Made by a program: the position numbers and the translations under genes | The notes under the pieces: model-generated | The model's input: the letters and a program-made list of their open reading frames with translations, nothing else | The model's database searches: none | Told to the model about the DNA's origin: nothing | In this document: piece by piece, positions 1-64,000 of the stretch | Layout of the letters: the number at the start of each line of letters is the position of its first letter | Position numbering within the stretch: position 1 is the stretch's first letter | NCBI GenBank assembly: GCA_964016885.1 | Contig: OZ024743.1 | Span: forward strand, 237,150,001-237,214,000 | From: Eledone cirrhosa | Lineage: Eukaryota | Direction of reading: 5' to 3' | DNA: 64,000 bases

Positions 1-3000
1 CTAGTGTAGGAGATGGTGGTGGGTGACACTGTTGGTCTAGTGTAGGAGAGGGTGGTGGGTGACACTGTTGGTTTAGTGTAGGAAAGGGTGGCGGGTGACA
101 CTGTTGGTCTAGTGTAGGAGAGGGCGGTGGGTGACACTGTTGGTCTAGTGTAGGAGAGGGCGGTGGGTGACACTGTTGGTCTAGTGTAGGTGAGGGTGGT
201 GGGTGACACTGTTGGTCTAGTGTAAGAGAGGGCGGTGGGTGACACTGTTGGTCTAGTGTAGGAGAGGGTGGTGGGTGACACTGTTGGTCTAGTGTAGGAG
301 AGGGTGGTGGGTGACACTGTTGGTCTAGTGTAGAAGAGGGCGGTGGGTGACACTGTTGGTCTAGTGTAAGAGAGGGCGGTGGGTGACACTGTTGGTCTAG
401 TGTAGGAGAGGGTGGTGGGTGACACTGTTGGTCTAGTGTAGGAGAGGGTGGTGGGTGACACTGTTGGTCTAGTGTAGGAGAGGGTGGTGGGTGACACTGT
501 TGGTGTAGTGTAGGAGAGGGTGGTGGGTGACACTGTTGGTCTACTGTAGGAGAGGGTGGTGGGTGACACTGTTGTTCTAGTGTAAGAGAGGGCGGTGGGT
601 GACACTGTTGGTCTAGTGTATGAGAGGGTGGTGGGTGACACTGTTGGTCTAGTGTAGGAGAGGGCGGTGGGTGACACTGTTGGTCTAGTGTAAGAGAGGG
701 CGGTGGGTGACACTGTTGGTCTAGTGTAGGAGAGGGTGGTGGGTGACACTGTTGGTCTAGTGTAGGAGAGGGTGGTGGGTGACACTGTTGGTCTAGTGTA
801 GGAGAGGGTGGTGGGTGACACTGTTGGTCTAGTGTAAGAGAGGGCGGTGGGTAACACTGTTGGTCTAGTGTAGGAGAGGGCGGTGGGTGACACTGTTGGT
901 CTAGTGTAGGAGAGGGTGGTGGGTGACACTGTTGGTCTAGTGTAGGAGAGGGCGGTGGGTGACACTGTTGGTCTAGTGTAAGAGAGGGCGGTGGGTGACA
1001 CTGTTGGTCTAGTGTAGGAGAGGGTGGTGGGTGACACTGTTGGTCTAGTGTAGGAGAGAGTGGTGGGTGACACAGTTGGTCTAGTGTAGGAGAGGGCGGT
1101 GGGTGACACTGTTGGTCTAGTGTAGGAGAGGGCGGTGGGTGACACTGTTGGTCTAGTGTAGGAGAGGGTGGTGGGTGACACTGTTGGTCTAGTGTAGGAG
1201 AGGGTGGTGGGTGACACTGTTGGTCTAGTGTAGGAGAGGGTTGTGGGTGACACTGTTGGTCTAGTGTAGGAGATGGTGGTGGGTGACACTGTTGGTCTAG
1301 TGTAGGTGAGGGTGGTGGGTGACACTGTTGGTCTAGTGTAAGAGAGGGCGGTGGGTGACACTGTTGGTCTAGTGTAGGAGAGGGTGGTGGGTGACACTGT
1401 TGGTCTAGTGTAGGAGAGGGTGGTGGGTGACACTGTTGGTCTAGTGTAGAAGAGGGTGGTGGGTGACACTGTTGGTCTAGTGTAAGAGAGGGCGGTGGGT
1501 GACACTGTTGGTCTAGTGTAGGAGAGGGTGGTGGGTGACACTGTTGGTCTAGTGTAGGAGAGGGTGGTGGGTGACACTGTTGGTTTAGTGTAGGAGAGGG
1601 TGGTGGGTGACACTGTTGGTCTAGTGTAGGAGAGGGTGGTGGGTGACACTGTTGGCTTAGTGTAGGAGAGGGTGGTGGGTGACACTGTTGGTCTAGTGTA
1701 GGAGAGGTTGGTGGGTGACACTGTTGGTTTAGTGTAGGAGAGGGTGGTGGATGACACTGTTGGTTTAGTGTAGGAGAGGGTGGTGGGTGACACTGTTGGT
1801 CTAGTGTAGGAGAGGGCGGTGGGTGACACTGTTGGTCTAGTGTAGGAGAGGGTGGTGGATGACACTGTTGGTTTAGTGTAGGAGAGGGTGGTGGGTGACA
1901 CTGTTGGTCTAGTGAAGGAGAGGGCGGTGGGTGACACTGTTGGTCTAGTGTAAGAGAGGGTGGTGGGTGACACTGTTGGTCTAGTGTAGGAGAGGGTGGT
2001 GGGTGACACTGTTGGTCTAGTGTAGGAGAGGGTGGTGGATGACACTGTTGGTTTAGTGTAGGAGAGGGTGGTGGGTGACACTGTTGGTCTAGTGTAGGAG
2101 AGGGTGGTGGATGACACTGTTGGTTTAGTGTAGGAGAGGGTGGTGGATAACACTGTTGGTTTAGTGTAGGAGAGGGTGGTGGGTGACACTGTTGGTCTAG
2201 TGTAGGAGAGGGTGGTGGATGACACTGTTGGTCTAGTGTAGGAGAGGGTGGTGGATGACACTGTTGGTTTAGTGTAGGAGAGGGTGGTGGGTGACACTGT
2301 TGGTCTAGTGTAGGAAAGGGTGGTGGGTGACACTGTTGGTTTAGTGTAGGAGAGGGTGGTGGATGACACTGTTGGTTTAGTGTAGGAGAGGGTGGTGGGT
2401 GACACTGTTGGTCTAGTGTAGGAGAGGGTGGTGGGTGACACTGTTGGCTTAGTGTAGGAGAGGGTGGTGGGTGACACTGTTGGTCTAGTGTTGGAGAGGG
2501 TGGTGAGTGACACTGTTGGTTTAGTGTAGGAGAGGGTGGTGTATGACACTGTTGGTTTAGTGTAGGAGAGGGTGGTGGGTGACACTGTTGGTCTAGTGTA
2601 GGAGAGGGCGGTGGGTGACACTGTTGGTCTAGTGTAGGAGAGGGTGGTGGGTGACACTGTTGGTTTAGTGTAGGAAAGGGTGGTGGGTGACACTGTTGGT
2701 CTAGTGTAGGAGAGGGTGGTGGGTGACACAGTTGGTCTAGTGTAGGAGAGGGTGGTGGGTGACACTGTTGGCTTAGTGTAGGAGAGGGTGGTGGGTGACA
2801 CTGTTGGTCTAGTGTAGGAGAGGGTGGTGGGTGACACTGTTGGTCTAGTGTAGGAGAGGGTGGTGGGTGACACTGTTGGTCTAGTGTAGGAGAGGGTGGT
2901 GGGTGACACTGTTGGTCTAGTGTAGGAGAGGGTGGTGGGTGACACTGTTGGTCTAGTGTAGGAGAGGGTGGTGGGTGACACTGTTGGTCTAGTGTAGGAG

Positions 3001-6000
3001 AGGGTGGTGGGTGGCACTGTTGGTCTAGTGTAGGAGAGGGTGGTGGGTGACACTGTTGGTCTAGTGTAGGAGAGGGTGGTGGATGACACTGTTGGTTTAG
3101 TGTAGGAGAGGGTGGTGGGTGACACTGTTGGTCTAGTGAAGGAGAGGGCTGTGGGTGACACTGTTGGTCTAGTGTAAGAGAGGGTGGTGGGTGACACTGT
3201 TGGTCTAGTGTAGAAGAGGGTGGTGGGTGACACTGTTGGTTTAGTATAGAAGAGGGTGGTGGGTGACACTGTTGGTCTAGTGTAGGAGAGGGTGGTGGGT
3301 CACACTGTTGGTCTAGTGTAGGAGAGGGTGGTGGGTGACACTGTTGGTCTAGTGTAGGAGAGGGTGGTGGGTGACACTGTTGGTCTAGTGTAGGAGAGGG
3401 TGGTGGGTGACACTGTTGGTCTAGTGTAGGAGAGGGTTGTGGGTGACACTGTTGGTCTAGTGTAGGAGATGGTGGTGGGTGACACTGTTGGTCTAGTGTA
3501 GGTGAGGGTGGTGGGTGACACTGTTGGTCTAGTGTAAGAGAGGGCGGTGGGTGACACTGTTGGTCTAGTGTAGGAGAGGGTGGTGGGTGACACTGTTGGT
3601 CTAGTGTAGGAGAGGGTGGTGGGTGACACTGTTGGTCTAGTGTAGAAGAGGGTGGTGGGTGACACTGTTGGTCTAGTGTAAGAGAGGGCGGTGGGTGACA
3701 CTGTTGGTCTAGTGTAGGAGAGGGTGGTGGGTTACACTGTTGGTCTAGTGTAGGAGAGGGTGGTGGGTGACACTGTTGGTGTAGTGTAGGAGAGGGTGGT
3801 GGGTGACACTGTTGGTCTAGTGTAAGAGAGGGCGGTGGGTGACACTGTTGGTCTAGTGTATGAGAGGGTGGTGGGTGACACTGTTGGTCTAGTGTAGGAG
3901 AGGGTGGTGGGTGACACTGTTGGTCTAGTGTAGGAGAGGGCGGTGGGTGACACTGTTGGTCTAGTGTAGGAGAGGGCGGCGGGTGACACTGTTGGTCTAG
4001 TGTAAGAGAGGGCGGTGGGTGACACTGTTGGTCTAGTGTAGGAGAGGGTGGTGGGTGACACTGTTGGTCTAGTGTAGGAGAGGGTGGTGGGTGACACTGT
4101 TGGTCTAGTGTAGGGGAGGGCGGTGGGTGACACTGTTGGTCTAGTGTAAGAGAGGGCGGTGGGTGACACTGTTGGTCTAGTGTAAGAGAGGGCGGTGGGT
4201 GACACTGTTGGTCTAGTGTAAGAGAGGGTGGTGGGTGACACTGTTGGTCTAGTGTAGGAGAGGGTGGTGGGTGACACTGTTGGTCTAGTGTAGTAGAGGG
4301 CGGTGGGTGACACTGTTGGTCTAGTGTAAGAGAGGGCGGTGGGTGACACTGTTGGTCTAGTGTAGGAGAGGGTGGTGGGTGACACTGTTGGCTTAGTGTA
4401 GGAGAGGGTGGTGGGTGACACTGTTGGTCTAGTGTTGGAGAGGGTGGTGGGTGACACTGTTGGCTTAGTGTAGGAGAGGGTGGTGAGTGACACTGTTGGT
4501 TTAGTGTAGGAGAGGGTGGTGTATGACACTGTTGGTCTAGTGTAGGAGAGGGCGGTGGGTGACACTGTTGGTCTAGTGTAGGAGAGGGCGGCGGGTGACA
4601 CTGTTGGTCTAGTGTAAGAGAGGGCGGTGGGTGACACTGTTGGTCTAGTGTAGGAGAGGGTGGTGGGTGACACTGTTGGTCTAGTGTAGGAGAGGGCGGT
4701 GGGTGACACTGTTGGTCTAGTGTAGGGGAGGGCGGTGGGTGACACTGTTGGTCTAGTGTAAGAGAGGGCGGTGGGTGACACTGTTGGTCTAGTGTAAGAG
4801 AGGGCGGTGGGTGACACTGTTGGTCTAGTGTAAGAGAGGGTGGTGGGTGACACTGTTGGTCTAGTGTAGGAGAGGGTGGTGGGTGACACTGTTGGTCTAG
4901 TGTAGTAGAGGGCGGTGGGTGACACTGTTGGTCTAGTGTAAGAGAGGGCGGTGGGTGACACTGTTGGTCTAGTGTAAGAGAGGGTGGTGGGTGACACTGT
5001 TGGTCTAGTGTAGGAGAGGGTGGTGGGTGACACTGTTGGTCTAGTGTAGGAGAGGGTGGTGGGTGACACTGTTGGTCTAGTGTAGGAGAGGGCGGTGGGT
5101 GACACTGTTGGTCTAGTGTAGGAGAGGGCGGTGGGTGACACTGTTGGTCTAGTGTAGGAGAGGGCGGTGGGTGACACTGTTGGTCTAGTGTAGGAGAGGG
5201 TGGTGGGTGACACTGTTGGTCTAGTGTAGGAGAGGGTGGTGGGTGACACTGTTGGTCTAGTGTAGGAGAGGGTGGTGGGTGACACTGTTGGTCTAGTGTA
5301 GGAGAGGGCGGTGGGTGACACTGTTGGTCTAGTGTAAGAGAGGGCGGTGGGTGACACTGTTGGTCTAGTGTAAGAGAGGGCGGTGGATGACACTGTTGGT
5401 CTAGTGTAAGAGAGGGTGGTGGGTGACACTGTTGGTCTAGTGTAGGAGAGGGTGGTGGGTGACACTGTTGGTCTAGTGTAGGTGAGGGTGGTGGGTGACA
5501 CTGTTGGTTTAGTGTAGGAGAGGGTGGTGGGTGACACTGTTGGTCTAGTGTAAGAGAGGGTGGTGGGTGACACTGTTGGTCTAGTGTAGGAGAGGGCGGT
5601 GGGTGACACTGTTGGTTTAGTGTAGGAGAGGGCGGTGGGTGACACTGTTGGTCTAGTGTAGGAGAGGGTGGTGGGTGACACTGTTTCTTTAGTGTAGGAG
5701 AGGGTGGTGGGTGACACTGTTGGTCTAGTGTAAGAGAGGGTGGTGGGTGACACTGTTGGTCTAGTGTAGGAGAGGGTGGTGGGTGACACTGTTGGTCTAG
5801 TGTAAGAGAGGGTGGTGGGTGACACTGTTGGTCTAGTGTAGGAGAGGGCGATGGGTGACACTGTTGGTCTAGTGTAGGAGAGGGTGGTGGGTGACACTGT
5901 TGGTTTAGTGTAGGAGAGGGTGGTGGGTGACACTGTTGGTCTAGTGTAAGAGAGGGTGCTGGGTGACACTGTTGGTCTAGTGTAGGAGAGGGTGGTGGGT

Positions 6001-9000
6001 GACACTGTTGGTCTAGTGTAGGAGAGGGCGGTGGGTGACACTGTTGGTCTAGTGTAAGAGAGGGTGGTGGATGACACTGTTGGTCTACTGTAGGAGAGCG
6101 TGGTGGGTGACACTGTTGGTCTAGTGTAGGAGAGGGCGGTGGGTGACACTGTTGGTCTAGTGTAGGAGAGGGCGGTGGGTGACACTGTTGGTCTAGTGTA
6201 GGAGAGGGCGGTGGGTGACACTGTTGGTCTAGTGTAAGAGAGGGCGGTGGGTGACACTGTTGGTCCAGTGTAGGAGAGGGCGGTGGGTGACACTGTTGGT
6301 CTAGTGTAAGAGAGGGCGGTGGGTGACACTGTTGGTCTAGTGTAGGAGAGGGCGGTGGGTGACACTGTTGGTCTAGTGTAAGAGAGGGCGGTGGGTGACA
6401 CTGTTGGTCTAGTGTAAGAGAGGGCGGTGGGTGACACTGTTGGTCTAGTGTAAGAGAGGGCGGTGGGTGACACTGTTGGTCTAGTGTAGGAGAGGGCGGT
6501 GGGTGACACTGTTGTTCTAGTGTAAGAGAGGGCGGTGGGTGACACTGTTGGTCTAGTGTAAGAGAGGGTGGTGGGTGACACTGTTGGTCTAGTGTAGGAG
6601 AGGGCGGTGGGTGACACTGTTGGTCTAGTGTAAGAGAGGGCGGTGGGTGACACTGTTGGTCTAGTGTAAGAGAGGGCGGTGGGTGACACTGTTGGTCTAG
6701 TGTAAGAGAGGGTGGTGGGTGACACTGTTGGTCTAGTGTAGGAGAGGGCGGTGGGTGACACTGTTGGTCTAGTGTAGGTGAGGGTGGTGGGTGACACTGT
6801 TGGTTTAGTGTAGGAGAGGGCGGTGGGTGACACTGTTGGTCTAGTGTAGGAGAGGGTGGTGGGTGACACTGTTGGTTTAGTGTAGGAGAGGGTGGTGGGT
6901 GACACTGTTGGTCTAGTGTAAGAGAGGCTGGTGGGTGACACTGTTGGTCTAGTGTAGGAGAGGGTGGTGGGTGACACTGTTGGTCTAGTGTAAGAGAGGG
7001 TGGTGGGTGACACTGTTGGTCTAGTGTAGGAGAGGGCGATGGGTGACACTGTTGGTCTAGTGTAGGAGAGGGTGGTGGGTGACACTGTTGGTTTAGTGTA
7101 GGAGAGGGTGGTGGGTGACACTGTTGGTCTAGTGTAAGAGAGGGTGGTGGGTGACACTGTTGGTCTAGTGTAGGAGAGGGTGGTGGGTGACACTGTTGGT
7201 CTAGTGTAGGAGAGGGCGGTGGGTGACACTGTTGGTCTAGTGTAAGAGAGGGTGGTGGGTGACACTGTTGGTCTAGTGTAGGAGAGGGTGGTGGGTGACA
7301 CTGTTGGTCTAGTGTAAGAGAGGGTGGTGGGTGACACTGTTGGTCTAGTGTAGGAGAGGGCGATGGGTGACACTGTTGGTCTAGTGTAGGAGAGGGTGGT
7401 GGGTGACACTGTTGGTTTAGTGTAGGAGAGGGTGGTGGGTGACACTGTTGGTCTAGTGTAAGAGAGGGTGGTGGGTGACACTGTTGGTCTAGTGTAGGAG
7501 AGGGTGGTGGGTGACACTGTTGGTCTAGTGTAGGAGAGGGCGGTGGGTGACACTGTTGGTCTAGTGTAAGAGAGGGCGGTGGGTGACACTGTTGGTCCAG
7601 TGTAGGAGAGGGCGGTGGGTGACACTGTTGGTCTAGTGTAAGAGAGGGCGGTGGGTGACACTGTTGGTCTAGTGTAGGAGAGGGCGGTGGGTGACACTGT
7701 TGGTCTAGTGTAAGAGAGGGCGGTGGGTGACACTGTTGGTCTAGTGTAAGAGAGGGCGGTGGGTGACACTGTTGGTCTAGTGTAAGAGAGGGCGGTGGGT
7801 GACACTGTTGGTCTAGTGTAGGAGAGGGTGGTGGGTGACACTGTTGGTTTAGTTAGTATAGGAGAGGGTGGTGGATGACACTGTTGGTTTAGTGTAGGAG
7901 AGGGTGGTGGGTGACACTGTTGGTCTAGTGTAGGAGAGGGCGGTGGGTGACACTGTTGGTCTAGTGTAGGAGAGGGTGGTGGATGACACTGTTGGTTTAG
8001 TGTAGGAGAGGGTGGTGGGTGACACTGTTGGTCTAGTGAAGGAGAGGGCGGTGGGTGACACTGTTGGTCTAGTGTAAGAGAGGGTGGTGGGTGACACTGT
8101 TGGTCTAGTGTAGGAGAGGGTGGTGGGTGACACTGTTGGTCTAGTGTAGGAGAAGGATGGTGGATGACACTGTTGGTTTAGTGTAGGAGAGGGTGGTGGG
8201 TGACACTGTTGGTCTAGTGTAGGAGAGGGTGGTGGATGACACTGTTGGTTTAGTGTAGGAGAGGGTGGTGGATGACACTGTTGGTTTAGTGTAGGAGAGG
8301 GTGGTGGGTGACACTGTTGGTCTAGTGTAGGAGAGGGTGGTGGGTGACACTGTTGGTCTAGTGTAGGAGAGGGTGGTGGATGACACTGTTGGTTTAGTGT
8401 AGGAGAGGGTGGTGGGTGACACTGTTGGTTTAGTGTAGGAGAGGGTGGTGGATGACACTGTTGGTTTAGTGTAGGAGAGGGTGGTGGGTGACACTGTTGG
8501 TCTAGTGTAGGAGAGGGCGGTGGGTGACACTGTTGGTCTAGTGTAAGAGAGGGTGGTGGGTGACACTGTTGGTCTAGTGTAGGAGAGGGTGGTGGGTGAT
8601 ACTGTTGGTCTAGTGTAGGTGAGGGTGGTGGGTGACACTGTTGGTTTAGTGTAGGAGAGGGTGGTGGGTGACACTGTTGGTCTAGTGTAAGAGAGGGTGG
8701 TGGGTGACACTGTTGGTCTAGTGTAGGAGAGGGCGGTGGGTGACACTGTTGGTCTAGTGTAAGAGAGGGCGGTGGGTGACACTGTTGGTCTAGTGTAAGA
8801 GAGGGCGGTGGGTGACACTGTTGGTCTAGTGTAAGAGAGGGTGGTGGGTGACACTGTTGGTCTAGTGTAGGAGAGGGCGGTGGGTGACACTGTTGGTCTA
8901 GTGTAGGTGAGGGTGGTGGGTGACACTGTTGGTTTAGTGTAGGAGAGGGCGGTGGGTGACACTGTTGGTCTAGTGTAGGAGAGGGTGGTGGGTGACACTG

Positions 9001-12000
9001 TTGGTTTAGTGTAGGAGAGGGTGGTGGGTGACACTGTTGGTCTAGTGTAAGAGAGGCTGGTGGGTGACACTGTTGGTCTAGTGTAGGAGAGGGTGGTGGG
9101 TGACACTGTTGGTCTAGTGTAAGAGAGGGTGGTGGGTGACACTGTTGGTCTAGTGTAGGAGAGGGCGATGGGTGACACTGTTGGTCTAGTGTAGGAGAGG
9201 GTGGTGGGTGACACTGTTGGTTTAGTGTAGGAGAGGGTGGTGGGTGACACTGTTGGTCTAGTGTAAGAGAGGGTGGTGGGTGACACTGTTGGTCTAGTGT
9301 AGGAGAGGGTGGTGGGTGACACTGTTGGTCTAGTGTAGGAGAGGGCGGTGGGTGACACTGTTGGTCTAGTGTAAGAGAGGGTGGTGGGTGACACTGTTGG
9401 TCTAGTGTAGGAGAGGGTGGTGGGTGACACTGTTGGTCTAGTGTAAGAGAGGGTGGTGGGTGACACTGTTGGTCTAGTGTAGGAGAGGGCGATGGGTGAC
9501 ACTGTTGGTCTAGTGTAGGAGAGGGTGGTGGGTGACACTGTTGGTTTAGTGTAGGAGAGGGTGGTGGGTGACACTGTTGGTCTAGTGTAAGAGAGGGTGG
9601 TGGGTGACACTGTTGGTCTAGTGTAGGAGAGGGTGGTGGGTGACACTGTTGGTCTAGTGTAGGAGAGGGCGGTGGGTGACACTGTTGGTCTAGTGTAAGA
9701 GAGGGCGGTGGGTGACACTGTTGGTCCAGTGTAGGAGAGGGCGGTGGGTGACACTGTTGGTCTAGTGTAAGAGAGGGCGGTGGGTGACACTGTTGGTCTA
9801 GTGTAGGAGAGGGCGGTGGGTGACACTGTTGGTCTAGTGTAAGAGAGGGCGGTGGGTGACACTGTTGGTCTAGTGTAAGAGAGGGCGGTGGGTGACACTG
9901 TTGGTCTAGTGTAAGAGAGGGCGGTGGGTGACACTGTTGGTCTAGTGTAGGAGAGGGTGGTGGGTGACACTGTTGGTTTAGTTAGTATAGGAGAGGGTGG
10001 TGGATGACACTGTTGGTTTAGTGTAGGAGAGGGTGGTGGGTGACACTGTTGGTCTAGTGTAGGAGAGGGCGGTGGGTGACACTGTTGGTCTAGTGTAGGA
10101 GAGGGTGGTGGATGACACTGTTGGTTTAGTGTAGGAGAGGGTGGTGGGTGACACTGTTGGTCTAGTGAAGGAGAGGGCGGTGGGTGACACTGTTGGTCTA
10201 GTGTAAGAGAGGGTGGTGGGTGACACTGTTGGTCTAGTGTAGGAGAGGGTGGTGGGTGACACTGTTGGTCTAGTGTAGGAGAAGGATGGTGGATGACACT
10301 GTTGGTTTAGTGTAGGAGAGGGTGGTGGGTGACACTGTTGGTCTAGTGTAGGAGAGGGTGGTGGATGACACTGTTGGTTTAGTGTAGGAGAGGGTGGTGG
10401 ATGACACTGTTGGTTTAGTGTAGGAGAGGGTGGTGGGTGACACTGTTGGTCTAGTGTAGGAGAGGGTGGTGGGTGACACTGTTGGTCTAGTGTAGGAGAG
10501 GGTGGTGGATGACACTGTTGGTTTAGTGTAGGAGAGGGTGGTGGGTGACACTGTTGGTTTAGTGTAGGAGAGGGTGGTGGATGACACTGTTGGTTTAGTG
10601 TAGGAGAGGGTGGTGGGTGACACTGTTGGTCTAGTGTAGGAGAGGGCGGTGGGTGACACTGTTGGTCTAGTGTAAGAGAGGGTGGTGGGTGACACTGTTG
10701 GTCTAGTGTAGGAGAGGGTGGTGGGTGATACTGTTGGTCTAGTGTAGGTGAGGGTGGTGGGTGACACTGTTGGTTTAGTGTAGGAGAGGGTGGTGGGTGA
10801 CACTGTTGGTCTAGTGTAAGAGAGGGTGGTGGGTGACACTGTTGGTCTAGTGTAGGAGAGGGCGGTGGGTGACACTGTTGGTTTAGTGTAGGAGAGGGCG
10901 GTGGGTGACACTGTTGGTCTAGTGTAGGAGAGGGTGGTGGGTGACACTGTTGGTTTAGTGTAGGAGAGGGTGGTGGGTGACACTGTTGGTCTAGTGTAAG
11001 AGAGGGTGGTGGGTGACACTGTTGGTCTAGTGTAGGAGAGGGTGGTGTGTGACACTGTTGGTCTAGTGTAAGAGAGGGTGGTGGGTGACACTGTTGGTCT
11101 AGTGTAGGAGAGGGCGATGGGTGACACTGTTGGTCTAGTGTAGGAGAGGGTGGTGGGTGACACTGTTGGTTTAGTGTAGGAGAGGGTGGTGGGTGACACT
11201 GTTGGTCTAGTGTAAGAGAGGGTGCTGGGTGACACTGTTGGTCTAGTGTAGGAGAGGGTGGTGGGTGACACTGTTGGTCTAGTGTAGGAGAGGGCGGTGG
11301 GTGACACTGTTGGTCTAGTGTAAGAGAGGGTGGTGGATGACACTGTTGGTCTAGTGTAGGAGAGCGTGGTGGGTGACACTGTTGGTCTAGTGTAGGAGAG
11401 GGTGGTGGGTGACACTGTTGGTCTAGTGTAGGAGAGGGCGGTGGGTGACACTGTTGGTCAAGTGTAGGAGAGGGCGGTGGGTGACACTGTTGGTCTAGTG
11501 TAAGAGAGGGCGGTGGGTGACACTGTTGGTCCAGTGTAGGAGAGGGCGGTGGGTGACACTGTTGGTCTAGTGTAAGAGAGGGCGGTGGGTGACACTGTTG
11601 GTCTAGTTTAGGAGAGGGCGGTGGGTGACACTGTTGGTCTAGTGTAAGAGAGGGCGGTGGGTGACACTGTTGGTCTAGTGTAAGAGAGGGCGGTGGGTGA
11701 CACTGTTGGTCTAGTGTAAGAGAGGGCGGTGGGTGACACTGTTGGTCTAGTGTAGGAGAGGGCGGTGGGTGACACTGTTGGTCTAGTGTAAGAGAGGGCG
11801 GTGGGTGACTCTGTTGGTCTAGTGTAAGAGAGGGTGGTGGGTGACACTGTTGGTCTAGTGTAGGAGAGGGCGGTGGGTGAGACTGTTGGTCTAGTGTAGG
11901 AGAGGGTGGTGGGTGACACTGTTGGTCTAGTGTAGGTGAGGGTGGTCGTTGACACTGTTGGTTTAGTGTAGGAGAGGGTGGTGGGTGACACTGTTGGTCT

Positions 12001-15000
12001 AGTGTAAGAGAGGGTGGTGGGTGACACTGTTGGTCTAGTGTAGGAGAGGGCGGTGGGTGACACTGTTGGTCTAGTGTAAGAGAGGGCGGTGGGTGACACT
12101 GTTGGTCTAGTGTAAGAGAGGGCGGTGGGTGACACTGTTGGTCTAGTGTAAGAGAGGGTGGTGGGTGACACTGTTGGTCTAGTGTAGGAGAGGGCGGTGG
12201 GTGACACTGTTGGTCTAGTGTAGGTGAGGGTGGTGGGTGACACTGTTGGTTTAGTGTAGGAGAGGGCGGTGGGTGACACTGTTGGTCTAGTGTAGGAGAG
12301 GGTGGTAGGTGACACTGTTGGTTTAGTGTAGGAGAGGGTGGTGGGTGACACTGTTGGTCTAGTGTAAGAGAGGGTGGTGGGTGACACTGTTGGTCTAGTG
12401 TAGGAGAGGGTGGTGGGTGACACTGTTGGTCTAGTGTAAGAGAGGGTGGTGGGTGACACTGTTGGTCTAGTGTAGGAGAGGGCGATGGGTGACACTGTTG
12501 GTCTAGTGTAGGAGAGGGTGGTGGGTGACACTGTTGGTTTAGTGTAGGAGAGGGTGGTGGGTGACACTGTTGGTCTAGTGTAGGAGAGGGTGGTGGGTGA
12601 CACTGTTGGTCTAGTGTAGGAGAGGGTGGTGGGTGACACTGTTGGTCTAGTGTAGGAGAGGGTGGTGGGTGACACTGTTGGTCTAGTGTAGGAGAGGGCG
12701 GTGGGTGACACTGTTGGTCTAGTGTAAGAGAGGGCGGTGGGTGACACTGTTGGTCCAGTGTAGGAGAGGGCGGTGGGTGACACTGTTGGTCTAGTGTAAG
12801 AGAGGGCGGTGGGTGACACTGTTGGTCTAGTGTAGGAGAGGGCGGTGGGTGACACTGTTGGTCTAGTGTAAGAGAGGGCGGTGGGTGACACTGTTGGTCT
12901 AGTGTAAGAGAGGGCGGTGGGTGACACTGTTGGTCTAGTGTAAGAGAGGGCGGTGGTTGACACTGTTGGTCTAGTGTAGGAGAGGGTGGTGGGTGACACT
13001 GTTGGTTTAGTTAGTATAGGAGAGGGTGGTGGATGACACTGTTGGTTTAGTGTAGGAGAGGGTGGTGGGTGACACTGTTGGTCTAGTGTAGGAGAGGGCG
13101 GTGGGTGACACTGTTGGTCTAGTGTAGGAGAGGGTGGTGGATGACACTGTTGGTTTAGTGTAGGAGAGGGTGGTGGGTGACACTGTTGGTCTAGTGAAGG
13201 AGAGGGCGGTGGGTGACACTGTTGGTCTAGTGTAAGACAGGGTGGTGGGTGACACTGTTGGTCTAGTGTAGGAGAGGGTGGTGGGTGACACTGTTGGTCT
13301 AGTGTAGGAGAGGGTGGTGGATGACACTGTTGGTTTAGTGTAGGAGAGGGTGGTGGGTGACACTGTTGGTCTAGTGTAGGAGAGGGTGGTGGATGACACT
13401 GTTGGTTTAGTGTAGGAGAGGGTGGTGGATGACACTGTTGGTTTAGTGTAGGAGAGGGTGGTGGGTGACACTGTTGGTCTAGTGTAGGAGAGGGTGGTGG
13501 GTGACACTGTTGGTCTAGTGTAGGAGAGGGTGGTGGATGACACTGTTGGTTTAGTGTAGGAGAGGGTGGTGGGTGACACTGTTGGTTTAGTGTAGGAGAG
13601 GGTGGTGGATGACACTGTTGGTTTAGTGTAGGAGAGGGTGGTGGGTGACACTGTTGGTCTAGTGTAGGAGAGGGTGGTGGGTGACACTGTTGGCTTAGTG
13701 TAGGAGAGGGTGGTGGGTGACACTGTTGGTCTAGTGTAGGAGAGGGTGGTGGGTGACACTGTTGGTTTAGTGTAGGAGAGGGTGGTGGATGACACTGTTG
13801 GTCTAGTGTAGGAGAGGGTGGTGGGTGACACTGTTGGTTTAGTTTAGGAGAGGGTGGTGGGTGACACTGTTGGTCTAGTGTAGGAGAGGGTGGTGGGTGA
13901 CACTGTTGGTCTAGTGTAGGAGAGGGCGGTGGGTGACACTGTTGGTCTAGTGTAGGAGAGGGTGGTGGGTGACACTGTTGGTCTAGTGTAGAAGAGGGTG
14001 GTGGGTGACACTGTTGGTTTAGTGTAGGAGAGGGTGGTGGGTGACACTGTTGGTCTAGTGTAGGAGAGGGTGGTGGGTGACACTGTTGGTTTAGTGTAGG
14101 AGAGGGTGGTGGGTGACACTGTTGGTCTAGTGTAGGAGAGGGTGGTGGGTGACACTGTTGGTTTAGTGTAGGAGAGGGTGGTGGGTGACACTGTTGGTCT
14201 AGTGTAGGAGAGGGTGGTGGGTGACACTGTTGGTTTAGTGTAGGAGAGGGTGGTGGGTGACACTGTTGGTCTAGTGTAGGAGAGGGTGGTGGGTGACACT
14301 GTTGGTTTAGTGTAGGAGAGGGTGGTGGGTGACACTGTTGGTCTAGTGTAGGAGAGGGTGGTGGGTGACACTGTTGGCTTAGTGTAGGAGAGGGTGGTGG
14401 GTGACACTGTTGGTCTAGTGTAGGAGAGGGCGGTGGGTGACACTGTTGGTCTAGTGTAGGAGAGGGTGGTGGGTGACACTGTTGGTTTAGTGTAGGAAAG
14501 GGTGGTGGGTGACACTGTTGGTCTAGTGTAGGAGAGGGTGGTGGGTGACACTGTTGGTCTAGTGTAGGAGAGGGTGGTGGGTGGCACTGTTGGTCTAGTG
14601 TAGGAGAGGGTGGTGGGTGACACTGTTGGTCTAGTGTAGGAGAGGGTGGTGGGTGACACTGTTGGTTTAGTGTAGGAGAGGGTGGTGGGTGACACTGTTG
14701 GTCTAGTGTAGGAGAGGGTGGTGGGTGACACTGTTGGCTTAGTGTAGGAGAGGGTGGTGGGTGACACTGTTGGTCTAGTGTAGGAGAGGGTGGTGGGTGA
14801 CACTGTTGGTTTAGTGTAGGAGAGGGTGGTGGATGACACTGTTGGTCTAGTGTAGGAGAGGGCGGTGGGTGACACTGTTGGTTTAGTGTAGGAGAGGGTG
14901 GTGGGTGACACTGTTGGTCTAGTGTAGGAGAGGGTGGTGGGTGACACTGTTGGTCTAGTGTAGGAGAGGGTGGTGGGTGACACTGTTGGTCTAGTGTAGG

Positions 15001-18000
15001 AGAGGGCGGTGGGTGACACTGTTGGTCTAGTGTAGGAGAGGGTGGTGGGTGACACTGTTGGTTTAGTGTAGGAAAGGGTGGTGGGTGACACTGTTGGTCT
15101 AGTGTAGGAGAGGGTGGTGGGTGACACTGTTGGTCTAGTGTAGGAGAGGGTGGTGGGTGGCACTGTTGGTCTAGTGTAGGAGAGGGTGGTGGGTGACACT
15201 GTTGGTCTAGTGTAGGAGAGGGTGGTGGGTCACACTGTTGGTCTAGTGTAGGAGAGGGTGGTGGGTGACACTGTTGGTCTAGTGTAGGAGAGGGTGGTGG
15301 GTGACACTGTTGGTCTAGTGTAGGAGAGGGTGGTGGGTGACACTGTTGGTCTAGTGTAGGAGAGGGTGGTGGGTGACACTGTTGGTCTAGTGTAGGAGAT
15401 GGTGGTGGGTGACACTGTTGGTCTAGTGTAGGTGAGGGTGGTGGGTGACACTGTTGGTCTAGTGTAAGAGAGGGCGGTGGGTGACACTGTTGGTCTAGTG
15501 TAGGAGAGAGTGGTGGGTGACACTGTTGGTCTAGTGTAGGAGAGGGTGGTGGGTGACACTGTTGGTCTAGTGTAGAAGAGGGTGGTGGGTGACACTGTTG
15601 GTCTAGTGTAAGAGAGGGCGGTGGGTGACACTGTTGGTCTAGTGTAGGAGAGGGCGGTGGGGGACACTGTTGGTCTAGTGTAGGAGAGGGTGGTGGGTGA
15701 CACTGTTGGTCTAGTGTAGGAGAGGGTGGTGGGTGACACTGTTGGTGTAGTGTAGGAGAGGGTGGTGGGTGACACTGTTGGTCTACTGTAGGAGAGGGTG
15801 GTGGGTGACACTGTTGGTCTAGTGTAAGAGAGGGCGGTGGGTGACACTGTTGGTCTAGTGTATGAGAGGGTGGTGGGTGACACTGTTGGTCTAGTGTAGG
15901 AGAGGGCGGTGGGTGACACTGTTGGTCTAGTGTAAGAGAGGGCGGTGGGTGACACTGTTGGTCTAGTGTAGGAGAGGGTGGTGGGTGACACTGTTGGTCT
16001 AGTGTAGGAGAGGGTGGTGGGTGACACTGTTGGTCTAGTGTAGGAGAGGGTGGTGGGTGACACTGTTGGTCTAGTGTAAGAGAGGGCGGTGGGTGACACT
16101 GTTGGTCTAGTGTAGGAGAGGGCGGTGGGTGACACTGTTGGTCTAGTGTAGGAGAGGGTGGTGGGTGACACTGTTGGTCTAGTGTAGGAGAGGGCGGTGG
16201 GTGACACTGTTGGTCTAGTGTAAGAGAGGGCGGTGGGTGACACTGTTGGTCTAGTGTAGGAGAGGGTGGTGGGTGACACTGTTGGTCTAGTGTAGGAGAG
16301 GGTGGTGGGTGACACTGTTGGTCTAGTGTAGGAGAGGGCGGTGGGTGACACTGTTGGTCTAGTGTAGGAGAGGGCGGCGGGTGACACTGTTGGTCTAGTG
16401 TAAGAGAGGGCGGTGGGTGACACTGTTGGTCTAGTGTAAGAGAGGGCGGTGGGTGACACTGTTGGTCTAGTGTAGGAGAGGGCGGTGGGTGACACTGTTG
16501 GTCTAGTGTAGGGGAGGGCGGTGGGTGACACTGTTGGTCTAGTGTAAGAGAGGGCGGTGGGTGGCACTGTTGGTCTAGTGTAGGAGAGGGTGGTGGGTGA
16601 CACTGTTGGTCTAGTGTAGGAGAGGGTGGTGGGTGACACTGTTGGTCTAGTGTAAGAGAGGGTTGTGGGTGACACTGTTGGTCTAGTGTAGGAGATGGTG
16701 GTGGGTGACACTGTTGGTCTAGTGTAGGTGAGGGTGGTGGGTGACACTGTTGGTCTAGTGTAAGAGAGGGCGGTGGGTGGCACTGTTGGTCTAGTGTAGG
16801 AGAGGGTGGTGGGTGACACTGTTGGTCTAGTGTAGGAGAGGGTGGTGGGTGACACTGTTGGTCTAGTGTAGAAGAGGGTGGTGGGTGACACTGTTGGTCT
16901 AGTGTAAGAGAGGGCGGTGGGTGACACTCTTGGTCTAGTGTAGGTGAGGGTGGTGGGTGACACTGTTGGTTTAGTGTAGGAGAGGGTGGTGGGTGACACT
17001 GTTGGTCTAGTGTAAGAGAGGGTGGTGGGTGACACTGTTGGTCTAGTGTAGGAGAGGGCGGTGGGTGACACTGTTGGTCTAGTGTAGGAGAGGGTGGTGG
17101 GTGACACTGTTGGTCTAGTGTAAGAGAGGGCGGTGGGTGACACTGTTGGTCTAGTGTAGGAGAGGGTGGTGGGTGACACTGTTGGTCTAGTGTAGGAGAG
17201 GGTGGTGGGTGACACTGTTGGTCTAGTGTAAGAGAGGGCGGTGGGTGACACTGTTGGTCTAGTGTAAGAGAGGGCGGTGGGTGACACTGTTGGTCTAGTG
17301 TAAGAGAGGGTGGTGGGTGACACTGTTGGTCTAGTGTAGGAGAGGGTGGTGGGTGACACTCTTGGTCTAGTGTAGGTGACGGTGGTGGGTGACACTGTTG
17401 GTTTAGTGTAGGAGAGGGTGGTGGGTGACACTGTTGGTCTAGTGTAAGAGAGGGTGGTGGGTGACACTGTTGGTCTAGTGTAGGAGAGGACGGTGGGTGA
17501 CACTGTTGGTTTAGTGTAGGAGAGGGCGGTGGGTGACACTGTTGGTCTAGTGTAGGAGAGGGTGGTGTGTGACACTGTTGGTTTAGTGTAGGAGAGGGTG
17601 GTGGGTGACACTGTTGGTCTAGTGTAAGAGAGGGTGGTGGGTGACACTGTTGGTCTAGTGTAGGAGAGGGTGGTGGGTGACACTGTTGGTCTAGTGTAAG
17701 AGAGGGTGGTGGGTGACACTGTTGGTCTAGTGTAGGAGAGGGTGGTGGGTGACACTGTTGGTTTAGTGTAGGAGAGGGTGGTGGGTGACACTGTTGGTCT
17801 AGTGTAAGAGAGGGTGGTGGGTGACACTGTTGGTCTAGTGTAGGAGAGGGTGGTGGGTGACACTGTTGGTCTAGTGTAAGAGAGGGTGGTGGATGACACT
17901 GTTGGTCTAGTGTAGGAGAGCGTGGTGGGTGACACTGTTGGTCTAGTGTAGGAGAGGGTGGTGGGTGACACTGTTGGTCTAGTGTAGGAGAGGGCGGTGG

Positions 18001-21000
18001 GTGACACTGTTGGTCTAGTGTAGGAGAGGGCGGTGGGTGACACTGTTGGTCTAGTGTAAGAGAGGGCGGTGGGTGACACTGTTGGTCCAGTGTAGGAGAG
18101 GGCGGTGGGTGACACTGTTGGTCTAGTGTAAGAGAGGGCGGTGGGTGACACTGTTGGTCTAGTGTAGGAGAGGGCGGTGGGTGACACTGTTGGTCTAGTG
18201 TAAGAGAGGGCGGTGGGTGACACTGTTGGTCTAGTGTAAGAGAGGACGGTGGGTGACACTGTTGGTCTAGTGTAAGAGAGGGCGGTGGGTGACACTGTTG
18301 GTCTAGTGTAGGAGAGGGCGGTGGGTGACACTGTTGGTCTAGTGTAAGAGAGGGCGGTGGGTGACACTGTTGGTCTAGTGTAAGAGAGGGTGGTGGGTGA
18401 CACTGTTGGTCTAGTGTAGGAGAGGGCGGTGGGTGACACTGTTGGTCTAGTGTAGGAGAGGGTGGTGGGTGACACTGTTGGTCTAGTGTAGGTGAGGGTG
18501 GTGGGTGACACTGTTGGTTTAGTGTAGGAGAGGGTGGTGGGTGACACTGTTGGTCTAGTGTAAGAGAGGGTGGTGGGTGACACTGTTGGTCTAGTGTAGG
18601 AGAGGGCGATGGGTGACACTGTTGGTCTAGTGTAAGAGAGGGCGGTGGGTGACACTGTTGGTCTAGTGTAAGAGAGGGCGGTGGGTGACACTGTTGGTCT
18701 AGTGTAAGAGAGGGTGGTGGGTGACACTGTTGGTCTAGTGTAGGAGAGGGCGGTGGGTGACACTGTTGGTCTAGTGTAGGTGAGGGTGGTGGGTGACACT
18801 GTTGGTTTAGTGTAGGAGAGGGCGGTGGGTGACACTGTTGGTCTAGTGTAGGAGAGGGTGGTGGGTGACACTGTTGGTTTAGTGTAGGAGAGGGTGGTGG
18901 GTGACACTGTTGGTCTAGTGTAAGAGAGGGTGGTGGGTGACACTGTTGGTCTAGTGTAGGAGAGGGTGGTGGGTGACACTGTTGGTCTAGTGTAAGAGAG
19001 GGTGGTGGGTGACACTGTTGGTCTAGTGTAGGAGAGGGCGATGGGTGACACTGTTGGTCTAGTGTAGGAGAGGGTGGTGGGTGACACTGTTGGTTTAGTG
19101 TAGGAGAGGGTGGTGGGTGACACTGTTGGTCTAGTGTAAGAGAGGGTGGTGGGTGACACTGTTGGTCTAGTGTAGGAGAGGGTGGTGGGTGACACTGTTG
19201 GTCTAGTGTAGGAGAGGGTGGTGGGTGACACTGTTGGTCTAGTGTAAGAGAGGGCGGTGGGTGACACTGTTGGTCTAGTGTAAGAGAGGGCGGTGGGTGA
19301 CACTGTTGGTCTAGTGTAGGAGAGGGCGGTGGGTGACACTGTTGGTCTAGTGTAAGAGAGGGCGGTGGGTGACACTGTTGGTCTAGTGTAGGAGAGGGCG
19401 GTGGGTGACACTGTTGGTCTAGTGTAAGAGAGGGCGGTGGGTGACACTGTTGGTCTAGTGTAAGAGAGGGCGGTGGGTGACACTGTTGGTCCAGTGTAGG
19501 AGAGGGCGGTGGGTGACACTGTTGGTCTAGTGTAAGAGAGGGCGGTGGGTGATACTGTTGGTCTAGTGTAGGAGAGGGCGGTGGGTGACACTGTTGGTCT
19601 AGTGTAAGAGAGGGCGGTGGGTGACACTGTTGGTCTAGTGTAAGAGAGGGCGGTGGGTGACACTGTTGGTCTAGTGTAGGAGAGGGCGGTGGGTGACACT
19701 GTTGGTCTAGTGTAAGAGAGGGCGGTGGGTGACACTGTTGGTCTAGTGTAAGAGAGGGCGGTGGGTGACACTGTTGGTCTAGTGTAAGAGAGGGCGGTGG
19801 GTGACACGGTTGGTCTAGTGTAGGAGAGGGCGGTGGGTGACACTGTTGGTCTAGTGTAAGAGAGGGCGGTGGGTGACACTGTTGGTCTAGTGTAAGAGAG
19901 GGTGGTGGGTGACACTGTTGGTCTAGTGTAGGAGAGGGCGGTGGGTGACACTGTTGGTCTAGTGTAGGAGAGGGTGGTGGGTGACACTGTTGGTCTAGTG
20001 TAGGTGAGGGTGGTGGGTGACACTGTTGGTTTAGTGTAGGAGAGGGTGGTGGGTGACTCTGTTGGTCTAGTGTAAGAGAGGGTGGTGGGTGACACTGTTG
20101 GTCTAGTGTAGGAGAGGGCGGTGGGTGACACTGTTGGTCTAGTGTAAGAGAGGGCGGTGGGTGACACTGTTGGTCTAGTGTAAGAGAGGGCGGTGGGTGA
20201 CACTGTTGGTCTAGTGTAAGAGAGGGTGGTGGGTGACACTGTTGGTCTAGTGTAGGAGAGAGCGGTGGGTGACACTGTTGGTCTAGTGTAGGTGAGGGTG
20301 GTGGGTGACACTGTTGGTTTAGTGTGGGAGAGGGCGGTGGGTGACACTGTTGGTCTAGTGTAGGAGAGGGTGGTGGGTGACACTGTTGGTTTAGTGTAGG
20401 AGAGGGTGGTGGGTGACACTGTTGGTCTAGTGTAAGAGAGGGTGGTGGGTGACACTGTTGGTCTAGTGTAGGAGAGGGTGGTGGGTGACACTGTTGGTCT
20501 AGTGTAAGAGAGGGTGGTGGGTGACACTGTTGGTCTAGTGTAGGAGAGGGCGATGGGTGACACTGTTGATCTAGTGTAGGAGAGGGTGGTGGGTGACACT
20601 GTTGGTTTAGTGTAGAAGAGGGTGGTGGGTGACACTGTTGGTCTAGTGTAGGAGAGGGCGGTGGGTGACACTGTTGGTCTAGTGTAAGAGAGGGTGGTGG
20701 GTGACACTGTTGGTCTAGTGTAGAAGAGGGTGGTGGGTTACACTGTTGGTTTAGTGTAGGAGAGGGTGGTGGGTGACACTGTTGGTCTAGTGTAGGAGAG
20801 GGTGGTGAGTGACACTGTTGGTCTAGTGTAGTAGAGGGCGGTGGGTGACACTGTTGGTCTAGTGTAAGAGAGGGTGGTGGGTGACACCGTTGGTCTAGTG
20901 TAAGAGAGGGTGGTGGGTGACACTGTTGGTCTAGTGTAGGAGAGGGTGGTGGCTGACACTGTTGGTCTAGTGTAGGAGAGGGCGGTGGGTGACACTGTTG

Positions 21001-24000
21001 GTCTAGTGTAAGAGAGGGTGGTGGATGACACTGTTGGTCTAGTGTAGGAGAGGGTGGTGGGTGACACTGTTGGTCTAGTGTAGGAGAGGGTGGTGGGTGA
21101 CACTGTTGGTCTAGTGTAGGAGAGGGCGGTGGGTGACACTGTTGGTCTAGTGTAGGAGAGGGCGGTGGGTGACACTGTTGGTCTAGTGTAAGAGAGGGCG
21201 GTGGGTGACACTGTTGGTCTAGTGTAAGAGAGGGCGGTGGGTGACACTGTTGGTCTAGTGTAAGAGAGGGTGGTGGGTGACACTGTTGGTCTAGTGTAGG
21301 AGAGGGCGGTGGGTGACACTGTTGGTCTAGTGTAGGAGAGGGTGGTGGGTGACACTGTTGGTCTAGTGTAGGAGAGGGTGGTGGGTGACACTGTTGGTCT
21401 AGTGTAGGAGAGTGTGGTGGGTGACACTGTTGGTCTAGTGTAAGAGAGGGTGGTGGGTGACACTGTTGGTCTAGTGTAGGAGAGAGCGGTGGGTGACACT
21501 GTTGGTCTAGTGTAGGTGAGGGTGGTGGGTGACACTGTTGGTTTAGTGTGGGAGAGGGCGGTGGGTGACACTGTTGGTCTAGTGTAGGAGAGGGTGGTGG
21601 GTGACACTGTTGGTTTAGTGTAGGAGAGGGTGGTGGGTGACACTGTTGGTCTAGTGTAAGAGAGGGTGGTGGGTGACACTGTTGGTCTAGTGTAGGAGAG
21701 GGTGGTGGTTGACACTGTTGGTCTAGTGTAAGAGAGGGTGGTGGGTGACACTGTTGGTCTAGTGTAGGAGAGGGCGATGGGTGACACTGTTGATCTAGTG
21801 TAGGAGAGGGTGGTGGGTGACACTGTTGGTTTAGTGTAGAAGAGGGTGGTGGGTGACACTGTTGGTCTAGTGTAAGAGAGGGTGGTGGGTGACACTGTTG
21901 GTCTAGTGTAGGAGAGGGTGGTGGGTGACACTGTTGGTCTAGTGTAGGAGAGGGCGGTGGGTGACACTGTTGGTCTAGTGTAAGAGAGGGTGGTGGATGA
22001 CACTGTTGGTCTAGTGTAGGAGAGGGTGGTGGGTGACACTGTTGGTCTAGTGTAGGAGAGGGTGGTGGGTGACACTGTTGGTCTAGTGTAGGAGAGGGCG
22101 GTGGGTGACACTGTTGGTCTAGTGTAGGAGAGGGCGGTGGGTGACACTGTTGGTCTAGTGTAAGAGAGGGCGGTGGGTGACACTGTTGGTCTAGTGTAAG
22201 AGAGGGCGGTGGGTGACACTGTTGGTCTAGTGTAAGAGAGGGTGGTGGGTGACACTGTTGGTCTAGTGTAGGAGAGGGCGGTGGGTGACACTGTTGGTCT
22301 AGTGTAGGAGAGGGTGATGGGTGACACTGTTGGTCTAGTGTAGGAGAGGGTGGTGGGTGACACTGTTGGTCTAGTGTAGGAGAGTGTGGTGGGTGACACT
22401 GTTGGTCTAGTGTAAGAGAGGGTGGTGGGTGACACTGTTGGTCTAGTCTAGGTGAGGGTGGTGGGTGACACTGTTGGTTTAGTGTAGGAGAGGGTGGTGG
22501 GTGACACTGTTGGTCTAGTGTAAGAGAGGGTGGTGGGTGACACTGTTGGTCTAGTGTAGGAGAGGGTGGTGGGTGACACTGTTGGTCTAGTGTAGGAGAG
22601 TGTGGTGGGTGACACTGTTGGTCTAGTGTAGGAGAGGGTGGTGGGTGACACTGTTGGTCTAGTGTAGGAGAGGGTGGTGGATGACACTGTTGGTCAAGTG
22701 TAGGAGAGGGTGGTGAGTGACACTGTTGGTCTAGTGTAGGAGAGGGTGGTGGGTGACACTGTTGGTCTAGTGTAGGAGAGGGCCGTGGGTGACACTGTTG
22801 GTCTAGTGTAGGAGAGGGTGGTGGGTTACACTGTTGGTCTAGTGCAGGAGAGGGTGGTGGGTGACACTGTTGGTCTAGTGTAGGAGAGGGTGGCGGGTGA
22901 CACTGTTGGTCTAGTGTAGGAGAGGGTGGTGGGTGACACTGTTGGTCTAGTGTAGGAGAGGGCCGTGGATGACACTGTTGGTCTAGTGTAGGAGAGGGTG
23001 GTGGGTGACACTGTTGGTCTAGTGTAGGAGAGGGTGGTGGGTGACACTGTTGGTCTAGTGTAAGAGAGGGTGGTGGGTGACACTGTTGGTCTAGTGTAGG
23101 AGAGGGTGGTGGGTGACACTGTTGGTCTAGTGTAGGAGAGGGTGGTGGGTGACACTGTTGGTCTAGTGTAGGAGAGGGTGGTGGGTGACACTGTTGGTCT
23201 AGTGTAGGAGAGGGTGGTGGGTGACACTCTTGGTCTAGTGTAGGAGAGGGTGGTGGGTGACACTGTTGGTCTAGTGTAGGAGAGGGTGGTGGGTGACACT
23301 GTTGGTCTAGTGTAGGAGAGGTTGGTGGGTGACACTGTTGGTCTAGTGTAGGAGAGGGTGGTGGGTGACACTGTTGGTCTAGTGTAGGAGAGGGTGGTGA
23401 GTGACACTGTTGGTCTGGTGTAGGAGAGGGCCGTGGATGACACTGTTGGTCTAGTGTAGGAGAGGGTGGTGGGTCACACTGTTGGTTTAGTGTAGGAGAG
23501 GGCCGTGGATGACACTGTTGGTTTACTGTAGGAGAGGGTGGTGGGTGACACTGTTGGTCTAGTGTAGGAGAGGGTGGTGGGTGACACTGTTGGTCTAGTG
23601 TAGGAGAGGGTGGTGGGTGACACTGTTGGTCTAGTGTAGGAGAGGGCGGTGGGTGACACTGTTGGTCTAGTGTAGGAGAGGGTGGTGAGTGACACTGTTG
23701 GTCTAGTGTAGGAGAGGGTGGTGGGTGACACTGTTGGTTTAGTGTAGGAGAGGGTGGTGGGTGACACTGTTGGTCTAGTGTAGGAGAGTGTGGTGGGTGA
23801 CACTGTTGGTTTAGTGTAGGAGAGGGTGGTGAGTGACACTGTTGGTCTAGTGTAGGAGAGTGTGGTGGGTGACACTGTTGGTCTAGTGTAAGAGAGGTTG
23901 GTGGGTGACACTGTTGGTCTAGTGTAGGAGAGGGTGGTGAGTGACACTGTTGGTCTTGTGTAGGAGAGGGCGGTGGGTGACACTGTTGGTCTAGTGTAGG

Positions 24001-25175
24001 AGAGTGTGGTGGGTGACACTGTTGGTTTAGTGTAGGAGAGGGTGGTGAGTGACACTGTTGGTCTAGTGTAGGAGAGTGTGGTGGGTGACACTGTTGGTCT
24101 AGTGTAAGAGAGGGTGGTGGGTGACACTGTTGGTCTAGTGTAGGAGAGGGTGGTGAGTGACACTGTTGGTCTTGTGTAGGAGAGGGCAGTGGGTGACACT
24201 GTTGGTCTAGTGTAGGAGAGTGTGGTGGGTGACACTGTTGGTTTAGTGTAGGAGAGGGTGGTGAGTGACACTGTTGGTCTAGTGTAGGAGAGGGTGGTGG
24301 GTGACACTGTTGGTCTAGTGTAGGAGAGGGTGGTGAGTGACACTGTTGGTCTAGTGTAGGAGAGGGCGGTGGGTGACACTGTTGGTCTAGTGTAGGAGAG
24401 GGTGGTGAGTGACACTGTTGGTCTAGTGTAGGAGAGGGCGGTGGGTGACACTGTTGGTCTAGTGTAAGAGAGGGCCGTGGATGACACTGTTGGTCTAGTG
24501 TAGGAGAGGGTGGTGAGTGACACTGTTGGTCTAGTGTAGGAGAGGGCGGTGGGTGACACTGTTGGTCTAGTGTAAGAGAGGGTGGTGGGTGACACTGTTG
24601 GTCTAGTGTAGGAGAGGGTGGTGGGTGACACTGTTGGTCTAGTGTAGGAGAGGGTGGTGAGTGACACTGTTGGTCTAGTGTAGGAGAGGGTGGTGGGTGA
24701 CACTGTTGGTCTAGTGTAGGAGAGGGCCGTGGATGACACTGTTGGTCTAGTGTAGGAGAGGGTGGTGGGTGACACTGTTGGTCTAGTGTAGGAGAGGGTG
24801 GTGGGTGACACTGTTGGTCTAGTGTAGGAGAGGGTGGTGGGTGACACTGTTGGTCTAGTGTAGGAGAGGGTGGTGGGTGACACTGTTGGTCTAGTGTAGG
24901 TGAGGGTGGTGGGTGACACTGTTGGTTTAGTGTAGGAGAGGGCGGTGGGTGACACTGTTGGTCTAGTGTAGGAGAGGGTGGTGGGTGACACTGTTGGTCT
25001 AGTGTAGGAGAGGGCCGTGGATGACACTGTTGGTCTAGTGTAGGAGAGGGTGGTGGGTGACACTGTTGGTCTAGTGTAGGAGAGGGTGGTGGGTGACACT
25101 GTTGGTCTAGTGTAGGAGAGGGTGGTGAGTGACACTGTTGGTCTAGTGTAGGAGAGGGCCGTGGATGACACTGTT
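1..25175. repeat. 36-bp G-rich minisatellite array, about 700 units, consensus CTAGTGTAGGAGAGGGTGGTGGGTGACACTGTTGGT; open at the left window edge
   Basis: Continuous 36-nt periodicity (the 12-aa repeat SPTTLSYTRPTV in the minus-strand translation); mostly single-base variants and a few small indels; sharp right boundary at ...GACACTGTT|CGGCT. Confidence 0.99.
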
Positions 25176-25230
25176 CGGCTCACCATCACATTGCCGTGTC
25201 ATTCCTTACTGGATGGGGACATCTCGCCAT

Positions 25231-25479
25231 GTGTGTTTCTTTGTAAGAATGAATGTGTGTATGTATGTGTGTATGTATGTGTGTATGTGTGTATGTATAT
25301 ATGTATGAATGAATGTGTGTATGTATGTGTGTGTGTATGTATGTGTGTATGTGTGTATGTATATATGTATGAATGAATGTGTGTATGTATGTGTGTATGT
25401 ATGTGTGTATGTGTGTATGTATATATGTATGAATGAATGTGTATATGTGTGTGTGTATGTATGTATGTATGTATGTATG

Positions 25480-25510
<31 letters not shown>

Positions 25511-25592
25511 GTCTGTCTGTATGTATGTATGTATGTATGCATGTATGTATGTATGTATGTATGTATGTGTTTATGTATGTATGTATGTGTGT
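25231..25592. repeat. Compound (TATG)n/(TG)n microsatellite
   Basis: Directly visible. Confidence 0.95.
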
Positions 25593-25599
25593 GATTAGT

Positions 25600-26225
25600 A
25601 GATCTGGCTGGAGTCGGGTCTATAGTAACTATATAGATCCTGAGCCAGCCATCTGTGAAGAATAGATCTGGCTGGAGTCGGGTCTCTTGCTTTAACATAG
25701 ATCCTGAGCCAGCCATCTGTGATGAATAGATCTGGCTGGAGTCTGGTCTATAGTAACTACATAGATACTGACCCAGCCATCGGTGATGAGTAGATCTAGC
25801 AGGAGTCGGGTCTTTTAGTAACTATATAGTTCCTGAGCCACTCATCTGTGATGACCAGATCTGGCTGGAATCTGGCCTATAGTAACTATATAGATCCTGA
25901 GCCAGCCATCTGTGATGACCAGATCTAGCTGGAGTCTGGTCTATAGTAACTATATAGATCCTGAGCCAGCCATCTGTGATGACCAGATCTAGCTGGAGTC
26001 TGGTCTATAGTAACTATATAGATCCTGAGCCAGCCATCTGTGATGACCAGATCTAGCTGGAGTCTGGTCTATAGTAACTATATAGTTCCCGAGCCAGCCA
26101 TCTGTGATGACCAGATCTAGCTGGAGTCTGGTCTATAGTAACTATATAGATCCTGAGCCAGCCATATGTGATGACCAGATCTGGCTGGTGTCTGGTCTAT
26201 AGTAACTATATAGATCCTGAGCCAT
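25600..26225. repeat. 64-bp tandem repeat, about 10 copies (AGATCT[AG]GCTGGAGTCTGGTCTATAGTAACTATATAGATCCTGAGCCAGCCATCTGTGATGACC)
   Basis: Unit starts at 25600, 25664, 25728, 25792, 25857, 25921, 25985, 26049, 26113, 26177. Confidence 0.95.
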
Positions 26226-26397
26226 CTATCCGTGAAACAGTCGTAATCAATAAAGACCTTACTATGAAACTAGGTTTTTTTTAATCTCCCTCTCTCTCTT
26301 TCTCTCTTTGTGTATATATGGTTCTTATATATTTGATATATATTTATCCTTATCGAGCCCTCTTTGGATTTTAGTCTTCACATTTATTATTATTACT

Positions 26398-26462
<65 letters not shown>

Positions 26463-26548
26463 GAAAGTTATATTTAAATTGTTGGGTTAACAACGAGTAA
26501 ATATTTATAACTGATATAAAAGCACTCAACAAGTATTTGGAGTATATT

Positions 26549-26792
26549 TATGATATTAAATAAATGGAAACTATATTTATAAAACCATATTTATTTCATT
26601 ATATATATATCACTGCCAAATCAACTTCCCAAATGCAAGTCGATTGAAAGGTATGTCGTATCTATTTATTTATAAGACTGTTTATATTGTATTTTGTCTG
26701 AAGAAGGCATAACATATTGTTAATATGATATCCCTGAAATATATATAATGAAATAAATATGGTTTTATAAATATAGTTTCCATTTATTTAAT

Positions 26793-26798
<6 letters not shown>
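26549..26798. repeat. 58-bp perfect inverted repeat (26549-26606 / 26741-26798) enclosing a hammerhead-like core; probable Penelope-type remnant
   Basis: Arms are exact reverse complements; the spacer contains CTGAAGA-AGG...CCT-GAAA (26698-26739). Confidence 0.75.
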
Positions 26799-26827
<29 letters not shown>

Positions 26828-27046
26828 ATACTTGGGGAGGGTCATATTTGTGTAATATTGCCAGAATTAATAACAGAACACACTCACTGTTTGGTTGGTT
26901 TTCGCTTCTCGCTTCTGTGTCTTTTATATCTGTAATCTAGCTTACTCGGTCCTCAATGTTGCCATTGACTGACCGACGGTCAAAAATAATACAGATACAA
27001 TATAGACACCAACACATATATATAGTTTACATAATTTATATAAATC

Positions 27047-27074
27047 TTTCGTTGCACATCTGCAACATCGTCAG
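27047..27074 (-). ncRNA. Hammerhead ribozyme core in the 3' repeat of Penelope element 1 (stem I unclear)
   Basis: Minus strand CTGACGA-T-GTTGCA-gatg-TGCAAC-GAAA; same relative position as the hammerhead in element 2. Confidence 0.6.
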
Positions 27075-27335
27075 TGGTGTTATATTTTCCTCCTGTTGTG
27101 TTGTATGTCTACGCCATTTTTTATTCAGTCTGTCTATATATTTATTTATTTATTTGCTTGTTTGTTTATTTTATTTTGTCTTCTTTGCGCATGCGTTTGC
27201 GTGTGTGTATAGTGTTATGTTTGCTGTGTGACTAGTGTGTATAGTGTTATGTTTGCTGGGTGACTAGTGTGTGTTTATGTGCTTGTTGTTATTGTGCTTG
27301 TGTATGTATTTATTTACCTTATTTTATTTACTTAT

Positions 27336-29760
27336 TTATACTTCTCTTAGGTCAGTGTTGTTTGATTGGGTGTTGTTGTTATTCCACTCATTCTTTCTGT
27401 TTAGCTTTGGTCTTCTAATTTCTATTTCACTGGCTTCTCTGATTTGCCTATCTGCTGGGTCATTTCTATGTTTAGATATTATTCTAATTTCTATGTTGTC
27501 TGTTACCGTCATGTTGTCTAGCATGTTCGTATAGTACTGACCCGTTTTTTCGTCCTTTTAGTTCCCCCCAGTGTTGGTCTATCCTTTCACCTATGCTACG
27601 AGCTGTCTCACCTATGTATGTTGTTGTCATGTTTCTGCAAGTACCCTCTGTACATCTTATGCTATAGACTACGTTTCTAGTTTTACAGTTTATCCGGGGG
27701 TTCACCTTACATATGATACATTTCCTATTGGTACAGTGGGTTTTCTTAAAAGGGTAGGTTTTGCTGATCAGGGATTTTATGGTGGTTCCTGGCTTTTCTA
27801 CCACCTTTATTTTTAAGTGGGTCTTTCTCAGGGCCTTTCTACAGTGGTTAGCTAATTTCCCTCCAGGGGTGGCGTCCACAAACATGACACTCTGGTATCT
27901 CTGGTTGTCGTACCATGATGTGGCTTTCCCTATCTTATGTCTAGCCCTATCTAAGCTATTCCATGATTTGATCCTGTATAATGGGCAAATTCCTTTCATG
28001 TGCAGTTCTATGAGGGTCTTATACTTTTCCATGGCTCCTTCGTATACTCTGACTCTGTCTCTTTGGTTGTAGCCAGAGAACTGCATGCGGTTGATGAAGT
28101 GTTGGATGTGTCTTTCCATTTCTGTTGGGTCGCACATACTGGACACATTCTTCATCACTCGTACCAAATCTGCGATCAGAATATTAAACTTAGCACTACT
28201 GGACATTGCTGAGTTTTTGAGTATCAGGTATTTGGGGGCCATGGGTTTAGCATAGTGTGAGTGGAGAATTTGGGCTCTCTCATCTATAGTGTTAATCCAG
28301 AGTTCTGTGTCTAATACAGGTAGTCTATTGTTAGGGTGTTTGGAAGGGAAGTCGATAGTTACAGTTATACTCTGGTGTATGGAATTAGCTATCTGCTGGA
28401 TGCTTTCCATCGTGCTACGTTCTAAATCAAACTTGTTAGCGCTCTCTAGTGGGGGTGTTCTTATAACTATATTGATATCGTCTACATAACGAGAGTACAT
28501 GATGAGGTCTATGGAGCTTTCATTAAGGAGATCTTTAAGTCTCCTTTCCCACCATACCATGAAAAGGTTGGCAACATCACCAGCTATGCTGACGCCGATG
28601 GCTGCTCCCTCATTTTGGGTGTAGATTTTCTCATTGAACTTAAATATGTGGCCCTTTAGGGTAGTTTTGATACTAGCCCCTATTGCATGTGCGACCATTT
28701 TTCTTACCTGATCATTGTTTTGGGGGGTCCGTATAGCTTTGGTCCACCCAATCCACCTTCCCATGGGAGTCTTTTTTGCCATTGAGGTTATGGTGGAGGG
28801 TCTACCTCTTATAGGTCTACTAGGGCAGAAACATCTAAGGTCATGGCTGTCTAGGTAGTCAGTGTCGTAGGTAAGTCTAAGTAGGAGGCCCAGTTCGTCT
28901 GTGTCGACATCACAGAACTCCACCTCACTCTCAATGATCATCTCCACACATCTTTTCACAGCAAAATCAATGTTAATGGATGGGTACAGTGACACCACAT
29001 CCATGCTGCCTATTATGCAGTTGGATAGGCTCCTGTTTTTGTTGCACTCACTGATTCTGCTGAGGAGGTCCTCTGTACTGTCACATACATCTGGGGACAT
29101 CTTGATTATGGGGCGTATAACCATTGAGAGGAAGTAGGAGATCCTGTAGTTGCTAGCTATATTAGCTCCGCATACGGGTCTTGTTGGTGGTCCTGTTGTC
29201 GGGTCGTCGACTGTCTTGTGGTCTTTGCGGAGCCCATACAAGGGTGGTATGCCATTGTTAGACGCCTGGAAGTTGTTGGCAGTGCGTCTGCTTGGCTTTA
29301 GGATGTCAGTCCACATCATCATGTGAGCGTTGAAGACTTTTTCTCTCCCATCGTGTGTTTGTTGTGCAACTTCGCTCGTGTTGGTGATGTGGGGTTGCAT
29401 AGCCTCGATGTAGTTCGGCATGCTATCTATTGACATCCTACCAGACTTATCTGTGGGTAGACACACTACCTCACCATCCCTTGTGCGCTGCTTGAGGCTA
29501 ACCAAGCCTTCTACAGGCTTCCTCCCAAGTTGTTGGGCCTCTGGTCTGCTCTGTCTCTTAGTATACCTGTCTACTATTTGTCTAATCTTATTTCTAGCTA
29601 TGGTGAACTGTGCCTCTGTCTCGTCATCTATTTGTTGTGGTATGCAAACTCTTTTATTAAAGGGTAACCTCGTAGGATAGATATTACCCATCTTATATGT
29701 TTTGTCAGCTGGGTTGAAAAATAGTTTCTCTAAGGGGTTGTCATTATATCTATCGTCATA
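27336..29760 (-). pseudogene. Penelope reverse transcriptase + GIY-YIG endonuclease, frameshifted near the C-terminus
   Basis: Motifs PTDKSG, LYGLRKDHK, RPV, SMDVVSLYPSI, QNEGAAIG, YSRYVDD, LPVLDTEL, VVYSIRC...YIGETARSIGERIDQH; continues in ORF 27336-27524 (RQIREASEI...PKLN). The first ~17 aa of the listed 776-aa ORF come from the inserted SINE. Confidence 0.92.
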
Positions 29761-29946
29761 TGGCAGGTGGATTGGCAGTATCGGTAGAGGGTCGGACGTC
29801 ATGCTTTCCAGCATAGTTACGTCCCTTTACGATCTGAGTTCAAATCCAGCCGAGGTTAACTTTGCCTTTCATCCTTACGGGGTCGATAAAATAAAGTACC
29901 AGTAATGCACTGGGTAATTTCTGGCCTTGTGCTAATAGTAGAAACA
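29761..29946 (+). mobile_element. Full-length tRNA-derived SINE (family A) with target-site duplication
   Basis: A-box-like TGGCAGTATCGG, B-box GAGTTCAAATCC, central GCCTTTCATCCTTACGGGGTCGATAAA domain; ATTATATCTATCGTCATA repeated at 29743-29760 and 29947-29964. Confidence 0.9.
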
Positions 29947-30442
29947 ATTATATCTATCGTCATAGTTGTGTGTGTTGCTATATATATATATATATATATA
30001 TACATATATATACACACATATTAATAACAATAATAATAATAATAATAACGACAATAATAATAACGACAACAACAACAGTAATAATATACATACATACATA
30101 TACACACACACGCACACACATAAACATATCTATACACACACACACACGATAGCAACTAACATCGCTGCGATCGAATGTGGCTTTTTCGCCCAGCCAATGA
30201 TCTAAAATGTCTTGCACAGAGTCGGCAACCAAAACATTCACTGGGAATACATACATACATACATATATCCATATATACATACATATATACATACATACAT
30301 ATATACATATATACATACATATATACATACAAACATATATACATATATATATATAGATAGTGCAAATTTATACGGGGAAAAAAACAGAGAGGCAGACAAA
30401 TAAAGGTTTATTAGGTTCACGCTTTTGGGAGTGGGAGGGAAC

Positions 30443-30467
30443 GACGTTTCGGGCATAAGCCCTTCTT
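30443..30467 (-). ncRNA. 5'-truncated hammerhead motif (Penelope-type fragment)
   Basis: Minus strand AAGAA-GGGC-ttat-GCCC-GAAACGTC; the CTG of the CUGANGA box is missing; AATAAA lies downstream. Confidence 0.5.
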
Positions 30468-30527
<60 letters not shown>

Positions 30528-30556
30528 TATACATACATATATACATACATATATAC

Positions 30557-30666
<110 letters not shown>

Positions 30667-30780
30667 GGTGTTGGGTGCTCAATGCTCCCATAGAGCAGAG
30701 TATGATATCACAGAAAATATATATATATATATATATTGAAATATAAGTATTAATAAAATAGATGTTATTTTGATCAATTA

Positions 30781-30840
30781 CATTTTATTATACATATTTC
30801 GGATGTACAACAGTACGTCCCCATCAGACAAATTATAATG
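30781..30840 (-). ncRNA. Degenerate hammerhead-like motif (Penelope-type fragment)
   Basis: Minus strand CTGATGG-GGAcGTAC-tgtt-GTACaTCC-GAAATATGTA; A9 is replaced by G. Confidence 0.45.
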
Positions 30841-30956
30841 ATACCTGACATACCGTGAGATGTTAAATGGTTAAGATTTAATCAAGGTAGTGTTGAGTGC
30901 TTCCAATCTACTGTAAAACTCATTCTTTAACATAATCATTGAATATTGTTTAACAC

Positions 30957-31059
<103 letters not shown>

Positions 31060-31276
31060 TATATATATTTCGTTTCTGAATTTGTTTAGCAAGATTCTTT
31101 ATCTGAAAACGTGTGTTGAAACCGATATTGTTATACTTTGGGAGGGTCATGTTGCCAATAAGAAACACACGCACCAGTTGCTTTCACTCCAATTTATTAT
31201 AAATTAAATTTATAAATTTAAGAATTTATAAATTTCCGGTTGGTTGGTTCCACAATCGGGCGGTTGTTCATATATT

Positions 31277-31319
31277 GTCAAAGTTCTTTCGTCACACATT
31301 CTGTGACCTCTTCAGTGAC
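31277..31319 (-). ncRNA. Minimal type I hammerhead ribozyme (inverted pLTR)
   Basis: GTCA-CTGAAGA-G-GTCACA..TGTGAC-GAAA-G-aa-C-TT-TGAC: stems I, II and III and a CUU cleavage triplet. Confidence 0.8.
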
Positions 31320-31614
31320 TGGGGATTCTTTTATTTGTTTTGTGCCTCTCCTTTGTTCTGTCCTACGCCATCTTGTTTTTGTGTGTATTGTGTGCTTAGT
31401 TTACGTATGTGTTACATCCGGGTGTCTGTGTGTGTTTTTATTTGTTTATTTATTTGATATTTTACATGTTACTCGTTGGTTGTTTGTTCTATATGTGTCT
31501 GTTTTCATTTATGTCCTTAATTGTAAGTTGTGATGTTGCTATTCCATTCATGTTTTCTATTTAATTTTGGTTGGAGTTCATTTATGTTTATTGCCTCTGT
31601 GATTTGTCTAAACA

Positions 31615-33430
31615 TTGCGTCTTTTCTGCGGAGCTAACATTGCTAGTAACTACAGAATTTCCTACTTCCTCTCCCTGATCATACGCCCCATCATTGAAAT
31701 GTCCCCAGATATATGTGACAGCACGGAGGACCTCCTCAGCAGAATCAGCGAAAATAACCGATCTAGGGACCTAACAGACTGTATAATAGGTAGTATGGAG
31801 GTTGTGTCCCTATATCCATCCATTGACGTGGATTTTGCTGTGGAGAAATGCGTAGAAATGATCAGTGAGAGCAATGTTGAATTCCGTGGGATTGATACCA
31901 GTGAGCTTGGACTCCTACTTAAACTTACCTATAGTAATGATTATCTAGATACGTATGACCTTAGCAACTTGTGCCCTACAAGACCAGCAAGAGGCAGACC
32001 ACCTACCATTACCTCAGTGGCCAAGAAAACCCACACAGAAAGATGGAACGGGTGGACCAGAGCCATACAGACCCCCGAAAACCACGATGAACTAAAGAAA
32101 ATGATTGCACATGCGGTGGGGGCCAGTATAAAACTAACCCTTAAGGAACATATGTTCAAATTTAATGGAAAAACATATGCCCAAGAGGAGGGAGCAGCCA
32201 TTGGTGTTAGCATTGCAGGTGACATAGCTAACCTATTCGTGGTATGGTGGGACAATAAACTTAAACTTAAACTTAAAGAACAATTAGAAGACAGCAACCT
32301 CTTAACCGTGATAATGTACTCCCGCTACGTTGATGATATAAACATCGTAGTAAAAACACCCCACTAGAGAACAGCCAGGAATTAGAGAAAAACACCATGG
32401 AAAGCAACCAGCAAATAGCTAGCTCCCTTCACCAGAGTATTAGAGTTACTATAGACTACCCAAGCAAACACCCCAACCATCGATTACCTGTACTAGACAC
32501 AGAGCTCTGGTTAGAAACCATTAATAACAAAAAACAAATCCTCCATTCCCATTATGCCAAACCCGTGACTTCCAAATATCTGATCCACCGAAACTCAGCT
32601 GTTTCGGATCACACCAAAATCAACATACTGATTGCGGATTTGGTACGAGTGATGAGAAACCCCGCATGTGCAACCCCAAAGAACTAGAGAGAGACATACA
32701 ACACTTCATCCACCGTATGCAGTTCTCTGGTTACAATCAGAGAGATAAAATCAGAGTATATAGAGGAGCCAGAACCAAATGGGAAAAAATGGTAAATAAT
32801 GATTCAAAAGGGACCTGCCTCTTGTATAGGAGCAAATTTTGGAATAGAATAGAAAGAACTAAGAATAAGGTTAATAGAATAAACTCATGGTATGATAGCA
32901 GTAAATACCAGAGTGTAATGTTCATCAATACAACCCCTAGAGGAGAATTAGCTTACAAATTTAGAAGGGCCCTAGATAAACTTAAACTTAATATTAAGAT
33001 AGCAGAAAGACCAGTACCTCCATAAAAACCTTTTCAAAGACCTCCCTGTATAGATAAGAAATGCATAATCTGTAAACTAAGCCCCATATTAACTGTAAAA
33101 CTAGAAATGTAGTATATAGCATAAGATATATTGGAGGACAATGTAAAGATAAGAATATAGTGTACATAGGTGAGACAGCTCGTAGTATAGGAGAACGGTT
33201 AAATGAACATTGGCGAGAGCTTCAAGATAAAAAAAGAATCATCAATACTCCACCAACATGCTAAAATAGAACATAAGGGCAAATTAGAGAACATAGAAAT
33301 AAAAATAGAATCTACACACAGAAAAGACGCAATGTTTAGACAAATCACAGAGGCAATAAACATAAATGAACTCCAACCAATATTAAATAGAAAATATGAA
33401 TGGAATAGCAACATCAAAACTTACAATTAA
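31615..33430 (+). pseudogene. Penelope RT + GIY-YIG, with multiple stops and frameshifts
   Basis: ORF pieces 31615-32367 (VVSLYPSI, QEEGAAIG, YSRYVDD), 32397-32687, 32666-33025, YIGETARSIGERL near 33160-33200, and 33203-33430; clearly paralogous to element 1. Confidence 0.92.
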
Positions 33431-33624
33431 GGAGAAAATGAAAACACACACACATATAGAAGAAACAACCAACCAGTAACATGTAAATAAACAAATAAAT
33501 AAACAAATAAAAACACACACAAACACCCGGATGTAACACATGCGCAAACTAAGCGCACAACACACACAAAAACAAGATGGCATAGGACACAACAAAAGAG
33601 AGGCACAAAACAAAAAGAATCCCC

Positions 33625-33669
33625 TGTCGCTGAAGAGGTCACAGATTGTGTGACGAAAGAACTTTGACA
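33625..33669 (+). ncRNA. Minimal type I hammerhead ribozyme (3' pLTR)
   Basis: TGTCG-CTGAAGA-G-GTCACA..TGTGAC-GAAAGAACTT-TGACA; stem I retained through a G-U pair. Confidence 0.8.
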
Positions 33670-33919
33670 ATATATGAACAACCGCCCGGTTGTGGAACCA
33701 ACCAATCGGAAATTTATAAATTCTTAAATTTATAAATTTAATTTATAATAAATTGGAGTGAAAGCAGCTGGTGCGTGTGTTTCTTATTGGCAACATGACC
33801 CTCCCAAAGTATAACAATATATATATATACATATATACATACATATATACATGCATATATATATATACATATATACATACATATACACATACATATATAC
33901 ATACATATATACATACATA

Positions 33920-34253
33920 CGCCCTGCATTCGAGGTCCCGGCGTTCGCGGTCCTGGTTATTCGCGGAAGTAGAACCTAACTAATAATTGTTCGTGGATAT
34001 TCCCGGAATTGTAAATATCTTCCGCGATTATTTTAATGGCTTTTTTGTGGCAATATATATTTTTAACGCTAAATTATTAATAACAATATACCGTATTTGC
34101 CGGCCTATTGGACGTCCCTTCGCATAAGACGCTCCCTCTTTTTTTATTATATTTTGACGTTTATAGGCATTTTTATGTGCAATATTCGCGGTGTGTTACT
34201 CTTAGCGAGTGCTCTAGGAACGTAACTCCCGCGAATACCGAGGGACAACTGTA
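33920..34253. mobile_element. Tc1/mariner (pogo/Tigger-like) MITE remnant
   Basis: Right end CCGCGAATACCGAGGGACAACTG|TA is a typical CAG..CCCTCG TIR plus TA; degenerate left end with TTCGCGG repeats; embedded TACCGTATTT...ATAAGACG TIR-like fragment at about 34089-34132. Confidence 0.6.
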
Positions 34254-34257
34254 TAGG

Positions 34258-34572
34258 GTAAAGTACCTCTTCGGTCACGAATGACCATGGGGTTTGCATC
34301 TAGAAAGTTCCCCTCCGAGGCACAAGTCTGGGCAAGGTTGTTTGTAGAAGACCAGTAGTCACCCATATATACCAGTCTCCCCTCTCCCCACCACCGATGT
34401 TGTCCAAGGGAAAGGCAATGGCTGATACAGCCTGGCACCAGTGATGTCACAACTCATTTCTACAGCTGAGTTAACTGGAGTAACGTGGATAAAGTGTCTT
34501 GCTCAAGAGCACAACGCAAAACCCGGTCTGAGAATCGAACTCACAACCTCACGTTTATAAGTTCGACCCATT
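34258..34572 (-). mobile_element. tRNA-derived CORE-type SINE (family B)
   Basis: Minus strand B-box GAGTTCGATTCTC followed by the CORE-like TTGTGCTCTTGAGCAAGACACTTTATC. Confidence 0.7.
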
Positions 34573-35281
34573 GAGCAGAAATCCATTGTAAACATCAACC
34601 AAGTTATGTATTTGAGATACTGAAATATGTTATTTTTTGAGGGGATGGATATTTTTAAAGGAAATGATGGTAGTTGGCGTTAGAAGCAATGTAGGCTGTT
34701 CAAATAATTGAAATATCCGAATAAACTAATTTAAATCGATATTCAACTGAATGGATTTCCAAACGGAAATATAATCTTTAGACGGATCCGGTTCATTCCT
34801 ATAACTAAAGTCAATGTTGACAGAGTGAGGGGAAGATGGCGCTTGAATAAATTATTATTCTTTGTTGAGAATCTTTTAACAAAACATCCGGAGATATAAA
34901 ATAAATATAGTTACATAGAGTTACAGATTGAGAGAGAGAGGGGGAGAGAGAAGGAAGAAGAGGAGGAAAGAGAAAACAAATATAGACATACATGTATGAA
35001 GTGAGAGAGGGGGAGAGAGAAAAGCTACGACGTACAGATACATCGATTTCTATCGATACGGTCCAGGTTAATGTTCAACCTGTTTCTATTTATCCTAGTT
35101 GTGGTATAACTGTAGCCACATACATTTGGTCGCTTTTCTTCGTGTCACACTTTCTTAACTTTGTGTTTACTCTGGACGAAACTATATCGACTTTTCACAC
35201 CATTGAGTGCTTTGTGACTGCCTCAAACAATTCGACTGGTATCTGCTATACTGCGGCTACAACTTCGATTTAAAATATCAT

Positions 35282-35317
<36 letters not shown>

Positions 35318-35344
35318 GACGAAACAAGAGAAGAAATCCTTCAT

Positions 35345-35520
35345 CAGTATCGGTAGACGGTCTGACGCCATTCTTTGCGGCAAAGAGTTACGGCCCTTTA
35401 TGGTTTGAGTTCAAATCCCGCCGAGGTTAACTTTGCCTTTCATCCTTGCGGGGTCGATAAAATAAAGTACCAGTAATACACTGAGATAATTGGTGGCCTT
35501 GTGCCAAAAGTATAAACAAT
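35345..35520 (+). mobile_element. SINE family A copy
   Basis: Homologous to 29761-29946 (GAGTTCAAATCCCGCCGAGG...GGGGTCGATAAAATAAAGTACC). Confidence 0.88.
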
Positions 35521-35532
35521 TATATATATATA

Positions 35533-35655
<123 letters not shown>

Positions 35656-35684
35656 TATTTGTATATGTATATATATATATGTGT

Positions 35685-35759
<75 letters not shown>

Positions 35760-35763
<4 letters not shown>

Positions 35764-36117
35764 GAGCAGTCTTGTCAAAAGATGGTACCTGCAACGCAGA
35801 AATCCACACACAGATTGTAAAACCAATGAATATGTGCGGAGTAAGGTTTAAAGTTTTGTGGGTTACCAGGAACCTCTCCGACTGTCGAGTGGAGGAAACT
35901 GGCGTAGTTTGGCCACGTCACATGGCATGACAGCCAGTACAAGACTTGAAGGTGGACGCAGGAGGGGGCGCCAACGCAAAACCTGGTTGGACAATATTAA
36001 ATGGACGCAAATGACACCAGATTTGTTGACGGCCGCCGTTGATAGAATATTTTGAATGCGTGCTGCTTCTGCAGTAGGATCGCCCTGACCACTACAGAAG
36101 TGGAGGGGCTGATGATG
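35760..36117 (+). mobile_element. RTE-clade LINE 3' fragment, degraded
   Basis: G..LSKDG.C..EI, FGHV and EGGRRRGRQRKTWLDNIK motifs typical of the RTE RT C-terminus; GATGATG tail. Confidence 0.75.
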
Positions 36118-36146
36118 GGTATGGTTATATATATATATATATATAT

Positions 36147-36933
36147 ATCACTTTCTGTTGCTTAAACCATTTTGTTTGTTTACCCTAGCGTCCCCTTTAT
36201 TTACGTGTCCCAACGACTTTTTTTAGCCGTTGTTCGCACCAACCTGAGATATATGGCCTTTAATGCGACGAAATGCCTACGACGGTTGGAAGGCCACTGA
36301 TGAAGGACAAACTTTTTCATATGTAACCCATTTTCAGCGCCGCAGCTCCATTATTATCATATTTACACATATTTTTTCCTCCGCTGCCACCAGTCTGTTT
36401 CGTTCTTTGTGTCTTTACCCTTTCTAGCAGTCTCTCTCTCTCTGTTAGCCTCTTCCTCGCCTTTCACTCACTCTCTGTCACTACCTCTCCTCCTCCCCTT
36501 TCTTCCCGTTTGACCTGTCCGTAATCCTTTTCTCGCGGGCACTTGGCCAAGCCGGTATGAATTTTTTTTCTCTCTCTCTCGTCTGCGACTTCACAGAACT
36601 TATGTTTACCGAATTCGCAGACCAGACCCCTTCTTCCTCTCGTTAGACCTGTGCGAAATTCCTTCCTTGCTCACATTTCAACCAGGTTTGATGGTCTTTA
36701 TTCTCTCGTTCACGATTTCACCGAATTTATATTCATAGAAATCTGGGACTTGTTTCTTTCTTCTTCATCACTTTCTGTTGCTTAAACCATTTTGTTTGTT
36801 TACCCTAGCGTCCCCTTTATTTACGTGTCCCAACGACTTTTTTTAGCCGTTGCTCGCACCAACCTGAGGTATATGGCCTTTAATGCGACGAAATGCCTAC
36901 GACGGTTGGAAGGCCACTGATGAGGACAAACTT

Positions 36934-36941
<8 letters not shown>
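36147..36941 (+). repeat. Direct repeat of about 175 bp (36147-36322 / 36767-36941) ending in CTGATGA(A)GGACA; probable tandem pLTR remnant of a Penelope-type element
   Basis: Near-identical copies at 620-bp offset, flanked by (TA)n. Confidence 0.75.
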
Positions 36942-36971
<30 letters not shown>

Positions 36972-37069
36972 CTCTAATAATAATTAGACGCCTACACCAT
37001 GTTCACGGGAGAGGGAAGAGTGAATGCTTAATTAATTGCAGTAATACCCCAGCTGCAGAAGAAGAAGCA

Positions 37070-37563
37070 GATGTCAAAACCAATCACGTTATCGTCCATT
37101 CTATATTCATACCAACTTTTACCCATGTTCATAAATATTGTGCAAAGACCGAAGGAATACGATCACGAATACAAGCGGCCGAAATCGGTTTCCTCCGAAG
37201 GGTCCTTGGAGTTACATTACTCGATGCAGTGCGTAGCTCCGAGATCAGAGAGGCACTCAAGGTTGAGCCACTACTTCTCCGAATTTAGTGATGAAATATA
37301 CAACGAGCATGTGTTTACAAGGTCTCAGAAAAGAATCACCGGACAGAATTTAAAAGCGAATCAAGAGCTTTGTTGGTCTCACTTGGTGATTCAGCTAGAG
37401 ATTATTGCATCTGACAGAAACCACTGGAAGGTGTGTTTGAGGACTCTGCCCACACGACCCTCTCAGGAAGAAGAAGAAGAAGAAGAAGAAGAAGAAGAAG
37501 AAGAAGAAGAAGAAGAAGAAGAAGAAGAAGAAGAAGAAGAAGAAGAAGAAGAAGAAGAAGAAG
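37070..37563 (+). mobile_element. RTE-clade LINE 3' fragment with (GAA)n tail
   Basis: RSRIQAAEIGFLRRVLGVTLLDAVRSSEIREALKVEPLLLRI; long (GAA)n at 37468-37563. Confidence 0.85.
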
Positions 37564-37575
37564 AATTTTGTTTCA

Positions 37576-37695
37576 ATAATAATTGTTTCTACTTTAGGCA
37601 CAAGGCCAGCAATTACTCAGTGCATTACTGGTACTTTATTTTATCGACCCCGTAAGGATGAAAGGCAAAGTTAACCTCGGCGGGATTTGAACTCA
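37576..37695 (-). mobile_element. 3' half of SINE family A (starts at TGAGTTCAAATCC), fused to a Tx1 tail
   Basis: Homology to the full-length copies. Confidence 0.9.
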
Positions 37696-38670
37696 AATAA
37701 TAATAATAATGATTTCATTTATTAGCCACAAGGGCACAGGGACAGTGGGGTTTACAATAAGGTCGAGTATAAGTGCACAATGGCAAGACTAATTTAACAA
37801 TGAAGATATAAAAATATAAAATAAACTATGATTAAATATAACAAAATAAATTCCCCTATAAGGGGTGGATGACCCAGGGGTGACTCGGGTACCCCACCAA
37901 TCCTGAACCACACTGCGCTTCTAAGGCACCCAGGGAGAGCGCCCCTCTCCTCAAGTTAGCTAGCCTATAGGCGCATGGTAAGAGTAGGCCCAATCACACG
38001 AGCTATTCTCGCCACATTCACCCACCTTTTAGCAAATGTACTGGGGGGCAGCACTTCTCTCTCCACCCTCACCTTCCTTTCCAGGTGAAACTTGAAGAGT
38101 TGATGAGGGATTGGCCGAAGAGAAAAGTGTCTGTCTTCAGTCCTTTTAATCTGGTCCACCATATAACCTCTTTCGCAACGGTCACCAGACAGAGGAAAAT
38201 TGCCTGCTCTTCCTGACCTAAGGAAGGTGGCGGGTCGATCTTCACTATGGACTCGGTCGATAGCCGGATCCGTTCCACGCGCAGCAGTAGCTGTTCGACA
38301 TAACTCCACAACTCAGTAATGCACGGACATTGGACAAGTGCGTGCAGAGTAGTTTCGTCGCTCTGTGCGCATCTTGGGCAGGACCGTCTGACAGCACTTC
38401 TGTGCCTGTAGAGTTTATCCCGAACCGGCAGTGCCCTCCGGTAGCACTGCCAAGCGAGGGATTTCTGGAAATTGTCCATCGTCCCCAGCTCGAAAGTCCT
38501 CCGGTACAGACTAGTCAGTTCGACTTCGTCGAGGCCCAAAGCTTCTCCGAGTGCGTCATCACACTTGCCCACCACTAATCCTCTATAGAACTCGAGATTG
38601 GAAGTTCTACTGATCGCATTGCCCACTTGGTAGAGGGCAGTGAGTGCCTGGCAACATTCCAGGTTCCAGT
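37696..38670 (-). mobile_element. 5'-truncated Tx1/L1-clade LINE (second family): ORF2 C-terminus, 3' UTR and (ATT)n tail
   Basis: MDNFQKSLAWQCYR..LPVRDKLY..CPRCAQSDETTLHALVQC zinc-finger region homologous to 57159-60578; 3' end CCCTTGTGGCTAATAAATGAAATC(ATT)n. Confidence 0.9.
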
Positions 38671-38840
38671 AATAATAATTTTGTTTCACGTTTTGCTAAC
38701 TGGAACTTCTTGCTTTGTGTGGTCCGGCTATAACTTCGTTCGCCTCAGAAGTTCTAGATGTCGAACCGGCAAGAGCTCAGCTGCCGGGCTCCAATAGTTT
38801 CTTATATATATATACATATATATATGTGTATATATATATA

Positions 38841-39800
38841 TACTAGCATTAAAGCCCGGCGTTGCTCGGGGTCATTAAGTTACCAAAGTTATGTTGCACC
38901 ACCCATTTTATGGCAGCACTTTTTTGTCTGCCAGGCACTGGGTGAATGAATTGCAGACCTGGAAGCAGGAGCTGCGCCAGCAGTGACAATTGTAGTTTCG
39001 CCTATAGATATTATCTCTGTGTAAAAAAGTGTTGAAATTTATTGTTTCACAGTACTTGCGCAACACGCGCGTAGACGATGCCAGCCGAACAACAGAGCTG
39101 CGATGGAGCTGTTCTGCATGGTTGTCTGTGTGTTATCTAAATTTAAGACAGTAGGGAGAGTTGTGATATGGGGGAGAGTTAGCTGCTGTTTCTAGCAGGT
39201 TTAGTGACCTCATAGAAGATATGTTTTCTAAATTTAAGACATTAGGGAAGGGTGTGGTATGGGGAGAGTTAGCTGCTGTTTCTAGCAGGTTTAGTGACCT
39301 CATAGAGGATATTATTGTTTATCATTATCTATAAAAGGCAGATTGTTGTTGTTGTTGTTGAAGTGAGTGTGTGTTTGTATGCGTTTGGAAAAGAGGTTTT
39401 AAAAAAAATTTATCGCTTGTTGTTGAATAAATGTATCTGTATAAAAGAGAAAGTAGCAAAATGTGTGGGTTGTAGCTAGAGGTAAAGCAGATGATATGAG
39501 AGAGTAAAACCGACAGTATCACCATCAAGCTTGGAAAGAGAAAGTAGCAGAAAGTATGAAGTTGTATAGATTTTGAATGGTAGTGGAAAGAGTTTAGCAG
39601 TTTAAATGACAGAGAAAAATCGTAAAATATTGAGTTTTATCTATTTTTTGCGTAATTGTGGGTGAAATTGAAAAGATTATCTGTGCCAAGACGCAATCGA
39701 AGCTATTTCGAATACTGAATTGTAAATTTCAATTGAAGAAATTATATATCGTAGATTTCTATAAGAAAGGAGCATGACCACACACTGAGCTTTATAGATT
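38841..39800. mobile_element. Possible non-autonomous Helitron/Helentron-like element with an internal ~90-bp tandem duplication
   Basis: Begins TACTAG...CCCGgcgttgctCGGG (subterminal hairpin) inside (TA)n; duplication at about 39135-39310; right end uncertain. Confidence 0.45.
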
Positions 39801-40302
39801 ATGATATATATGTGTGTGTGTGTGTGGTGTGTGTGTGTATGTGTGTGTGTGTGTGCGTGTGCGTGCGTGCGTGTGTGTGTGTGGGGGGGGTGTCTCGTTC
39901 TGTGACAGGTGGGAATACTACTATCAGCCAAGATTTCTAGACCGTGACATATGTATTCATACACACACTTCGTTCTTGTTTTCACTCCTCTATTTCTAAC
40001 ATACATCCTGCTGGCTTTTCTAACGACAGTTTTAGCTTCGTATCTCACAATGTTTCATACAAACTATACCAAAATGATCCTAGATAATTCAGTAAATTTG
40101 TTAGTTGATAGAGCAGCAGAGTTTAGATGTGATCCAGTCAACTCTGGTTGAAACGCATATGTCAAAGCTTACGATTGACAGTTAGCTATGACTTGTGTGT
40201 ATTCCTTCTGTGTGAAATTCTGTGTTATACAAATTAATAGTTTTAAACGAAGTCTGTTGTAGTCTGGTTTTCTCTCGTTTTCTGATAGTATTTATACATA
40301 AT

Positions 40303-40490
40303 TGTTTCTACTTTGGGCACAAGGCCAGCAATTATCCCAGTACATTACTGGTACTTTATTTTATCGACCCCGTAAGGATGAAAGGCAAAGTTAACCTTGG
40401 CGGGATTTGAACTCAGATCATAAAGGGACGTAACTCTATGCTTCAAAGCATGGCGTCCGACTCTCTACCGATACTGCCAATCCACCGCCC
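40303..40490 (-). mobile_element. Full-length SINE family A with TSD
   Basis: TAGTAT[TA]TATACATAAT at 40286-40302 and 40492-40508. Confidence 0.9.
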
Positions 40491-40768
40491 TTAGTATATA
40501 TACATAATGAGGTATGACTGGTGGTTTTATTCAAGAACAAAAACATTACATGAAAATCTGACGAGAGTAAAACTATGGTTAAACATTCCATCCGAAGGTC
40601 ACCTTTGTGCTTTTCTTTCTTTAGTGATTAGTTAGAAATAGGAGATTGCCTGTTACCCTTTCAAGGGCTTCGGAGATTTGTGGGAGATAAGGGGAGATGA
40701 ACGTATCCTAAACTGAATACGTCGTTCGAATTACAACAGAGTGGATTAAATCTACCACCCAAAGGGCA

Positions 40769-41503
40769 GGTGGTGGTGGTGGTGGTGGTGATGGTGGTGG
40801 TGGTGGTAGTGGTGGTGGTGGTCGTGGTGATGATGGTCGTGGTCGTGGTGGTCGTGGTGGTGGTGGTGGTGGTGGTCGTGGTGGTGGTGGTGGTGGTGGT
40901 GGTGGTGGTGGTGGTGGTGGTGGTGGTGGTGGTGGTGGTGGTGGTGGTGGTGTGAGGTGGTGGTGGTGGTGGTCGTGGTGGTGGTGGTGGTGGTGGTGGT
41001 GATGATGGTCGTGGTCGTGGTGGTCGTGGTCGTGGTGATGGTGGTGGTGGTGGTGGTGGTGGTGGTGATGGTGGTGTGAGGTGGTGGTGGTGGTCGTGGT
41101 GGTGGTCATGGTGGTGATGGTGGTAGTGGTGGTGGTGGTGGTGGTGGTGGTGGTGGTGGTGGTGATGGTGGTGGTGGTGGTGGTGGTCGTGGTGATGATG
41201 GTCGTGGTCGTGGTGGTCGTGGTCGTGGTGATGGTGGTGGTGGTGGTGGTGGTGGTGGTGGTGGTGGTGGTGGTGGTGTGAGGTGGTGGTGGTGGTCGTG
41301 GTGGTGGTCATGGTGGTGATGGTGGTAGTGGTGGTGGTGGTGGTGGTGGTGGTGGTGGTGATGGTGGTGGTGTGAGGTGGTGGTGGTGGTGGTCGTGGTG
41401 GTGGTCATGGTGGTGATGGTGGTAGTGGTGGTAGTGATGGTGGTGGTGGTGGTGGTGGTGGTGGTGGTGGTGGTGGTGGTGGTGGTGGTGGTGGTGGTGG
41501 TGG
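40769..41503. repeat. (GGT)n microsatellite with GAT/CGT variants and internal block duplications
   Basis: Directly visible; recurring GTGTGAGG interruptions. Confidence 0.95.
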
Positions 41504-41665
41504 CAGTGTGGCAGTGTTAAACTGGGTGACAGATTAAATCTACTACACATGTAGACCATAGTAGGATTTGATCCTAAAACAGCCGGAACAGATACAACAA
41601 AGCTTCTCGTCCAACATTGCACCGAATCCCACAATCTACCGAAAACGATGGTGATCGAACAGGCA

Positions 41666-41719
<54 letters not shown>

Positions 41720-41724
<5 letters not shown>

Positions 41725-41838
41725 AAAAAGAATGACCCCGACGGCAGAGCTCAAGCCGTTTCGACGGCTATTTCTGGAGTCCAGAAATAGCCGTCGAAAC
41801 GGGTTGAGCTCTGCCGTCGGGGTCATTCTTTTTCCTAT
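41720..41838. repeat. 119-bp palindrome (59-bp arms, 1-nt centre, 1 mismatch)
   Basis: ATAGGAAAAAGAATGACC...TTCTGGA-G-TCCAGAA...GGTCATTCTTTTTCCTAT, centre at 41779. Confidence 0.95.
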
Positions 41839-41914
41839 TTCCCACTCTACTACCCTAAGTATTGAGTACTCTGGTGCGTTATGGTCCATCTGGTTCCTTA
41901 CCACAATTCCTTTG

Positions 41915-41996
<82 letters not shown>

Positions 41997-42196
41997 AACT
42001 TGCCTCAACACTTAATTTTAAATCTTTAATTTTTAGTGTTTAATTGTTATTAATTCTTTTTAATTGTAATACTCAACATTTGATAAGATGAATTTTACTA
42101 ATACATCAAAACAGGTAATACTTTATATACATTATATACATTCTAAAACACTTTTTAAAAGAATTGTCCCTCTCATCTTTTCAATAATGTCACTTT

Positions 42197-42499
42197 TGTG
42201 GTTAGAAAAAGCTATCTCACTTACCGCTTTTCACAGGCGCCGCTAAATTCCACTGCAGGTTACTCCTCTTCCACGTGCGTCCAACTGCTTAACACCGGGA
42301 GCTGCCCAAACTCGCGTCCACACCGTGTGCTGGTCACCACTAGAGAGAGGCCCTCTGCTGGCCCTTCCGGTCGAGCATCCTTCCGGCCAAAAACCCCTTC
42401 CGGTCGAGCACTCCCCCGCCTCCGGCCACCGCACGCCACACACCCTTCCGGCCGAGCACTCCCCCGCCTCCGGCCACCGCACGCCACAACATACCCACA
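42197..42499 (-). repeat. 3' LTR
   Basis: Matches 46146-46448 apart from one substitution seen (CCGGCCGAG vs CCGGTCGAG). Confidence 0.95.
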
Positions 42500-42500
42500 C

Positions 42501-42518
42501 GCCCCCCCCCCCCCCCCC
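42501..42518 (-). other. Polypurine tract (poly-G)
   Basis: G-run on the minus strand just upstream of the 3' LTR. Confidence 0.85.
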
Positions 42519-42523
42519 TGATC

Positions 42524-45337
42524 TCAAGGATCAATTTCCCCCTCGTCCCTCTGCATATGAAAGTCTGCTGTCCAGGTCGGTGGTCTACGACTTCGTTGCG
42601 ATCTTCGTAGTATTGGGGCAGAGCTCTGGGTTTCCACCTCATCTTGGGTTTCCTCTTCCTCGGAGTCCGTCGACACAGTGATTCTTCTTACATCCAGGAC
42701 ATGACGTGGTACCCCGTCCACGGACACATTGTTCTTTGAATTTACGGCCGTCACCGTTCCCCTTCCCCATTGAGATGTGCAACGTGCATCTGGGGGCTTA
42801 ACCCAGACTTCTTCGCCCACCTGCACGAATGCACTCTCTCTCCCCACTGGCCGTTGTGGTGGCGTGCACGGGTGCCGCCACTCGTATTTGAATACTGCTC
42901 TGTGTGGCACCGATTCCTCGACCTGTCCAACCCGAGGGGACACATTGTACCAGAACACTGCCTCCATTGGTGAGATATGGCCCCGCTCCGCCATTGCCTT
43001 GATCGTCCGGTGGTGTCGCTCCACGATTCCATTCCCGCTCGGCCTGTGCGCCGCTCTGAAGAAACGGTCCACCTTCCATCCATCGAGCATCTCCCTCAGT
43101 GCCTCCGAGCGGAACGCTGCGCTGTTGTCCATCAGCAGTTCGTCCACAGGGCCCCGCTCCAAGAACACCTCTCTCAACGTCCGCACGATTTCCTCGGCCG
43201 TTCCAGTCTTCATCTCCCTCCATATCGCCATTCGACCTGGTCCACAGTCGACCATCGAGAGGTACGTTCCCTGTCGGTAGTGCGTCACATCCACCGCTAA
43301 TCGCTTCCAGTCGCGATCCACCGGGAGGCTTCCCGTTTCGTGTACACCCGGGGCGGGATCAATGGACTGACATCGGACGCAGCCTCTAACCACCCCCCGA
43401 ACACTGTGTCTGCTAACGTCCGAGTCGATTCTCCTGGCTAGGAACAGGCTCCTATCCACCCCCATGTGGTGCATGTCATGCAACCTCTTCAGGTCTAACT
43501 CGGTCAGCCGATACACGGCAGCTATCTCATCCTCTACCTCCTCCGGCGCTTCCATCCAGGCTTTCTTCACTCTAGTTAAGATGTCCGCCCTATTTTTCTC
43601 TGAGGGCACGAACACTACGCTCAGCTTCAGGTCGAACTCGGTGGCCAGCTCTCCTAACGTTCCCAGGCGGCGCTTTATCAGCATCTCCGCCGCGCCTCTC
43701 GTTCGCACTCTCTTCTCACTGGTGAGCACTGATCTTACCCATCCGAGTACAGTAGCCGAGTCGGTGCGTATCTCGATGGTGCGCAGCCCCCACCGCAGGG
43801 CGAGGTTCACCCCTCTCAACACCGCGTCCAGCTCGGCCACATTGATGTGGCTGCAGTCGTCCTTCTTTCTAAGCCAGGCTGCATCCTCGACCTCAACACC
43901 TCCTATCTCCAACGTGACACCCAGCGCTATGCTGCTGGCATCGCACCATACGGTCCCGCTCTGTGATTTGGGAACGTACCAGCGTCCCCGCACTGGGTCG
44001 TCGGCCTTCACCCTCCCCACGATCTCCTGCATCATGGCCACCGTCCTCTCGCCCACTCTGTCACTCCAAGTCACCCCTCCCGCTCGTCTCTTGACATAGC
44101 TGCATGCCGTCCGGAGCCACCCAGCGATCGGGTAGTGACCCACCAGCTTTCCACACACCGAGAAAAGCTCCCGCCTATTCATACTTGGGCCCAGTTCCGG
44201 AACTTCGTTTCCCCTCTGGAACACCAAAACGCCCGTCTTGTCTCGCCGTAGCCTAAGTCCCAGCGCGGCTCCTCCCTCCAATGCTTCTGATGGCTTCGCA
44301 GTCAGTCCATACCTCCGCAAATGGCTCGTGACCTCCGCCGCCGACACCAACGACTCGTCCACTAGGATGTCGTCAATATAGGAGTTAGTAGCCCTCTTTA
44401 TCTTGTCGGCCCTCCCCAGAGCGGTCTTGAGGACCGCCACCATGATCTTCGGTGCGGAGCTCAGCCCGAAACCGAGCCTGGTCAGGCAATATGTCCGGCC
44501 CTTATACCTGACCAGCTGATACCGCCAGAGCTTCTCATCTATATGCAACTGCAAGTAAGCCGACTTTAGATCCACGATCGCTGAACCCCCCGTCATGCGT
44601 CTCCACTCACGCAGGGTTTCCCCACAGACATCCGTGACCTCGCCACCCGTGTGGCATGACACGTGCTCGTTCAGCTCCCGATAGTCCAGCACCGGCCTCA
44701 CCTTGCTCTTCGTGGGTTCCACCACCGCCATCAACGGCAATACTCCGCACTTCACCTCCTCCTTCCAGGGAAGCAGTATTCCCTCTTCGATCCATCTCTC
44801 TACTTCTCGCTCGAACTCGCTCCTAGCGTTTCCCATCAATGTGTGTTGATAGCAGCCCACTTTGGTCTTCAGTGTTGGTGGTTCTCCCTTCCAGTACCAC
44901 TCAACAACCCATCGCTGCCCATGAAACACGGCCTTGAAGTCTTTGTCCTGTACAGTGTAAGCGGGGTATTCCTCCTCGTGGGCCTTCTGGTTCTCATGAT
45001 GTGCACTCACAGCGCATACAGATGCAGCGGCGCCAAACGACACACCCACATTGTTTACCGTGACGCTCCCTAGACGGCCAATCGCGTCCATGCCCATAAC
45101 CACGCCGATCCCATCCACCACACTGTCTACCACGATGGCGGAAAGCCTTATCCTCCTTCCCCGTACCGCTATTTCCATCTCGCTGCGACCTCGGCATTCA
45201 ATTTTCCTGCCGTCGACTGCCCTTACGCTGCTCTTCCCTCCCCACCTCTGCGCCACCCCCGCGGTCACCAGTGTCGTCGTACAGCCCGTATCCACGAGGG
45301 CTCGCTGTGGCTTCCCCCTCACGAAGACTTCCACCAC
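42524..45337 (-). CDS. pol: Pol polyprotein: aspartic protease, RT, RNase H, integrase
   Basis: LVDTG; RPVLDYRELN, VDLKSAYLQL, LGFGLSSAP, YIDD; WCDAS...ELDA...TDS...ADILTR; H..HH...CVRC; DVTH, MDNS, SGNGIVERHH; frame is open upstream to about 45397. Confidence 0.95.
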   Translation of the reverse strand: MVEVFVRGKPQRALVDTGCTTTLVTAGVAQRWGGKSSVRAVDGRKIECRGRSEMEIAVRGRRIRLSAIVVDSVVDGIGVVMGMDAIGRLGSVTVNNVGVSFGAAASVCAVSAHHENQKAHEEEYPAYTVQDKDFKAVFHGQRWVVEWYWKGEPPTLKTKVGCYQHTLMGNARSEFEREVERWIEEGILLPWKEEVKCGVLPLMAVVEPTKSKVRPVLDYRELNEHVSCHTGGEVTDVCGETLREWRRMTGGSAIVDLKSAYLQLHIDEKLWRYQLVRYKGRTYCLTRLGFGLSSAPKIMVAVLKTALGRADKIKRATNSYIDDILVDESLVSAAEVTSHLRRYGLTAKPSEALEGGAALGLRLRRDKTGVLVFQRGNEVPELGPSMNRRELFSVCGKLVGHYPIAGWLRTACSYVKRRAGGVTWSDRVGERTVAMMQEIVGRVKADDPVRGRWYVPKSQSGTVWCDASSIALGVTLEIGGVEVEDAAWLRKKDDCSHINVAELDAVLRGVNLALRWGLRTIEIRTDSATVLGWVRSVLTSEKRVRTRGAAEMLIKRRLGTLGELATEFDLKLSVVFVPSEKNRADILTRVKKAWMEAPEEVEDEIAAVYRLTELDLKRLHDMHHMGVDRSLFLARRIDSDVSRHSVRGVVRGCVRCQSIDPAPGVHETGSLPVDRDWKRLAVDVTHYRQGTYLSMVDCGPGRMAIWREMKTGTAEEIVRTLREVFLERGPVDELLMDNSAAFRSEALREMLDGWKVDRFFRAAHRPSGNGIVERHHRTIKAMAERGHISPMEAVFWYNVSPRVGQVEESVPHRAVFKYEWRHPCTPPQRPVGRESAFVQVGEEVWVKPPDARCTSQWGRGTVTAVNSKNNVSVDGVPRHVLDVRRITVSTDSEEEETQDEVETQSSAPILRRSQRSRRPPTWTADFHMQRDEGEIDP

Positions 45338-45349
45338 GGGCAGCGCCGC

Positions 45350-46086
45350 TACTCGTAAGGGGCAACTACCGGCGCAGTAGTTCCCCTTGGATCGTTTCCA
45401 TGGTCGCAGTTAGTAGCGATGTGGCCTGGTCGCTTACACCATTATCTCCGGCTTCGACTCTCTACAGTCTCTAGCCATGTGCGGGCCTTGGCACCGAAAA
45501 CAGCGCCCTCTAAACGCACGCGGACGGCCGCGTGCCGAGGTTGCCTCCCTTTCACCATTTCGCTGCCAGGTGTCCTGGGCCTCCGCAGTTGCTATCGCCG
45601 CAACACTCTTTTTGGCATCTTCCGCTATGATCCGGGCTTGTTCCACCAGTGAACGCATTTCCATTTCTTTATAACCCGGGACTTGCTGCAGTTTCACCGC
45701 TATGTCGTCCGGAAATCCATTGATGAACGCCAACCGCACCGTGCGTTCGCATTCTGCCTGGTAACTGGCCAACATAGCCAACCGGCGTATTTCCGCTGCG
45801 AAAATGTCGACGCGCTCACCATTCCACCTGATTCTCGCCAGCTTAGCAAAAGCCGCCAACGGTCCCTCGGCGAATGCATCCATCAGACGCCATCTCTTTG
45901 GCTGTGCTCGTCCAACTCAAGGCAGAGTACCAACGCGTCGCCCTCGAGGTACAATGCCATGAGGCCGGCCACGTCCTCTATCTTCTGCAAGCTTGCGACC
46001 AGCCGAACCTTCCGCAGCCAAGCGACAACATCACCTTCCCCGGTGAATGCCCTGATAGTTTCGTTCATCCGTAGTCTTGTCGCCAT
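45350..46086 (-). pseudogene. gag: Gag with CCHC knuckle(s), broken by two small frameshifts
   Basis: ORFs 45883-46086 and 45434-45883 (CFRCQGPHMARDC); a second knuckle remnant C-K-R-P-G-H-I-A-T-N-C in another frame ends at TAG 45350-45352. Confidence 0.85.
45357..45400 (-). promoter_or_regulatory. Putative -1 ribosomal frameshift signal between gag and pol
   Basis: Minus strand TGGAAAC, then AAGGGGAACTAC...GTAGTTGCCCCTT hairpin 5 nt downstream; the -1 frame from this point is continuous with pol. Confidence 0.65.
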
Positions 46087-46133
46087 CTTCTGATTTGTCT
46101 TGCGGCATTTTTTTTTTTTTTTTTTTTTCAGTC

Positions 46134-46145
46134 GCCGAAATAGCT
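46134..46145 (-). other. Non-canonical primer-binding site complementary to tRNA-Phe nt 1-12
   Basis: Plus strand GCCGAAATAGCT equals the 5' end of metazoan tRNA-Phe(GAA) (GCCGAAAUAGCUCAG...); it directly abuts the 5' LTR. Confidence 0.75.
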
Positions 46146-46448
46146 TGTGGTTAGAAAAAGCTATCTCACTTACCGCTTTTCACAGGCGCCGCTAAATTCC
46201 ACTGCAGGTTACTCCTCTTCCACGTGCGTCCAACTGCTTAACACCGGGAGCTGCCCAAACTCGCGTCCACACCGTGTGCTGGTCACCACTAGAGAGAGGC
46301 CCTCTGCTGGCCCTTCCGGTCGAGCATCCTTCCGGCCAAAAACCCCTTCCGGTCGAGCACTCCCCCGCCTCCGGCCACCGCACGCCACACACCCTTCCGG
46401 TCGAGCACTCCCCCGCCTCCGGCCACCGCACGCCACAACATACCCACA
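46146..46448 (-). repeat. 5' LTR
   Basis: 303 bp, TG...CA, followed by TSD ACTTT. Confidence 0.95.
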
Positions 46449-46590
46449 ACTTTGACGAATCAAATAAAGGAAAAAAAGAAAAACAGACCCTAAAATATAT
46501 TTTCCGTGCTATTTCAAACTTCACCTTTTCTCTATATCCACTGTTTTGTATACAACCTTACTTCCCTTTTCTAATATATATATATATATA

Positions 46591-47896
46591 TATTTAATAC
46601 AATAACAGAGATAGCTTAAAGCTAAACTCCGACTGGTAACCATCTCACTCAACAAACATTAGGTTATACGTTAGTATAAACCCAATTTAAGTGTTTGGGG
46701 TGCTAACTATATGTATTTTGTGGAAAGCCAGATGTATTATTTTATGAGATATAATTAAAGTTAAAATACATCTCTCTTTCCAAACAATTGTTTCATTATA
46801 AGTTTTTTACAAGTTGGGAGAATGTTTCCAGTTTATGTAGAAGCCTAACATATTTTCATGTAAGAAAATATTTAGGTGGGCACTTATAAATCGTCAGTGG
46901 AAGCCCATTAAACTTTGATATAAGAAAAAATTTCTTACCGCAGTTAATTTTCGTGTCCGTTAAGTTGTCCCTTCACGCATCGAATGACCGCCAAATTTGA
47001 AATTCCAGCAGTCTTTTGACTGAGGAAGTATCATAGCGTCACGAAGCGGAAAAGGGAGACAACCACGAGTCACGAGAAAAGTAAAATAATATACACGTGG
47101 GTTAATTAGTTTTTTCAAAAACATTATCAATCCTGCGTGTTAAGAACTCAATTAATTTAAAAAAAGTAAATGTATGCGTGTATTAATTACACACGCATAT
47201 AGATATTTTCTTAGGCTAAAAACAGAGAAGTGATACCTAAAAACCAACCACATCTCATAACTGTAATCAATACGGAAAGTTACGCTTTAAAAGGCATTTG
47301 GAAATGTAAATCTCTGGCCAAATTAAGAGTAAAATATTTAATACACGCGAGTTAATTAGTTATTTCAAAACCAATATTAATTTCGCGTGTTAAGAACTCA
47401 ATTAATTTAAAAAAATAAATGTATGCATGTAATTATTTACACACGCATATAGATATTTTCTTAGGCTAAAAACAGAGAAGTGATACCCAAAAAAAACAAG
47501 CAATATCTCATAACAGTAATAAATACGGAAAGTCATGTTTATAAGGTACCTGGAAATAAAAATCTCTGGCCAAATCAAGAGTAAAATATTTAATACAATA
47601 ACAGAGATAGCTTAAAGCTAAACTCCGACTGGTAACCATCTCACTCAACAAACATTAGGTTATACGTTAGTATAAACCCAATTTAAGTGTTTGGGTGCTA
47701 ACTATATGTATTTTGTGGAAAGCCAGTTGTGTTATTTTATATGAGATATAATTAAAGTTAAAATACATCTCTCTTTCCAAACAATTGTTTCATTATAAGT
47801 TTTTTACAAGTTGGGAGAATGTTTCCAGTTTATGTAGAAGCCTAACATATTTTCATGTAAGAAAATATTTAGGTGGGCACTTATAAATCGTCAGTG
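46591..47896. repeat. Non-coding unit with ~308-bp terminal direct repeats (46591-46899 / 47587-47896) and an internal ~250-bp tandem duplication (about 47080-47590)
   Basis: Near-identical copies; flanked by (TA)n on both sides. Confidence 0.8.
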
Positions 47897-48110
47897 ATAT
47901 ATATATATATATATATTCAGGTTTGAGGTTCACCACTTGATAGAGATGGTCTATTCCGTATGGTCAATCGTAATGTAATAATATAGAGAGTACTCAACGT
48001 AAAGCAGTTCAACCGTCTTTGTTTTTGTAGTTGGTGGTGCTATTACGGAGTTAAATATTATAATGAAATGACAGGAGGCTGGATTTGTGTAAATCCTTGA
48101 AAGGTTTATT

Positions 48111-48168
48111 ATACTATGATCATTTCAATGACCGGGTTCCGTATGAATCCGGTGATATCATCAGGTAT
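48111..48168 (-). ncRNA. Type I hammerhead ribozyme
   Basis: ATAC-CTGATGA-[stem II ACCGG/CCGGT]-GAAA-TGATCA-TA-GTAT with a palindromic stem III. Confidence 0.7.
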
Positions 48169-50160
48169 TCGAAATATAATACGTGAATGTAATAGATAAA
48201 ATCCATGGGGTTGAAAATCGAGGACCCGAGGGCGATCGCTATCCTGTACCTTCTACCTTAGCCGGTCGCCCTCGAGTGACGTGGCCAAAGCTTACAGTGT
48301 GCTGCTACTACCGGTCAGATAAAGGAAAACAGAAAGGGATGGGAACATAAGTTAGCGTTAATCTCATGCCACAAGACAAAAGAAAGAAAGAAAGGAGGGG
48401 GAGAGAAGAAGGGGGAAGGAAGAAGAGAAGCCAGGGTTAATGTCAGATATAAGAAGAAAGACAGAAAGAAAGAGGAGGAAAGGTCGGTATTACAGTCAGG
48501 CCAGGATTGTCGCGAAAAAAAATTTTTTTTTTTTTTTATTCTACGTGACCCGTATCTAAACAACTACTACCGGTCAGATATAGGCAAACAAAAAGGGGGA
48601 AGGAAGATAAGTCTGCGGGAGGAAGACAGAAAGAGGGGAGAAGAGAAGGAAGAGAATGAAGAAGTAGAAAAGTAAGGGTTGGTGGCTACAAGAAGGAAGA
48701 TAGAAAGAAAGAGGAAGAAAGGTCGTATCAGACTACAGTCAGGCCAGGAGTGGCGCGAGAAAATGTTCACAGGGACCCGTATCTTAGCGGAGATGAATAT
48801 ATTGGGGGTCAGTGTGTTATAATGTGTGAGCAGAATATTGGAACATTACGTTTTTGTTTAGACTTATAGGATGAAATTAAAAATTTATAATTAATATTTA
48901 ATATTAAAGAAATTAGAAAATTTAAAGTTAAACAGCTTAACATTTTAAGGTTGATATATCTAATAGTTATGATTTGATCTGTAATTTAAAGGTACTATGT
49001 GGCGGTTAAAACACCGGCCGCGCTCCGGGCCCCCGGGGCGAATTAAGCCACTCCGAGTAGTTTCATTTACCGAAAGAAGGGGAAATTTATTTTTCCAAGC
49101 ACTCAAGGTAGGCCCATGCGCCAGGGGGCTGGTCGCGCCGCCATCAAAACCCACCCAACAGCCCGACAGAAAGTTGGAACTTTAAAATATTGCTTAAATT
49201 TATAGGATGAAGTTGAAAGAATTCAGAATAACATAAAATTAAAGAGTAAGAAGATTGAGAATTGAACAAACAGAAAATTGAAAATTAAACATTTAAAAAA
49301 ACTTCTATGAGGTTTTGGGTTGCGGGATTTAATTAAAGAGAGTCTTTTATGAAGAAACGCTAATTGTATTATGTAGATCTATAATTTATCCTAGTGGGAT
49401 GTAGAGTACGGGATATAGTCGTGTAATATTTATTTTTGTTCTCAGGGGGAGACATTCTAGTTTCGTGTGCTAATGGGTACAAGTGAGCAAAAGTCCCAAT
49501 AGGAGGAGTAGAAATACATGGATACATAGAAGTGGAATACGTGGAAGAGCACATTGATAAAGAAAAGGTATAAATATATAAACATATCAATATATAGATA
49601 TAAATATGTAAATAAACCAACAAGAGTGGTGTTGGAGTAAGATGGAGAAATCAAGACATAGGAGAATTACAATATAGTTCAGGTTGCAGTATTTATGTTC
49701 CCGGGGGGAGACATTCCAGTGTCGTGTGCTAAGGGTACACGCGAGTAAAAGTCCGAATAAGGGAAGTAAAAAGTACATGGATGTATAGAGGTAGAATAAG
49801 TGGGAAAGCATTAATACAGCAAACAAGAGTCGTTGTCTAGTAAATGGAGAGTTCAAGACACAGGAGAAATACAATATAGTTCAAGTTGCAGTCAGATAAT
49901 GCATATAGATGTGGAAATGGAATCAGTGTGTGTTCGAGTCTGGGAATTCAGTGTGAGTTATACATGCCCAGAAGTATAGGGTAGCGAATTTAGTTAATAC
50001 AGTGCAGTACAATACATGTTATGGTATAATCCGTAGAGTTTCGTCGAAGTCCGAATACTCTGAGAGGGAAGTAGCAATGGGCCAGGCGAAAACACCGAGT
50101 AGCCAAAGTCCGAATGGTGGTTAGATATATTCAGTCCCATGCCGCTGTTCATTATTACAC

Positions 50161-50420
50161 AGGGTCGATAAAATAAAGTACCAGTAATGCACTGGGTAAT
50201 TGCTGGCCTTGTGCCTAAAGTAGAAACAATTATTGGTGGATTGGCAGTATCGGTAGAGGGTCGGACGCCATGCTTTCCAGCATAGTTACGTCCCTTTACG
50301 ATCTGAGTTCAAATCCCGCCGAGGTTGACTTTGCCTTTCATCCTTACGGGGTCGATAAAATAAAGTACCAGTAATGCACTGGGTAATTGCTGGCCTTGTG
50401 CCAAAAGTAGAAACAATTAT
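50161..50420 (+). mobile_element. SINE family A tandem (3' fragment + near full-length copy)
   Basis: Two GGGTCGATAAAATAAAGTACC...GAAACAATTAT units; ATTATTACA on both flanks. Confidence 0.88.
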
Positions 50421-50897
50421 TACATTTTGAAGTGCTCAACATTTCAGGAGCATTATTTATTTGTTTGCCTATATCTGACCGGTAGTAGTTGTTTAGATAC
50501 GGGTCTCGTAGAATAAAAAAAAAATTAAAAAATTAAAAAAAATGTCTTCGCGACAATCCTGGCCTGACTGTAATACCGACCTTTCCTCCTCTTTCTTTCT
50601 GTCTTTCTTCTTATAGCTGACATTAACCCTGGCTTCTCTTCTTCTTCCTTCCCCCTTCTTCTCTCTCCCTCCTTTCTTTCTTTCTTTTGTCTTGTGGCAT
50701 GAGATTAACGCTAACTTATGTTCCCGTCCCTTTCTGTTTTCCTTTATCTGACCGGTAGTAGCAGCACACTGTAAGCTTTGGCCACGTCACTCGAGGGCGA
50801 CCGGCTAAGGTAGAAGGTACAGGATAGCGATCGCCCTCGGGTCCTCGATTTTCAGCCCCATGGATTTTATCTATTACATTCACGTATTATATTTCGA

Positions 50898-50955
50898 ATA
50901 CCTGATGATATCACCGGATTCATACGGAACCCGGTCATTGAAATGATCATAGTAT
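50898..50955 (+). ncRNA. Type I hammerhead ribozyme (inverted copy)
   Basis: Reverse complement of 48111-48168. Confidence 0.7.
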
Positions 50956-51286
50956 AATAAACCTTTCAAGGATTTACACAAATCCAGCCTCCTGTCATTT
51001 CATTATTATATATATATATATATAAATAACAGATTAAAGTTTAAGCAAAGAATCGCTGCTTTGACCCTTAACGGGATCTTATATTAATAATATATATATA
51101 TATTATAAATGATATTACAGTGAAATACTTCACTACTTTCTTTGGTAAGATGAGATAAGTTCGATATACTTTACTGTCCTCTGGAGTAAAACCTGGATAG
51201 TTAAGATACCTTGTTACTAGGTTCAGCTAGCAGAGCATTTAGAATTCAAAATTGTAAGAATGCCAAGGATAAGAAATTATTTATTC

Positions 51287-51338
<52 letters not shown>

Positions 51339-51342
<4 letters not shown>

Positions 51343-51454
51343 TGTTTCTACTTTAGGCACAAGGCCAGCAAATACCCAGTGCATTACTGGTACTTTATTT
51401 TATCGACCCCGTAAGGATGAAAGGCAAAGTTAACCTCGGCGGGATTTGAACTCA

Positions 51455-51455
<1 letters not shown>
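51339..51455 (-). mobile_element. 3' half of SINE family A with long (ATT)n tail, fused to the tail of Tx1 copy A
   Basis: Starts at CTGAGTTCAAATCC on the minus strand; (AAT)n on both sides. Confidence 0.9.
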
Positions 51456-51516
<61 letters not shown>

Positions 51517-51750
51517 TTTTCTTTATTAACCACAAGGGTTCACATAAAGTAGACATTAAGGACAGTACAGGACAATACAGGACGGTACAAATGGGCATTT
51601 CTGCGTGTAAAAAAACAGAGGTTGAAATAAAATAAAGAAAAATTCCCCAATAGGGGGGAGACTTCCAAGGGACATTTGTGGAGAAAGCCCAGTAAAAAGC
51701 CACAATGACCCTGACCACCAAGGCAAGTGCCCTCTCCCAGTTTTCCACCT

Positions 51751-54528
51751 TTAGTTTACTCTGATTTTCCTTTTCAAATGAAATTTGAAAAAGTCAATCA
51801 GAGCATCACCGAAGAGGTAAGTGCTCGTCTTCAGCCCTTTCAAACGTGTCCACCATACTATCTCTTTCACCATGGCCACCAGGCAGATAAAAACTGCCTG
51901 CCCTTCCCGGCTAAAGGAGGAGGGCGGGGCAATCCTCACGATGGACTCAGATGATAGCCGGATCCTCAGCCACGGCATGCCCAGCCCTCCACGTAGCGGG
52001 TGTTGACAACAGATGGACCGCCTGACCATCGGAGCGCGTCCCTTCCACAAAAAGCGAAAGAGCAAACGCTCCAGCGCAGTCAGGCGAGGCTTAGGACAAG
52101 GTACGACGGTCAGACGGTAGCAGATGACGGACGCGATGTACGCGTTAGCCACCTCCGCTCGACCTTTCAGGGATAGCTTCCTCTCCGCCCATTTCTGGGT
52201 GAGAGAAGCCACCCTGCTCGTCACCTCGTCCCAGTTTTTGTCCGTCTGGAGGTCCGGACCGAACCAGACCCCTAGCAATTTAACCGGTCCGTCCGTCCAG
52301 CGTCCGACGACGCTGTTGGACGGCATGGACCTGCCTCTCCAGGTGCCGAGCTGCAGGCCCACTGACTTTTCCTGGTTGATCATTGCTCCTGTCACCGCTT
52401 CGTATTCTCTTAGTGTAGTGCCGATCGCCTCGATGTGTTTGGCGCTCGACACCACTACGGTGACATCGTCCGCATATGCTGACACTGATCTTCCGCATCC
52501 TAGTTCGCGCGGGACTCCCCTCAACGTCTCCAGTTTGTGCAGTAATGGCTCGAGAGTCAATACGTACAAGAGGGACGAGAGGGGACATCCTTGGCGGACC
52601 GAGCGCATGATGTTGAACGGTTCCGACAGGTGACCGTTCACTCTCACCACAGAGCAGATGTCGCTGTGCATGGCAGCGATCCAGCCTCTGAAGACGGGCC
52701 CAAAGCCAGCCGCCCTCAGGACTGCCGCTAGGTAACGATGGTCGACCCTATCGAAAGCTTTCGACTGATCTAAATTGATCAAGGACCCACCCGTGCCAGG
52801 TTCCCTAGCTACCCTCTCTACGATGTATCGCATGAGGTGGAGGTTGTCGTGGATGGATCTGTCGGGAATGGCGCATGTCTGCGCCTCTCCCACCAGACCA
52901 CCAACGACAAGCGCCAACCTCTTTGCTAGCACCTTGGCCAAAATCTTAAACTCTGTGTTTAGCAGAGTTATGGGCCGGAAATTGTCTATGTTATCCCCCT
53001 TGTTCGGATCCTTTCTCAGCAGTGCCACCGCTCCTCGGCTCACAGAACTGGGAATTCTCCCGTTCTGTTGCCAGTTGTAGTAGACGTCCGCCAAGAGGCC
53101 TCCGAACAAGTCTGGCATCTGTACGTAAAGTTCATAGGGCAGACCATCCAAACCAGGCGATTTACCCCTTGTGCAGCCAGTCATTGCCTCCCTTACTTCA
53201 GCGGCTGTTATCGGCTTTTCGCAACACTTCGCCTCAGTGGCCGAGAGCCGCGGCAGTCCGTCGAGGTAGACACTAAAGTCCATCCCTCTACCCGGCCCCC
53301 CGCTGCCCCCGAACAGCTGAGCGAAGTGTCGCTGAAAAGCTTCACACATTTGCCCGGGATCGAGTAGCATGCGCCCGTCGTGGTCCACCAAAGACCGGAT
53401 CGTGGCTTTGTTGCCACGACGCGCCTCCGCCACTCGGGCCCATTGAACGGCTTTCGTCCCCTCGTGTCTGAGAGCACGCACCCTAGCTCTGACAACGCAG
53501 CCTTCGTGCTTTGCATTGAAGAATTGGTCAAGGGCCAATTTCGCCGCAAGCACGTCGGTCGCAATGCCTTTGCTAAGCGCCTCGTCTAATTTTTTAACTA
53601 GTTCTCCCTCTGCTCTATTTTTCTCTATTGCTAAAGCCTTACTAAACCTAATCGATTCTATTCTAATCGCTCTTTTCAGAGCAAACCACCACTTGTTGTT
53701 GACGATGGCCCCCGTCAACGCCCGCTTAACTAGTTCGCTAATTCGGTCTCTGTAGGCCTTGCGCGCTGGTAAGGACGCGTTTAGCTTCCAGTAGCCGGGT
53801 CCTCGTCTATGAAGCCTATCTAAGTCAAGCACACAGGTCACGAATTTGTGGTCCGTGTAGCTGACTATCTTGAATTGTGGACAGCCTATGCTAGACCTAT
53901 CTATTTCCCTACAAAATACTCTATCTAGATATGATCTGGATGACCCTATGCGGTTTGTCCAAGTCCACATTGGCACATTCGGGAAATCCAATCGGTACCT
54001 GTCAGACAGTTCAAAACGCCTGAGCAGGTTGGTGAGGCTCTTGCACCCTCCACCCCTATCCGCTAATCCCACACAGTCCCAGCGTGCATCTAAGATCCCG
54101 TTCCAGTCGCCCACTAACACTAAAGAGCGGGACGTTCCAAGAAAGGTCTCCAGACGCCGGAAGAAATCAGGCCGCCCTGCTCCTGTCGGGGCATAGACGG
54201 CCACTAGCCTGAAAGCTTGCCCGTCTCCGCTGGTCACGTCCAGCACCACCAGCTTACCCTCTGGGTCCAGGAAGATGGCCCGTATGGCGAGATCCAAACC
54301 TCTCCGAAAAAGCACAGCAACTCCTCCACCCGATCCAGGACGGCTGGGAGATGCGTACACATCGTAGCCGCCGAAGATCGGTGCGAAGGCCCGTGCTTCG
54401 GAGATTCTGGTCTCGCTGATGGCCACTACATCTATGTTTAGTGACCTGAGGTCGTTGAGCAGGTGACCCTGCTTCCATGACGACCCCAAGCCACGCGCAT
54501 TTATGCTGCCTATTCTGAGTGAGGTCAT
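51751..54528 (-). CDS. ORF2: APE endonuclease + RT, C-terminal zinc finger deleted
   Basis: SINARGL, ISET, GDWN, SYLDRV, TDH; KSPGLDG, FRPITLLN, LDQSKAFDRV, RQGCPLS, AYADD. Confidence 0.93.
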   Translation of the reverse strand: MTSLRIGSINARGLGSSWKQGHLLNDLRSLNIDVVAISETRISEARAFAPIFGGYDVYASPSRPGSGGGVAVLFRRGLDLAIRAIFLDPEGKLVVLDVTSGDGQAFRLVAVYAPTGAGRPDFFRRLETFLGTSRSLVLVGDWNGILDARWDCVGLADRGGGCKSLTNLLRRFELSDRYRLDFPNVPMWTWTNRIGSSRSYLDRVFCREIDRSSIGCPQFKIVSYTDHKFVTCVLDLDRLHRRGPGYWKLNASLPARKAYRDRISELVKRALTGAIVNNKWWFALKRAIRIESIRFSKALAIEKNRAEGELVKKLDEALSKGIATDVLAAKLALDQFFNAKHEGCVVRARVRALRHEGTKAVQWARVAEARRGNKATIRSLVDHDGRMLLDPGQMCEAFQRHFAQLFGGSGGPGRGMDFSVYLDGLPRLSATEAKCCEKPITAAEVREAMTGCTRGKSPGLDGLPYELYVQMPDLFGGLLADVYYNWQQNGRIPSSVSRGAVALLRKDPNKGDNIDNFRPITLLNTEFKILAKVLAKRLALVVGGLVGEAQTCAIPDRSIHDNLHLMRYIVERVAREPGTGGSLINLDQSKAFDRVDHRYLAAVLRAAGFGPVFRGWIAAMHSDICSVVRVNGHLSEPFNIMRSVRQGCPLSSLLYVLTLEPLLHKLETLRGVPRELGCGRSVSAYADDVTVVVSSAKHIEAIGTTLREYEAVTGAMINQEKSVGLQLGTWRGRSMPSNSVVGRWTDGPVKLLGVWFGPDLQTDKNWDEVTSRVASLTQKWAERKLSLKGRAEVANAYIASVICYRLTVVPCPKPRLTALERLLFRFLWKGRAPMVRRSICCQHPLRGGLGMPWLRIRLSSESIVRIAPPSSFSREGQAVFICLVAMVKEIVWWTRLKGLKTSTYLFGDALIDFFKFHLKRKIRVN

Positions 54529-54563
54529 GTTTAAAATAGAGTGGAAAAGATGGGAAAGACCAC

Positions 54564-56642
54564 TTACCGTACTTTTGGTAGAGGAGGGATGGTTTTTACA
54601 TCCCTTTTCACTTGATCGTCTGGTGAAGGGACCGTTGAATCGTCCCTTCGGCTGGTCGTCGGCTCTTCTAAGAGAATGTCTGAGTATACTCTTCGATTGA
54701 TGGTTCCTCCTAGGTCCCTGAAATCACCAACTGCGTTGGGGAATTTCGTTTTAATGTTTGTGTATTGTTTCTGTGCTATTTTTAGCAGTCTTATGTTAGT
54801 TGGCGTTTTGATTGGTGCTGGTATTATGTAGTCCTGTTGTGAAATGTCTGTGTGTTCAATTATGTAAGTCATTAGTTTCTTGTTGTGTGTATTTATTGCC
54901 GTGCATTTGTTTTTCTGGGGGTGGGGTGTGGTTCTACTATTTTCTTGTCGTTGTTGCTGGGTGTGTGTGTTTTGTTGTTGTGTTTGCGATGTTGGTGCTT
55001 GTGGTGGTGGTGTTAAAGGTGTTGTTGGCGGTGGTGATGGTGGTGCTAGTGTGGGTGGTGATGGTGTTGGTGTTGTTGCTGCTGTGGGTCTCTTTGCAGT
55101 AGACTTTACCCTTTTCTCATTTCTTTCCTCCCTTTTCAAAGGCGACGATGCGCTGCTTCTGCGTTTGTGCCTTCTTACGACCTTTTGCCATCCCTCTCCC
55201 ACCTCACACTCCATGTCTGATTCTGTGAGGTCGGGGAGGGGTACCAGCTCCACTCTTTCACTTGTTGTTGGTGATGTTTGCACTGGAGTCTCTGTTGCAG
55301 CTGCATTTGGTATTGCTGTTGTTGTTGTTAATATTTCCACTGCTGCTGCTGTTTTTGATTTCCGTGGAGTGGGTATGGGTGCCACGGACCTATCGTTCCT
55401 GGTTGCCGCTTGTCCTGTTGCTGGTAGCCGTGGAGCCGGATTCGGAAGGAGGGGGGTTTTCTCCTTTCTCAGGGTCTTCTCGTTGCAGAAGGCCCTGAGG
55501 TGAGTCTTCGATCCACAGCGAAAGCATTTCGGGCGTTTGCCCTCAACACTTATGGACAGTTGAGTGCCGTTATCGAAGTCTATCACATCCGGGATAGCTT
55601 CGATGCACTCCTGGTTGGTTTGGATTAGCATCTCAATGGAGGAGCCGACCCAATCTTCTCTTACTTTTTTCTGTACTTGCAGTACAGTTGTTTTGTCCTC
55701 GATTCCGACGAGGACAGACGCGGCCAGCCAAGAAGGGGTCATTCCGGGGGGGACGTGGGTTAGTTTGACCCTCACAATTTTTTGCCCACAGTAGGAGGGC
55801 ACCAACACCATTTCCTCGCTCCTTAGGGTCACTACTGATTGGGCCTTTGCCTCCTGGGGTGTGGCAAAAAGTACGTCTACGGTGGCATATTTTTTGCCTC
55901 GGGTGATGTGCGTTTTCCGCTGCCACACAGACCCCAAGGCTTTTTGTATTTGGGCCTCTGTGGCTCTTTCCACCCTACGGGATTTTGTACTTACTGTACG
56001 GTACGTGGCCGTACAGTGCTCTTGGGTTTCGAAAAATTTTTCCGCTGCCTTGCAGATTGCTCGGTGTCCGTTCTTTGTAACCATCTTCTTCGCTTCCTCT
56101 AATTCCTCATTTGTTATGAGGATTGTTTCCAAGTTTTTCGCAATACCTGCAAATGAGATTGGTTTTTCTCTGCTGTTGTTGTTGTCGTCAGAGCTGCTGG
56201 TACTTTTGTTGTTGCTGCAGGTACTACGACTACTGCCTCCGCCGCTGTTGCTGTGGTTGTTGTTGGTGTTGCTGCTGCTAATGCTGTTGTTGTTTATGCT
56301 GCTGGTGATGCTGTTGCGGCTGCTACTGTTGTTTTCATTGTCACTGTTGCTGTTGTTATTACGGCTGCTACTGCTATTATTCCTGACGTCAGACGAATGA
56401 ACTGGGTTTTCGTATTTCCCGCACACCTGTTTCGTCGCTGTCGTCGTCGTCGTGGAGAAACTTTGCACGCTTTGCACGAGACTTTTCTTTTCTTTCGTCA
56501 CTTGCGAAAGAGAAGGGAGGGAGAGAGACACATTTAAAGAAGGGAGGGAGAGAGACAATCTTCTCTCTGCTGTAGTGATGATTGAGGAAGAAGAAGACGG
56601 AATGAGTGGGAGTGACGTATGAAATTTCTTTTTCGTAGCCAT
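54564..56642 (-). CDS. ORF1: nucleic-acid-binding protein with CCHC knuckle and low-complexity N/S and P/T tracts
   Basis: CFRCGSKTHLRAFC; lies upstream of ORF2; conserved in copy B. Confidence 0.9.
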   Translation of the reverse strand: MATKKKFHTSLPLIPSSSSSIITTAERRLSLSLPSLNVSLSLPSLSQVTKEKKSLVQSVQSFSTTTTTATKQVCGKYENPVHSSDVRNNSSSSRNNNSNSDNENNSSSRNSITSSINNNSISSSNTNNNHSNSGGGSSRSTCSNNKSTSSSDDNNNSREKPISFAGIAKNLETILITNEELEEAKKMVTKNGHRAICKAAEKFFETQEHCTATYRTVSTKSRRVERATEAQIQKALGSVWQRKTHITRGKKYATVDVLFATPQEAKAQSVVTLRSEEMVLVPSYCGQKIVRVKLTHVPPGMTPSWLAASVLVGIEDKTTVLQVQKKVREDWVGSSIEMLIQTNQECIEAIPDVIDFDNGTQLSISVEGKRPKCFRCGSKTHLRAFCNEKTLRKEKTPLLPNPAPRLPATGQAATRNDRSVAPIPTPRKSKTAAAVEILTTTTAIPNAAATETPVQTSPTTSERVELVPLPDLTESDMECEVGEGWQKVVRRHKRRSSASSPLKREERNEKRVKSTAKRPTAATTPTPSPPTLAPPSPPPTTPLTPPPQAPTSQTQQQNTHTQQQRQENSRTTPHPQKNKCTAINTHNKKLMTYIIEHTDISQQDYIIPAPIKTPTNIRLLKIAQKQYTNIKTKFPNAVGDFRDLGGTINRRVYSDILLEEPTTSRRDDSTVPSPDDQVKRDVKTIPPLPKVR

Positions 56643-56857
56643 GTTGTTTTTTTGTTTAAAATGAATATTGGGTACAAAACCCCAATAACTGGTTATTTAG
56701 CCCCGAAGGGCCAAATAACGGACAGAAAGACCCCTCTCACGAGGAGGAGGGTGTCTTTATCAACAATTTGGTTCAAGTTTTAAACAATTTACAATTGTTT
56801 TAACGGTTAAAAATTACTATACCTTACAGAGCCGAGCCTCCGTCAACCATGGCATTC

Positions 56858-56898
<41 letters not shown>

Positions 56899-57158
56899 TT
56901 TCTTTATTAACCACAAGGGTTTACATAAAGTAGACATTAAGGACAGTGCAGGACAATGCAGGACGGTACAAATGGGCATTTCTGCGTGTAAAAAAACAAA
57001 AACAGAGGATGTAACAAAAATAACAATGAAAATAACAATGAAAAATTCCCCAATAGGGGGGAGACTTCAGAGGGACATTTGTGGAGAAAGCCCAGTAAAA
57101 AGCCACAATGACCCTGACCACCAAGGCAAGTGCCCTCTCCCAGTTTTCCACCTTTAGT

Positions 57159-60100
57159 TTACAGATATATACTCAGAGTCGGCCCATTCACTCGGGCCAT
57201 TCTTGCTTCTCTCACCCATCTTTCAACAAAATGCTGGGAAGAGAGCACTTCCTTCTCTACTCTGATTTTCCTTTTCAAATGAAATTTGAAAAAGTCAATC
57301 AGAGCATCACCGAAGAGGTAAGTGCTCGTCTTCAGCCCTTTCAAACGTGTCCACCATACTATCTCTTTCGCCATGGCCACCAGACAGATAAAAACTGCCT
57401 GCCCTTCCCGGCTAAAGGAGGAGGGCGGGGCAATCCTCACGATAGACTCAGATGATAGCTGGATCCGTCCTAAACGCGACAGCAGGTGTTCGACATAAAC
57501 CCACAAGTCAGCAATTTTCGGACACTGGACGAGTGCGTGCAGGACGGTTTCGTCGCCCTGCGCGCATCTCGGACATGCCCGGCTGACGGCACCTCCATGC
57601 CTGTAGAGTTTATCCCGAACTGGCAAGGCTCCTCGGTAGCACTGCCAGGCCAGAGATTTCTGGAAGTTGTCCATAGGCCCTGGCCCGAAAGTTCTTCCGA
57701 AGAGATTGGCTAGTTGATTTTCGTCGACGCCTAGAGTTTCCCCAAGTACGTCGTCGCTCTTCCCCTCCACTAATCCTCTATAGAACGCCGAGGTGGAGTT
57801 TCCACCGATCACATTGCCCGATTGGTCGAGGGCTGTGAGCGCCTGAAGACATTCCAGTCTCCAGGCGCTCCCTCTCGGTCTTCGCTTGACCCAGGACTGC
57901 AGCTCCGTCAAGGAAACGAGCTGGGGAAAAACGCGTCTAGCAAACGGCGACCACACCTGATCACCGTCGAGGAAGAGGTGGAGATGTCGTAGCCTGAGCG
58001 CGTGCCTGCGCATCATCAGCCACGGCATGCCCAGCCCTCCACGTAGCGGGTGTTGACAACAGATGGACCGCCTGACCATCGGAGCACGTCCCTTCCACAA
58101 AAAGCGAAAGAGCAAACGCTCCAGCGCAGTCAGGCGAGGCTTAGGACAAGGTACGACGGTTAGGCGGTAGCAGATGACAGACGCGATGTACGCGTTAGCC
58201 ACCTCCGCTCGACCTTTCAGGGATAGCTTCCTCTCCGCCCATTTCTGGGTGAGAGAAGCCACCCTGCTCGTCACCTCGTCCCAGTTTTTGTCCGTCTGGA
58301 GGTCCGGACCGAACCAGACCCCTAGCAATTTAACCGGTCCGTCCGTCCAGCGCCCGACGACGCTGTTGGACGGCATGGACCTGCCTCTCCAGGTGCCGAG
58401 CTGCAGGCCCACTGACTTTTCCTGGTTGATCATTGCTCCTGTCACCGCTTCGTATTCTCTTAGTGTAGTGCCGATCGCCTCGATGTGTTTGGCGTTCGAC
58501 ACCACTACGGTGACATCGTCCGCATATGCTGACACGGATCTTCCGCATCCTAGTTCGCGCGGGACCCCCCTCAACGTCTCCAGTTTGTGCAGTAATGGCT
58601 CGAGAGTCAATACGTACAAGAGGGACGAGAGGGGACATCCTTGGCGGACCGAGCGCATGATGTTGAACGGTTCCGACAGGTGACCGTTCACTCTCACCAC
58701 AGAGCAGATGTCGCTGTGCATGGCAGCGATCCAGCCTCTGAAGACGGGCCCAAAGCCAGCCGCCCTCAGGACTGCCGCTAGGTAACGATGGTCGACCCTA
58801 TCGAAAGCTTTCGACTGATCTAAATTGATCAAGGACCCACCCGTGCCAGGTTCCCTAGCTACCCTCTCTACGATGTATCGCATGAGGTGGAGGTTGTCGT
58901 GGATGGATCTGTCGGGAATGGCGCATGTCTGCGCCTCTCCCACCAGACCACCAACGACAAGCGCCAACCTCTTTGCTAGCACCTTGGCCAAAATCTTAAA
59001 CTCTGTGTTTAGCAGAGTTATGGGCCGGAAATTGTCTATGTTATCCCCCTTGTTCGGATCCTTTCTCAGCAGTGCCACCGCTCCTCGGCTCACAGAACTG
59101 GGAATTCTCCCGTTCTGTTGCCAGTTGCAGTAGACGTCCGCCAAGAGGCCTCCGAACAAGTCTGGCATCTGTACGTAAAGTTCATAGGGCAGACCATCCA
59201 AACCAGGCGATTTACCCCTTGTGCAGCCAGTCATTGCCTCCCGTACTTCAGCGGCTGTTATCGGCTTTTCGCAACACCTCGCCTCAGTGGCCGAGAGCCG
59301 CGGCAGTCCGTCGAGGTAGACACTAAAGTCCATCCCTCTACCCGGCCCCCCGCTGCCCCCGAACAGCTGAGCGAAGTGTCGCTGAAAAGCTTCACACATT
59401 TGCCCGGGATCGAGTAGCATGCGCCCGTCGTGGTCCACCAAAGACCGGATCGTGGCTTTGTTGCCACGACGCGCCTCCGCCACTCGGGCCCATTGAACGG
59501 CTTTCGTCCCCTCGTGTCTGAGAGCACGCACCCTAGCTCTGACAACGCAGCCTTCGTGCTTTGCATTGAAGAATTGGTCAAGGGCCAATTTCGCCGCAAG
59601 CACGTCGGTCGCAATGCCTTTGCTAAGCGCCTCGTATAATTTTCTAACTAGTTCTCCCTCTGCTCTATTTTTCTCTATTGCTAAAGCCTTACTAAACCTA
59701 ATCGATTCTATTCTAATCGCTCTTTTCAGAGCAAACCACCACTTGTTGTTGACGATGGCCCCCGTCAACGCCCGCTTAACTAGTTCGCTAATCCGGTCTC
59801 TGTAGGCCTTGCGCGCTGGTAAGGACGCGTTTAGCTTCCAGTAGCCGGGTCCTCGTCTATGAAGCCTATCTAAGTCAATCACACAGGTCACGAATTTGTG
59901 GTCCGTGTAGCTGACTATCTTGAATTGTGGACAGCCTATGCTAGACCTATCTATTTCCCTACAAAATACTCTATCTAGATATGATCTGGATGACCCTATG
60001 CGGTTTGTCCAAGTCCACATTGGCACATTCGGGAAATCCAATCGGTACCTGTCAGACAGTTCAAAACGCCTGAGCAGGTTGGTGAGGCTCTTGCACCCTC

Positions 60101-60578
60101 CACCCCTATCCGCTAATCCCACACAGTCCCAGCGTGCATCTAAGATCCCGTTCCAGTCGCCCACTAACACTAAAGAGCGGGACGTTCCAAGAAAGGTCTC
60201 CAGACGCCGGAAGAAATCAGGCCGCCCTGCTCCTGTCGGGGCATAGACGGCCACTAGCCTGAAAGCTTGCCCGTCTCCGCTGGTCACGTCCAGCACCACC
60301 AGCTTACCCTCTGGGTCCAGGAAGATGGCCCGTATGGCGAGATCCAAACCTCTCCGAAAAAGCACAGCAACTCCTCCACCCGATCCAGGACGGCTGGGAG
60401 ATGCGTACACATCGTAGCCGCCGAAGATTGGTGCGAAGGCCCGTGCTTCGGAGATTCTGGTCTCGCTGATGGCCACTACATCTATGTTTAGTGACCTGAG
60501 GTCGTTGAGCAGGTGACCCTGCTTCCATGACGACCCCAAGCCACGCGCATTTATGCTGCCTATTCTGAGTGAGGTCAT
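57159..60578 (-). CDS. ORF2: APE endonuclease + RT + C-terminal CCHC zinc finger (1139 aa)
   Basis: As copy A plus GGLGMP and CPRCAQGDETVLHALVQC. Confidence 0.96.
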   Translation of the reverse strand: MTSLRIGSINARGLGSSWKQGHLLNDLRSLNIDVVAISETRISEARAFAPIFGGYDVYASPSRPGSGGGVAVLFRRGLDLAIRAIFLDPEGKLVVLDVTSGDGQAFRLVAVYAPTGAGRPDFFRRLETFLGTSRSLVLVGDWNGILDARWDCVGLADRGGGCKSLTNLLRRFELSDRYRLDFPNVPMWTWTNRIGSSRSYLDRVFCREIDRSSIGCPQFKIVSYTDHKFVTCVIDLDRLHRRGPGYWKLNASLPARKAYRDRISELVKRALTGAIVNNKWWFALKRAIRIESIRFSKALAIEKNRAEGELVRKLYEALSKGIATDVLAAKLALDQFFNAKHEGCVVRARVRALRHEGTKAVQWARVAEARRGNKATIRSLVDHDGRMLLDPGQMCEAFQRHFAQLFGGSGGPGRGMDFSVYLDGLPRLSATEARCCEKPITAAEVREAMTGCTRGKSPGLDGLPYELYVQMPDLFGGLLADVYCNWQQNGRIPSSVSRGAVALLRKDPNKGDNIDNFRPITLLNTEFKILAKVLAKRLALVVGGLVGEAQTCAIPDRSIHDNLHLMRYIVERVAREPGTGGSLINLDQSKAFDRVDHRYLAAVLRAAGFGPVFRGWIAAMHSDICSVVRVNGHLSEPFNIMRSVRQGCPLSSLLYVLTLEPLLHKLETLRGVPRELGCGRSVSAYADDVTVVVSNAKHIEAIGTTLREYEAVTGAMINQEKSVGLQLGTWRGRSMPSNSVVGRWTDGPVKLLGVWFGPDLQTDKNWDEVTSRVASLTQKWAERKLSLKGRAEVANAYIASVICYRLTVVPCPKPRLTALERLLFRFLWKGRAPMVRRSICCQHPLRGGLGMPWLMMRRHALRLRHLHLFLDGDQVWSPFARRVFPQLVSLTELQSWVKRRPRGSAWRLECLQALTALDQSGNVIGGNSTSAFYRGLVEGKSDDVLGETLGVDENQLANLFGRTFGPGPMDNFQKSLAWQCYRGALPVRDKLYRHGGAVSRACPRCAQGDETVLHALVQCPKIADLWVYVEHLLSRLGRIQLSSESIVRIAPPSSFSREGQAVFICLVAMAKEIVWWTRLKGLKTSTYLFGDALIDFFKFHLKRKIRVEKEVLSSQHFVERWVREARMARVNGPTLSIYL

Positions 60579-60613
60579 GTTTAAAATAGAGTCGAAAAGA
60601 TGGGAAAGACCAC

Positions 60614-62710
60614 TTACCGTACTTTTGGTAGAGGAGGGATGGTTTTTACATCCCTTTTCACTTGATCGTCTGGTGAAGGGACCGTTGAATCGTCCCTTCG
60701 GCTGGTCGTCGGCTCTTCTAAGAGAATGTCTGAATATACTCTTCGATTGATGATTCCTCCTAGGTCCCTGAAATCACCAACTGCGTTGGGGAATTTCGTT
60801 TTAATGTTTGTGTATTGTTTCTGTGCTATTTTTAGCAGTCTTATGTTAGTTGGCGTTTTGATTGGTGCTGGTATTATGTAGTCCTGTTGTGAAATGTCTG
60901 TGTGTTCAATTATGTAAGTCATTAGTTTCTTGTTGTGTGTGTTTATTGCCGTGCATTTGTTTTTCTGGGGGTGGGGTGTGGTTCTGCTATTTTCTTGTCG
61001 TTGTTGCTGGGTGTGTGTGTTTTGTTGTTGTGTTTGCGATGTTGGTGCTTGTGGTGGTGGTGTTGAAGGTGTTGTTGGCGGTGGGGTTGTCGCCGGTGGT
61101 GATGGTGGTGCTGGTGTGGGTGGTGATGGTGTTGGTGGTGTTGCTGCTGTGGGTCTCTTTGCAGTAGACTTTACCCTTTTCTCATTTCTTTCCTCCCTTT
61201 TCAAAGGCGACGATGCGCTGCTTCTGCGTTTGTGCCTTCTTGCGACCTTTTGCCATCCCTCTCCCACCTCACACTCCATGTCTGATTCTGTAAGGTCGGG
61301 GAGGGGTACCAGCTCCACTCTTTCACTTGTTGTTGTTGGTGATGTTTGCACTGGAGTCTCTGTTGCAGCTGCATTTGGTATTGCTGTTGTTGTTGTTAAT
61401 ATTTCCACTGCTGCTGCTGTCTTTGATTTCCGTGGAGTGGGTATGGGTGCCACGGACCTATCGTTCCTGGTTGCCGCTTGTCCTGTTGCTGGTAGCCGTG
61501 GAGCCGGATTCGGAAGGAGGGGGGTTTTCTCCTTTCTCAGGGTCTTCTCGTTGCAGAAGGCCCTGAGGTGAGTCTTCGATCCACAGCGAAAGCATTTCGG
61601 GCGTTTGCCCTCAACACTTATGGGCAGTTGAGTGCCGTTATCGAAGTCTATCACATCCGGGATAGCTTCGATGCACTCCTGGTTGGTTTGGATTAGCATC
61701 TCAATGGAGGAGCCGACCCAATCTTCTCTTACTTTTTTCTGTACTTGCAGTACAGTTGTTTTGTCCTCGATTCCGATTAGGACAGACGCGGCCAGCCAAG
61801 AAGGGGTCATTCCGGGGGGGACGTGGGTCAGTTTGACCCTCACAATTTTTTGCCCACAGTAGGAGGGCACCAACACCATTTCCTCGCTCCTTAGGGTCAC
61901 TACTGATTGGGCCTTTGCCTCCTGGGGTGTGGCAAAAAGTACGTCTACGGTGGCATATTTTTTGCCTCGGGTGATGTGCGTTTTCCGCTGCCACACAGAC
62001 CCTAAGGCTTTTTGTATTTGGGCCTCTGTGGCTCTTTCCACCCTACGGGATTTTGTACTTACTGTACGGTACGTGACCGTACAGTGCTCTTGGGTTTCGA
62101 AAAAATTTTTCGCTGCCTTGCAGATTGCTCGGTGTCCGTTCTTTGTCACCATCTTCTTCGCTTCCTCTAATTCCTCATTTGTTATGAGGATTGTTTCCAA
62201 GTTTTTCGCAATACCTGCAAATGAGATTGGTTTTTCTCTGCTGTTGTTGTTGTCGTCAGAGCTGCTGGTACTTTTGTTGTTGCTGCAGGTACTACGACTA
62301 CTGCCTCCGCCGCTGTTGCTGTGGTTGTTGTTGGTGTTGCTGCTGCTAATGCTGTTGTTGTTTATGCTGCTGGTGATGCTGTTGCGGCTGCTACTGTTGT
62401 TTTCATTGTCACTGTTGCTGTTGTTATTACGGCTGCTACTGCTATTATTCCTGACGTCAGACGAATGAACTGGGTTTTCGTATTTCCCGCACACCTGTTT
62501 CGTCGCTGTCGTCGTCGTCGTGGAGAAACCTTGCACGCTTTGCACGAGACTTTTCTTTTCTTTCGTCACTTGCGAAAGAGAAGGGAGGGAGAGAGACACA
62601 TTTAAAGAAGGGAGGGAGAGAGACAATCTTCTCTCTGCTGTAGTGATGATTGAGGAAGAAGAAGACGGAATGAGTGGGAGTGACGTATGAAATTTCTTTT
62701 TCGTAGCCAT
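60614..62710 (-). CDS. ORF1 (698 aa)
   Basis: Nearly identical to 54564-56642. Confidence 0.92.
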   Translation of the reverse strand: MATKKKFHTSLPLIPSSSSSIITTAERRLSLSLPSLNVSLSLPSLSQVTKEKKSLVQSVQGFSTTTTTATKQVCGKYENPVHSSDVRNNSSSSRNNNSNSDNENNSSSRNSITSSINNNSISSSNTNNNHSNSGGGSSRSTCSNNKSTSSSDDNNNSREKPISFAGIAKNLETILITNEELEEAKKMVTKNGHRAICKAAKNFFETQEHCTVTYRTVSTKSRRVERATEAQIQKALGSVWQRKTHITRGKKYATVDVLFATPQEAKAQSVVTLRSEEMVLVPSYCGQKIVRVKLTHVPPGMTPSWLAASVLIGIEDKTTVLQVQKKVREDWVGSSIEMLIQTNQECIEAIPDVIDFDNGTQLPISVEGKRPKCFRCGSKTHLRAFCNEKTLRKEKTPLLPNPAPRLPATGQAATRNDRSVAPIPTPRKSKTAAAVEILTTTTAIPNAAATETPVQTSPTTTSERVELVPLPDLTESDMECEVGEGWQKVARRHKRRSSASSPLKREERNEKRVKSTAKRPTAATPPTPSPPTPAPPSPPATTPPPTTPSTPPPQAPTSQTQQQNTHTQQQRQENSRTTPHPQKNKCTAINTHNKKLMTYIIEHTDISQQDYIIPAPIKTPTNIRLLKIAQKQYTNIKTKFPNAVGDFRDLGGIINRRVYSDILLEEPTTSRRDDSTVPSPDDQVKRDVKTIPPLPKVR

Positions 62711-62925
62711 GTTGTTTTTTGTTTAAAATGAAATTTTGGGTACAAAACCCCAATAACTGGTTATTTAACCCCGAAGGGCCAAATAACGGACAGAAAGACC
62801 CCTCTCACGAGGAGGAGGGTGTCTTTATCAACAATTTGGTTCAAGTTTTAAACAATTTACAATTGTTTTAACGGTTAAAAATTACTATACCTTACAGAGC
62901 CGAGCCTCCGTCAACCATGGCATTC

Positions 62926-62963
<38 letters not shown>

Positions 62964-64000
62964 TTTCTTTATTAACCACAAGGGTTTACATAAAGTAGAC
63001 ATTAAGGACAGTGCAGGACAATGCAGGACGGTACAAATGGGCATTTCTGCGTGTAAAAAAAACAAAAACAGAGGATGTAACAAAAATAACAATGAAAATA
63101 ACAATGAAAAATTCCCCAATAGGGGGGAGACTTCGGAGGGACATTTGTGGAGAAAGCCCAGTAAAAAGCCACAATGACCCTGACCACCAAGGCAAGTGCC
63201 CTCTCCCAGTTTTCCACCTTTAGTTTACAGATATATACTCAGAGTCGGCCCATTCACTCGGGCCATTCTTGCTTCTCTCACCCATCTTTCAACAAAATGC
63301 TGGGAAGAGAGCACTTCCCTCTCTACTCTGATTTTCCTTTTCAAATGAAATTTGAAAAAGTCAATCAGAGCATCACCGAAGAGGTAAGTGCTCGTCTTCA
63401 GCCCTTTCAAACGTGTCCACCATACTATCTCTTTCGCCATGGCCACCAGACAGATAAAAACTGCCTGCCCTTCCCGGCTAAAGGAGGAGGGCGGGGCAAT
63501 CCTCACGATGGACTCAGATGATAGCTGGATCCGTCCTAAACGCGACAGCAGGTGTTCGACATAAACCCACAAGTCAGCAATTTTCGGACACTGGACGAGT
63601 GCGTGCAGGACGGTTTCGTCGCCCTGTGCGCATCTCGGACATGCCCGGCTGACGGCACCTCCATGCCTGTAGAGTTTATCCCGAACTGGCAAGGCTCCTC
63701 GGTAGCACTGCCAGGCCAGAGATTTCTGGAAGTTGTCCATAGGCGCTGGCCCGAAAGTTCTTCCGAAGAGATTGGCTAGTTGATTTTCGTCGACGCCTAG
63801 AGTTTCCCCAAGTACGTCGTCGCTCTTCCCCTCCACTAATCCTCTATAGAAAGCCGAGGTGGAGTTTCCACCGATCACATTGCCCGATTGGTCGAGGGCT
63901 GTGAGCGCCTGAAGACATTCCAGTCTCCAGGCGCTCCCTCTCGGTCTTCGCTTGACCCAGGACTGCAGCTCCGTCAAGGAAACGAGCTGGGGAAAAACGC
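62926..64000 (-). mobile_element. Tx1/L1-clade LINE copy C (3' portion; continues beyond the window)
   Basis: Nearly identical to the 3' 1.07 kb of copy B, including the ORF2 C-terminus at 63225-63977. Confidence 0.95.

Follow-up and report, generated by a model that had tools for sequence, protein, structure and literature searches.

Does a LINE fragment that is joined to half a SINE, with a single target site duplication (TSD) around both, record one integration event or two? The question is raised by a composite at positions 37564-38688 of the window, by which we mean the whole 64-kb stretch of DNA analysed here. The original prediction held that one TSD implies one event, and that a chimeric LINE-SINE cDNA had been integrated, made either by template switching or from a read-through transcript. 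The window is repeat-rich animal DNA and contains a 25-kb satellite of a 36-bp unit.

A LINE fragment and a SINE half within one TSD

On the minus strand the composite reads as originally described: a truncated Tx1-like ORF2 end with its 3' UTR, an (ATT)5 tail, a SINE 3' half and a further ATT tail (Table 1). The 12-bp direct repeat is likewise present in two exact copies. These copies, at 37564 and 38677, are the only ones in the 64-kb window, and neither side allows any extension. Because a shared non-repetitive word of at least 12 nt was found in 12 of 5000 random pairs (0.0024) of 40-nt windows lying 0.9-1.4 kb apart, we rejected a repeat arising by chance. The ORF2 end carries one frameshift (a 1-nt gap near 38098) and is 67% identical in amino acids to the intact ORF2 at 57159-60773. 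The ATT tail behind the SINE half (8-9 nt) exceeds that of every free SINE copy.

The claim that no SINE 5' half lies beyond the LINE piece was also borne out. In the 1 kb upstream, the best local scores of the SINE head were 19-22, against self scores of 136-146, and were matched by 73-160 of 200 shuffles; SINE heads occur in the window only at the four near-full SINE copies. Insertion of the LINE into a resident full SINE at 37.6 kb is therefore rejected. The SINE motif had no match in a set of genome contigs, which is not a collection of eukaryotic genomes, and the composite had none among plasmids.

Table 1. Coordinates of the composites, the LINE array and the SINE copies within the window
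Feature	Position	Strand	Remarks
Free near-full SINE, reference copy	29763..29951	+	18-bp TSD starting TC/ATTAT
Free SINE, head short by about 13 nt	35345..35523	+	no readable TSD
Decayed LINE-like 3' fragment ending in (GAA)33	36987..37565	+	abuts left TSD copy
TSD copy, 3' end of composite	37564..37575	.	exact 12-mer, 2 occurrences in window
ATT-repeat tail behind SINE half	37576..37583	-	8 nt; 9 including first TSD base
SINE 3' half (SINE with putative tRNA head)	37584..37695	-	starts just before B-box-like motif
Predicted 3'-terminal stem-loop of SINE	37597..37607	-	3-bp stem, loop CUUGU; same as that of LINE lineage
(ATT)5 tail of Tx1-like fragment	37696..37710	-	starts TC/ATTAT, as at free SINE insertions
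3' UTR of Tx1-like fragment	37711..37964	-	stem-loop (37725-37735) and AATAAA at its end
5'-truncated ORF2 end (C-terminal zinc-binding region)	37965..38669	-	zf-RVT, E 4e-9
Extra ATT repeat at 5' junction	38670..38676	.	7 nt
TSD copy, 5' end of composite	38677..38688	.	exact 12-mer
Free full SINE, reference copy	40298..40489	-	17-bp TSD (1 mismatch) starting TC/ATTAT
SINE dimer	50159..50420	+	single 9-bp TSD around both, starting TC/ATTAT
Second composite: (ATT)18 tail behind SINE half	51287..51342	-	
Second composite: SINE 3' half	51343..51455	-	starts 1 nt upstream of start of 37.6-kb half
Second composite: (ATT)20 tail of array copy C	51456..51515	-	
Array of three head-to-tail Tx1-like copies	51516..64000	-	
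Array copy C	51516-56857	-	two internal deletions
Array copy B	56897-62925	-	intact
Array copy A	62962 to window end	-	array 5' end beyond base 64000

The length of the TSD depends on the seven ATT-repeat nucleotides of the 5' junction, which are either untemplated or slipped nucleotides or part of a 19-bp TSD. The latter may hold (38670-38688) if the decayed neighbour with the (GAA)33 end came later with a 4-bp duplication, in which case this element may have split the left TSD copy. The 11-mer at 38670-38680 occurs three times in the window, the other occurrences being in one SINE tail and at 36975, just past the far end of the decayed neighbour. A 19-bp TSD is also near the lengths of the SINE TSDs. 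The neighbour had no match in Pfam, in a protein search or in the Atlas; its protein resemblance suggests an RTE-like element, and it appears more decayed than the composite, which tells against a later arrival.

The LINE and its relatives

Array copy B, the intact one, encodes an ORF2 with Exo_endo_phos (3e-14), RVT_1 (1e-28) and zf-RVT (6e-8) domains (Pfam). Against solved structures, ORF2 matched L1 ORF2p over residues 4-853 (E 4e-52) and R2 (E 1e-21), these being the sole non-LTR types represented among the 14 matches. ORF1 had no match in Pfam; a CCHC knuckle is visible in it, and Atlas feature matches of 0.90-0.93 to zf-CCHC/ZCCHC3-type RNA-binding clusters provide a lead. A type I ORF1, with an RRM and a CCHC knuckle and distinct from the mammalian type, is given as a criterion of the Tx1/diverse-L1 group (PMC5203782). 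Judged by its ORF2 domains, its likeness to L1 and its CCHC-bearing ORF1, the LINE appears to fit this group.

A quick tree of 95 RT rows places the window protein in a clade of 41 rows with its relatives (SH-aLRT 100), and an element inserted in a U1 gene sits in a neighbouring branch. Since the tree contains no named Tx1 reference (Tx1L, Keno, Kibi, Koshi), "Tx1-like" is the fair label. Of the 44 loci yielded by the scan of genome contigs, a single assembly record supplied 40; its contigs are arrays of relatives of about 41% amino acid identity and are evidently eukaryotic DNA within a bacterial bin. No tRNA or Rfam RNA was found at the joints of close relatives (27 and 12 of the 44 loci scanned). 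A more distant relative (L039, 28% amino acid identity) is inserted at about nucleotide 37 of a U1 snRNA gene.

The SINE copies

The window holds seven SINE copies of at most about 190 nt each, three of them with a readable TSD. By eye, the SINE head shows A-box-like and B-box-like motifs; as a tRNA, it gave no gene with ARAGORN and no Rfam match at E up to 10. We take the SINE to resemble those of octopus, a likeness that would point to a cephalopod origin of the window. In the dimer, a 5'-truncated copy (50159-50234) is directly followed by a near-full one (50235-50420). The halves in the two composites are among the least diverged copies, with no private difference in the 37.6-kb half and one in the 51-kb half, against 1-4 in the other copies. 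Two variants of the 37.6-kb half are shared with a free copy.

A second composite at the end of a LINE array

Missed by the original prediction, a second joint between a LINE tail and a SINE half lies at 51455/51456, in a composite at 51287-51515. The tail is that of copy C, in an array of three head-to-tail copies. Between copies B and C, about 4960 columns show 41 differences, with the 3' UTR of C more diverged. The two joints within the array consist of (ATT)13 and (ATT)12 alone, and neither (0/2) has SINE sequence or a SINE-derived TSD. The 5' end of the array copies was also considered as a captured small RNA, a candidate rejected for lack of a credible Rfam match.

The LINE piece at 37.6 kb and the array copies belong to separate subfamilies (75% nucleotide identity, dS 0.73, dN 0.20), whereas the two SINE halves differ at 3 of 112 columns (97% identical). 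With LINEs so far apart and SINE halves near-identical, the SINE half was either gained by recent, separate acquisitions or transferred. We therefore rejected the idea that the 3' end of the LINE has long included it as an integral part, which is also opposed by the largely unalignable UTRs of the LINEs and by the two of four LINE ends that lack a SINE half.

A predicted 3' stem-loop shared by the LINE and the SINE

In the last 22 nt before the tail, 15 positions match between the SINE halves and LINE copies B and C. When ends were compared anchored at the tail, P was about 0.001 for the halves against B and C, and 0.001-0.055 across the full set of 18 pairs. When the anchor was dropped, 11 of 12 pairs of LINE and SINE ends gave no significant local alignment (P 0.018-0.53), and support for a shared end comes only from the tail-anchored and structure-based tests.

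A stem around CTTGT can form in all 11 LINE and SINE ends of the window, with three Watson-Crick pairs in ten and a G-U pair in one. Elsewhere such stems are scarce: a 3-bp Watson-Crick stem is present at 14 of the 177 CT[TCA]GT sites in the window, and ten of these 14 are LINE or SINE ends. The core three pairs are preserved in 13 of 13 aligned ends, with compensatory double changes from G-C to C-G in window LINEs and from G-C to A-U in copies B and C. Stem covariation was 0.333, against 0.128 +/- 0.046 in shuffles (0/500), a count that is no probability, as it reflects about two independent double changes among related rows from which the structure itself was picked. When 60-nt ends were folded freely, their stability was ordinary (z -0.15 to -0.68), and the small stem-loop appeared in two of three.

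The element extends to the relatives. With overlapping loci entering the count more than once, GGCCT[TC]GTGCC was found in 42 of the 48 ORF2 ends of relatives with enough downstream DNA; four more carry a loop variant, and the two without the motif lie outside the clade. The same 11-mer is present in six of the seven window SINE copies. Thus, the stem-loop, with its loop CU(U/C/A)GU just before the tail, is conserved down to relatives of 41% amino acid identity. In stringent LINEs, ORF2 is described as binding a 3' stem-loop (PMC4176376). By this analogy, and given the shared stem-loop, we infer that the SINE is mobilised by this LINE lineage, of which it is likely the non-autonomous partner.

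A recurring breakpoint at a predicted SINE head hairpin

The two SINE halves break within 1 nt of each other, which under uniform truncation has a probability of 0.019 (n=2). Both breakpoints lie 2-3 nt inside a long hairpin predicted for the SINE head, at its 3' foot. For 14 nt of its helix, pairing is predicted with a probability of about 0.9 in three of the four near-full copies, and the fourth folds differently. The energy of the hairpin is not unusual (z-score -0.6 for the head, -0.2 for the whole SINE), and there are no double changes in it among the four copies. We rejected ATT microhomology as what sets the breakpoint because it is in phase in only one of the two joints; in two of the four near-full copies, no 8-mer is more ATT-like than the one preceding the breakpoint.

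There is a precedent for such recurrence in fungal LINE chimeras, where six pairs with an identical switch site and hairpins predicted just upstream are reported, microhomology was not needed for switching, and stalling at the hairpin was proposed to explain the recurrent sites (PMC2104539). The head hairpin could likewise explain the recurrence of the breakpoint with no need for an endonuclease site in the SINE. Such stalling, as modelled, would serve nested insertion and template jumping equally.

Target sites and stacking of copies

All three readable SINE TSDs (18, 17 and 9 bp) start with TC/ATTAT and overlap the SINE's own end. In the window, TC precedes 16 of 166 ATTAT sites, or 16 of 86 outside ATT runs. 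Three of the four LINE tails open with the same heptamer, including that of the 37.6-kb composite, and the tail of copy C opens with AC/ATTAT. The outer site of the 37.6-kb composite lacks TC/ATTAT (0/1, against 3/3 for free SINE copies). Extra ATT units follow the SINE in both halves and in none of five free copies (p 0.048). By eye, TGA[A/G] lies at most 1 nt from the tail end at all six junctions behind LINE tails and SINE halves, two of which are inside the SINE.

Each of the four LINE tails in the window is directly trailed by another LINE or SINE copy. The same was seen in the relatives at 40 of 40 resolved 3' ends (43 found, three of them too near the locus end), in loci of one biased assembly record. 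The trailing copies are full-length in 38 cases and 5'-truncated with non-homologous joints in two. As for the spacers in these arrays, one family has 17 nt before full and truncated copies alike, and another (L023) has almost none. The LINE lineage has a habit of stacking copies at its 3' ends, which is compatible with re-insertion and with template jumping alike. By the yardstick for target preference in Tx1 LINEs, more than 20% of flanks being of a single type, the window sample is small and that of the relatives biased.

Order of events

In tandem or nested SINE insertion, a later copy lands in the tail or 3' junction of an earlier element, and the TSD of the first element encloses both. 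A SINE that arrived late in the (ATT)n tail would thus leave the LINE's own TSD around the pair, so that one enclosing TSD is no proof of one event. On this point, the original argument for a single chimeric cDNA fails. It had rightly excluded a LINE entering a resident SINE but had overlooked a SINE entering a LINE tail; of its two single-event routes, the jump between templates is unlikely and the read-through less likely still. We rank the readings by judgement estimates, which were not computed. Explanations at the RNA level are made more reasonable by the shared 3' stem-loop and the recurring breakpoint.

Our tentative preference, at a little under an even chance, is for two steps: an insertion of the LINE, followed at a later time by copying of the SINE into the ATT tail of that LINE. 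The enzyme of the same LINE would copy the SINE RNA, recognising it by the stem-loop before the tail. It would favour TC/ATTAT and ATT-rich sites, the AUUAU end of the RNA pairing with the nicked target. As the 3' end of the LINE would itself recreate a site of the TC/ATTAT type, new LINE copies (hence arrays) and SINEs would pile up there, duplicating ATT units alone. Reverse transcription of the SINE RNA would stop 2-3 nt inside the head hairpin, giving the same truncation point twice, and the outer repeat would be the LINE fragment's own TSD.

Three observations favour this order. Both halves and no free copy are followed by extra ATT units, where the rest of the LINE tail would be expected; the outer site lacks the TC/ATTAT of SINE-primed insertions; and the low divergence of the halves is more readily explained by fresh SINE RNA than by a resident copy of some age. 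Others count against it. With SINE TSDs of 18, 17 and 9 bp, the 8-9 nt of ATT at 37.6 kb mean that a short TSD or a contraction is needed. The tail of copy C opens with AC rather than TC before ATTAT, and the outer site is not TC/ATTAT although the same enzyme is assumed to have cut it. Moreover, no measurable gap in age separates the LINE piece from the SINE half (at 45 conserved columns, 4 changes in the former and 5 in the latter; CpG asymmetry 12 versus 8). A template jump is an equally good or better account of the SINE dimer with its single 9-bp TSD, and TGA[A/G] at the six junctions fits an endonuclease site in the SINE.

Some of these counterpoints also fit a single event by template jump, an alternative that we consider unlikely and that is the best placed of the rivals. 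Here, the enzyme would prime on SINE RNA by way of the shared stem-loop, stall at the head hairpin, jump to the (AUU)n end of a LINE RNA and go on copying, leaving a single TSD. The 3' stem-loop common to both elements, the breakpoint at a predicted hairpin foot as described for fungal LINE chimeras (PMC2104539), the SINE dimer inside one TSD, the near-absence of a spacer at array joints in one related family and the similar apparent age of both parts all speak for it. Both parts also lie in the same orientation within one TSD, as a single event requires. Such an event would equally make the outer 3' junction resemble those of free SINEs, since the SINE would have primed; the observed junction has extra ATT and no TC/ATTAT, in small numbers. 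In addition, jumps would have to be frequent enough to mark both terminal LINE ends within 39 kb, and the described chimeras, as far as these accounts detail them, mostly have the LINE at the 3' side (Alu/L1, U6/L1, WEIRD/MGL). A variant in which one composite master existed, its cDNA switching to RNAs of other subfamilies through the ATT tail, must contend with the three differences between the halves and with the two variants that the 37.6-kb half shares with a free copy. In a broader proposal, the LINE lineage would know its RNA by the conserved stem-loop, which the SINE has copied, and its reverse transcriptase would as a rule begin on SINE RNA, be arrested at the foot of the hairpin and move over to LINE RNA. 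This would give both the arrays and a chimera with a fixed breakpoint across subfamilies, opposite in polarity to U6/L1 and Alu/L1, but it seems to us doubtful.

The TGA[A/G] junctions would also fit a LINE that targets the SINE. The LINE would insert just before the SINE B box, and read-through would then move the LINE together with the SINE half as a 3' transduction, reverse transcription beginning at the stem-loop tail of the SINE. That two subfamilies end at the same SINE position, with TGA[A/G] at inner and outer junctions, agrees with this, as do the reported preference of Tx1 families for fixed positions in transposons and small-RNA genes (PMC4494074) and the U1 snRNA gene site of the 28%-identical relative. 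We nevertheless regard it as quite improbable. The internal array joints show no SINE-derived TSD (0/2), no SINE or tRNA was found at the joints of relatives, the composite itself sits in non-SINE DNA, and SINEs bearing this recognition element are inserted at unrelated ATTAT sites. By their differences, the halves appear more recent than a resident copy usually is, and the hairpin supplies a reason for the breakpoint other than targeting.

The reverse order, with a truncated SINE first (its 19-bp TSD ending in ATT) and the LINE later entering the ATT at the SINE 5' junction, would explain the ATT repeats on both sides of the LINE piece (38670-38679 and 37696-37710), a TSD close to the 17-18 bp of free SINEs and the ATT-like 8-mer before the breakpoint in two of four near-full copies, but is very improbable given an outer 3' junction unlike those of free SINEs, microhomology in phase at one joint of two and the need for the decayed neighbour to be the later insertion.

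Meaning of the composites

As a locus, the composite is one among many nested retroposon piles, and nested retroposons, chimeric retrotranscripts and target-preferring Tx1 families are already known. Its main value is at the family level, as a likely stringent-type LINE/SINE pair in the animal L1/Tx1 group, in which shared tails are rare according to the survey in PMC3747384. Should the SINE be abundant in its genome, the likely source of its enzyme would be named. The locus also illustrates that a TSD around two elements does not prove a chimeric cDNA, while the recurring breakpoint offers a feature, countable genome-wide, by which nested insertion, template jumping and SINE targeting could be told apart. 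Within titles and abstracts, there was no description of the composite with its fixed joint between LINE tail and SINE half, or of a stem-loop common to a SINE with a putative tRNA head and a LINE lineage of the animal L1/Tx1 group; Repbase Reports, subscription papers and supplements may cover them.

Comparison with known systems

The closest setting is that of the Tx1-clade LINEs with target preference, such as Tx1L in Tx1D, Tx1-Mar in Mariner-N4_AMi and Keno in U2, with Kibi and Koshi in microsatellites and SINEU mobilised by a Tx1 family (Kojima 2015, PMC4494074). Our system resembles these in its L1/Tx1-type ORF2, its zinc-knuckle ORF1, the association with a repeat at a fixed position, the tandem insertion of LINE and SINE and the likely mobilisation of a SINE by such a LINE (PMC4494074). 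It differs in the nature of the link: in the account of SINEU-1 given there, this is a common target preference with no shared 3' terminus, whereas here it is a shared 3' stem-loop (PMC4494074). Moreover, unlike in the SINEU system (PMC4494074), the SINE head appears tRNA-like here, and what recurs next to the SINE is the tail of the LINE itself.

With stringent LINE/SINE pairs (L2, CR1, RTE and monocot L1), the pair shares a short conserved loop, a variable stem and a simple-repeat tail (PMC3747384, PMC4176376). The survey of such pairs lists three SINEs with L1-clade tails among over 800 L1-clade LINEs, in plants and a green alga (PMC3747384). Unlike these L1-group pairs as surveyed, the LINE here is of the animal L1/Tx1 group, and no more than about 20 nt are shared (PMC3747384).

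Chimeric retrotranscripts (U6/L1, Alu/L1 and MINE of Magnaporthe) also have their parts in the same orientation within one TSD, and junctions near predicted hairpins (10.1101/2025.02.02.635956, PMC2104539). In contrast to them, the polarity is reversed here, with the LINE at the 5' and the SINE at the 3' side, and the joint is the simple-repeat tail of the LINE, so that nested insertion gives the same picture. Tandem Alu elements, in which SINEs are described as inserting into the tails of earlier retroposons (PMC3415434), are the counterpart of the two-step order that we favour. They differ from the composites described here, which have ATT rather than poly(A) tails, a fixed 5' truncation point and a LINE lineage that forms head-to-tail arrays.

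LINE arrays in the window and in related contigs

The last part of the window is taken up by a minus-strand, head-to-tail array of Tx1-like LINEs (coordinates of this and other features are collected in the table). Copy B of this array retains both reading frames intact, ORF1 as a frame of 702 aa and ORF2 of 1138 aa, and copy C carries deletions of ~543 nt and ~98 nt near its 3' end, with short microhomologies. Loci recovered by searching genome contigs for relatives of this LINE (L001-L038, L041 and L042, on the CAXXMW01 contigs of a bacterial MAG) are likewise mostly head-to-tail LINE arrays. They comprise several LINE families and are tail-less, with a period of 6.4-6.8 kb, and their units terminate at a stem-loop, a hairpin and AATAAA. 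These contigs are evidently eukaryotic DNA within a bacterial bin, and the arrays are possibly satellite-like or located at chromosome ends.

Repeats and retroelements surrounding the composite

Repeats and retroelements detected in the window, and U1-related stretches of locus L039
Feature	Coordinates	Description
Satellite	1-25175	36-bp unit, 25 kb, ~699 copies, 95% match
Minisatellite	25600-26235	64-bp unit, after the 36-bp satellite
Two RT-coding elements	27371-29826; 31627-33416	opposite orientations, 70% identical
504-bp repeat	31127-31628 (direct); 33319-33818 (inverted)	accompanies the RT-coding elements
179-bp direct repeat	36147-36325; 36767-36944	98% identical
Palindrome	41720-41838	119 bp, near-perfect, (TA)n runs either side
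LTR retrotransposon	42196-46448	LTRs of 304 bp, 99.7% identical
550-bp inverted repeats	48052-48592; 50460-51014	96% identical, ~1.9 kb enclosed
SINE dimer	50159-50420	76-nt truncated copy, then near-full copy
LINE array	51516-64000	three copies
U1-related stretches	3036-3236; ~9990-10170 (in L039)	

The LTR retrotransposon, which has frames for protease, RT, RNase H and integrase, is a recent insertion. The two RT-coding elements match RVT_1 weakly and look Penelope-like. GC skew is strong in the 36-bp satellite.

The 179-bp direct repeats are separated by 440 bp of pyrimidine-rich DNA, with (TA)n at the flanks, and may form a small non-autonomous element. The palindrome, which has a diverged partial relative at 38760-38842, just outside the right target-site duplication (TSD) of the Tx1-like/SINE composite, is MITE-like. 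The 550-bp inverted repeats possibly delimit a non-autonomous DNA transposon, with the SINE dimer region nested inside. A single 9-bp TSD encloses both copies of this dimer, which may have arisen by template jump or by insertion into the tail. In the SINE copy at 35345, the first base coincides exactly with the 5' foot of the hairpin predicted for the SINE head.

A distant relative associated with U1

Locus L039, from the same search, holds a more distant member of the L1/Tx1 group (28% aa identity) with intact ORF1 and ORF2. A literature search turned up no published description of this element. The 5' side of the element bears a complete U1 gene and flank, and its 3' end is an A-run fused to U1 snRNA at ~nt 37; it is apparently a U1-targeting element. 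The short pieces that come next in L039, after this U1 arrangement, presumably resemble histone gene starts.

Follow-up and report, generated by a model that had tools for sequence, protein, structure and literature searches.

The LTR retrotransposon described here, from Eledone cirrhosa, carries immediately after its 5' LTR a 12-nt site that is the exact complement of the start of the host tRNA-Phe(GAA). The observation is real and extends across the lineage to which this element belongs, and priming by the 5' end of a tRNA is very likely, judging from the sequences. Our preferred explanation, with a probability of roughly 0.55, is that the site is primed by nt 1-12 of tRNA-Phe, cut after nt 12 by the element's own RNase H. 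What appears to be new is a site that pairs with tRNA nt 1-12; primers consisting of a cut RNA or of a tRNA piece were already known.

The window, i.e., the whole stretch of 64,000 nt that was analyzed, holds on its minus strand a young LTR element of 4,252 nt (Table 1). It presents the features of an LTR retrotransposon: direct TG...CA LTRs, a target site duplication, a polypurine tract and gag-pol with a DDE integrase. An earlier note on this DNA had reported near-identical LTRs, and we indeed observed a single mismatch over 303 nt, together with a 5-bp target duplication. The open pol, which it listed as a further sign of recent activity, was confirmed (961 aa), but the gag of the window copy is broken, and the stop at 45436 falls in its zinc-knuckle-like end. 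The 5' LTR is rich in G+C and contains neither an AATAAA nor a TATA motif. Throughout the lineage, pol carries a single RNase H (model pLDDT 84.9), and DUF7047 corresponds to the thumb region in the structure model of pol. The acidic residues of RT and RNase H are invariant in 23/23 aligned relatives, the RNase H set being D-E-D-D. Two further motifs were observed. One is a hexamer resembling a splice donor, which some families carry 20-28 nt upstream of the LTR end (window 46174-46169; L167, L076) and most relatives lack. The other is short and self-complementary, and several families have it just upstream of their polypurine tract (window 42520-42535; also L084, L096, L167 and L170).

Table 1. 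Features of the LTR element, in window positions
Feature	Position	Strand	Remarks
Target site duplication, upstream copy	46449..46453	-	5 bp
5' LTR	46146..46448	-	303 nt, TG...CA, 5-nt inverted ends
Splice-donor-like hexamer	46169..46174	-	28 nt upstream of LTR end; primer match independent of hexamer
U5 stretch pairing with primer site	46158..46168	-	11 bp including G:U, about -10 kcal/mol
Predicted primer-binding site	46134..46145	-	Exact complement of tRNA-Phe(GAA) nt 1-12; zero spacer to LTR
Leader A-run	46108..46128	-	21 nt; restricted to youngest subfamily
gag region	45410..46086	-	Broken in window copy by a frame change (near 45.9 kb) and a stop (45436)
pol	42524..45409	-	Open, 961 aa; protease, RT, DUF7047, one RNase H, DDE (rve) integrase
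Polypurine tract (G-run)	42500..42519	-	Followed by two bases before 3' LTR
3' LTR	42197..42499	-	303 nt; one difference from 5' LTR (mismatch at 46401)
Target site duplication, downstream copy	42192..42196	-

The 12-mer (46145-46134, minus strand) directly follows the terminal CA of the 5' LTR at 46146, with zero spacer as originally described, and it occurs only once in the window. No TGG is present in the first 25 bases past the LTR, which agrees with the claimed absence of a TGG-initiated primer site. The 12-mer had also been said to be followed by an A-run; a run of 21 A does exist (46128-46108), but it is not adjacent, since five bases (46133-46129) lie between. The proposed identity of the complement with the first 12 nt of the host tRNA-Phe(GAA) was confirmed: three tRNA-Phe genes inferred with ARAGORN (L021, L136 and L137) start at the match, as do four others that belong to a tandem array. 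The first 25 nt of tRNA-Phe occur 210 times in the genome (0 for the control). The match is confined to tRNA nt 1 through nt 12, again as claimed, and the LTR end is unpaired with nt 13 onward. In the three tRNA-Phe genes that were read, no pairing was found between the bases after the site and the pre-tRNA leaders. As a side observation, a long tandem array (L389; C4:117.37-117.58 Mb) has a unit of 1,257-1,259 bp with one tRNA-Phe and one tRNA-Asn gene each, and 97/100 of the first-listed tRNA-Phe starts fall in it.

The match between the 12-mer and the tRNA is not due to chance: its probability is about 3e-8 at one fixed site and about 1e-5 when 60 tRNAs and 6 offsets are allowed. The exact 12-mer has 853 matches in the genome, relative to 24 for the reversed control; among the first 30 of the 853 matches, 25 stand in front of a gag or pol of the lineage, one is a tRNA-Phe gene and four are unrelated. 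No other part of the element shares a Watson-Crick complement of at least 8 nt with tRNA-Phe, in a comparison that covered the whole element except 4 nt at the beginning of the LTR. With no second tRNA contact of at least 8 nt in the element, a bipartite site of the Ty3 kind was ruled out. When the tRNA and the leader were folded together, the 12-bp duplex was present in the minimum-energy state. In a model that has no modified bases, the duplex contributes -18.7 kcal/mol, against the cost of opening two tRNA stems (~14.7) and a leader hairpin (~10.4).

We further analyzed 30 copies of the host genome, the window copy included, chosen by RT similarity from 150 scored. These relatives keep the 12-mer, as anticipated (27/30 exact, 3/30 with one change). 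The site is therefore not a deletion artefact of a single copy, a possibility that is ruled out by these RT-selected copies and by the metagenome relatives sharing the site. The expectation that the 12-mer would be fixed while its flanks diverge also held: host families with 61-86% pol identity present unrelated U5 and leader sequences and the same 12 bases. The 12-mer is also a marker of this large lineage, of which the host genome contains hundreds of copies. Among 20 longer stretches (12 picked by site and 8 by RT), the site was found in 18; the exceptions are L181 and L183, the latter with its LTR end and gag start deleted. The LTR-LTR alignment stops at the site, or one base into it, in 8/20 of these stretches and is shorter, extended by chance or absent in the others. 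As a control, ordinary PF17917-type Gypsy elements of the same genome present a TGG 2-8 nt past the LTR in 5/10 cases (L367-L370 and L373), the other five having unclear ends.

Genomic footprints of primer copying are weak or blank. In the young family, 3/348 bases changed at the site and 11/870 in the flanks, and the site is not clearly better conserved. When 83 copies were placed on a tree, six changes fell on the base after the site, five of them substitutions and the sixth an insertion, and 16/430 other columns changed as often; a hot spot at the base-12 junction is suggestive only, and CpG decay explains part of it. A search of 4 + 100 listed junctions of 3' and solo LTRs found no retained primer copy. 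The search for LTR-LTR circle junctions yielded 11 matches (16 for the control), and none of the 10 checked came from the element. The contigs of four unclassified runs contained nothing relevant. Another pattern, seen 13 times, was rejected as part of an unrelated repeat.

Relatives of the element are widely distributed. Named protein relatives were found in Argonauta, Oratosquilla, Petrolisthes, Aplysia, Trichuris, Macrosteles, Amphibalanus and Perkinsus, and a profile search retrieved 1,250 clusters at E 1e-30 or better, some of which may lie outside the lineage. A metagenome scan with the RT-RH region yielded 62 loci with 33-62% identity over long matches; 21 of them lack a gag start, which leaves 41 informative contigs, some being near-duplicates. 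A 12-mer of the tRNA-start type was present right after an LTR-like end and shortly before gag in 40/41 of these contigs. A TGG site at the LTR edge, one of the outcomes that the earlier note had named as refuting, was absent from every contig holding the region; the one exception to the 12-mer, L080, starts too late, about 95 nt ahead of gag, and has no visible LTR end. The metagenome sites are clean in 36/40 cases, and the remaining four (L075, L105, L115 and L121) deviate from a tRNA start at their far end. No relatives of the lineage were found in viral contigs. There, ARAGORN genes starting with such 12-mers were obtained at 12/80 loci (Phe or Thr, prokaryote-like), a result with little bearing on the hosts.

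Site variation was tabulated over 35 family-level elements (29 from metagenomes and 6 from the host), without the near-copy L116 and without later finds. The sites of this table were found by motif search, which makes it partly circular, although the loci themselves were selected by protein. All 35 elements have zero spacer between LTR end and site. Positions 2-5 are identical in 35/35 elements, positions 1 and 10-12 in 32-34/35 and position 8 in 12/35. Beyond position 12, no base exceeds 17/35; conservation covers the last three LTR bases and positions 1-12, with background on both sides. The variable bases of the site face tRNA nt 4-7, in the acceptor stem, and the fixed bases face nt 1-3 and 8-11. 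An A at tRNA position 9 is faced by 35/35 sites; a G at position 9 of tRNAs is often methylated, which blocks pairing.

The variants correspond to the starts of several tRNAs. Two sites (L088 and L093) equal the start of the host tRNA-Met(CAT) genes, including the changed first base that faces nt 12, and a third (L099) is one base off the host Lys(CTT) start. Two others (L079 and L106) equal the start of human tRNA-Lys3 as given in the accessible text of 10.1101/2024.12.07.627298. Judged by these sequences, the trait belongs to the whole lineage, which would use Lys-type and Met-type tRNA starts in addition to tRNA-Phe. On the RT-RH tree, the site variants are scattered over several branches, two of which contain the three Phe-type metagenome sites. 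The two commonest variants make up 21/40 metagenome sites; presumably these reflect the tRNA-Phe of non-animal hosts, and the literature searched offered no assignment of a eukaryotic tRNA to them. Co-variation of the site with the host's own tRNA was seen for the Eledone genome only. Two side observations concern these variants and their tRNAs. The near-identical elements L113 and L116 differ at one base of the site, where a G:U pair could keep the same tRNA. In the host genome, tRNA genes of the Met(CAT) and Lys(UUU) types form arrays at C2:102.03-102.09 Mb (L390) and C2:99.02-99.11 Mb; ARAGORN reads introns of about 19-22 nt in them, and intron-bearing Met and Lys tRNA genes are unusual for an animal.

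The classification of the lineage is less straightforward than the label Gypsy given in the earlier note. The domain order PR-RT-RH-IN fits this label, but RT and RNase H are only ~20-24% identical to the ordinary Gypsy ORFs of the host genome. Moreover, this order is common to BEL/Pao elements and retroviruses as well. The profile search with pol found no match to PF17917 or PF17919 at E 0.01, none to PF05380 (BEL/Pao) and, in Pfam, none to a chromodomain. The best RT folds are those of caulimovirus, metavirus-like and retrovirus enzymes, with identity to solved and viral RTs of at most 20%. Some RT/RH motifs of the lineage may be DIRS-like; the features of DIRS and tyrosine-recombinase elements are absent, the element having an rve integrase and direct LTRs, and no tyrosine-recombinase element was found in the host genome for comparison. 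The lineage may belong to Metaviridae, and it possibly corresponds to a mollusc clade described in PMC6238403, whose main text, in its accessible part, does not mention tRNA. We also observed a sister group (P0231, P0219 and relatives) of ~1,400-aa gag-pol fusions, many from Sycon, with the same DUF7047 RT and a longer, Gypsy-like integrase region. A PF05380 cluster scores only 0.89 for this sister group in the Atlas, and no member of the Sycon type (~45% RT identity) was found in the host genome.

In LTR elements, minus-strand synthesis defines the LTR end, and the primer must therefore anneal on the bases after the LTR. The 5' end of a tRNA provides no 3'-OH, and priming from it therefore requires a cut at or near nt 12. 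According to our preferred reading, the acceptor and D stems of the tRNA would be opened, probably with the help of Gag, and nt 1-12 would anneal to the site as a 12-bp duplex. The remaining tRNA would hang as a flap, and a cut at the duplex edge after nt 12 would generate the 3'-OH from which RT could extend into U5. The plus-strand strong-stop DNA would then copy the primer to its 5' end and halt by run-off. This geometry would be that of Tf1, with the tRNA 5' end replacing the element's own 5' end. Indeed, the RNase H of Tf1 is described as cutting an RNA duplex between bases 11 and 12 (PMC7175516), and the polymerase and RNase H sites of Ty3 are reported to lie ~13 bp apart (PMC5371799). 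The sequences make it highly probable that a 5' tRNA segment serves as primer, and our analysis favors, at somewhat better than even odds, the element's RNase H as the maker of the primer end. Since every LTR element requires an intact RNase H, its conservation here does not single out this route. The true primer end could lie at nt 10-12, given the two bases between the polypurine tract and the other LTR end.

The main rival to the RNase H route retains the same tRNA primer and attributes the 3'-OH to a host nuclease, either through a pre-formed short 5' fragment whose end lies at nt 12 or is trimmed back to it, or through an RNase P-type cleavage of a refolded tRNA of the kind proposed for half-tRNA priming. 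The sequence evidence fits this scenario equally well, tRNA nt 13-76 are able to refold (-14.4 kcal/mol), and the end from which Ty5 primes is described as a product of host RNase P cleavage (PMC5371799). On the other hand, Phe-, Lys- and Met-type sites all measure 12 nt although their hosts differ greatly, as would suit an element enzyme that acts as a ruler, and nt 13-14 are unpaired with the LTR end. In most cases, short 5' fragments of tRNAs extend to nt 14-16, and the cyclic phosphate produced by RNase A/T2-type cuts is unable to prime, neither of which fits the 12-nt site. We regard this scenario as unlikely, although it deserves serious consideration.

An uncut tRNA could also be anchored by its 5' end and prime either through a 2'-OH close to nt 12 or through its 3' end, freed and unpaired. 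This would make a nuclease unnecessary, and invasion of the acceptor stem would free the 3' end; yet the element offers no second contact of at least 8 nt and, close to the LTR edge, lacks a TGG with which the CCA end could pair, and no precedent among LTR elements was found in the literature examined. We consider this quite improbable. The readings in which the primer is not a tRNA are improbable even when combined. The site might be a regulatory or packaging target for tRNAs or their fragments, with priming by something else, such as a protein. This appears very improbable in view of the zero spacer in all 35 tabulated elements, the absence of any other primer site, and the TGG found 2-8 nt after the LTR in 5/10 ordinary Gypsy elements sampled from the same genome. 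The least probable reading, Tf1-like self-priming by the element RNA, direct or via a splice junction and with an incidental tRNA match, is largely refuted: the U5 stretch of the window family pairs over 11 bp with the site (G:U included) and U5 holds a donor-like hexamer, but the longest Watson-Crick complement within up to 297 nt upstream is at chance level (4-7 nt in 35 elements, 4.1-5.7 in shuffles), a direct or splice-built primer copy is absent from 5/5 full elements, the U5 stem is just 12-23 nt from the LTR end, and the site tracks tRNA starts, not LTR sequence. The U5 pairing itself is present in four host families (9-11 bp, G:U used) and missing from most metagenome relatives.

The closest known counterpart of the RNase H route is found in Tf1 and Tf2 of Schizosaccharomyces pombe (Tf1/sushi), which are self-priming Ty3/gypsy elements. 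Like our lineage, they lack a TGG, and the LTR is directly followed by a short site complementary to an RNA 5' end; to release the primer, the RNA has to be cut where the duplex ends (between 11 and 12 in Tf1, PMC7175516; proposed for our lineage). In contrast, their partner is their own transcript, whereas the lineage would use the 5' end of a host tRNA; Tf1 pairs over 11 nt rather than 12, and the lineage also stands apart by its lack of a chromodomain match and its RT with at most 20% identity to solved or viral RTs. Half-tRNA priming, as described for Drosophila copia, yeast Ty5, plant Osser, Bryco and Bianca, and fungal Helenus and Copia (PMC6317226, PMC10886601, PMC5371799), likewise relies on a 5' tRNA piece and not on the CCA end. 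However, these are Ty1/copia elements whose site pairs with the anticodon arm, whereas our lineage has the order PR-RT-RH-IN and a site for nt 1-12, from the acceptor strand to the D stem; complementarity to the anticodon arm was not encountered in the element, the nt 1-12 match being the only one to tRNA-Phe. Ty3/gypsy elements (Metaviridae) and other TGG-site elements, including Saci2/lennie, share TG...CA LTRs, the target duplication, the polypurine tract, gag followed by PR-RT-RH-IN and a host tRNA primer. Identity with Saci2/lennie was rejected on the basis of their described site, which is one for a tRNA 3' end. Finally, Skipper of Dictyostelium is another LTR element without a canonical site and with unexplained priming (PMC5006619), but it presents a polypyrimidine stretch and a chromodomain, whereas our lineage presents an exact complement of a tRNA start.

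A plant-wide survey distinguishes three primer types of LTR elements, i.e., whole tRNA, half tRNA and self primer (PMC6317226). The primers described in the accessible parts of the literature are tRNA 3' ends, half tRNAs and self primers, apart from a few cases without an explanation, and nt 1-12 is not among them (PMC7472051, PMC4558846, PMC13524379, PMC5006619, PMC6088434, PMC7175516, PMC10886601, PMC3587641, PMC6238403, PMC6317226, PMC11042837, PMC4139406, PMC5371799, PMC12471100, 10.1101/2024.12.07.627298). No prior report of priming by tRNA nt 1-12 was found in the literature searched, a scope that excludes Repbase, Dfam, GyDB and most subscription papers, and the site strings did not occur in the retrotransposon literature among the matches listed. 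We put the chance that an earlier description exists near one in four.

A site for tRNA nt 1-12 would add a fourth type to the three of the survey (PMC6317226, in its accessible part). In its fullest form, to which we give slightly under even odds, this fourth class would consist of an old, widespread and so far unnamed lineage with a divergent RT that captures the host tRNA 5' end, employs RNase H as a 12-nt ruler, bridges tRNA priming and Tf1 self-priming and escapes 3'-tRF control. It would range over animals from sponges to cephalopods, an alveolate and many metagenome hosts. The system suggests a route linking tRNA priming and self-priming, and it offers a direct test of whether the Tf1-type cleavage of an RNA duplex by RNase H can act on host RNA. 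If this reading is true, the elements would be out of reach of the 3' tRNA fragments described as blocking priming at TGG sites (PMC7472051), and very short 5' tRNA fragments would gain a possible role. Pipelines that scan tRNA 3' ends only, as described for example in PMC13524379, would score no site in these elements, which may explain why they were overlooked.

The window contains other sequences of note, all on the minus strand. A tandem pair of similar ORFs, at 51751-54723 and 57159-60773, encodes the endonuclease and RT of non-LTR retrotransposons, and each ORF is preceded by a 700-aa frame without a Pfam match. A 780-aa frame at 27484-29826 presents a weak RT match. Finally, very long open frames of up to 4,523 aa without Pfam matches extend over 3732-25821, and these probably represent a tandem repeat.

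Follow-up and report, generated by a model that had tools for sequence, protein, structure and literature searches.

The window analysed in this study is a 64,000-nucleotide stretch of the genome of Eledone cirrhosa (contig OZ024743.1, positions 237,150,001 to 237,214,000). A LINE designated Tx1-A forms a head-to-tail array on the minus strand from 51456 to beyond 64000, and its units differ from one another by 0.7-1.2%. Unit 2 (56897..62925) is apparently intact, with an ORF1 frame that contains one CCHC knuckle (60614-62722) and an ORF2 frame with APE endonuclease, reverse transcriptase (RT) and zf-RVT domains (57159-60773). Its (ATT)13 tail (56858..56896) contains no SINE sequence and directly adjoins the 5' end of unit 1 (51516..56857), which begins as unit 2 does, has two internal deletions relative to it (approximately 549 and 98 bp) and carries an ORF2 without a zf-RVT match. 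The shorter deletion shows 3-nt microhomology. The 3' part of unit 3 (62962..64000), 99.3% identical to unit 2 and continuing past the window end, directly adjoins the 5' end of unit 2 through an (ATT)12 tail (62926..62961). Neither SINE sequence nor a SINE-derived target duplication was found between units at the two array junctions. Unit 1 ends in an (ATT)20 tail (51456..51515), which is followed on the same strand by the 3' half of a SINE (51343..51455) that starts 2 nt before the B-box and lacks the A-box, and then by an (ATT)18 run (51289..51342) consisting of the SINE tail, possibly together with a target duplication.

The ORF2 of unit 2 matches PF03372, PF00078 and PF13966, and its best relative of solved structure is LINE-1 ORF2p (E 3.5e-52), with R2 at 1e-21. 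The ORF1 frame (702 aa) has a CCHC motif; it gave no match in the Pfam search and no hit in the homologue search; as a lead only, zf-CCHC proteins make up the Atlas clusters closest to it (0.90-0.93). Judged from the sequence, the combination of an APE endonuclease, an RT, a C-terminal zinc domain and a separate zinc-knuckle ORF1 is that of an L1/Tx1-group LINE. The narrower Tx1 label is putative, as it comes from the single named match among eight homologues (Stylophora 'Transposon TX1 149 kDa protein', 32%, E 3e-87). No locus related to ORF2 was found in the viral contigs scanned. Horizontal transfer, considered on account of the spread of Tx1-A words across many organisms, was set aside, since trace DNA accounts for this spread.

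A second LINE, Tx1-B, lies in a composite at 37.6 kb, also on the minus strand. It is a 5'-truncated element comprising the ORF2 C-terminus (zf-RVT, with one frameshift) and the 3' UTR (37711..38669), with an (ATT)5 tail (37696..37710). This tail is followed by a SINE 3' half with a short ATT tail (37576..37695), which has two variants in common with the solitary SINE copy at 35345. Together, the Tx1-B fragment and the SINE half are flanked by the two copies of a 12-bp direct repeat: the downstream copy is at 37564..37575, and the upstream copy (38677-38688) lies with 7 nt of ATT filler in 38670..38688, where the SINE 5' half is lacking. The repeat occurs only at 37564 and 38677 within 26.3-64 kb. 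The probability of its occurring by chance is about 4e-4 by composition, a somewhat optimistic value because a few bases of the repeat overlap neighbouring repeats, and among 19,910 random windows no more than 31 match it. As an alternative reading, there is a 9-bp ATT duplication within an older small duplication, which likewise encloses Tx1-B and the SINE half. The SINE 5' half is absent upstream of Tx1-B, and its only matches in the window are at four other SINE loci. Directly adjoining the 12-bp repeat on the plus strand is the 3' fragment of another LINE, ending in (GAA)33 (37032-37565), with no RT Pfam match; it is putatively RTE-like by motif.

The rest of the window is also rich in repeats. 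A 36-bp minisatellite at 1-25175, strongly GC-skewed and present in about 699 copies at 95% matches, accounts for the long open frames in that region; beyond it, (ATGT)n and then a 64-bp tandem array extend to 26235. Two RT-bearing elements in opposite orientation, at 27371-29172 (minus) and 31627-33416 (plus), are 70.6% identical, with a weak RVT_1 match on the first; both are presumably Penelope-like, again by motif. An apparently young LTR retrotransposon-like element (42196-46448) has 304-bp direct repeats that are 99.7% identical and a 961-aa frame with protease, DUF7047, RVT_3 and integrase matches and no RVT_1 match. Inverted repeats of 555 bp (95.9%) at 48052-48592 and 50460-51014 surround about 1.9 kb that includes a SINE dimer, in a foldback or DNA-transposon-like arrangement. 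The remaining features are direct repeats of 310 bp (98.4%; 46590-47896) and 179 bp (97.8%; 36147-36944) and a 735-bp (GGT)n array (40769-41503).

SINE copies, insertion sites and the common 3' end

Four other SINE insertions are present in the window. Two are full copies: one at 29763..29951 (plus) with an 18-bp target duplication, and one at 40298..40489 (minus) with a duplication of approximately 17 bp (10 bp exact, then one mismatch). The copy at 35345..35523 (plus) lacks about 14 nt at its 5' end and has a duplication of about 16 bp. The fourth is a head-to-tail dimer at 50159..50420 (plus) of a 5'-truncated and a near-full copy, with a 9-bp duplication; here a SINE stands behind a two-unit tail. 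All four duplications start at TC/ATTAT (the slash marks the boundary), and about 10% of background ATTAT sites follow TC (p ~1e-4, with one site read by eye). That site is at 35345, where microsatellite and filler intervene, and it is the least secure of the four. The 3' ends of three of the four Tx1 copies read TC/ATTATT, the exception being unit 1 with AC/ATT; the SINE itself ends CA/ATT, not TC/ATT. The outer site of Tx1-B, ACG/TGAA, does not fit TC/ATTAT. Occupancy of the other TCATTAT sites is 4 of 13, and no element follows any of five unrelated (ATT)3+ runs or either of two such SINE tails. On the sense strand, TGA lies 0-2 nt after every element-associated ATT run (37575, 51288, 56857, 62925, 51455 and 37695), counting the last T of the run where needed; this is possibly a second site preference.

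The SINE has the features of the tRNA type, namely A- and B-box-like motifs, a length of about 190 bp, a repeat tail, target duplications and a high copy number. The box assignments follow the usual consensus; candidate families are MetaSINE or the octopus OK/OR SINEs, and the SINE would fit an octopus host. Neither ARAGORN nor Rfam found a tRNA, and the Rfam matches were all under the gathering score and nearly all in microsatellites. A central stretch of 26-33 nt recurs in six metagenome contigs (L001-L006) with differing heads and tails and no Tx1 match, as expected for a conserved SINE domain. We regard these six loci as uninformative on the junctions, since only these 26-33 nt are in common with the SINE. 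The SINE pattern had no match in the viral contigs or the prokaryote genomes scanned, and the junction pattern had none in the metagenomes scanned.

Both the SINE and the Tx1 elements terminate in a similar motif of about 24 nt followed by (ATT)n. When the last 26 nt of the SINE were compared with those of Tx1-A and Tx1-B, an equal or higher score was obtained in 14 and 10 of 20,000 shuffles, respectively. The predicted folds of the 3' ends were not significant (z 0.04, -1.14 and -0.18), and the motifs have no significant fold in common. The terminal likeness and the TC/ATTAT sites suggest that the SINE is probably mobilised by these Tx1 proteins. A Dong-type or other LINE could be its partner instead; Dong elements use TAA repeats as target (PMC3812793), and their activity in Octopus vulgaris has been reported (PMC13282606). 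No tRNA-SINE/Tx1 tail pair was found in the literature searched, which was thin in subscription papers, and the present elements are a candidate for an animal tRNA-SINE/Tx1 pair with a common tail.

Junctions between Tx1 tails and SINE pieces

On the minus strand, the join at 51455 reads (ATT)20 followed directly by CTGAGTTC, and the join at 37695 reads (ATT)5 followed by TGAGTTC. Downstream of both are the 3' 113-120 bp of the SINE, and the B-box-like motif GAGTTCAAATCC begins 1-2 nt 3' of the joins. The two joins are 0-1 base apart and may be at exactly one SINE base, because the tail and the SINE have T's in common. The sequence-only reading, which had placed two different Tx1 families against the same SINE just upstream of its B-box, was thus correct as to the junctions. 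It was also correct as to the families: Tx1-A and Tx1-B are 75.7% identical at the nucleotide level across 692 bp of ORF2 and 60-67% identical in amino acids, and their 3' UTRs can be aligned solely over a 17-nt terminal piece. The SINE halves at 51455 and 37695 are different variants, each with 1-2 differences from the window consensus.

The coincidence of two breakpoints no more than 1 nt apart has a probability of about 0.02 if breakpoints are uniform, and of about 0.05 if only positions offering 2 nt or more of ATT microhomology are allowed. Within the window, SINE pieces start at the shared base in two of two Tx1-adjacent cases versus none of five others (Fisher p=0.048); when only truncated SINE pieces are compared, the counts are two of two versus none of two (p=0.33). 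The shared breakpoint is suggestive, as a post hoc observation on two junctions. Of the four Tx1 tails in the window, two adjoin a SINE and two (56858 and 62926), which the sequence-only reading left out of its comparison, adjoin the 5' end of the next Tx1. A simpler possibility had been that solitary SINEs are commonly cut at this base and enter any (AAT)n; it holds in that the other copies insert at ATTAT sites, and fails in that none of the five others in the window is cut at the shared base.

Reads or contigs from 4 of 24 listed public sequencing runs were placed on 37566-38795, and only one of these (X1) was informative. The two raw Hi-C runs gave 6 and 13 placed reads, none of them on the SINE, and a further run (X4) gave 34 contigs; no RNA run was among those listed as matching. 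In X1, with at least 163,882 contigs, Tx1-B was present in all bins and the SINE had approximately 40-400 times the summed depth of Tx1-B. The summed depth of the SINE, 0.9-1.9e7 versus 6-11 for the unique flank, is not a copy number. The top loose-end class listed comprises 4,725 contigs at 37695 whose consensus is the SINE 5' half (agreement 0.58), and therefore most copies continue intact at this point. A SINE subfamily with another 3' part is suggested by loose ends at 37614-37627.

Thirteen of the 15 joints listed for X1, out of 763, consist of a SINE tail followed by a SINE piece, with no Tx1. Those listed start from 37614, 37638, 37652, 37669-72, 37693 and 37695, with 3 nt of microhomology at 37652 and 1-2 nt at 37670/37672, at sites predicted as ATT-like. 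Thus a tail can be joined to a truncated SINE with no Tx1 involved, and the positions of such joins are many. The largest class listed, 161 contigs at 37695, was considered as proof of a fixed truncation and rejected as ambiguous, because the SINE 5' half is outside the stretch, the letters between are not known and intact dimers would pile up there too. Among the rows listed for X1, no loose end or bridging piece was at the Tx1 tail. A joint at 37640 between a SINE tail and a SINE, with 9 letters between, has a depth of 8000, which suggests an amplified dimeric SINE subfamily.

Origin of the junctions

We tentatively place first the explanation that the SINE inserted later into the (ATT)n tails of the Tx1 elements and lost its head at the 5' joining; with two cases at hand, we consider its chances slightly less than even. 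In such a process, the Tx1 endonuclease would nick the opposite strand at ATAAT/GA and the exposed ATAAT would pair with the (AUU)n tail of the RNA. Each Tx1 tail would then be a fresh target, at which either a SINE or a further Tx1 could insert, the latter producing the head-to-tail array. As the upstream flank would itself be (ATT)n, the SINE 5' join would fall at an (ATT)n-like stretch just before CTGAG, at the inner-helix edge of a predicted head hairpin, where reverse transcription may pause. The lack of a SINE 5' half before Tx1-B, the 12-bp repeat around the composite, TC/ATTAT at four of four sites, the common 3' motif, the SINE-SINE joints in X1 and the SINE-free array junctions all argue for this explanation.

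The choice of this particular base was considered from the side of microhomology and from that of the fold. An ATT-like stretch, TTAYGAT or TTATGGTT, is immediately 5' of CTGAG. Four SINE copies were scanned for resemblance to (ATT)n: in two of them the 8 nt that precede the break score highest (6 of 8), and in the remaining two they tie for first place at 5 of 8. For L1, the joining of truncated 5' ends by microhomology is an established model (PMC2912911). The exact microhomology at both junctions is just 1-3 T's, and sites with longer exact ATT matches (-5/-4, +24, +43 and +85) are unused. The SINE head is predicted to form a long hairpin, with the break in its 3' arm at the edge of an inner 11-bp helix (z=-2.45 and -1.74 for two heads of 96-100 nt; z=-1.28 for the whole SINE). 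A canonical T-arm hairpin is not formed in the predicted folds, so that the T-arm once proposed as a fixed template-switch point drops out, and the idea of a switch survives in modified form at the longer head hairpin. As accounts of the breakpoint, the microhomology and the modelled hairpin are both post hoc.

Some observations count against insertion into tails. The exact overlap is short while longer sites are unused, all four Tx1 tails are occupied, which is above the expectation from 4 of 13 TCATTAT sites, and the outer site of Tx1-B is a misfit. No common fold is significant, and another LINE could be the partner. Furthermore, unit 1 ends AC/ATT and so requires an earlier upstream unit as its target, and the SINE ends CA/ATT, so that SINE-SINE joints require relaxed cutting.

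It is also possible, though on the unlikely side, that each composite was made in one step: the RT would start on SINE RNA, stall at the head hairpin and jump to a Tx1 RNA at its (AUU)n 3' end. Jumps of this kind would also yield the SINE dimers and, perhaps, the array of Tx1 units. The single direct repeat around each full composite (Tx1-B with its SINE, and the dimer at 50159-50420) fits this view, although sequential insertion into tails predicts an enclosing repeat equally. The direct neighbour at all four tails, the ATT filler at the 5' join of Tx1-B and the break at the border of the 11-bp inner helix predicted for the head are also in line with it, and template jumping has been proposed for R2 and L1 (excerpts of PMC2912911). 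However, an internal stall and jump would be needed rather than an end-to-end jump, and to produce several full-length units of 6 kb in one event is demanding; the units are 0.7-1.2% apart, and unit 1 is more damaged. Whether insertion was sequential or by a one-step jump, both explanations attribute the stacks to joining guided by (ATT)n rather than to cleavage of the SINE.

The sequence-only reading had proposed, as one of two possibilities, a Tx1 lineage that targets the B-box region of the SINE. This is disfavoured by the lack of a SINE 5' half upstream, the 12-bp repeat around both pieces and the lack of target duplications at either array junction, and we consider it improbable. In its present form, Tx1 would cut just before the B-box, and the 37.6-kb copy would be an off-target 3' transduction in which transcription ran on into the SINE half and priming was from the tail of the SINE. 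In its favour, both LINE families adjoin one base, each in a different variant of the SINE, and none of five other pieces starts there. Tx1 families that hit other transposons (PMC4494074) also speak for it, as does a weak 4-nt match, ACG/T, between the SINE site (majority X1 variant) and the outer 37.6-kb site. However, there is no SINE 5' half at the sole testable 5' end, where the 12-bp repeat encloses both pieces, and targeting therefore needs the off-target transduction, despite a very abundant SINE that offers the proper site. The array junctions also contain no sandwiched SINE duplication, and the site is unlike TC/ATTAT. It is correspondingly doubtful that an old Tx1 lineage lands in a hyper-abundant tRNA SINE, that the SINE borrows the 3' recognition tail of this lineage and that the LINE thereby inactivates its own parasite as it inserts, taking the SINE 3' half along by transduction.

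Least likely of all is plain coincidence, or that SINEs entered the tails at full length and their heads were later deleted, from (ATT)n to the ATT-like stretch. The post hoc probability of 0.02-0.05 and the internal deletions of unit 1, one with 3-nt microhomology, would allow it, but two independent deletions at one base would be required in SINE halves that are young. The pattern at the two junctions is real, and it probably arose as a side effect when a SINE/Tx1 pair inserted under the guidance of its tails.

Relation to known systems

The background on target-specific Tx1 elements that underlay the targeting proposal holds. In the excerpts of PMC4494074, Tx1L, Keno, Kibi, Koshi and Tx1-Mar have two ORFs with APE, RT and a C-terminal zinc domain, as here; Kibi and Koshi have microsatellite targets, whereas the apparent site here is TC/ATTAT or the element's own (ATT)n tail. 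A SINE as the target of Tx1 was not found in the parts of PMC4494074, PMC8869645 or PMC2861651 at hand, nor was a SINE-targeting Tx1 in the literature searched, thin as it was in subscription papers. The specificity criterion in PMC4494074, as excerpted, is the recurrence of one target in over 20% of flanks; two of four Tx1 tails are followed by a SINE here, a count from the window only. If SINE targeting were true, the known target classes of Tx1 endonucleases would gain a new one, and LINE and SINE would be in direct conflict.

The crocodilian SINEU and Tx1-Mar, as described in excerpts of PMC4494074, resemble the present case in that the SINE was inferred to use Tx1 machinery from a common insertion preference and in that tandem insertions occur. 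They differ in that no LINE with the 3' end of SINEU-1 was found there, whereas a tRNA-type head is combined here with a 3' motif in common with a LINE. The tandems of SINEU-3, which is target-specific, also sandwich the target duplication, whereas the junctions of the Tx1-A array do not. In known SINE/LINE pairs with common tails (excerpts of PMC3747384, PMC4824008 and PMC11481361), the terminal sequence and the terminal repeat are in common, as they are here. The partners in these excerpts are CR1, L2, RTE, Nimb and plant or algal L1, and the motif found here is short (about 24 nt) and its fold unsupported; all five mentions of Tx1 in PMC3747384 belong to phylogeny, with no SINE pair. The microhomology at 5' joins is alike in the truncations excerpted from PMC2912911 and in our junctions.

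The reading that we prefer, insertion into ATT tails, has a counterpart in poly(A)-tailed elements. On this reading, a single rule, a tail that recreates its own target, would explain LINE arrays, SINE dimers and LINE-SINE stacks together, an account that is neat but ordinary. Retroposons that insert into the tails of older ones are familiar from the poly(A) tails of Alu and L1. The two situations are alike in that the tail recreates the priming sequence and gives head-to-tail stacks, and unlike in that the repeat here is ATT and two joins fall at one base.
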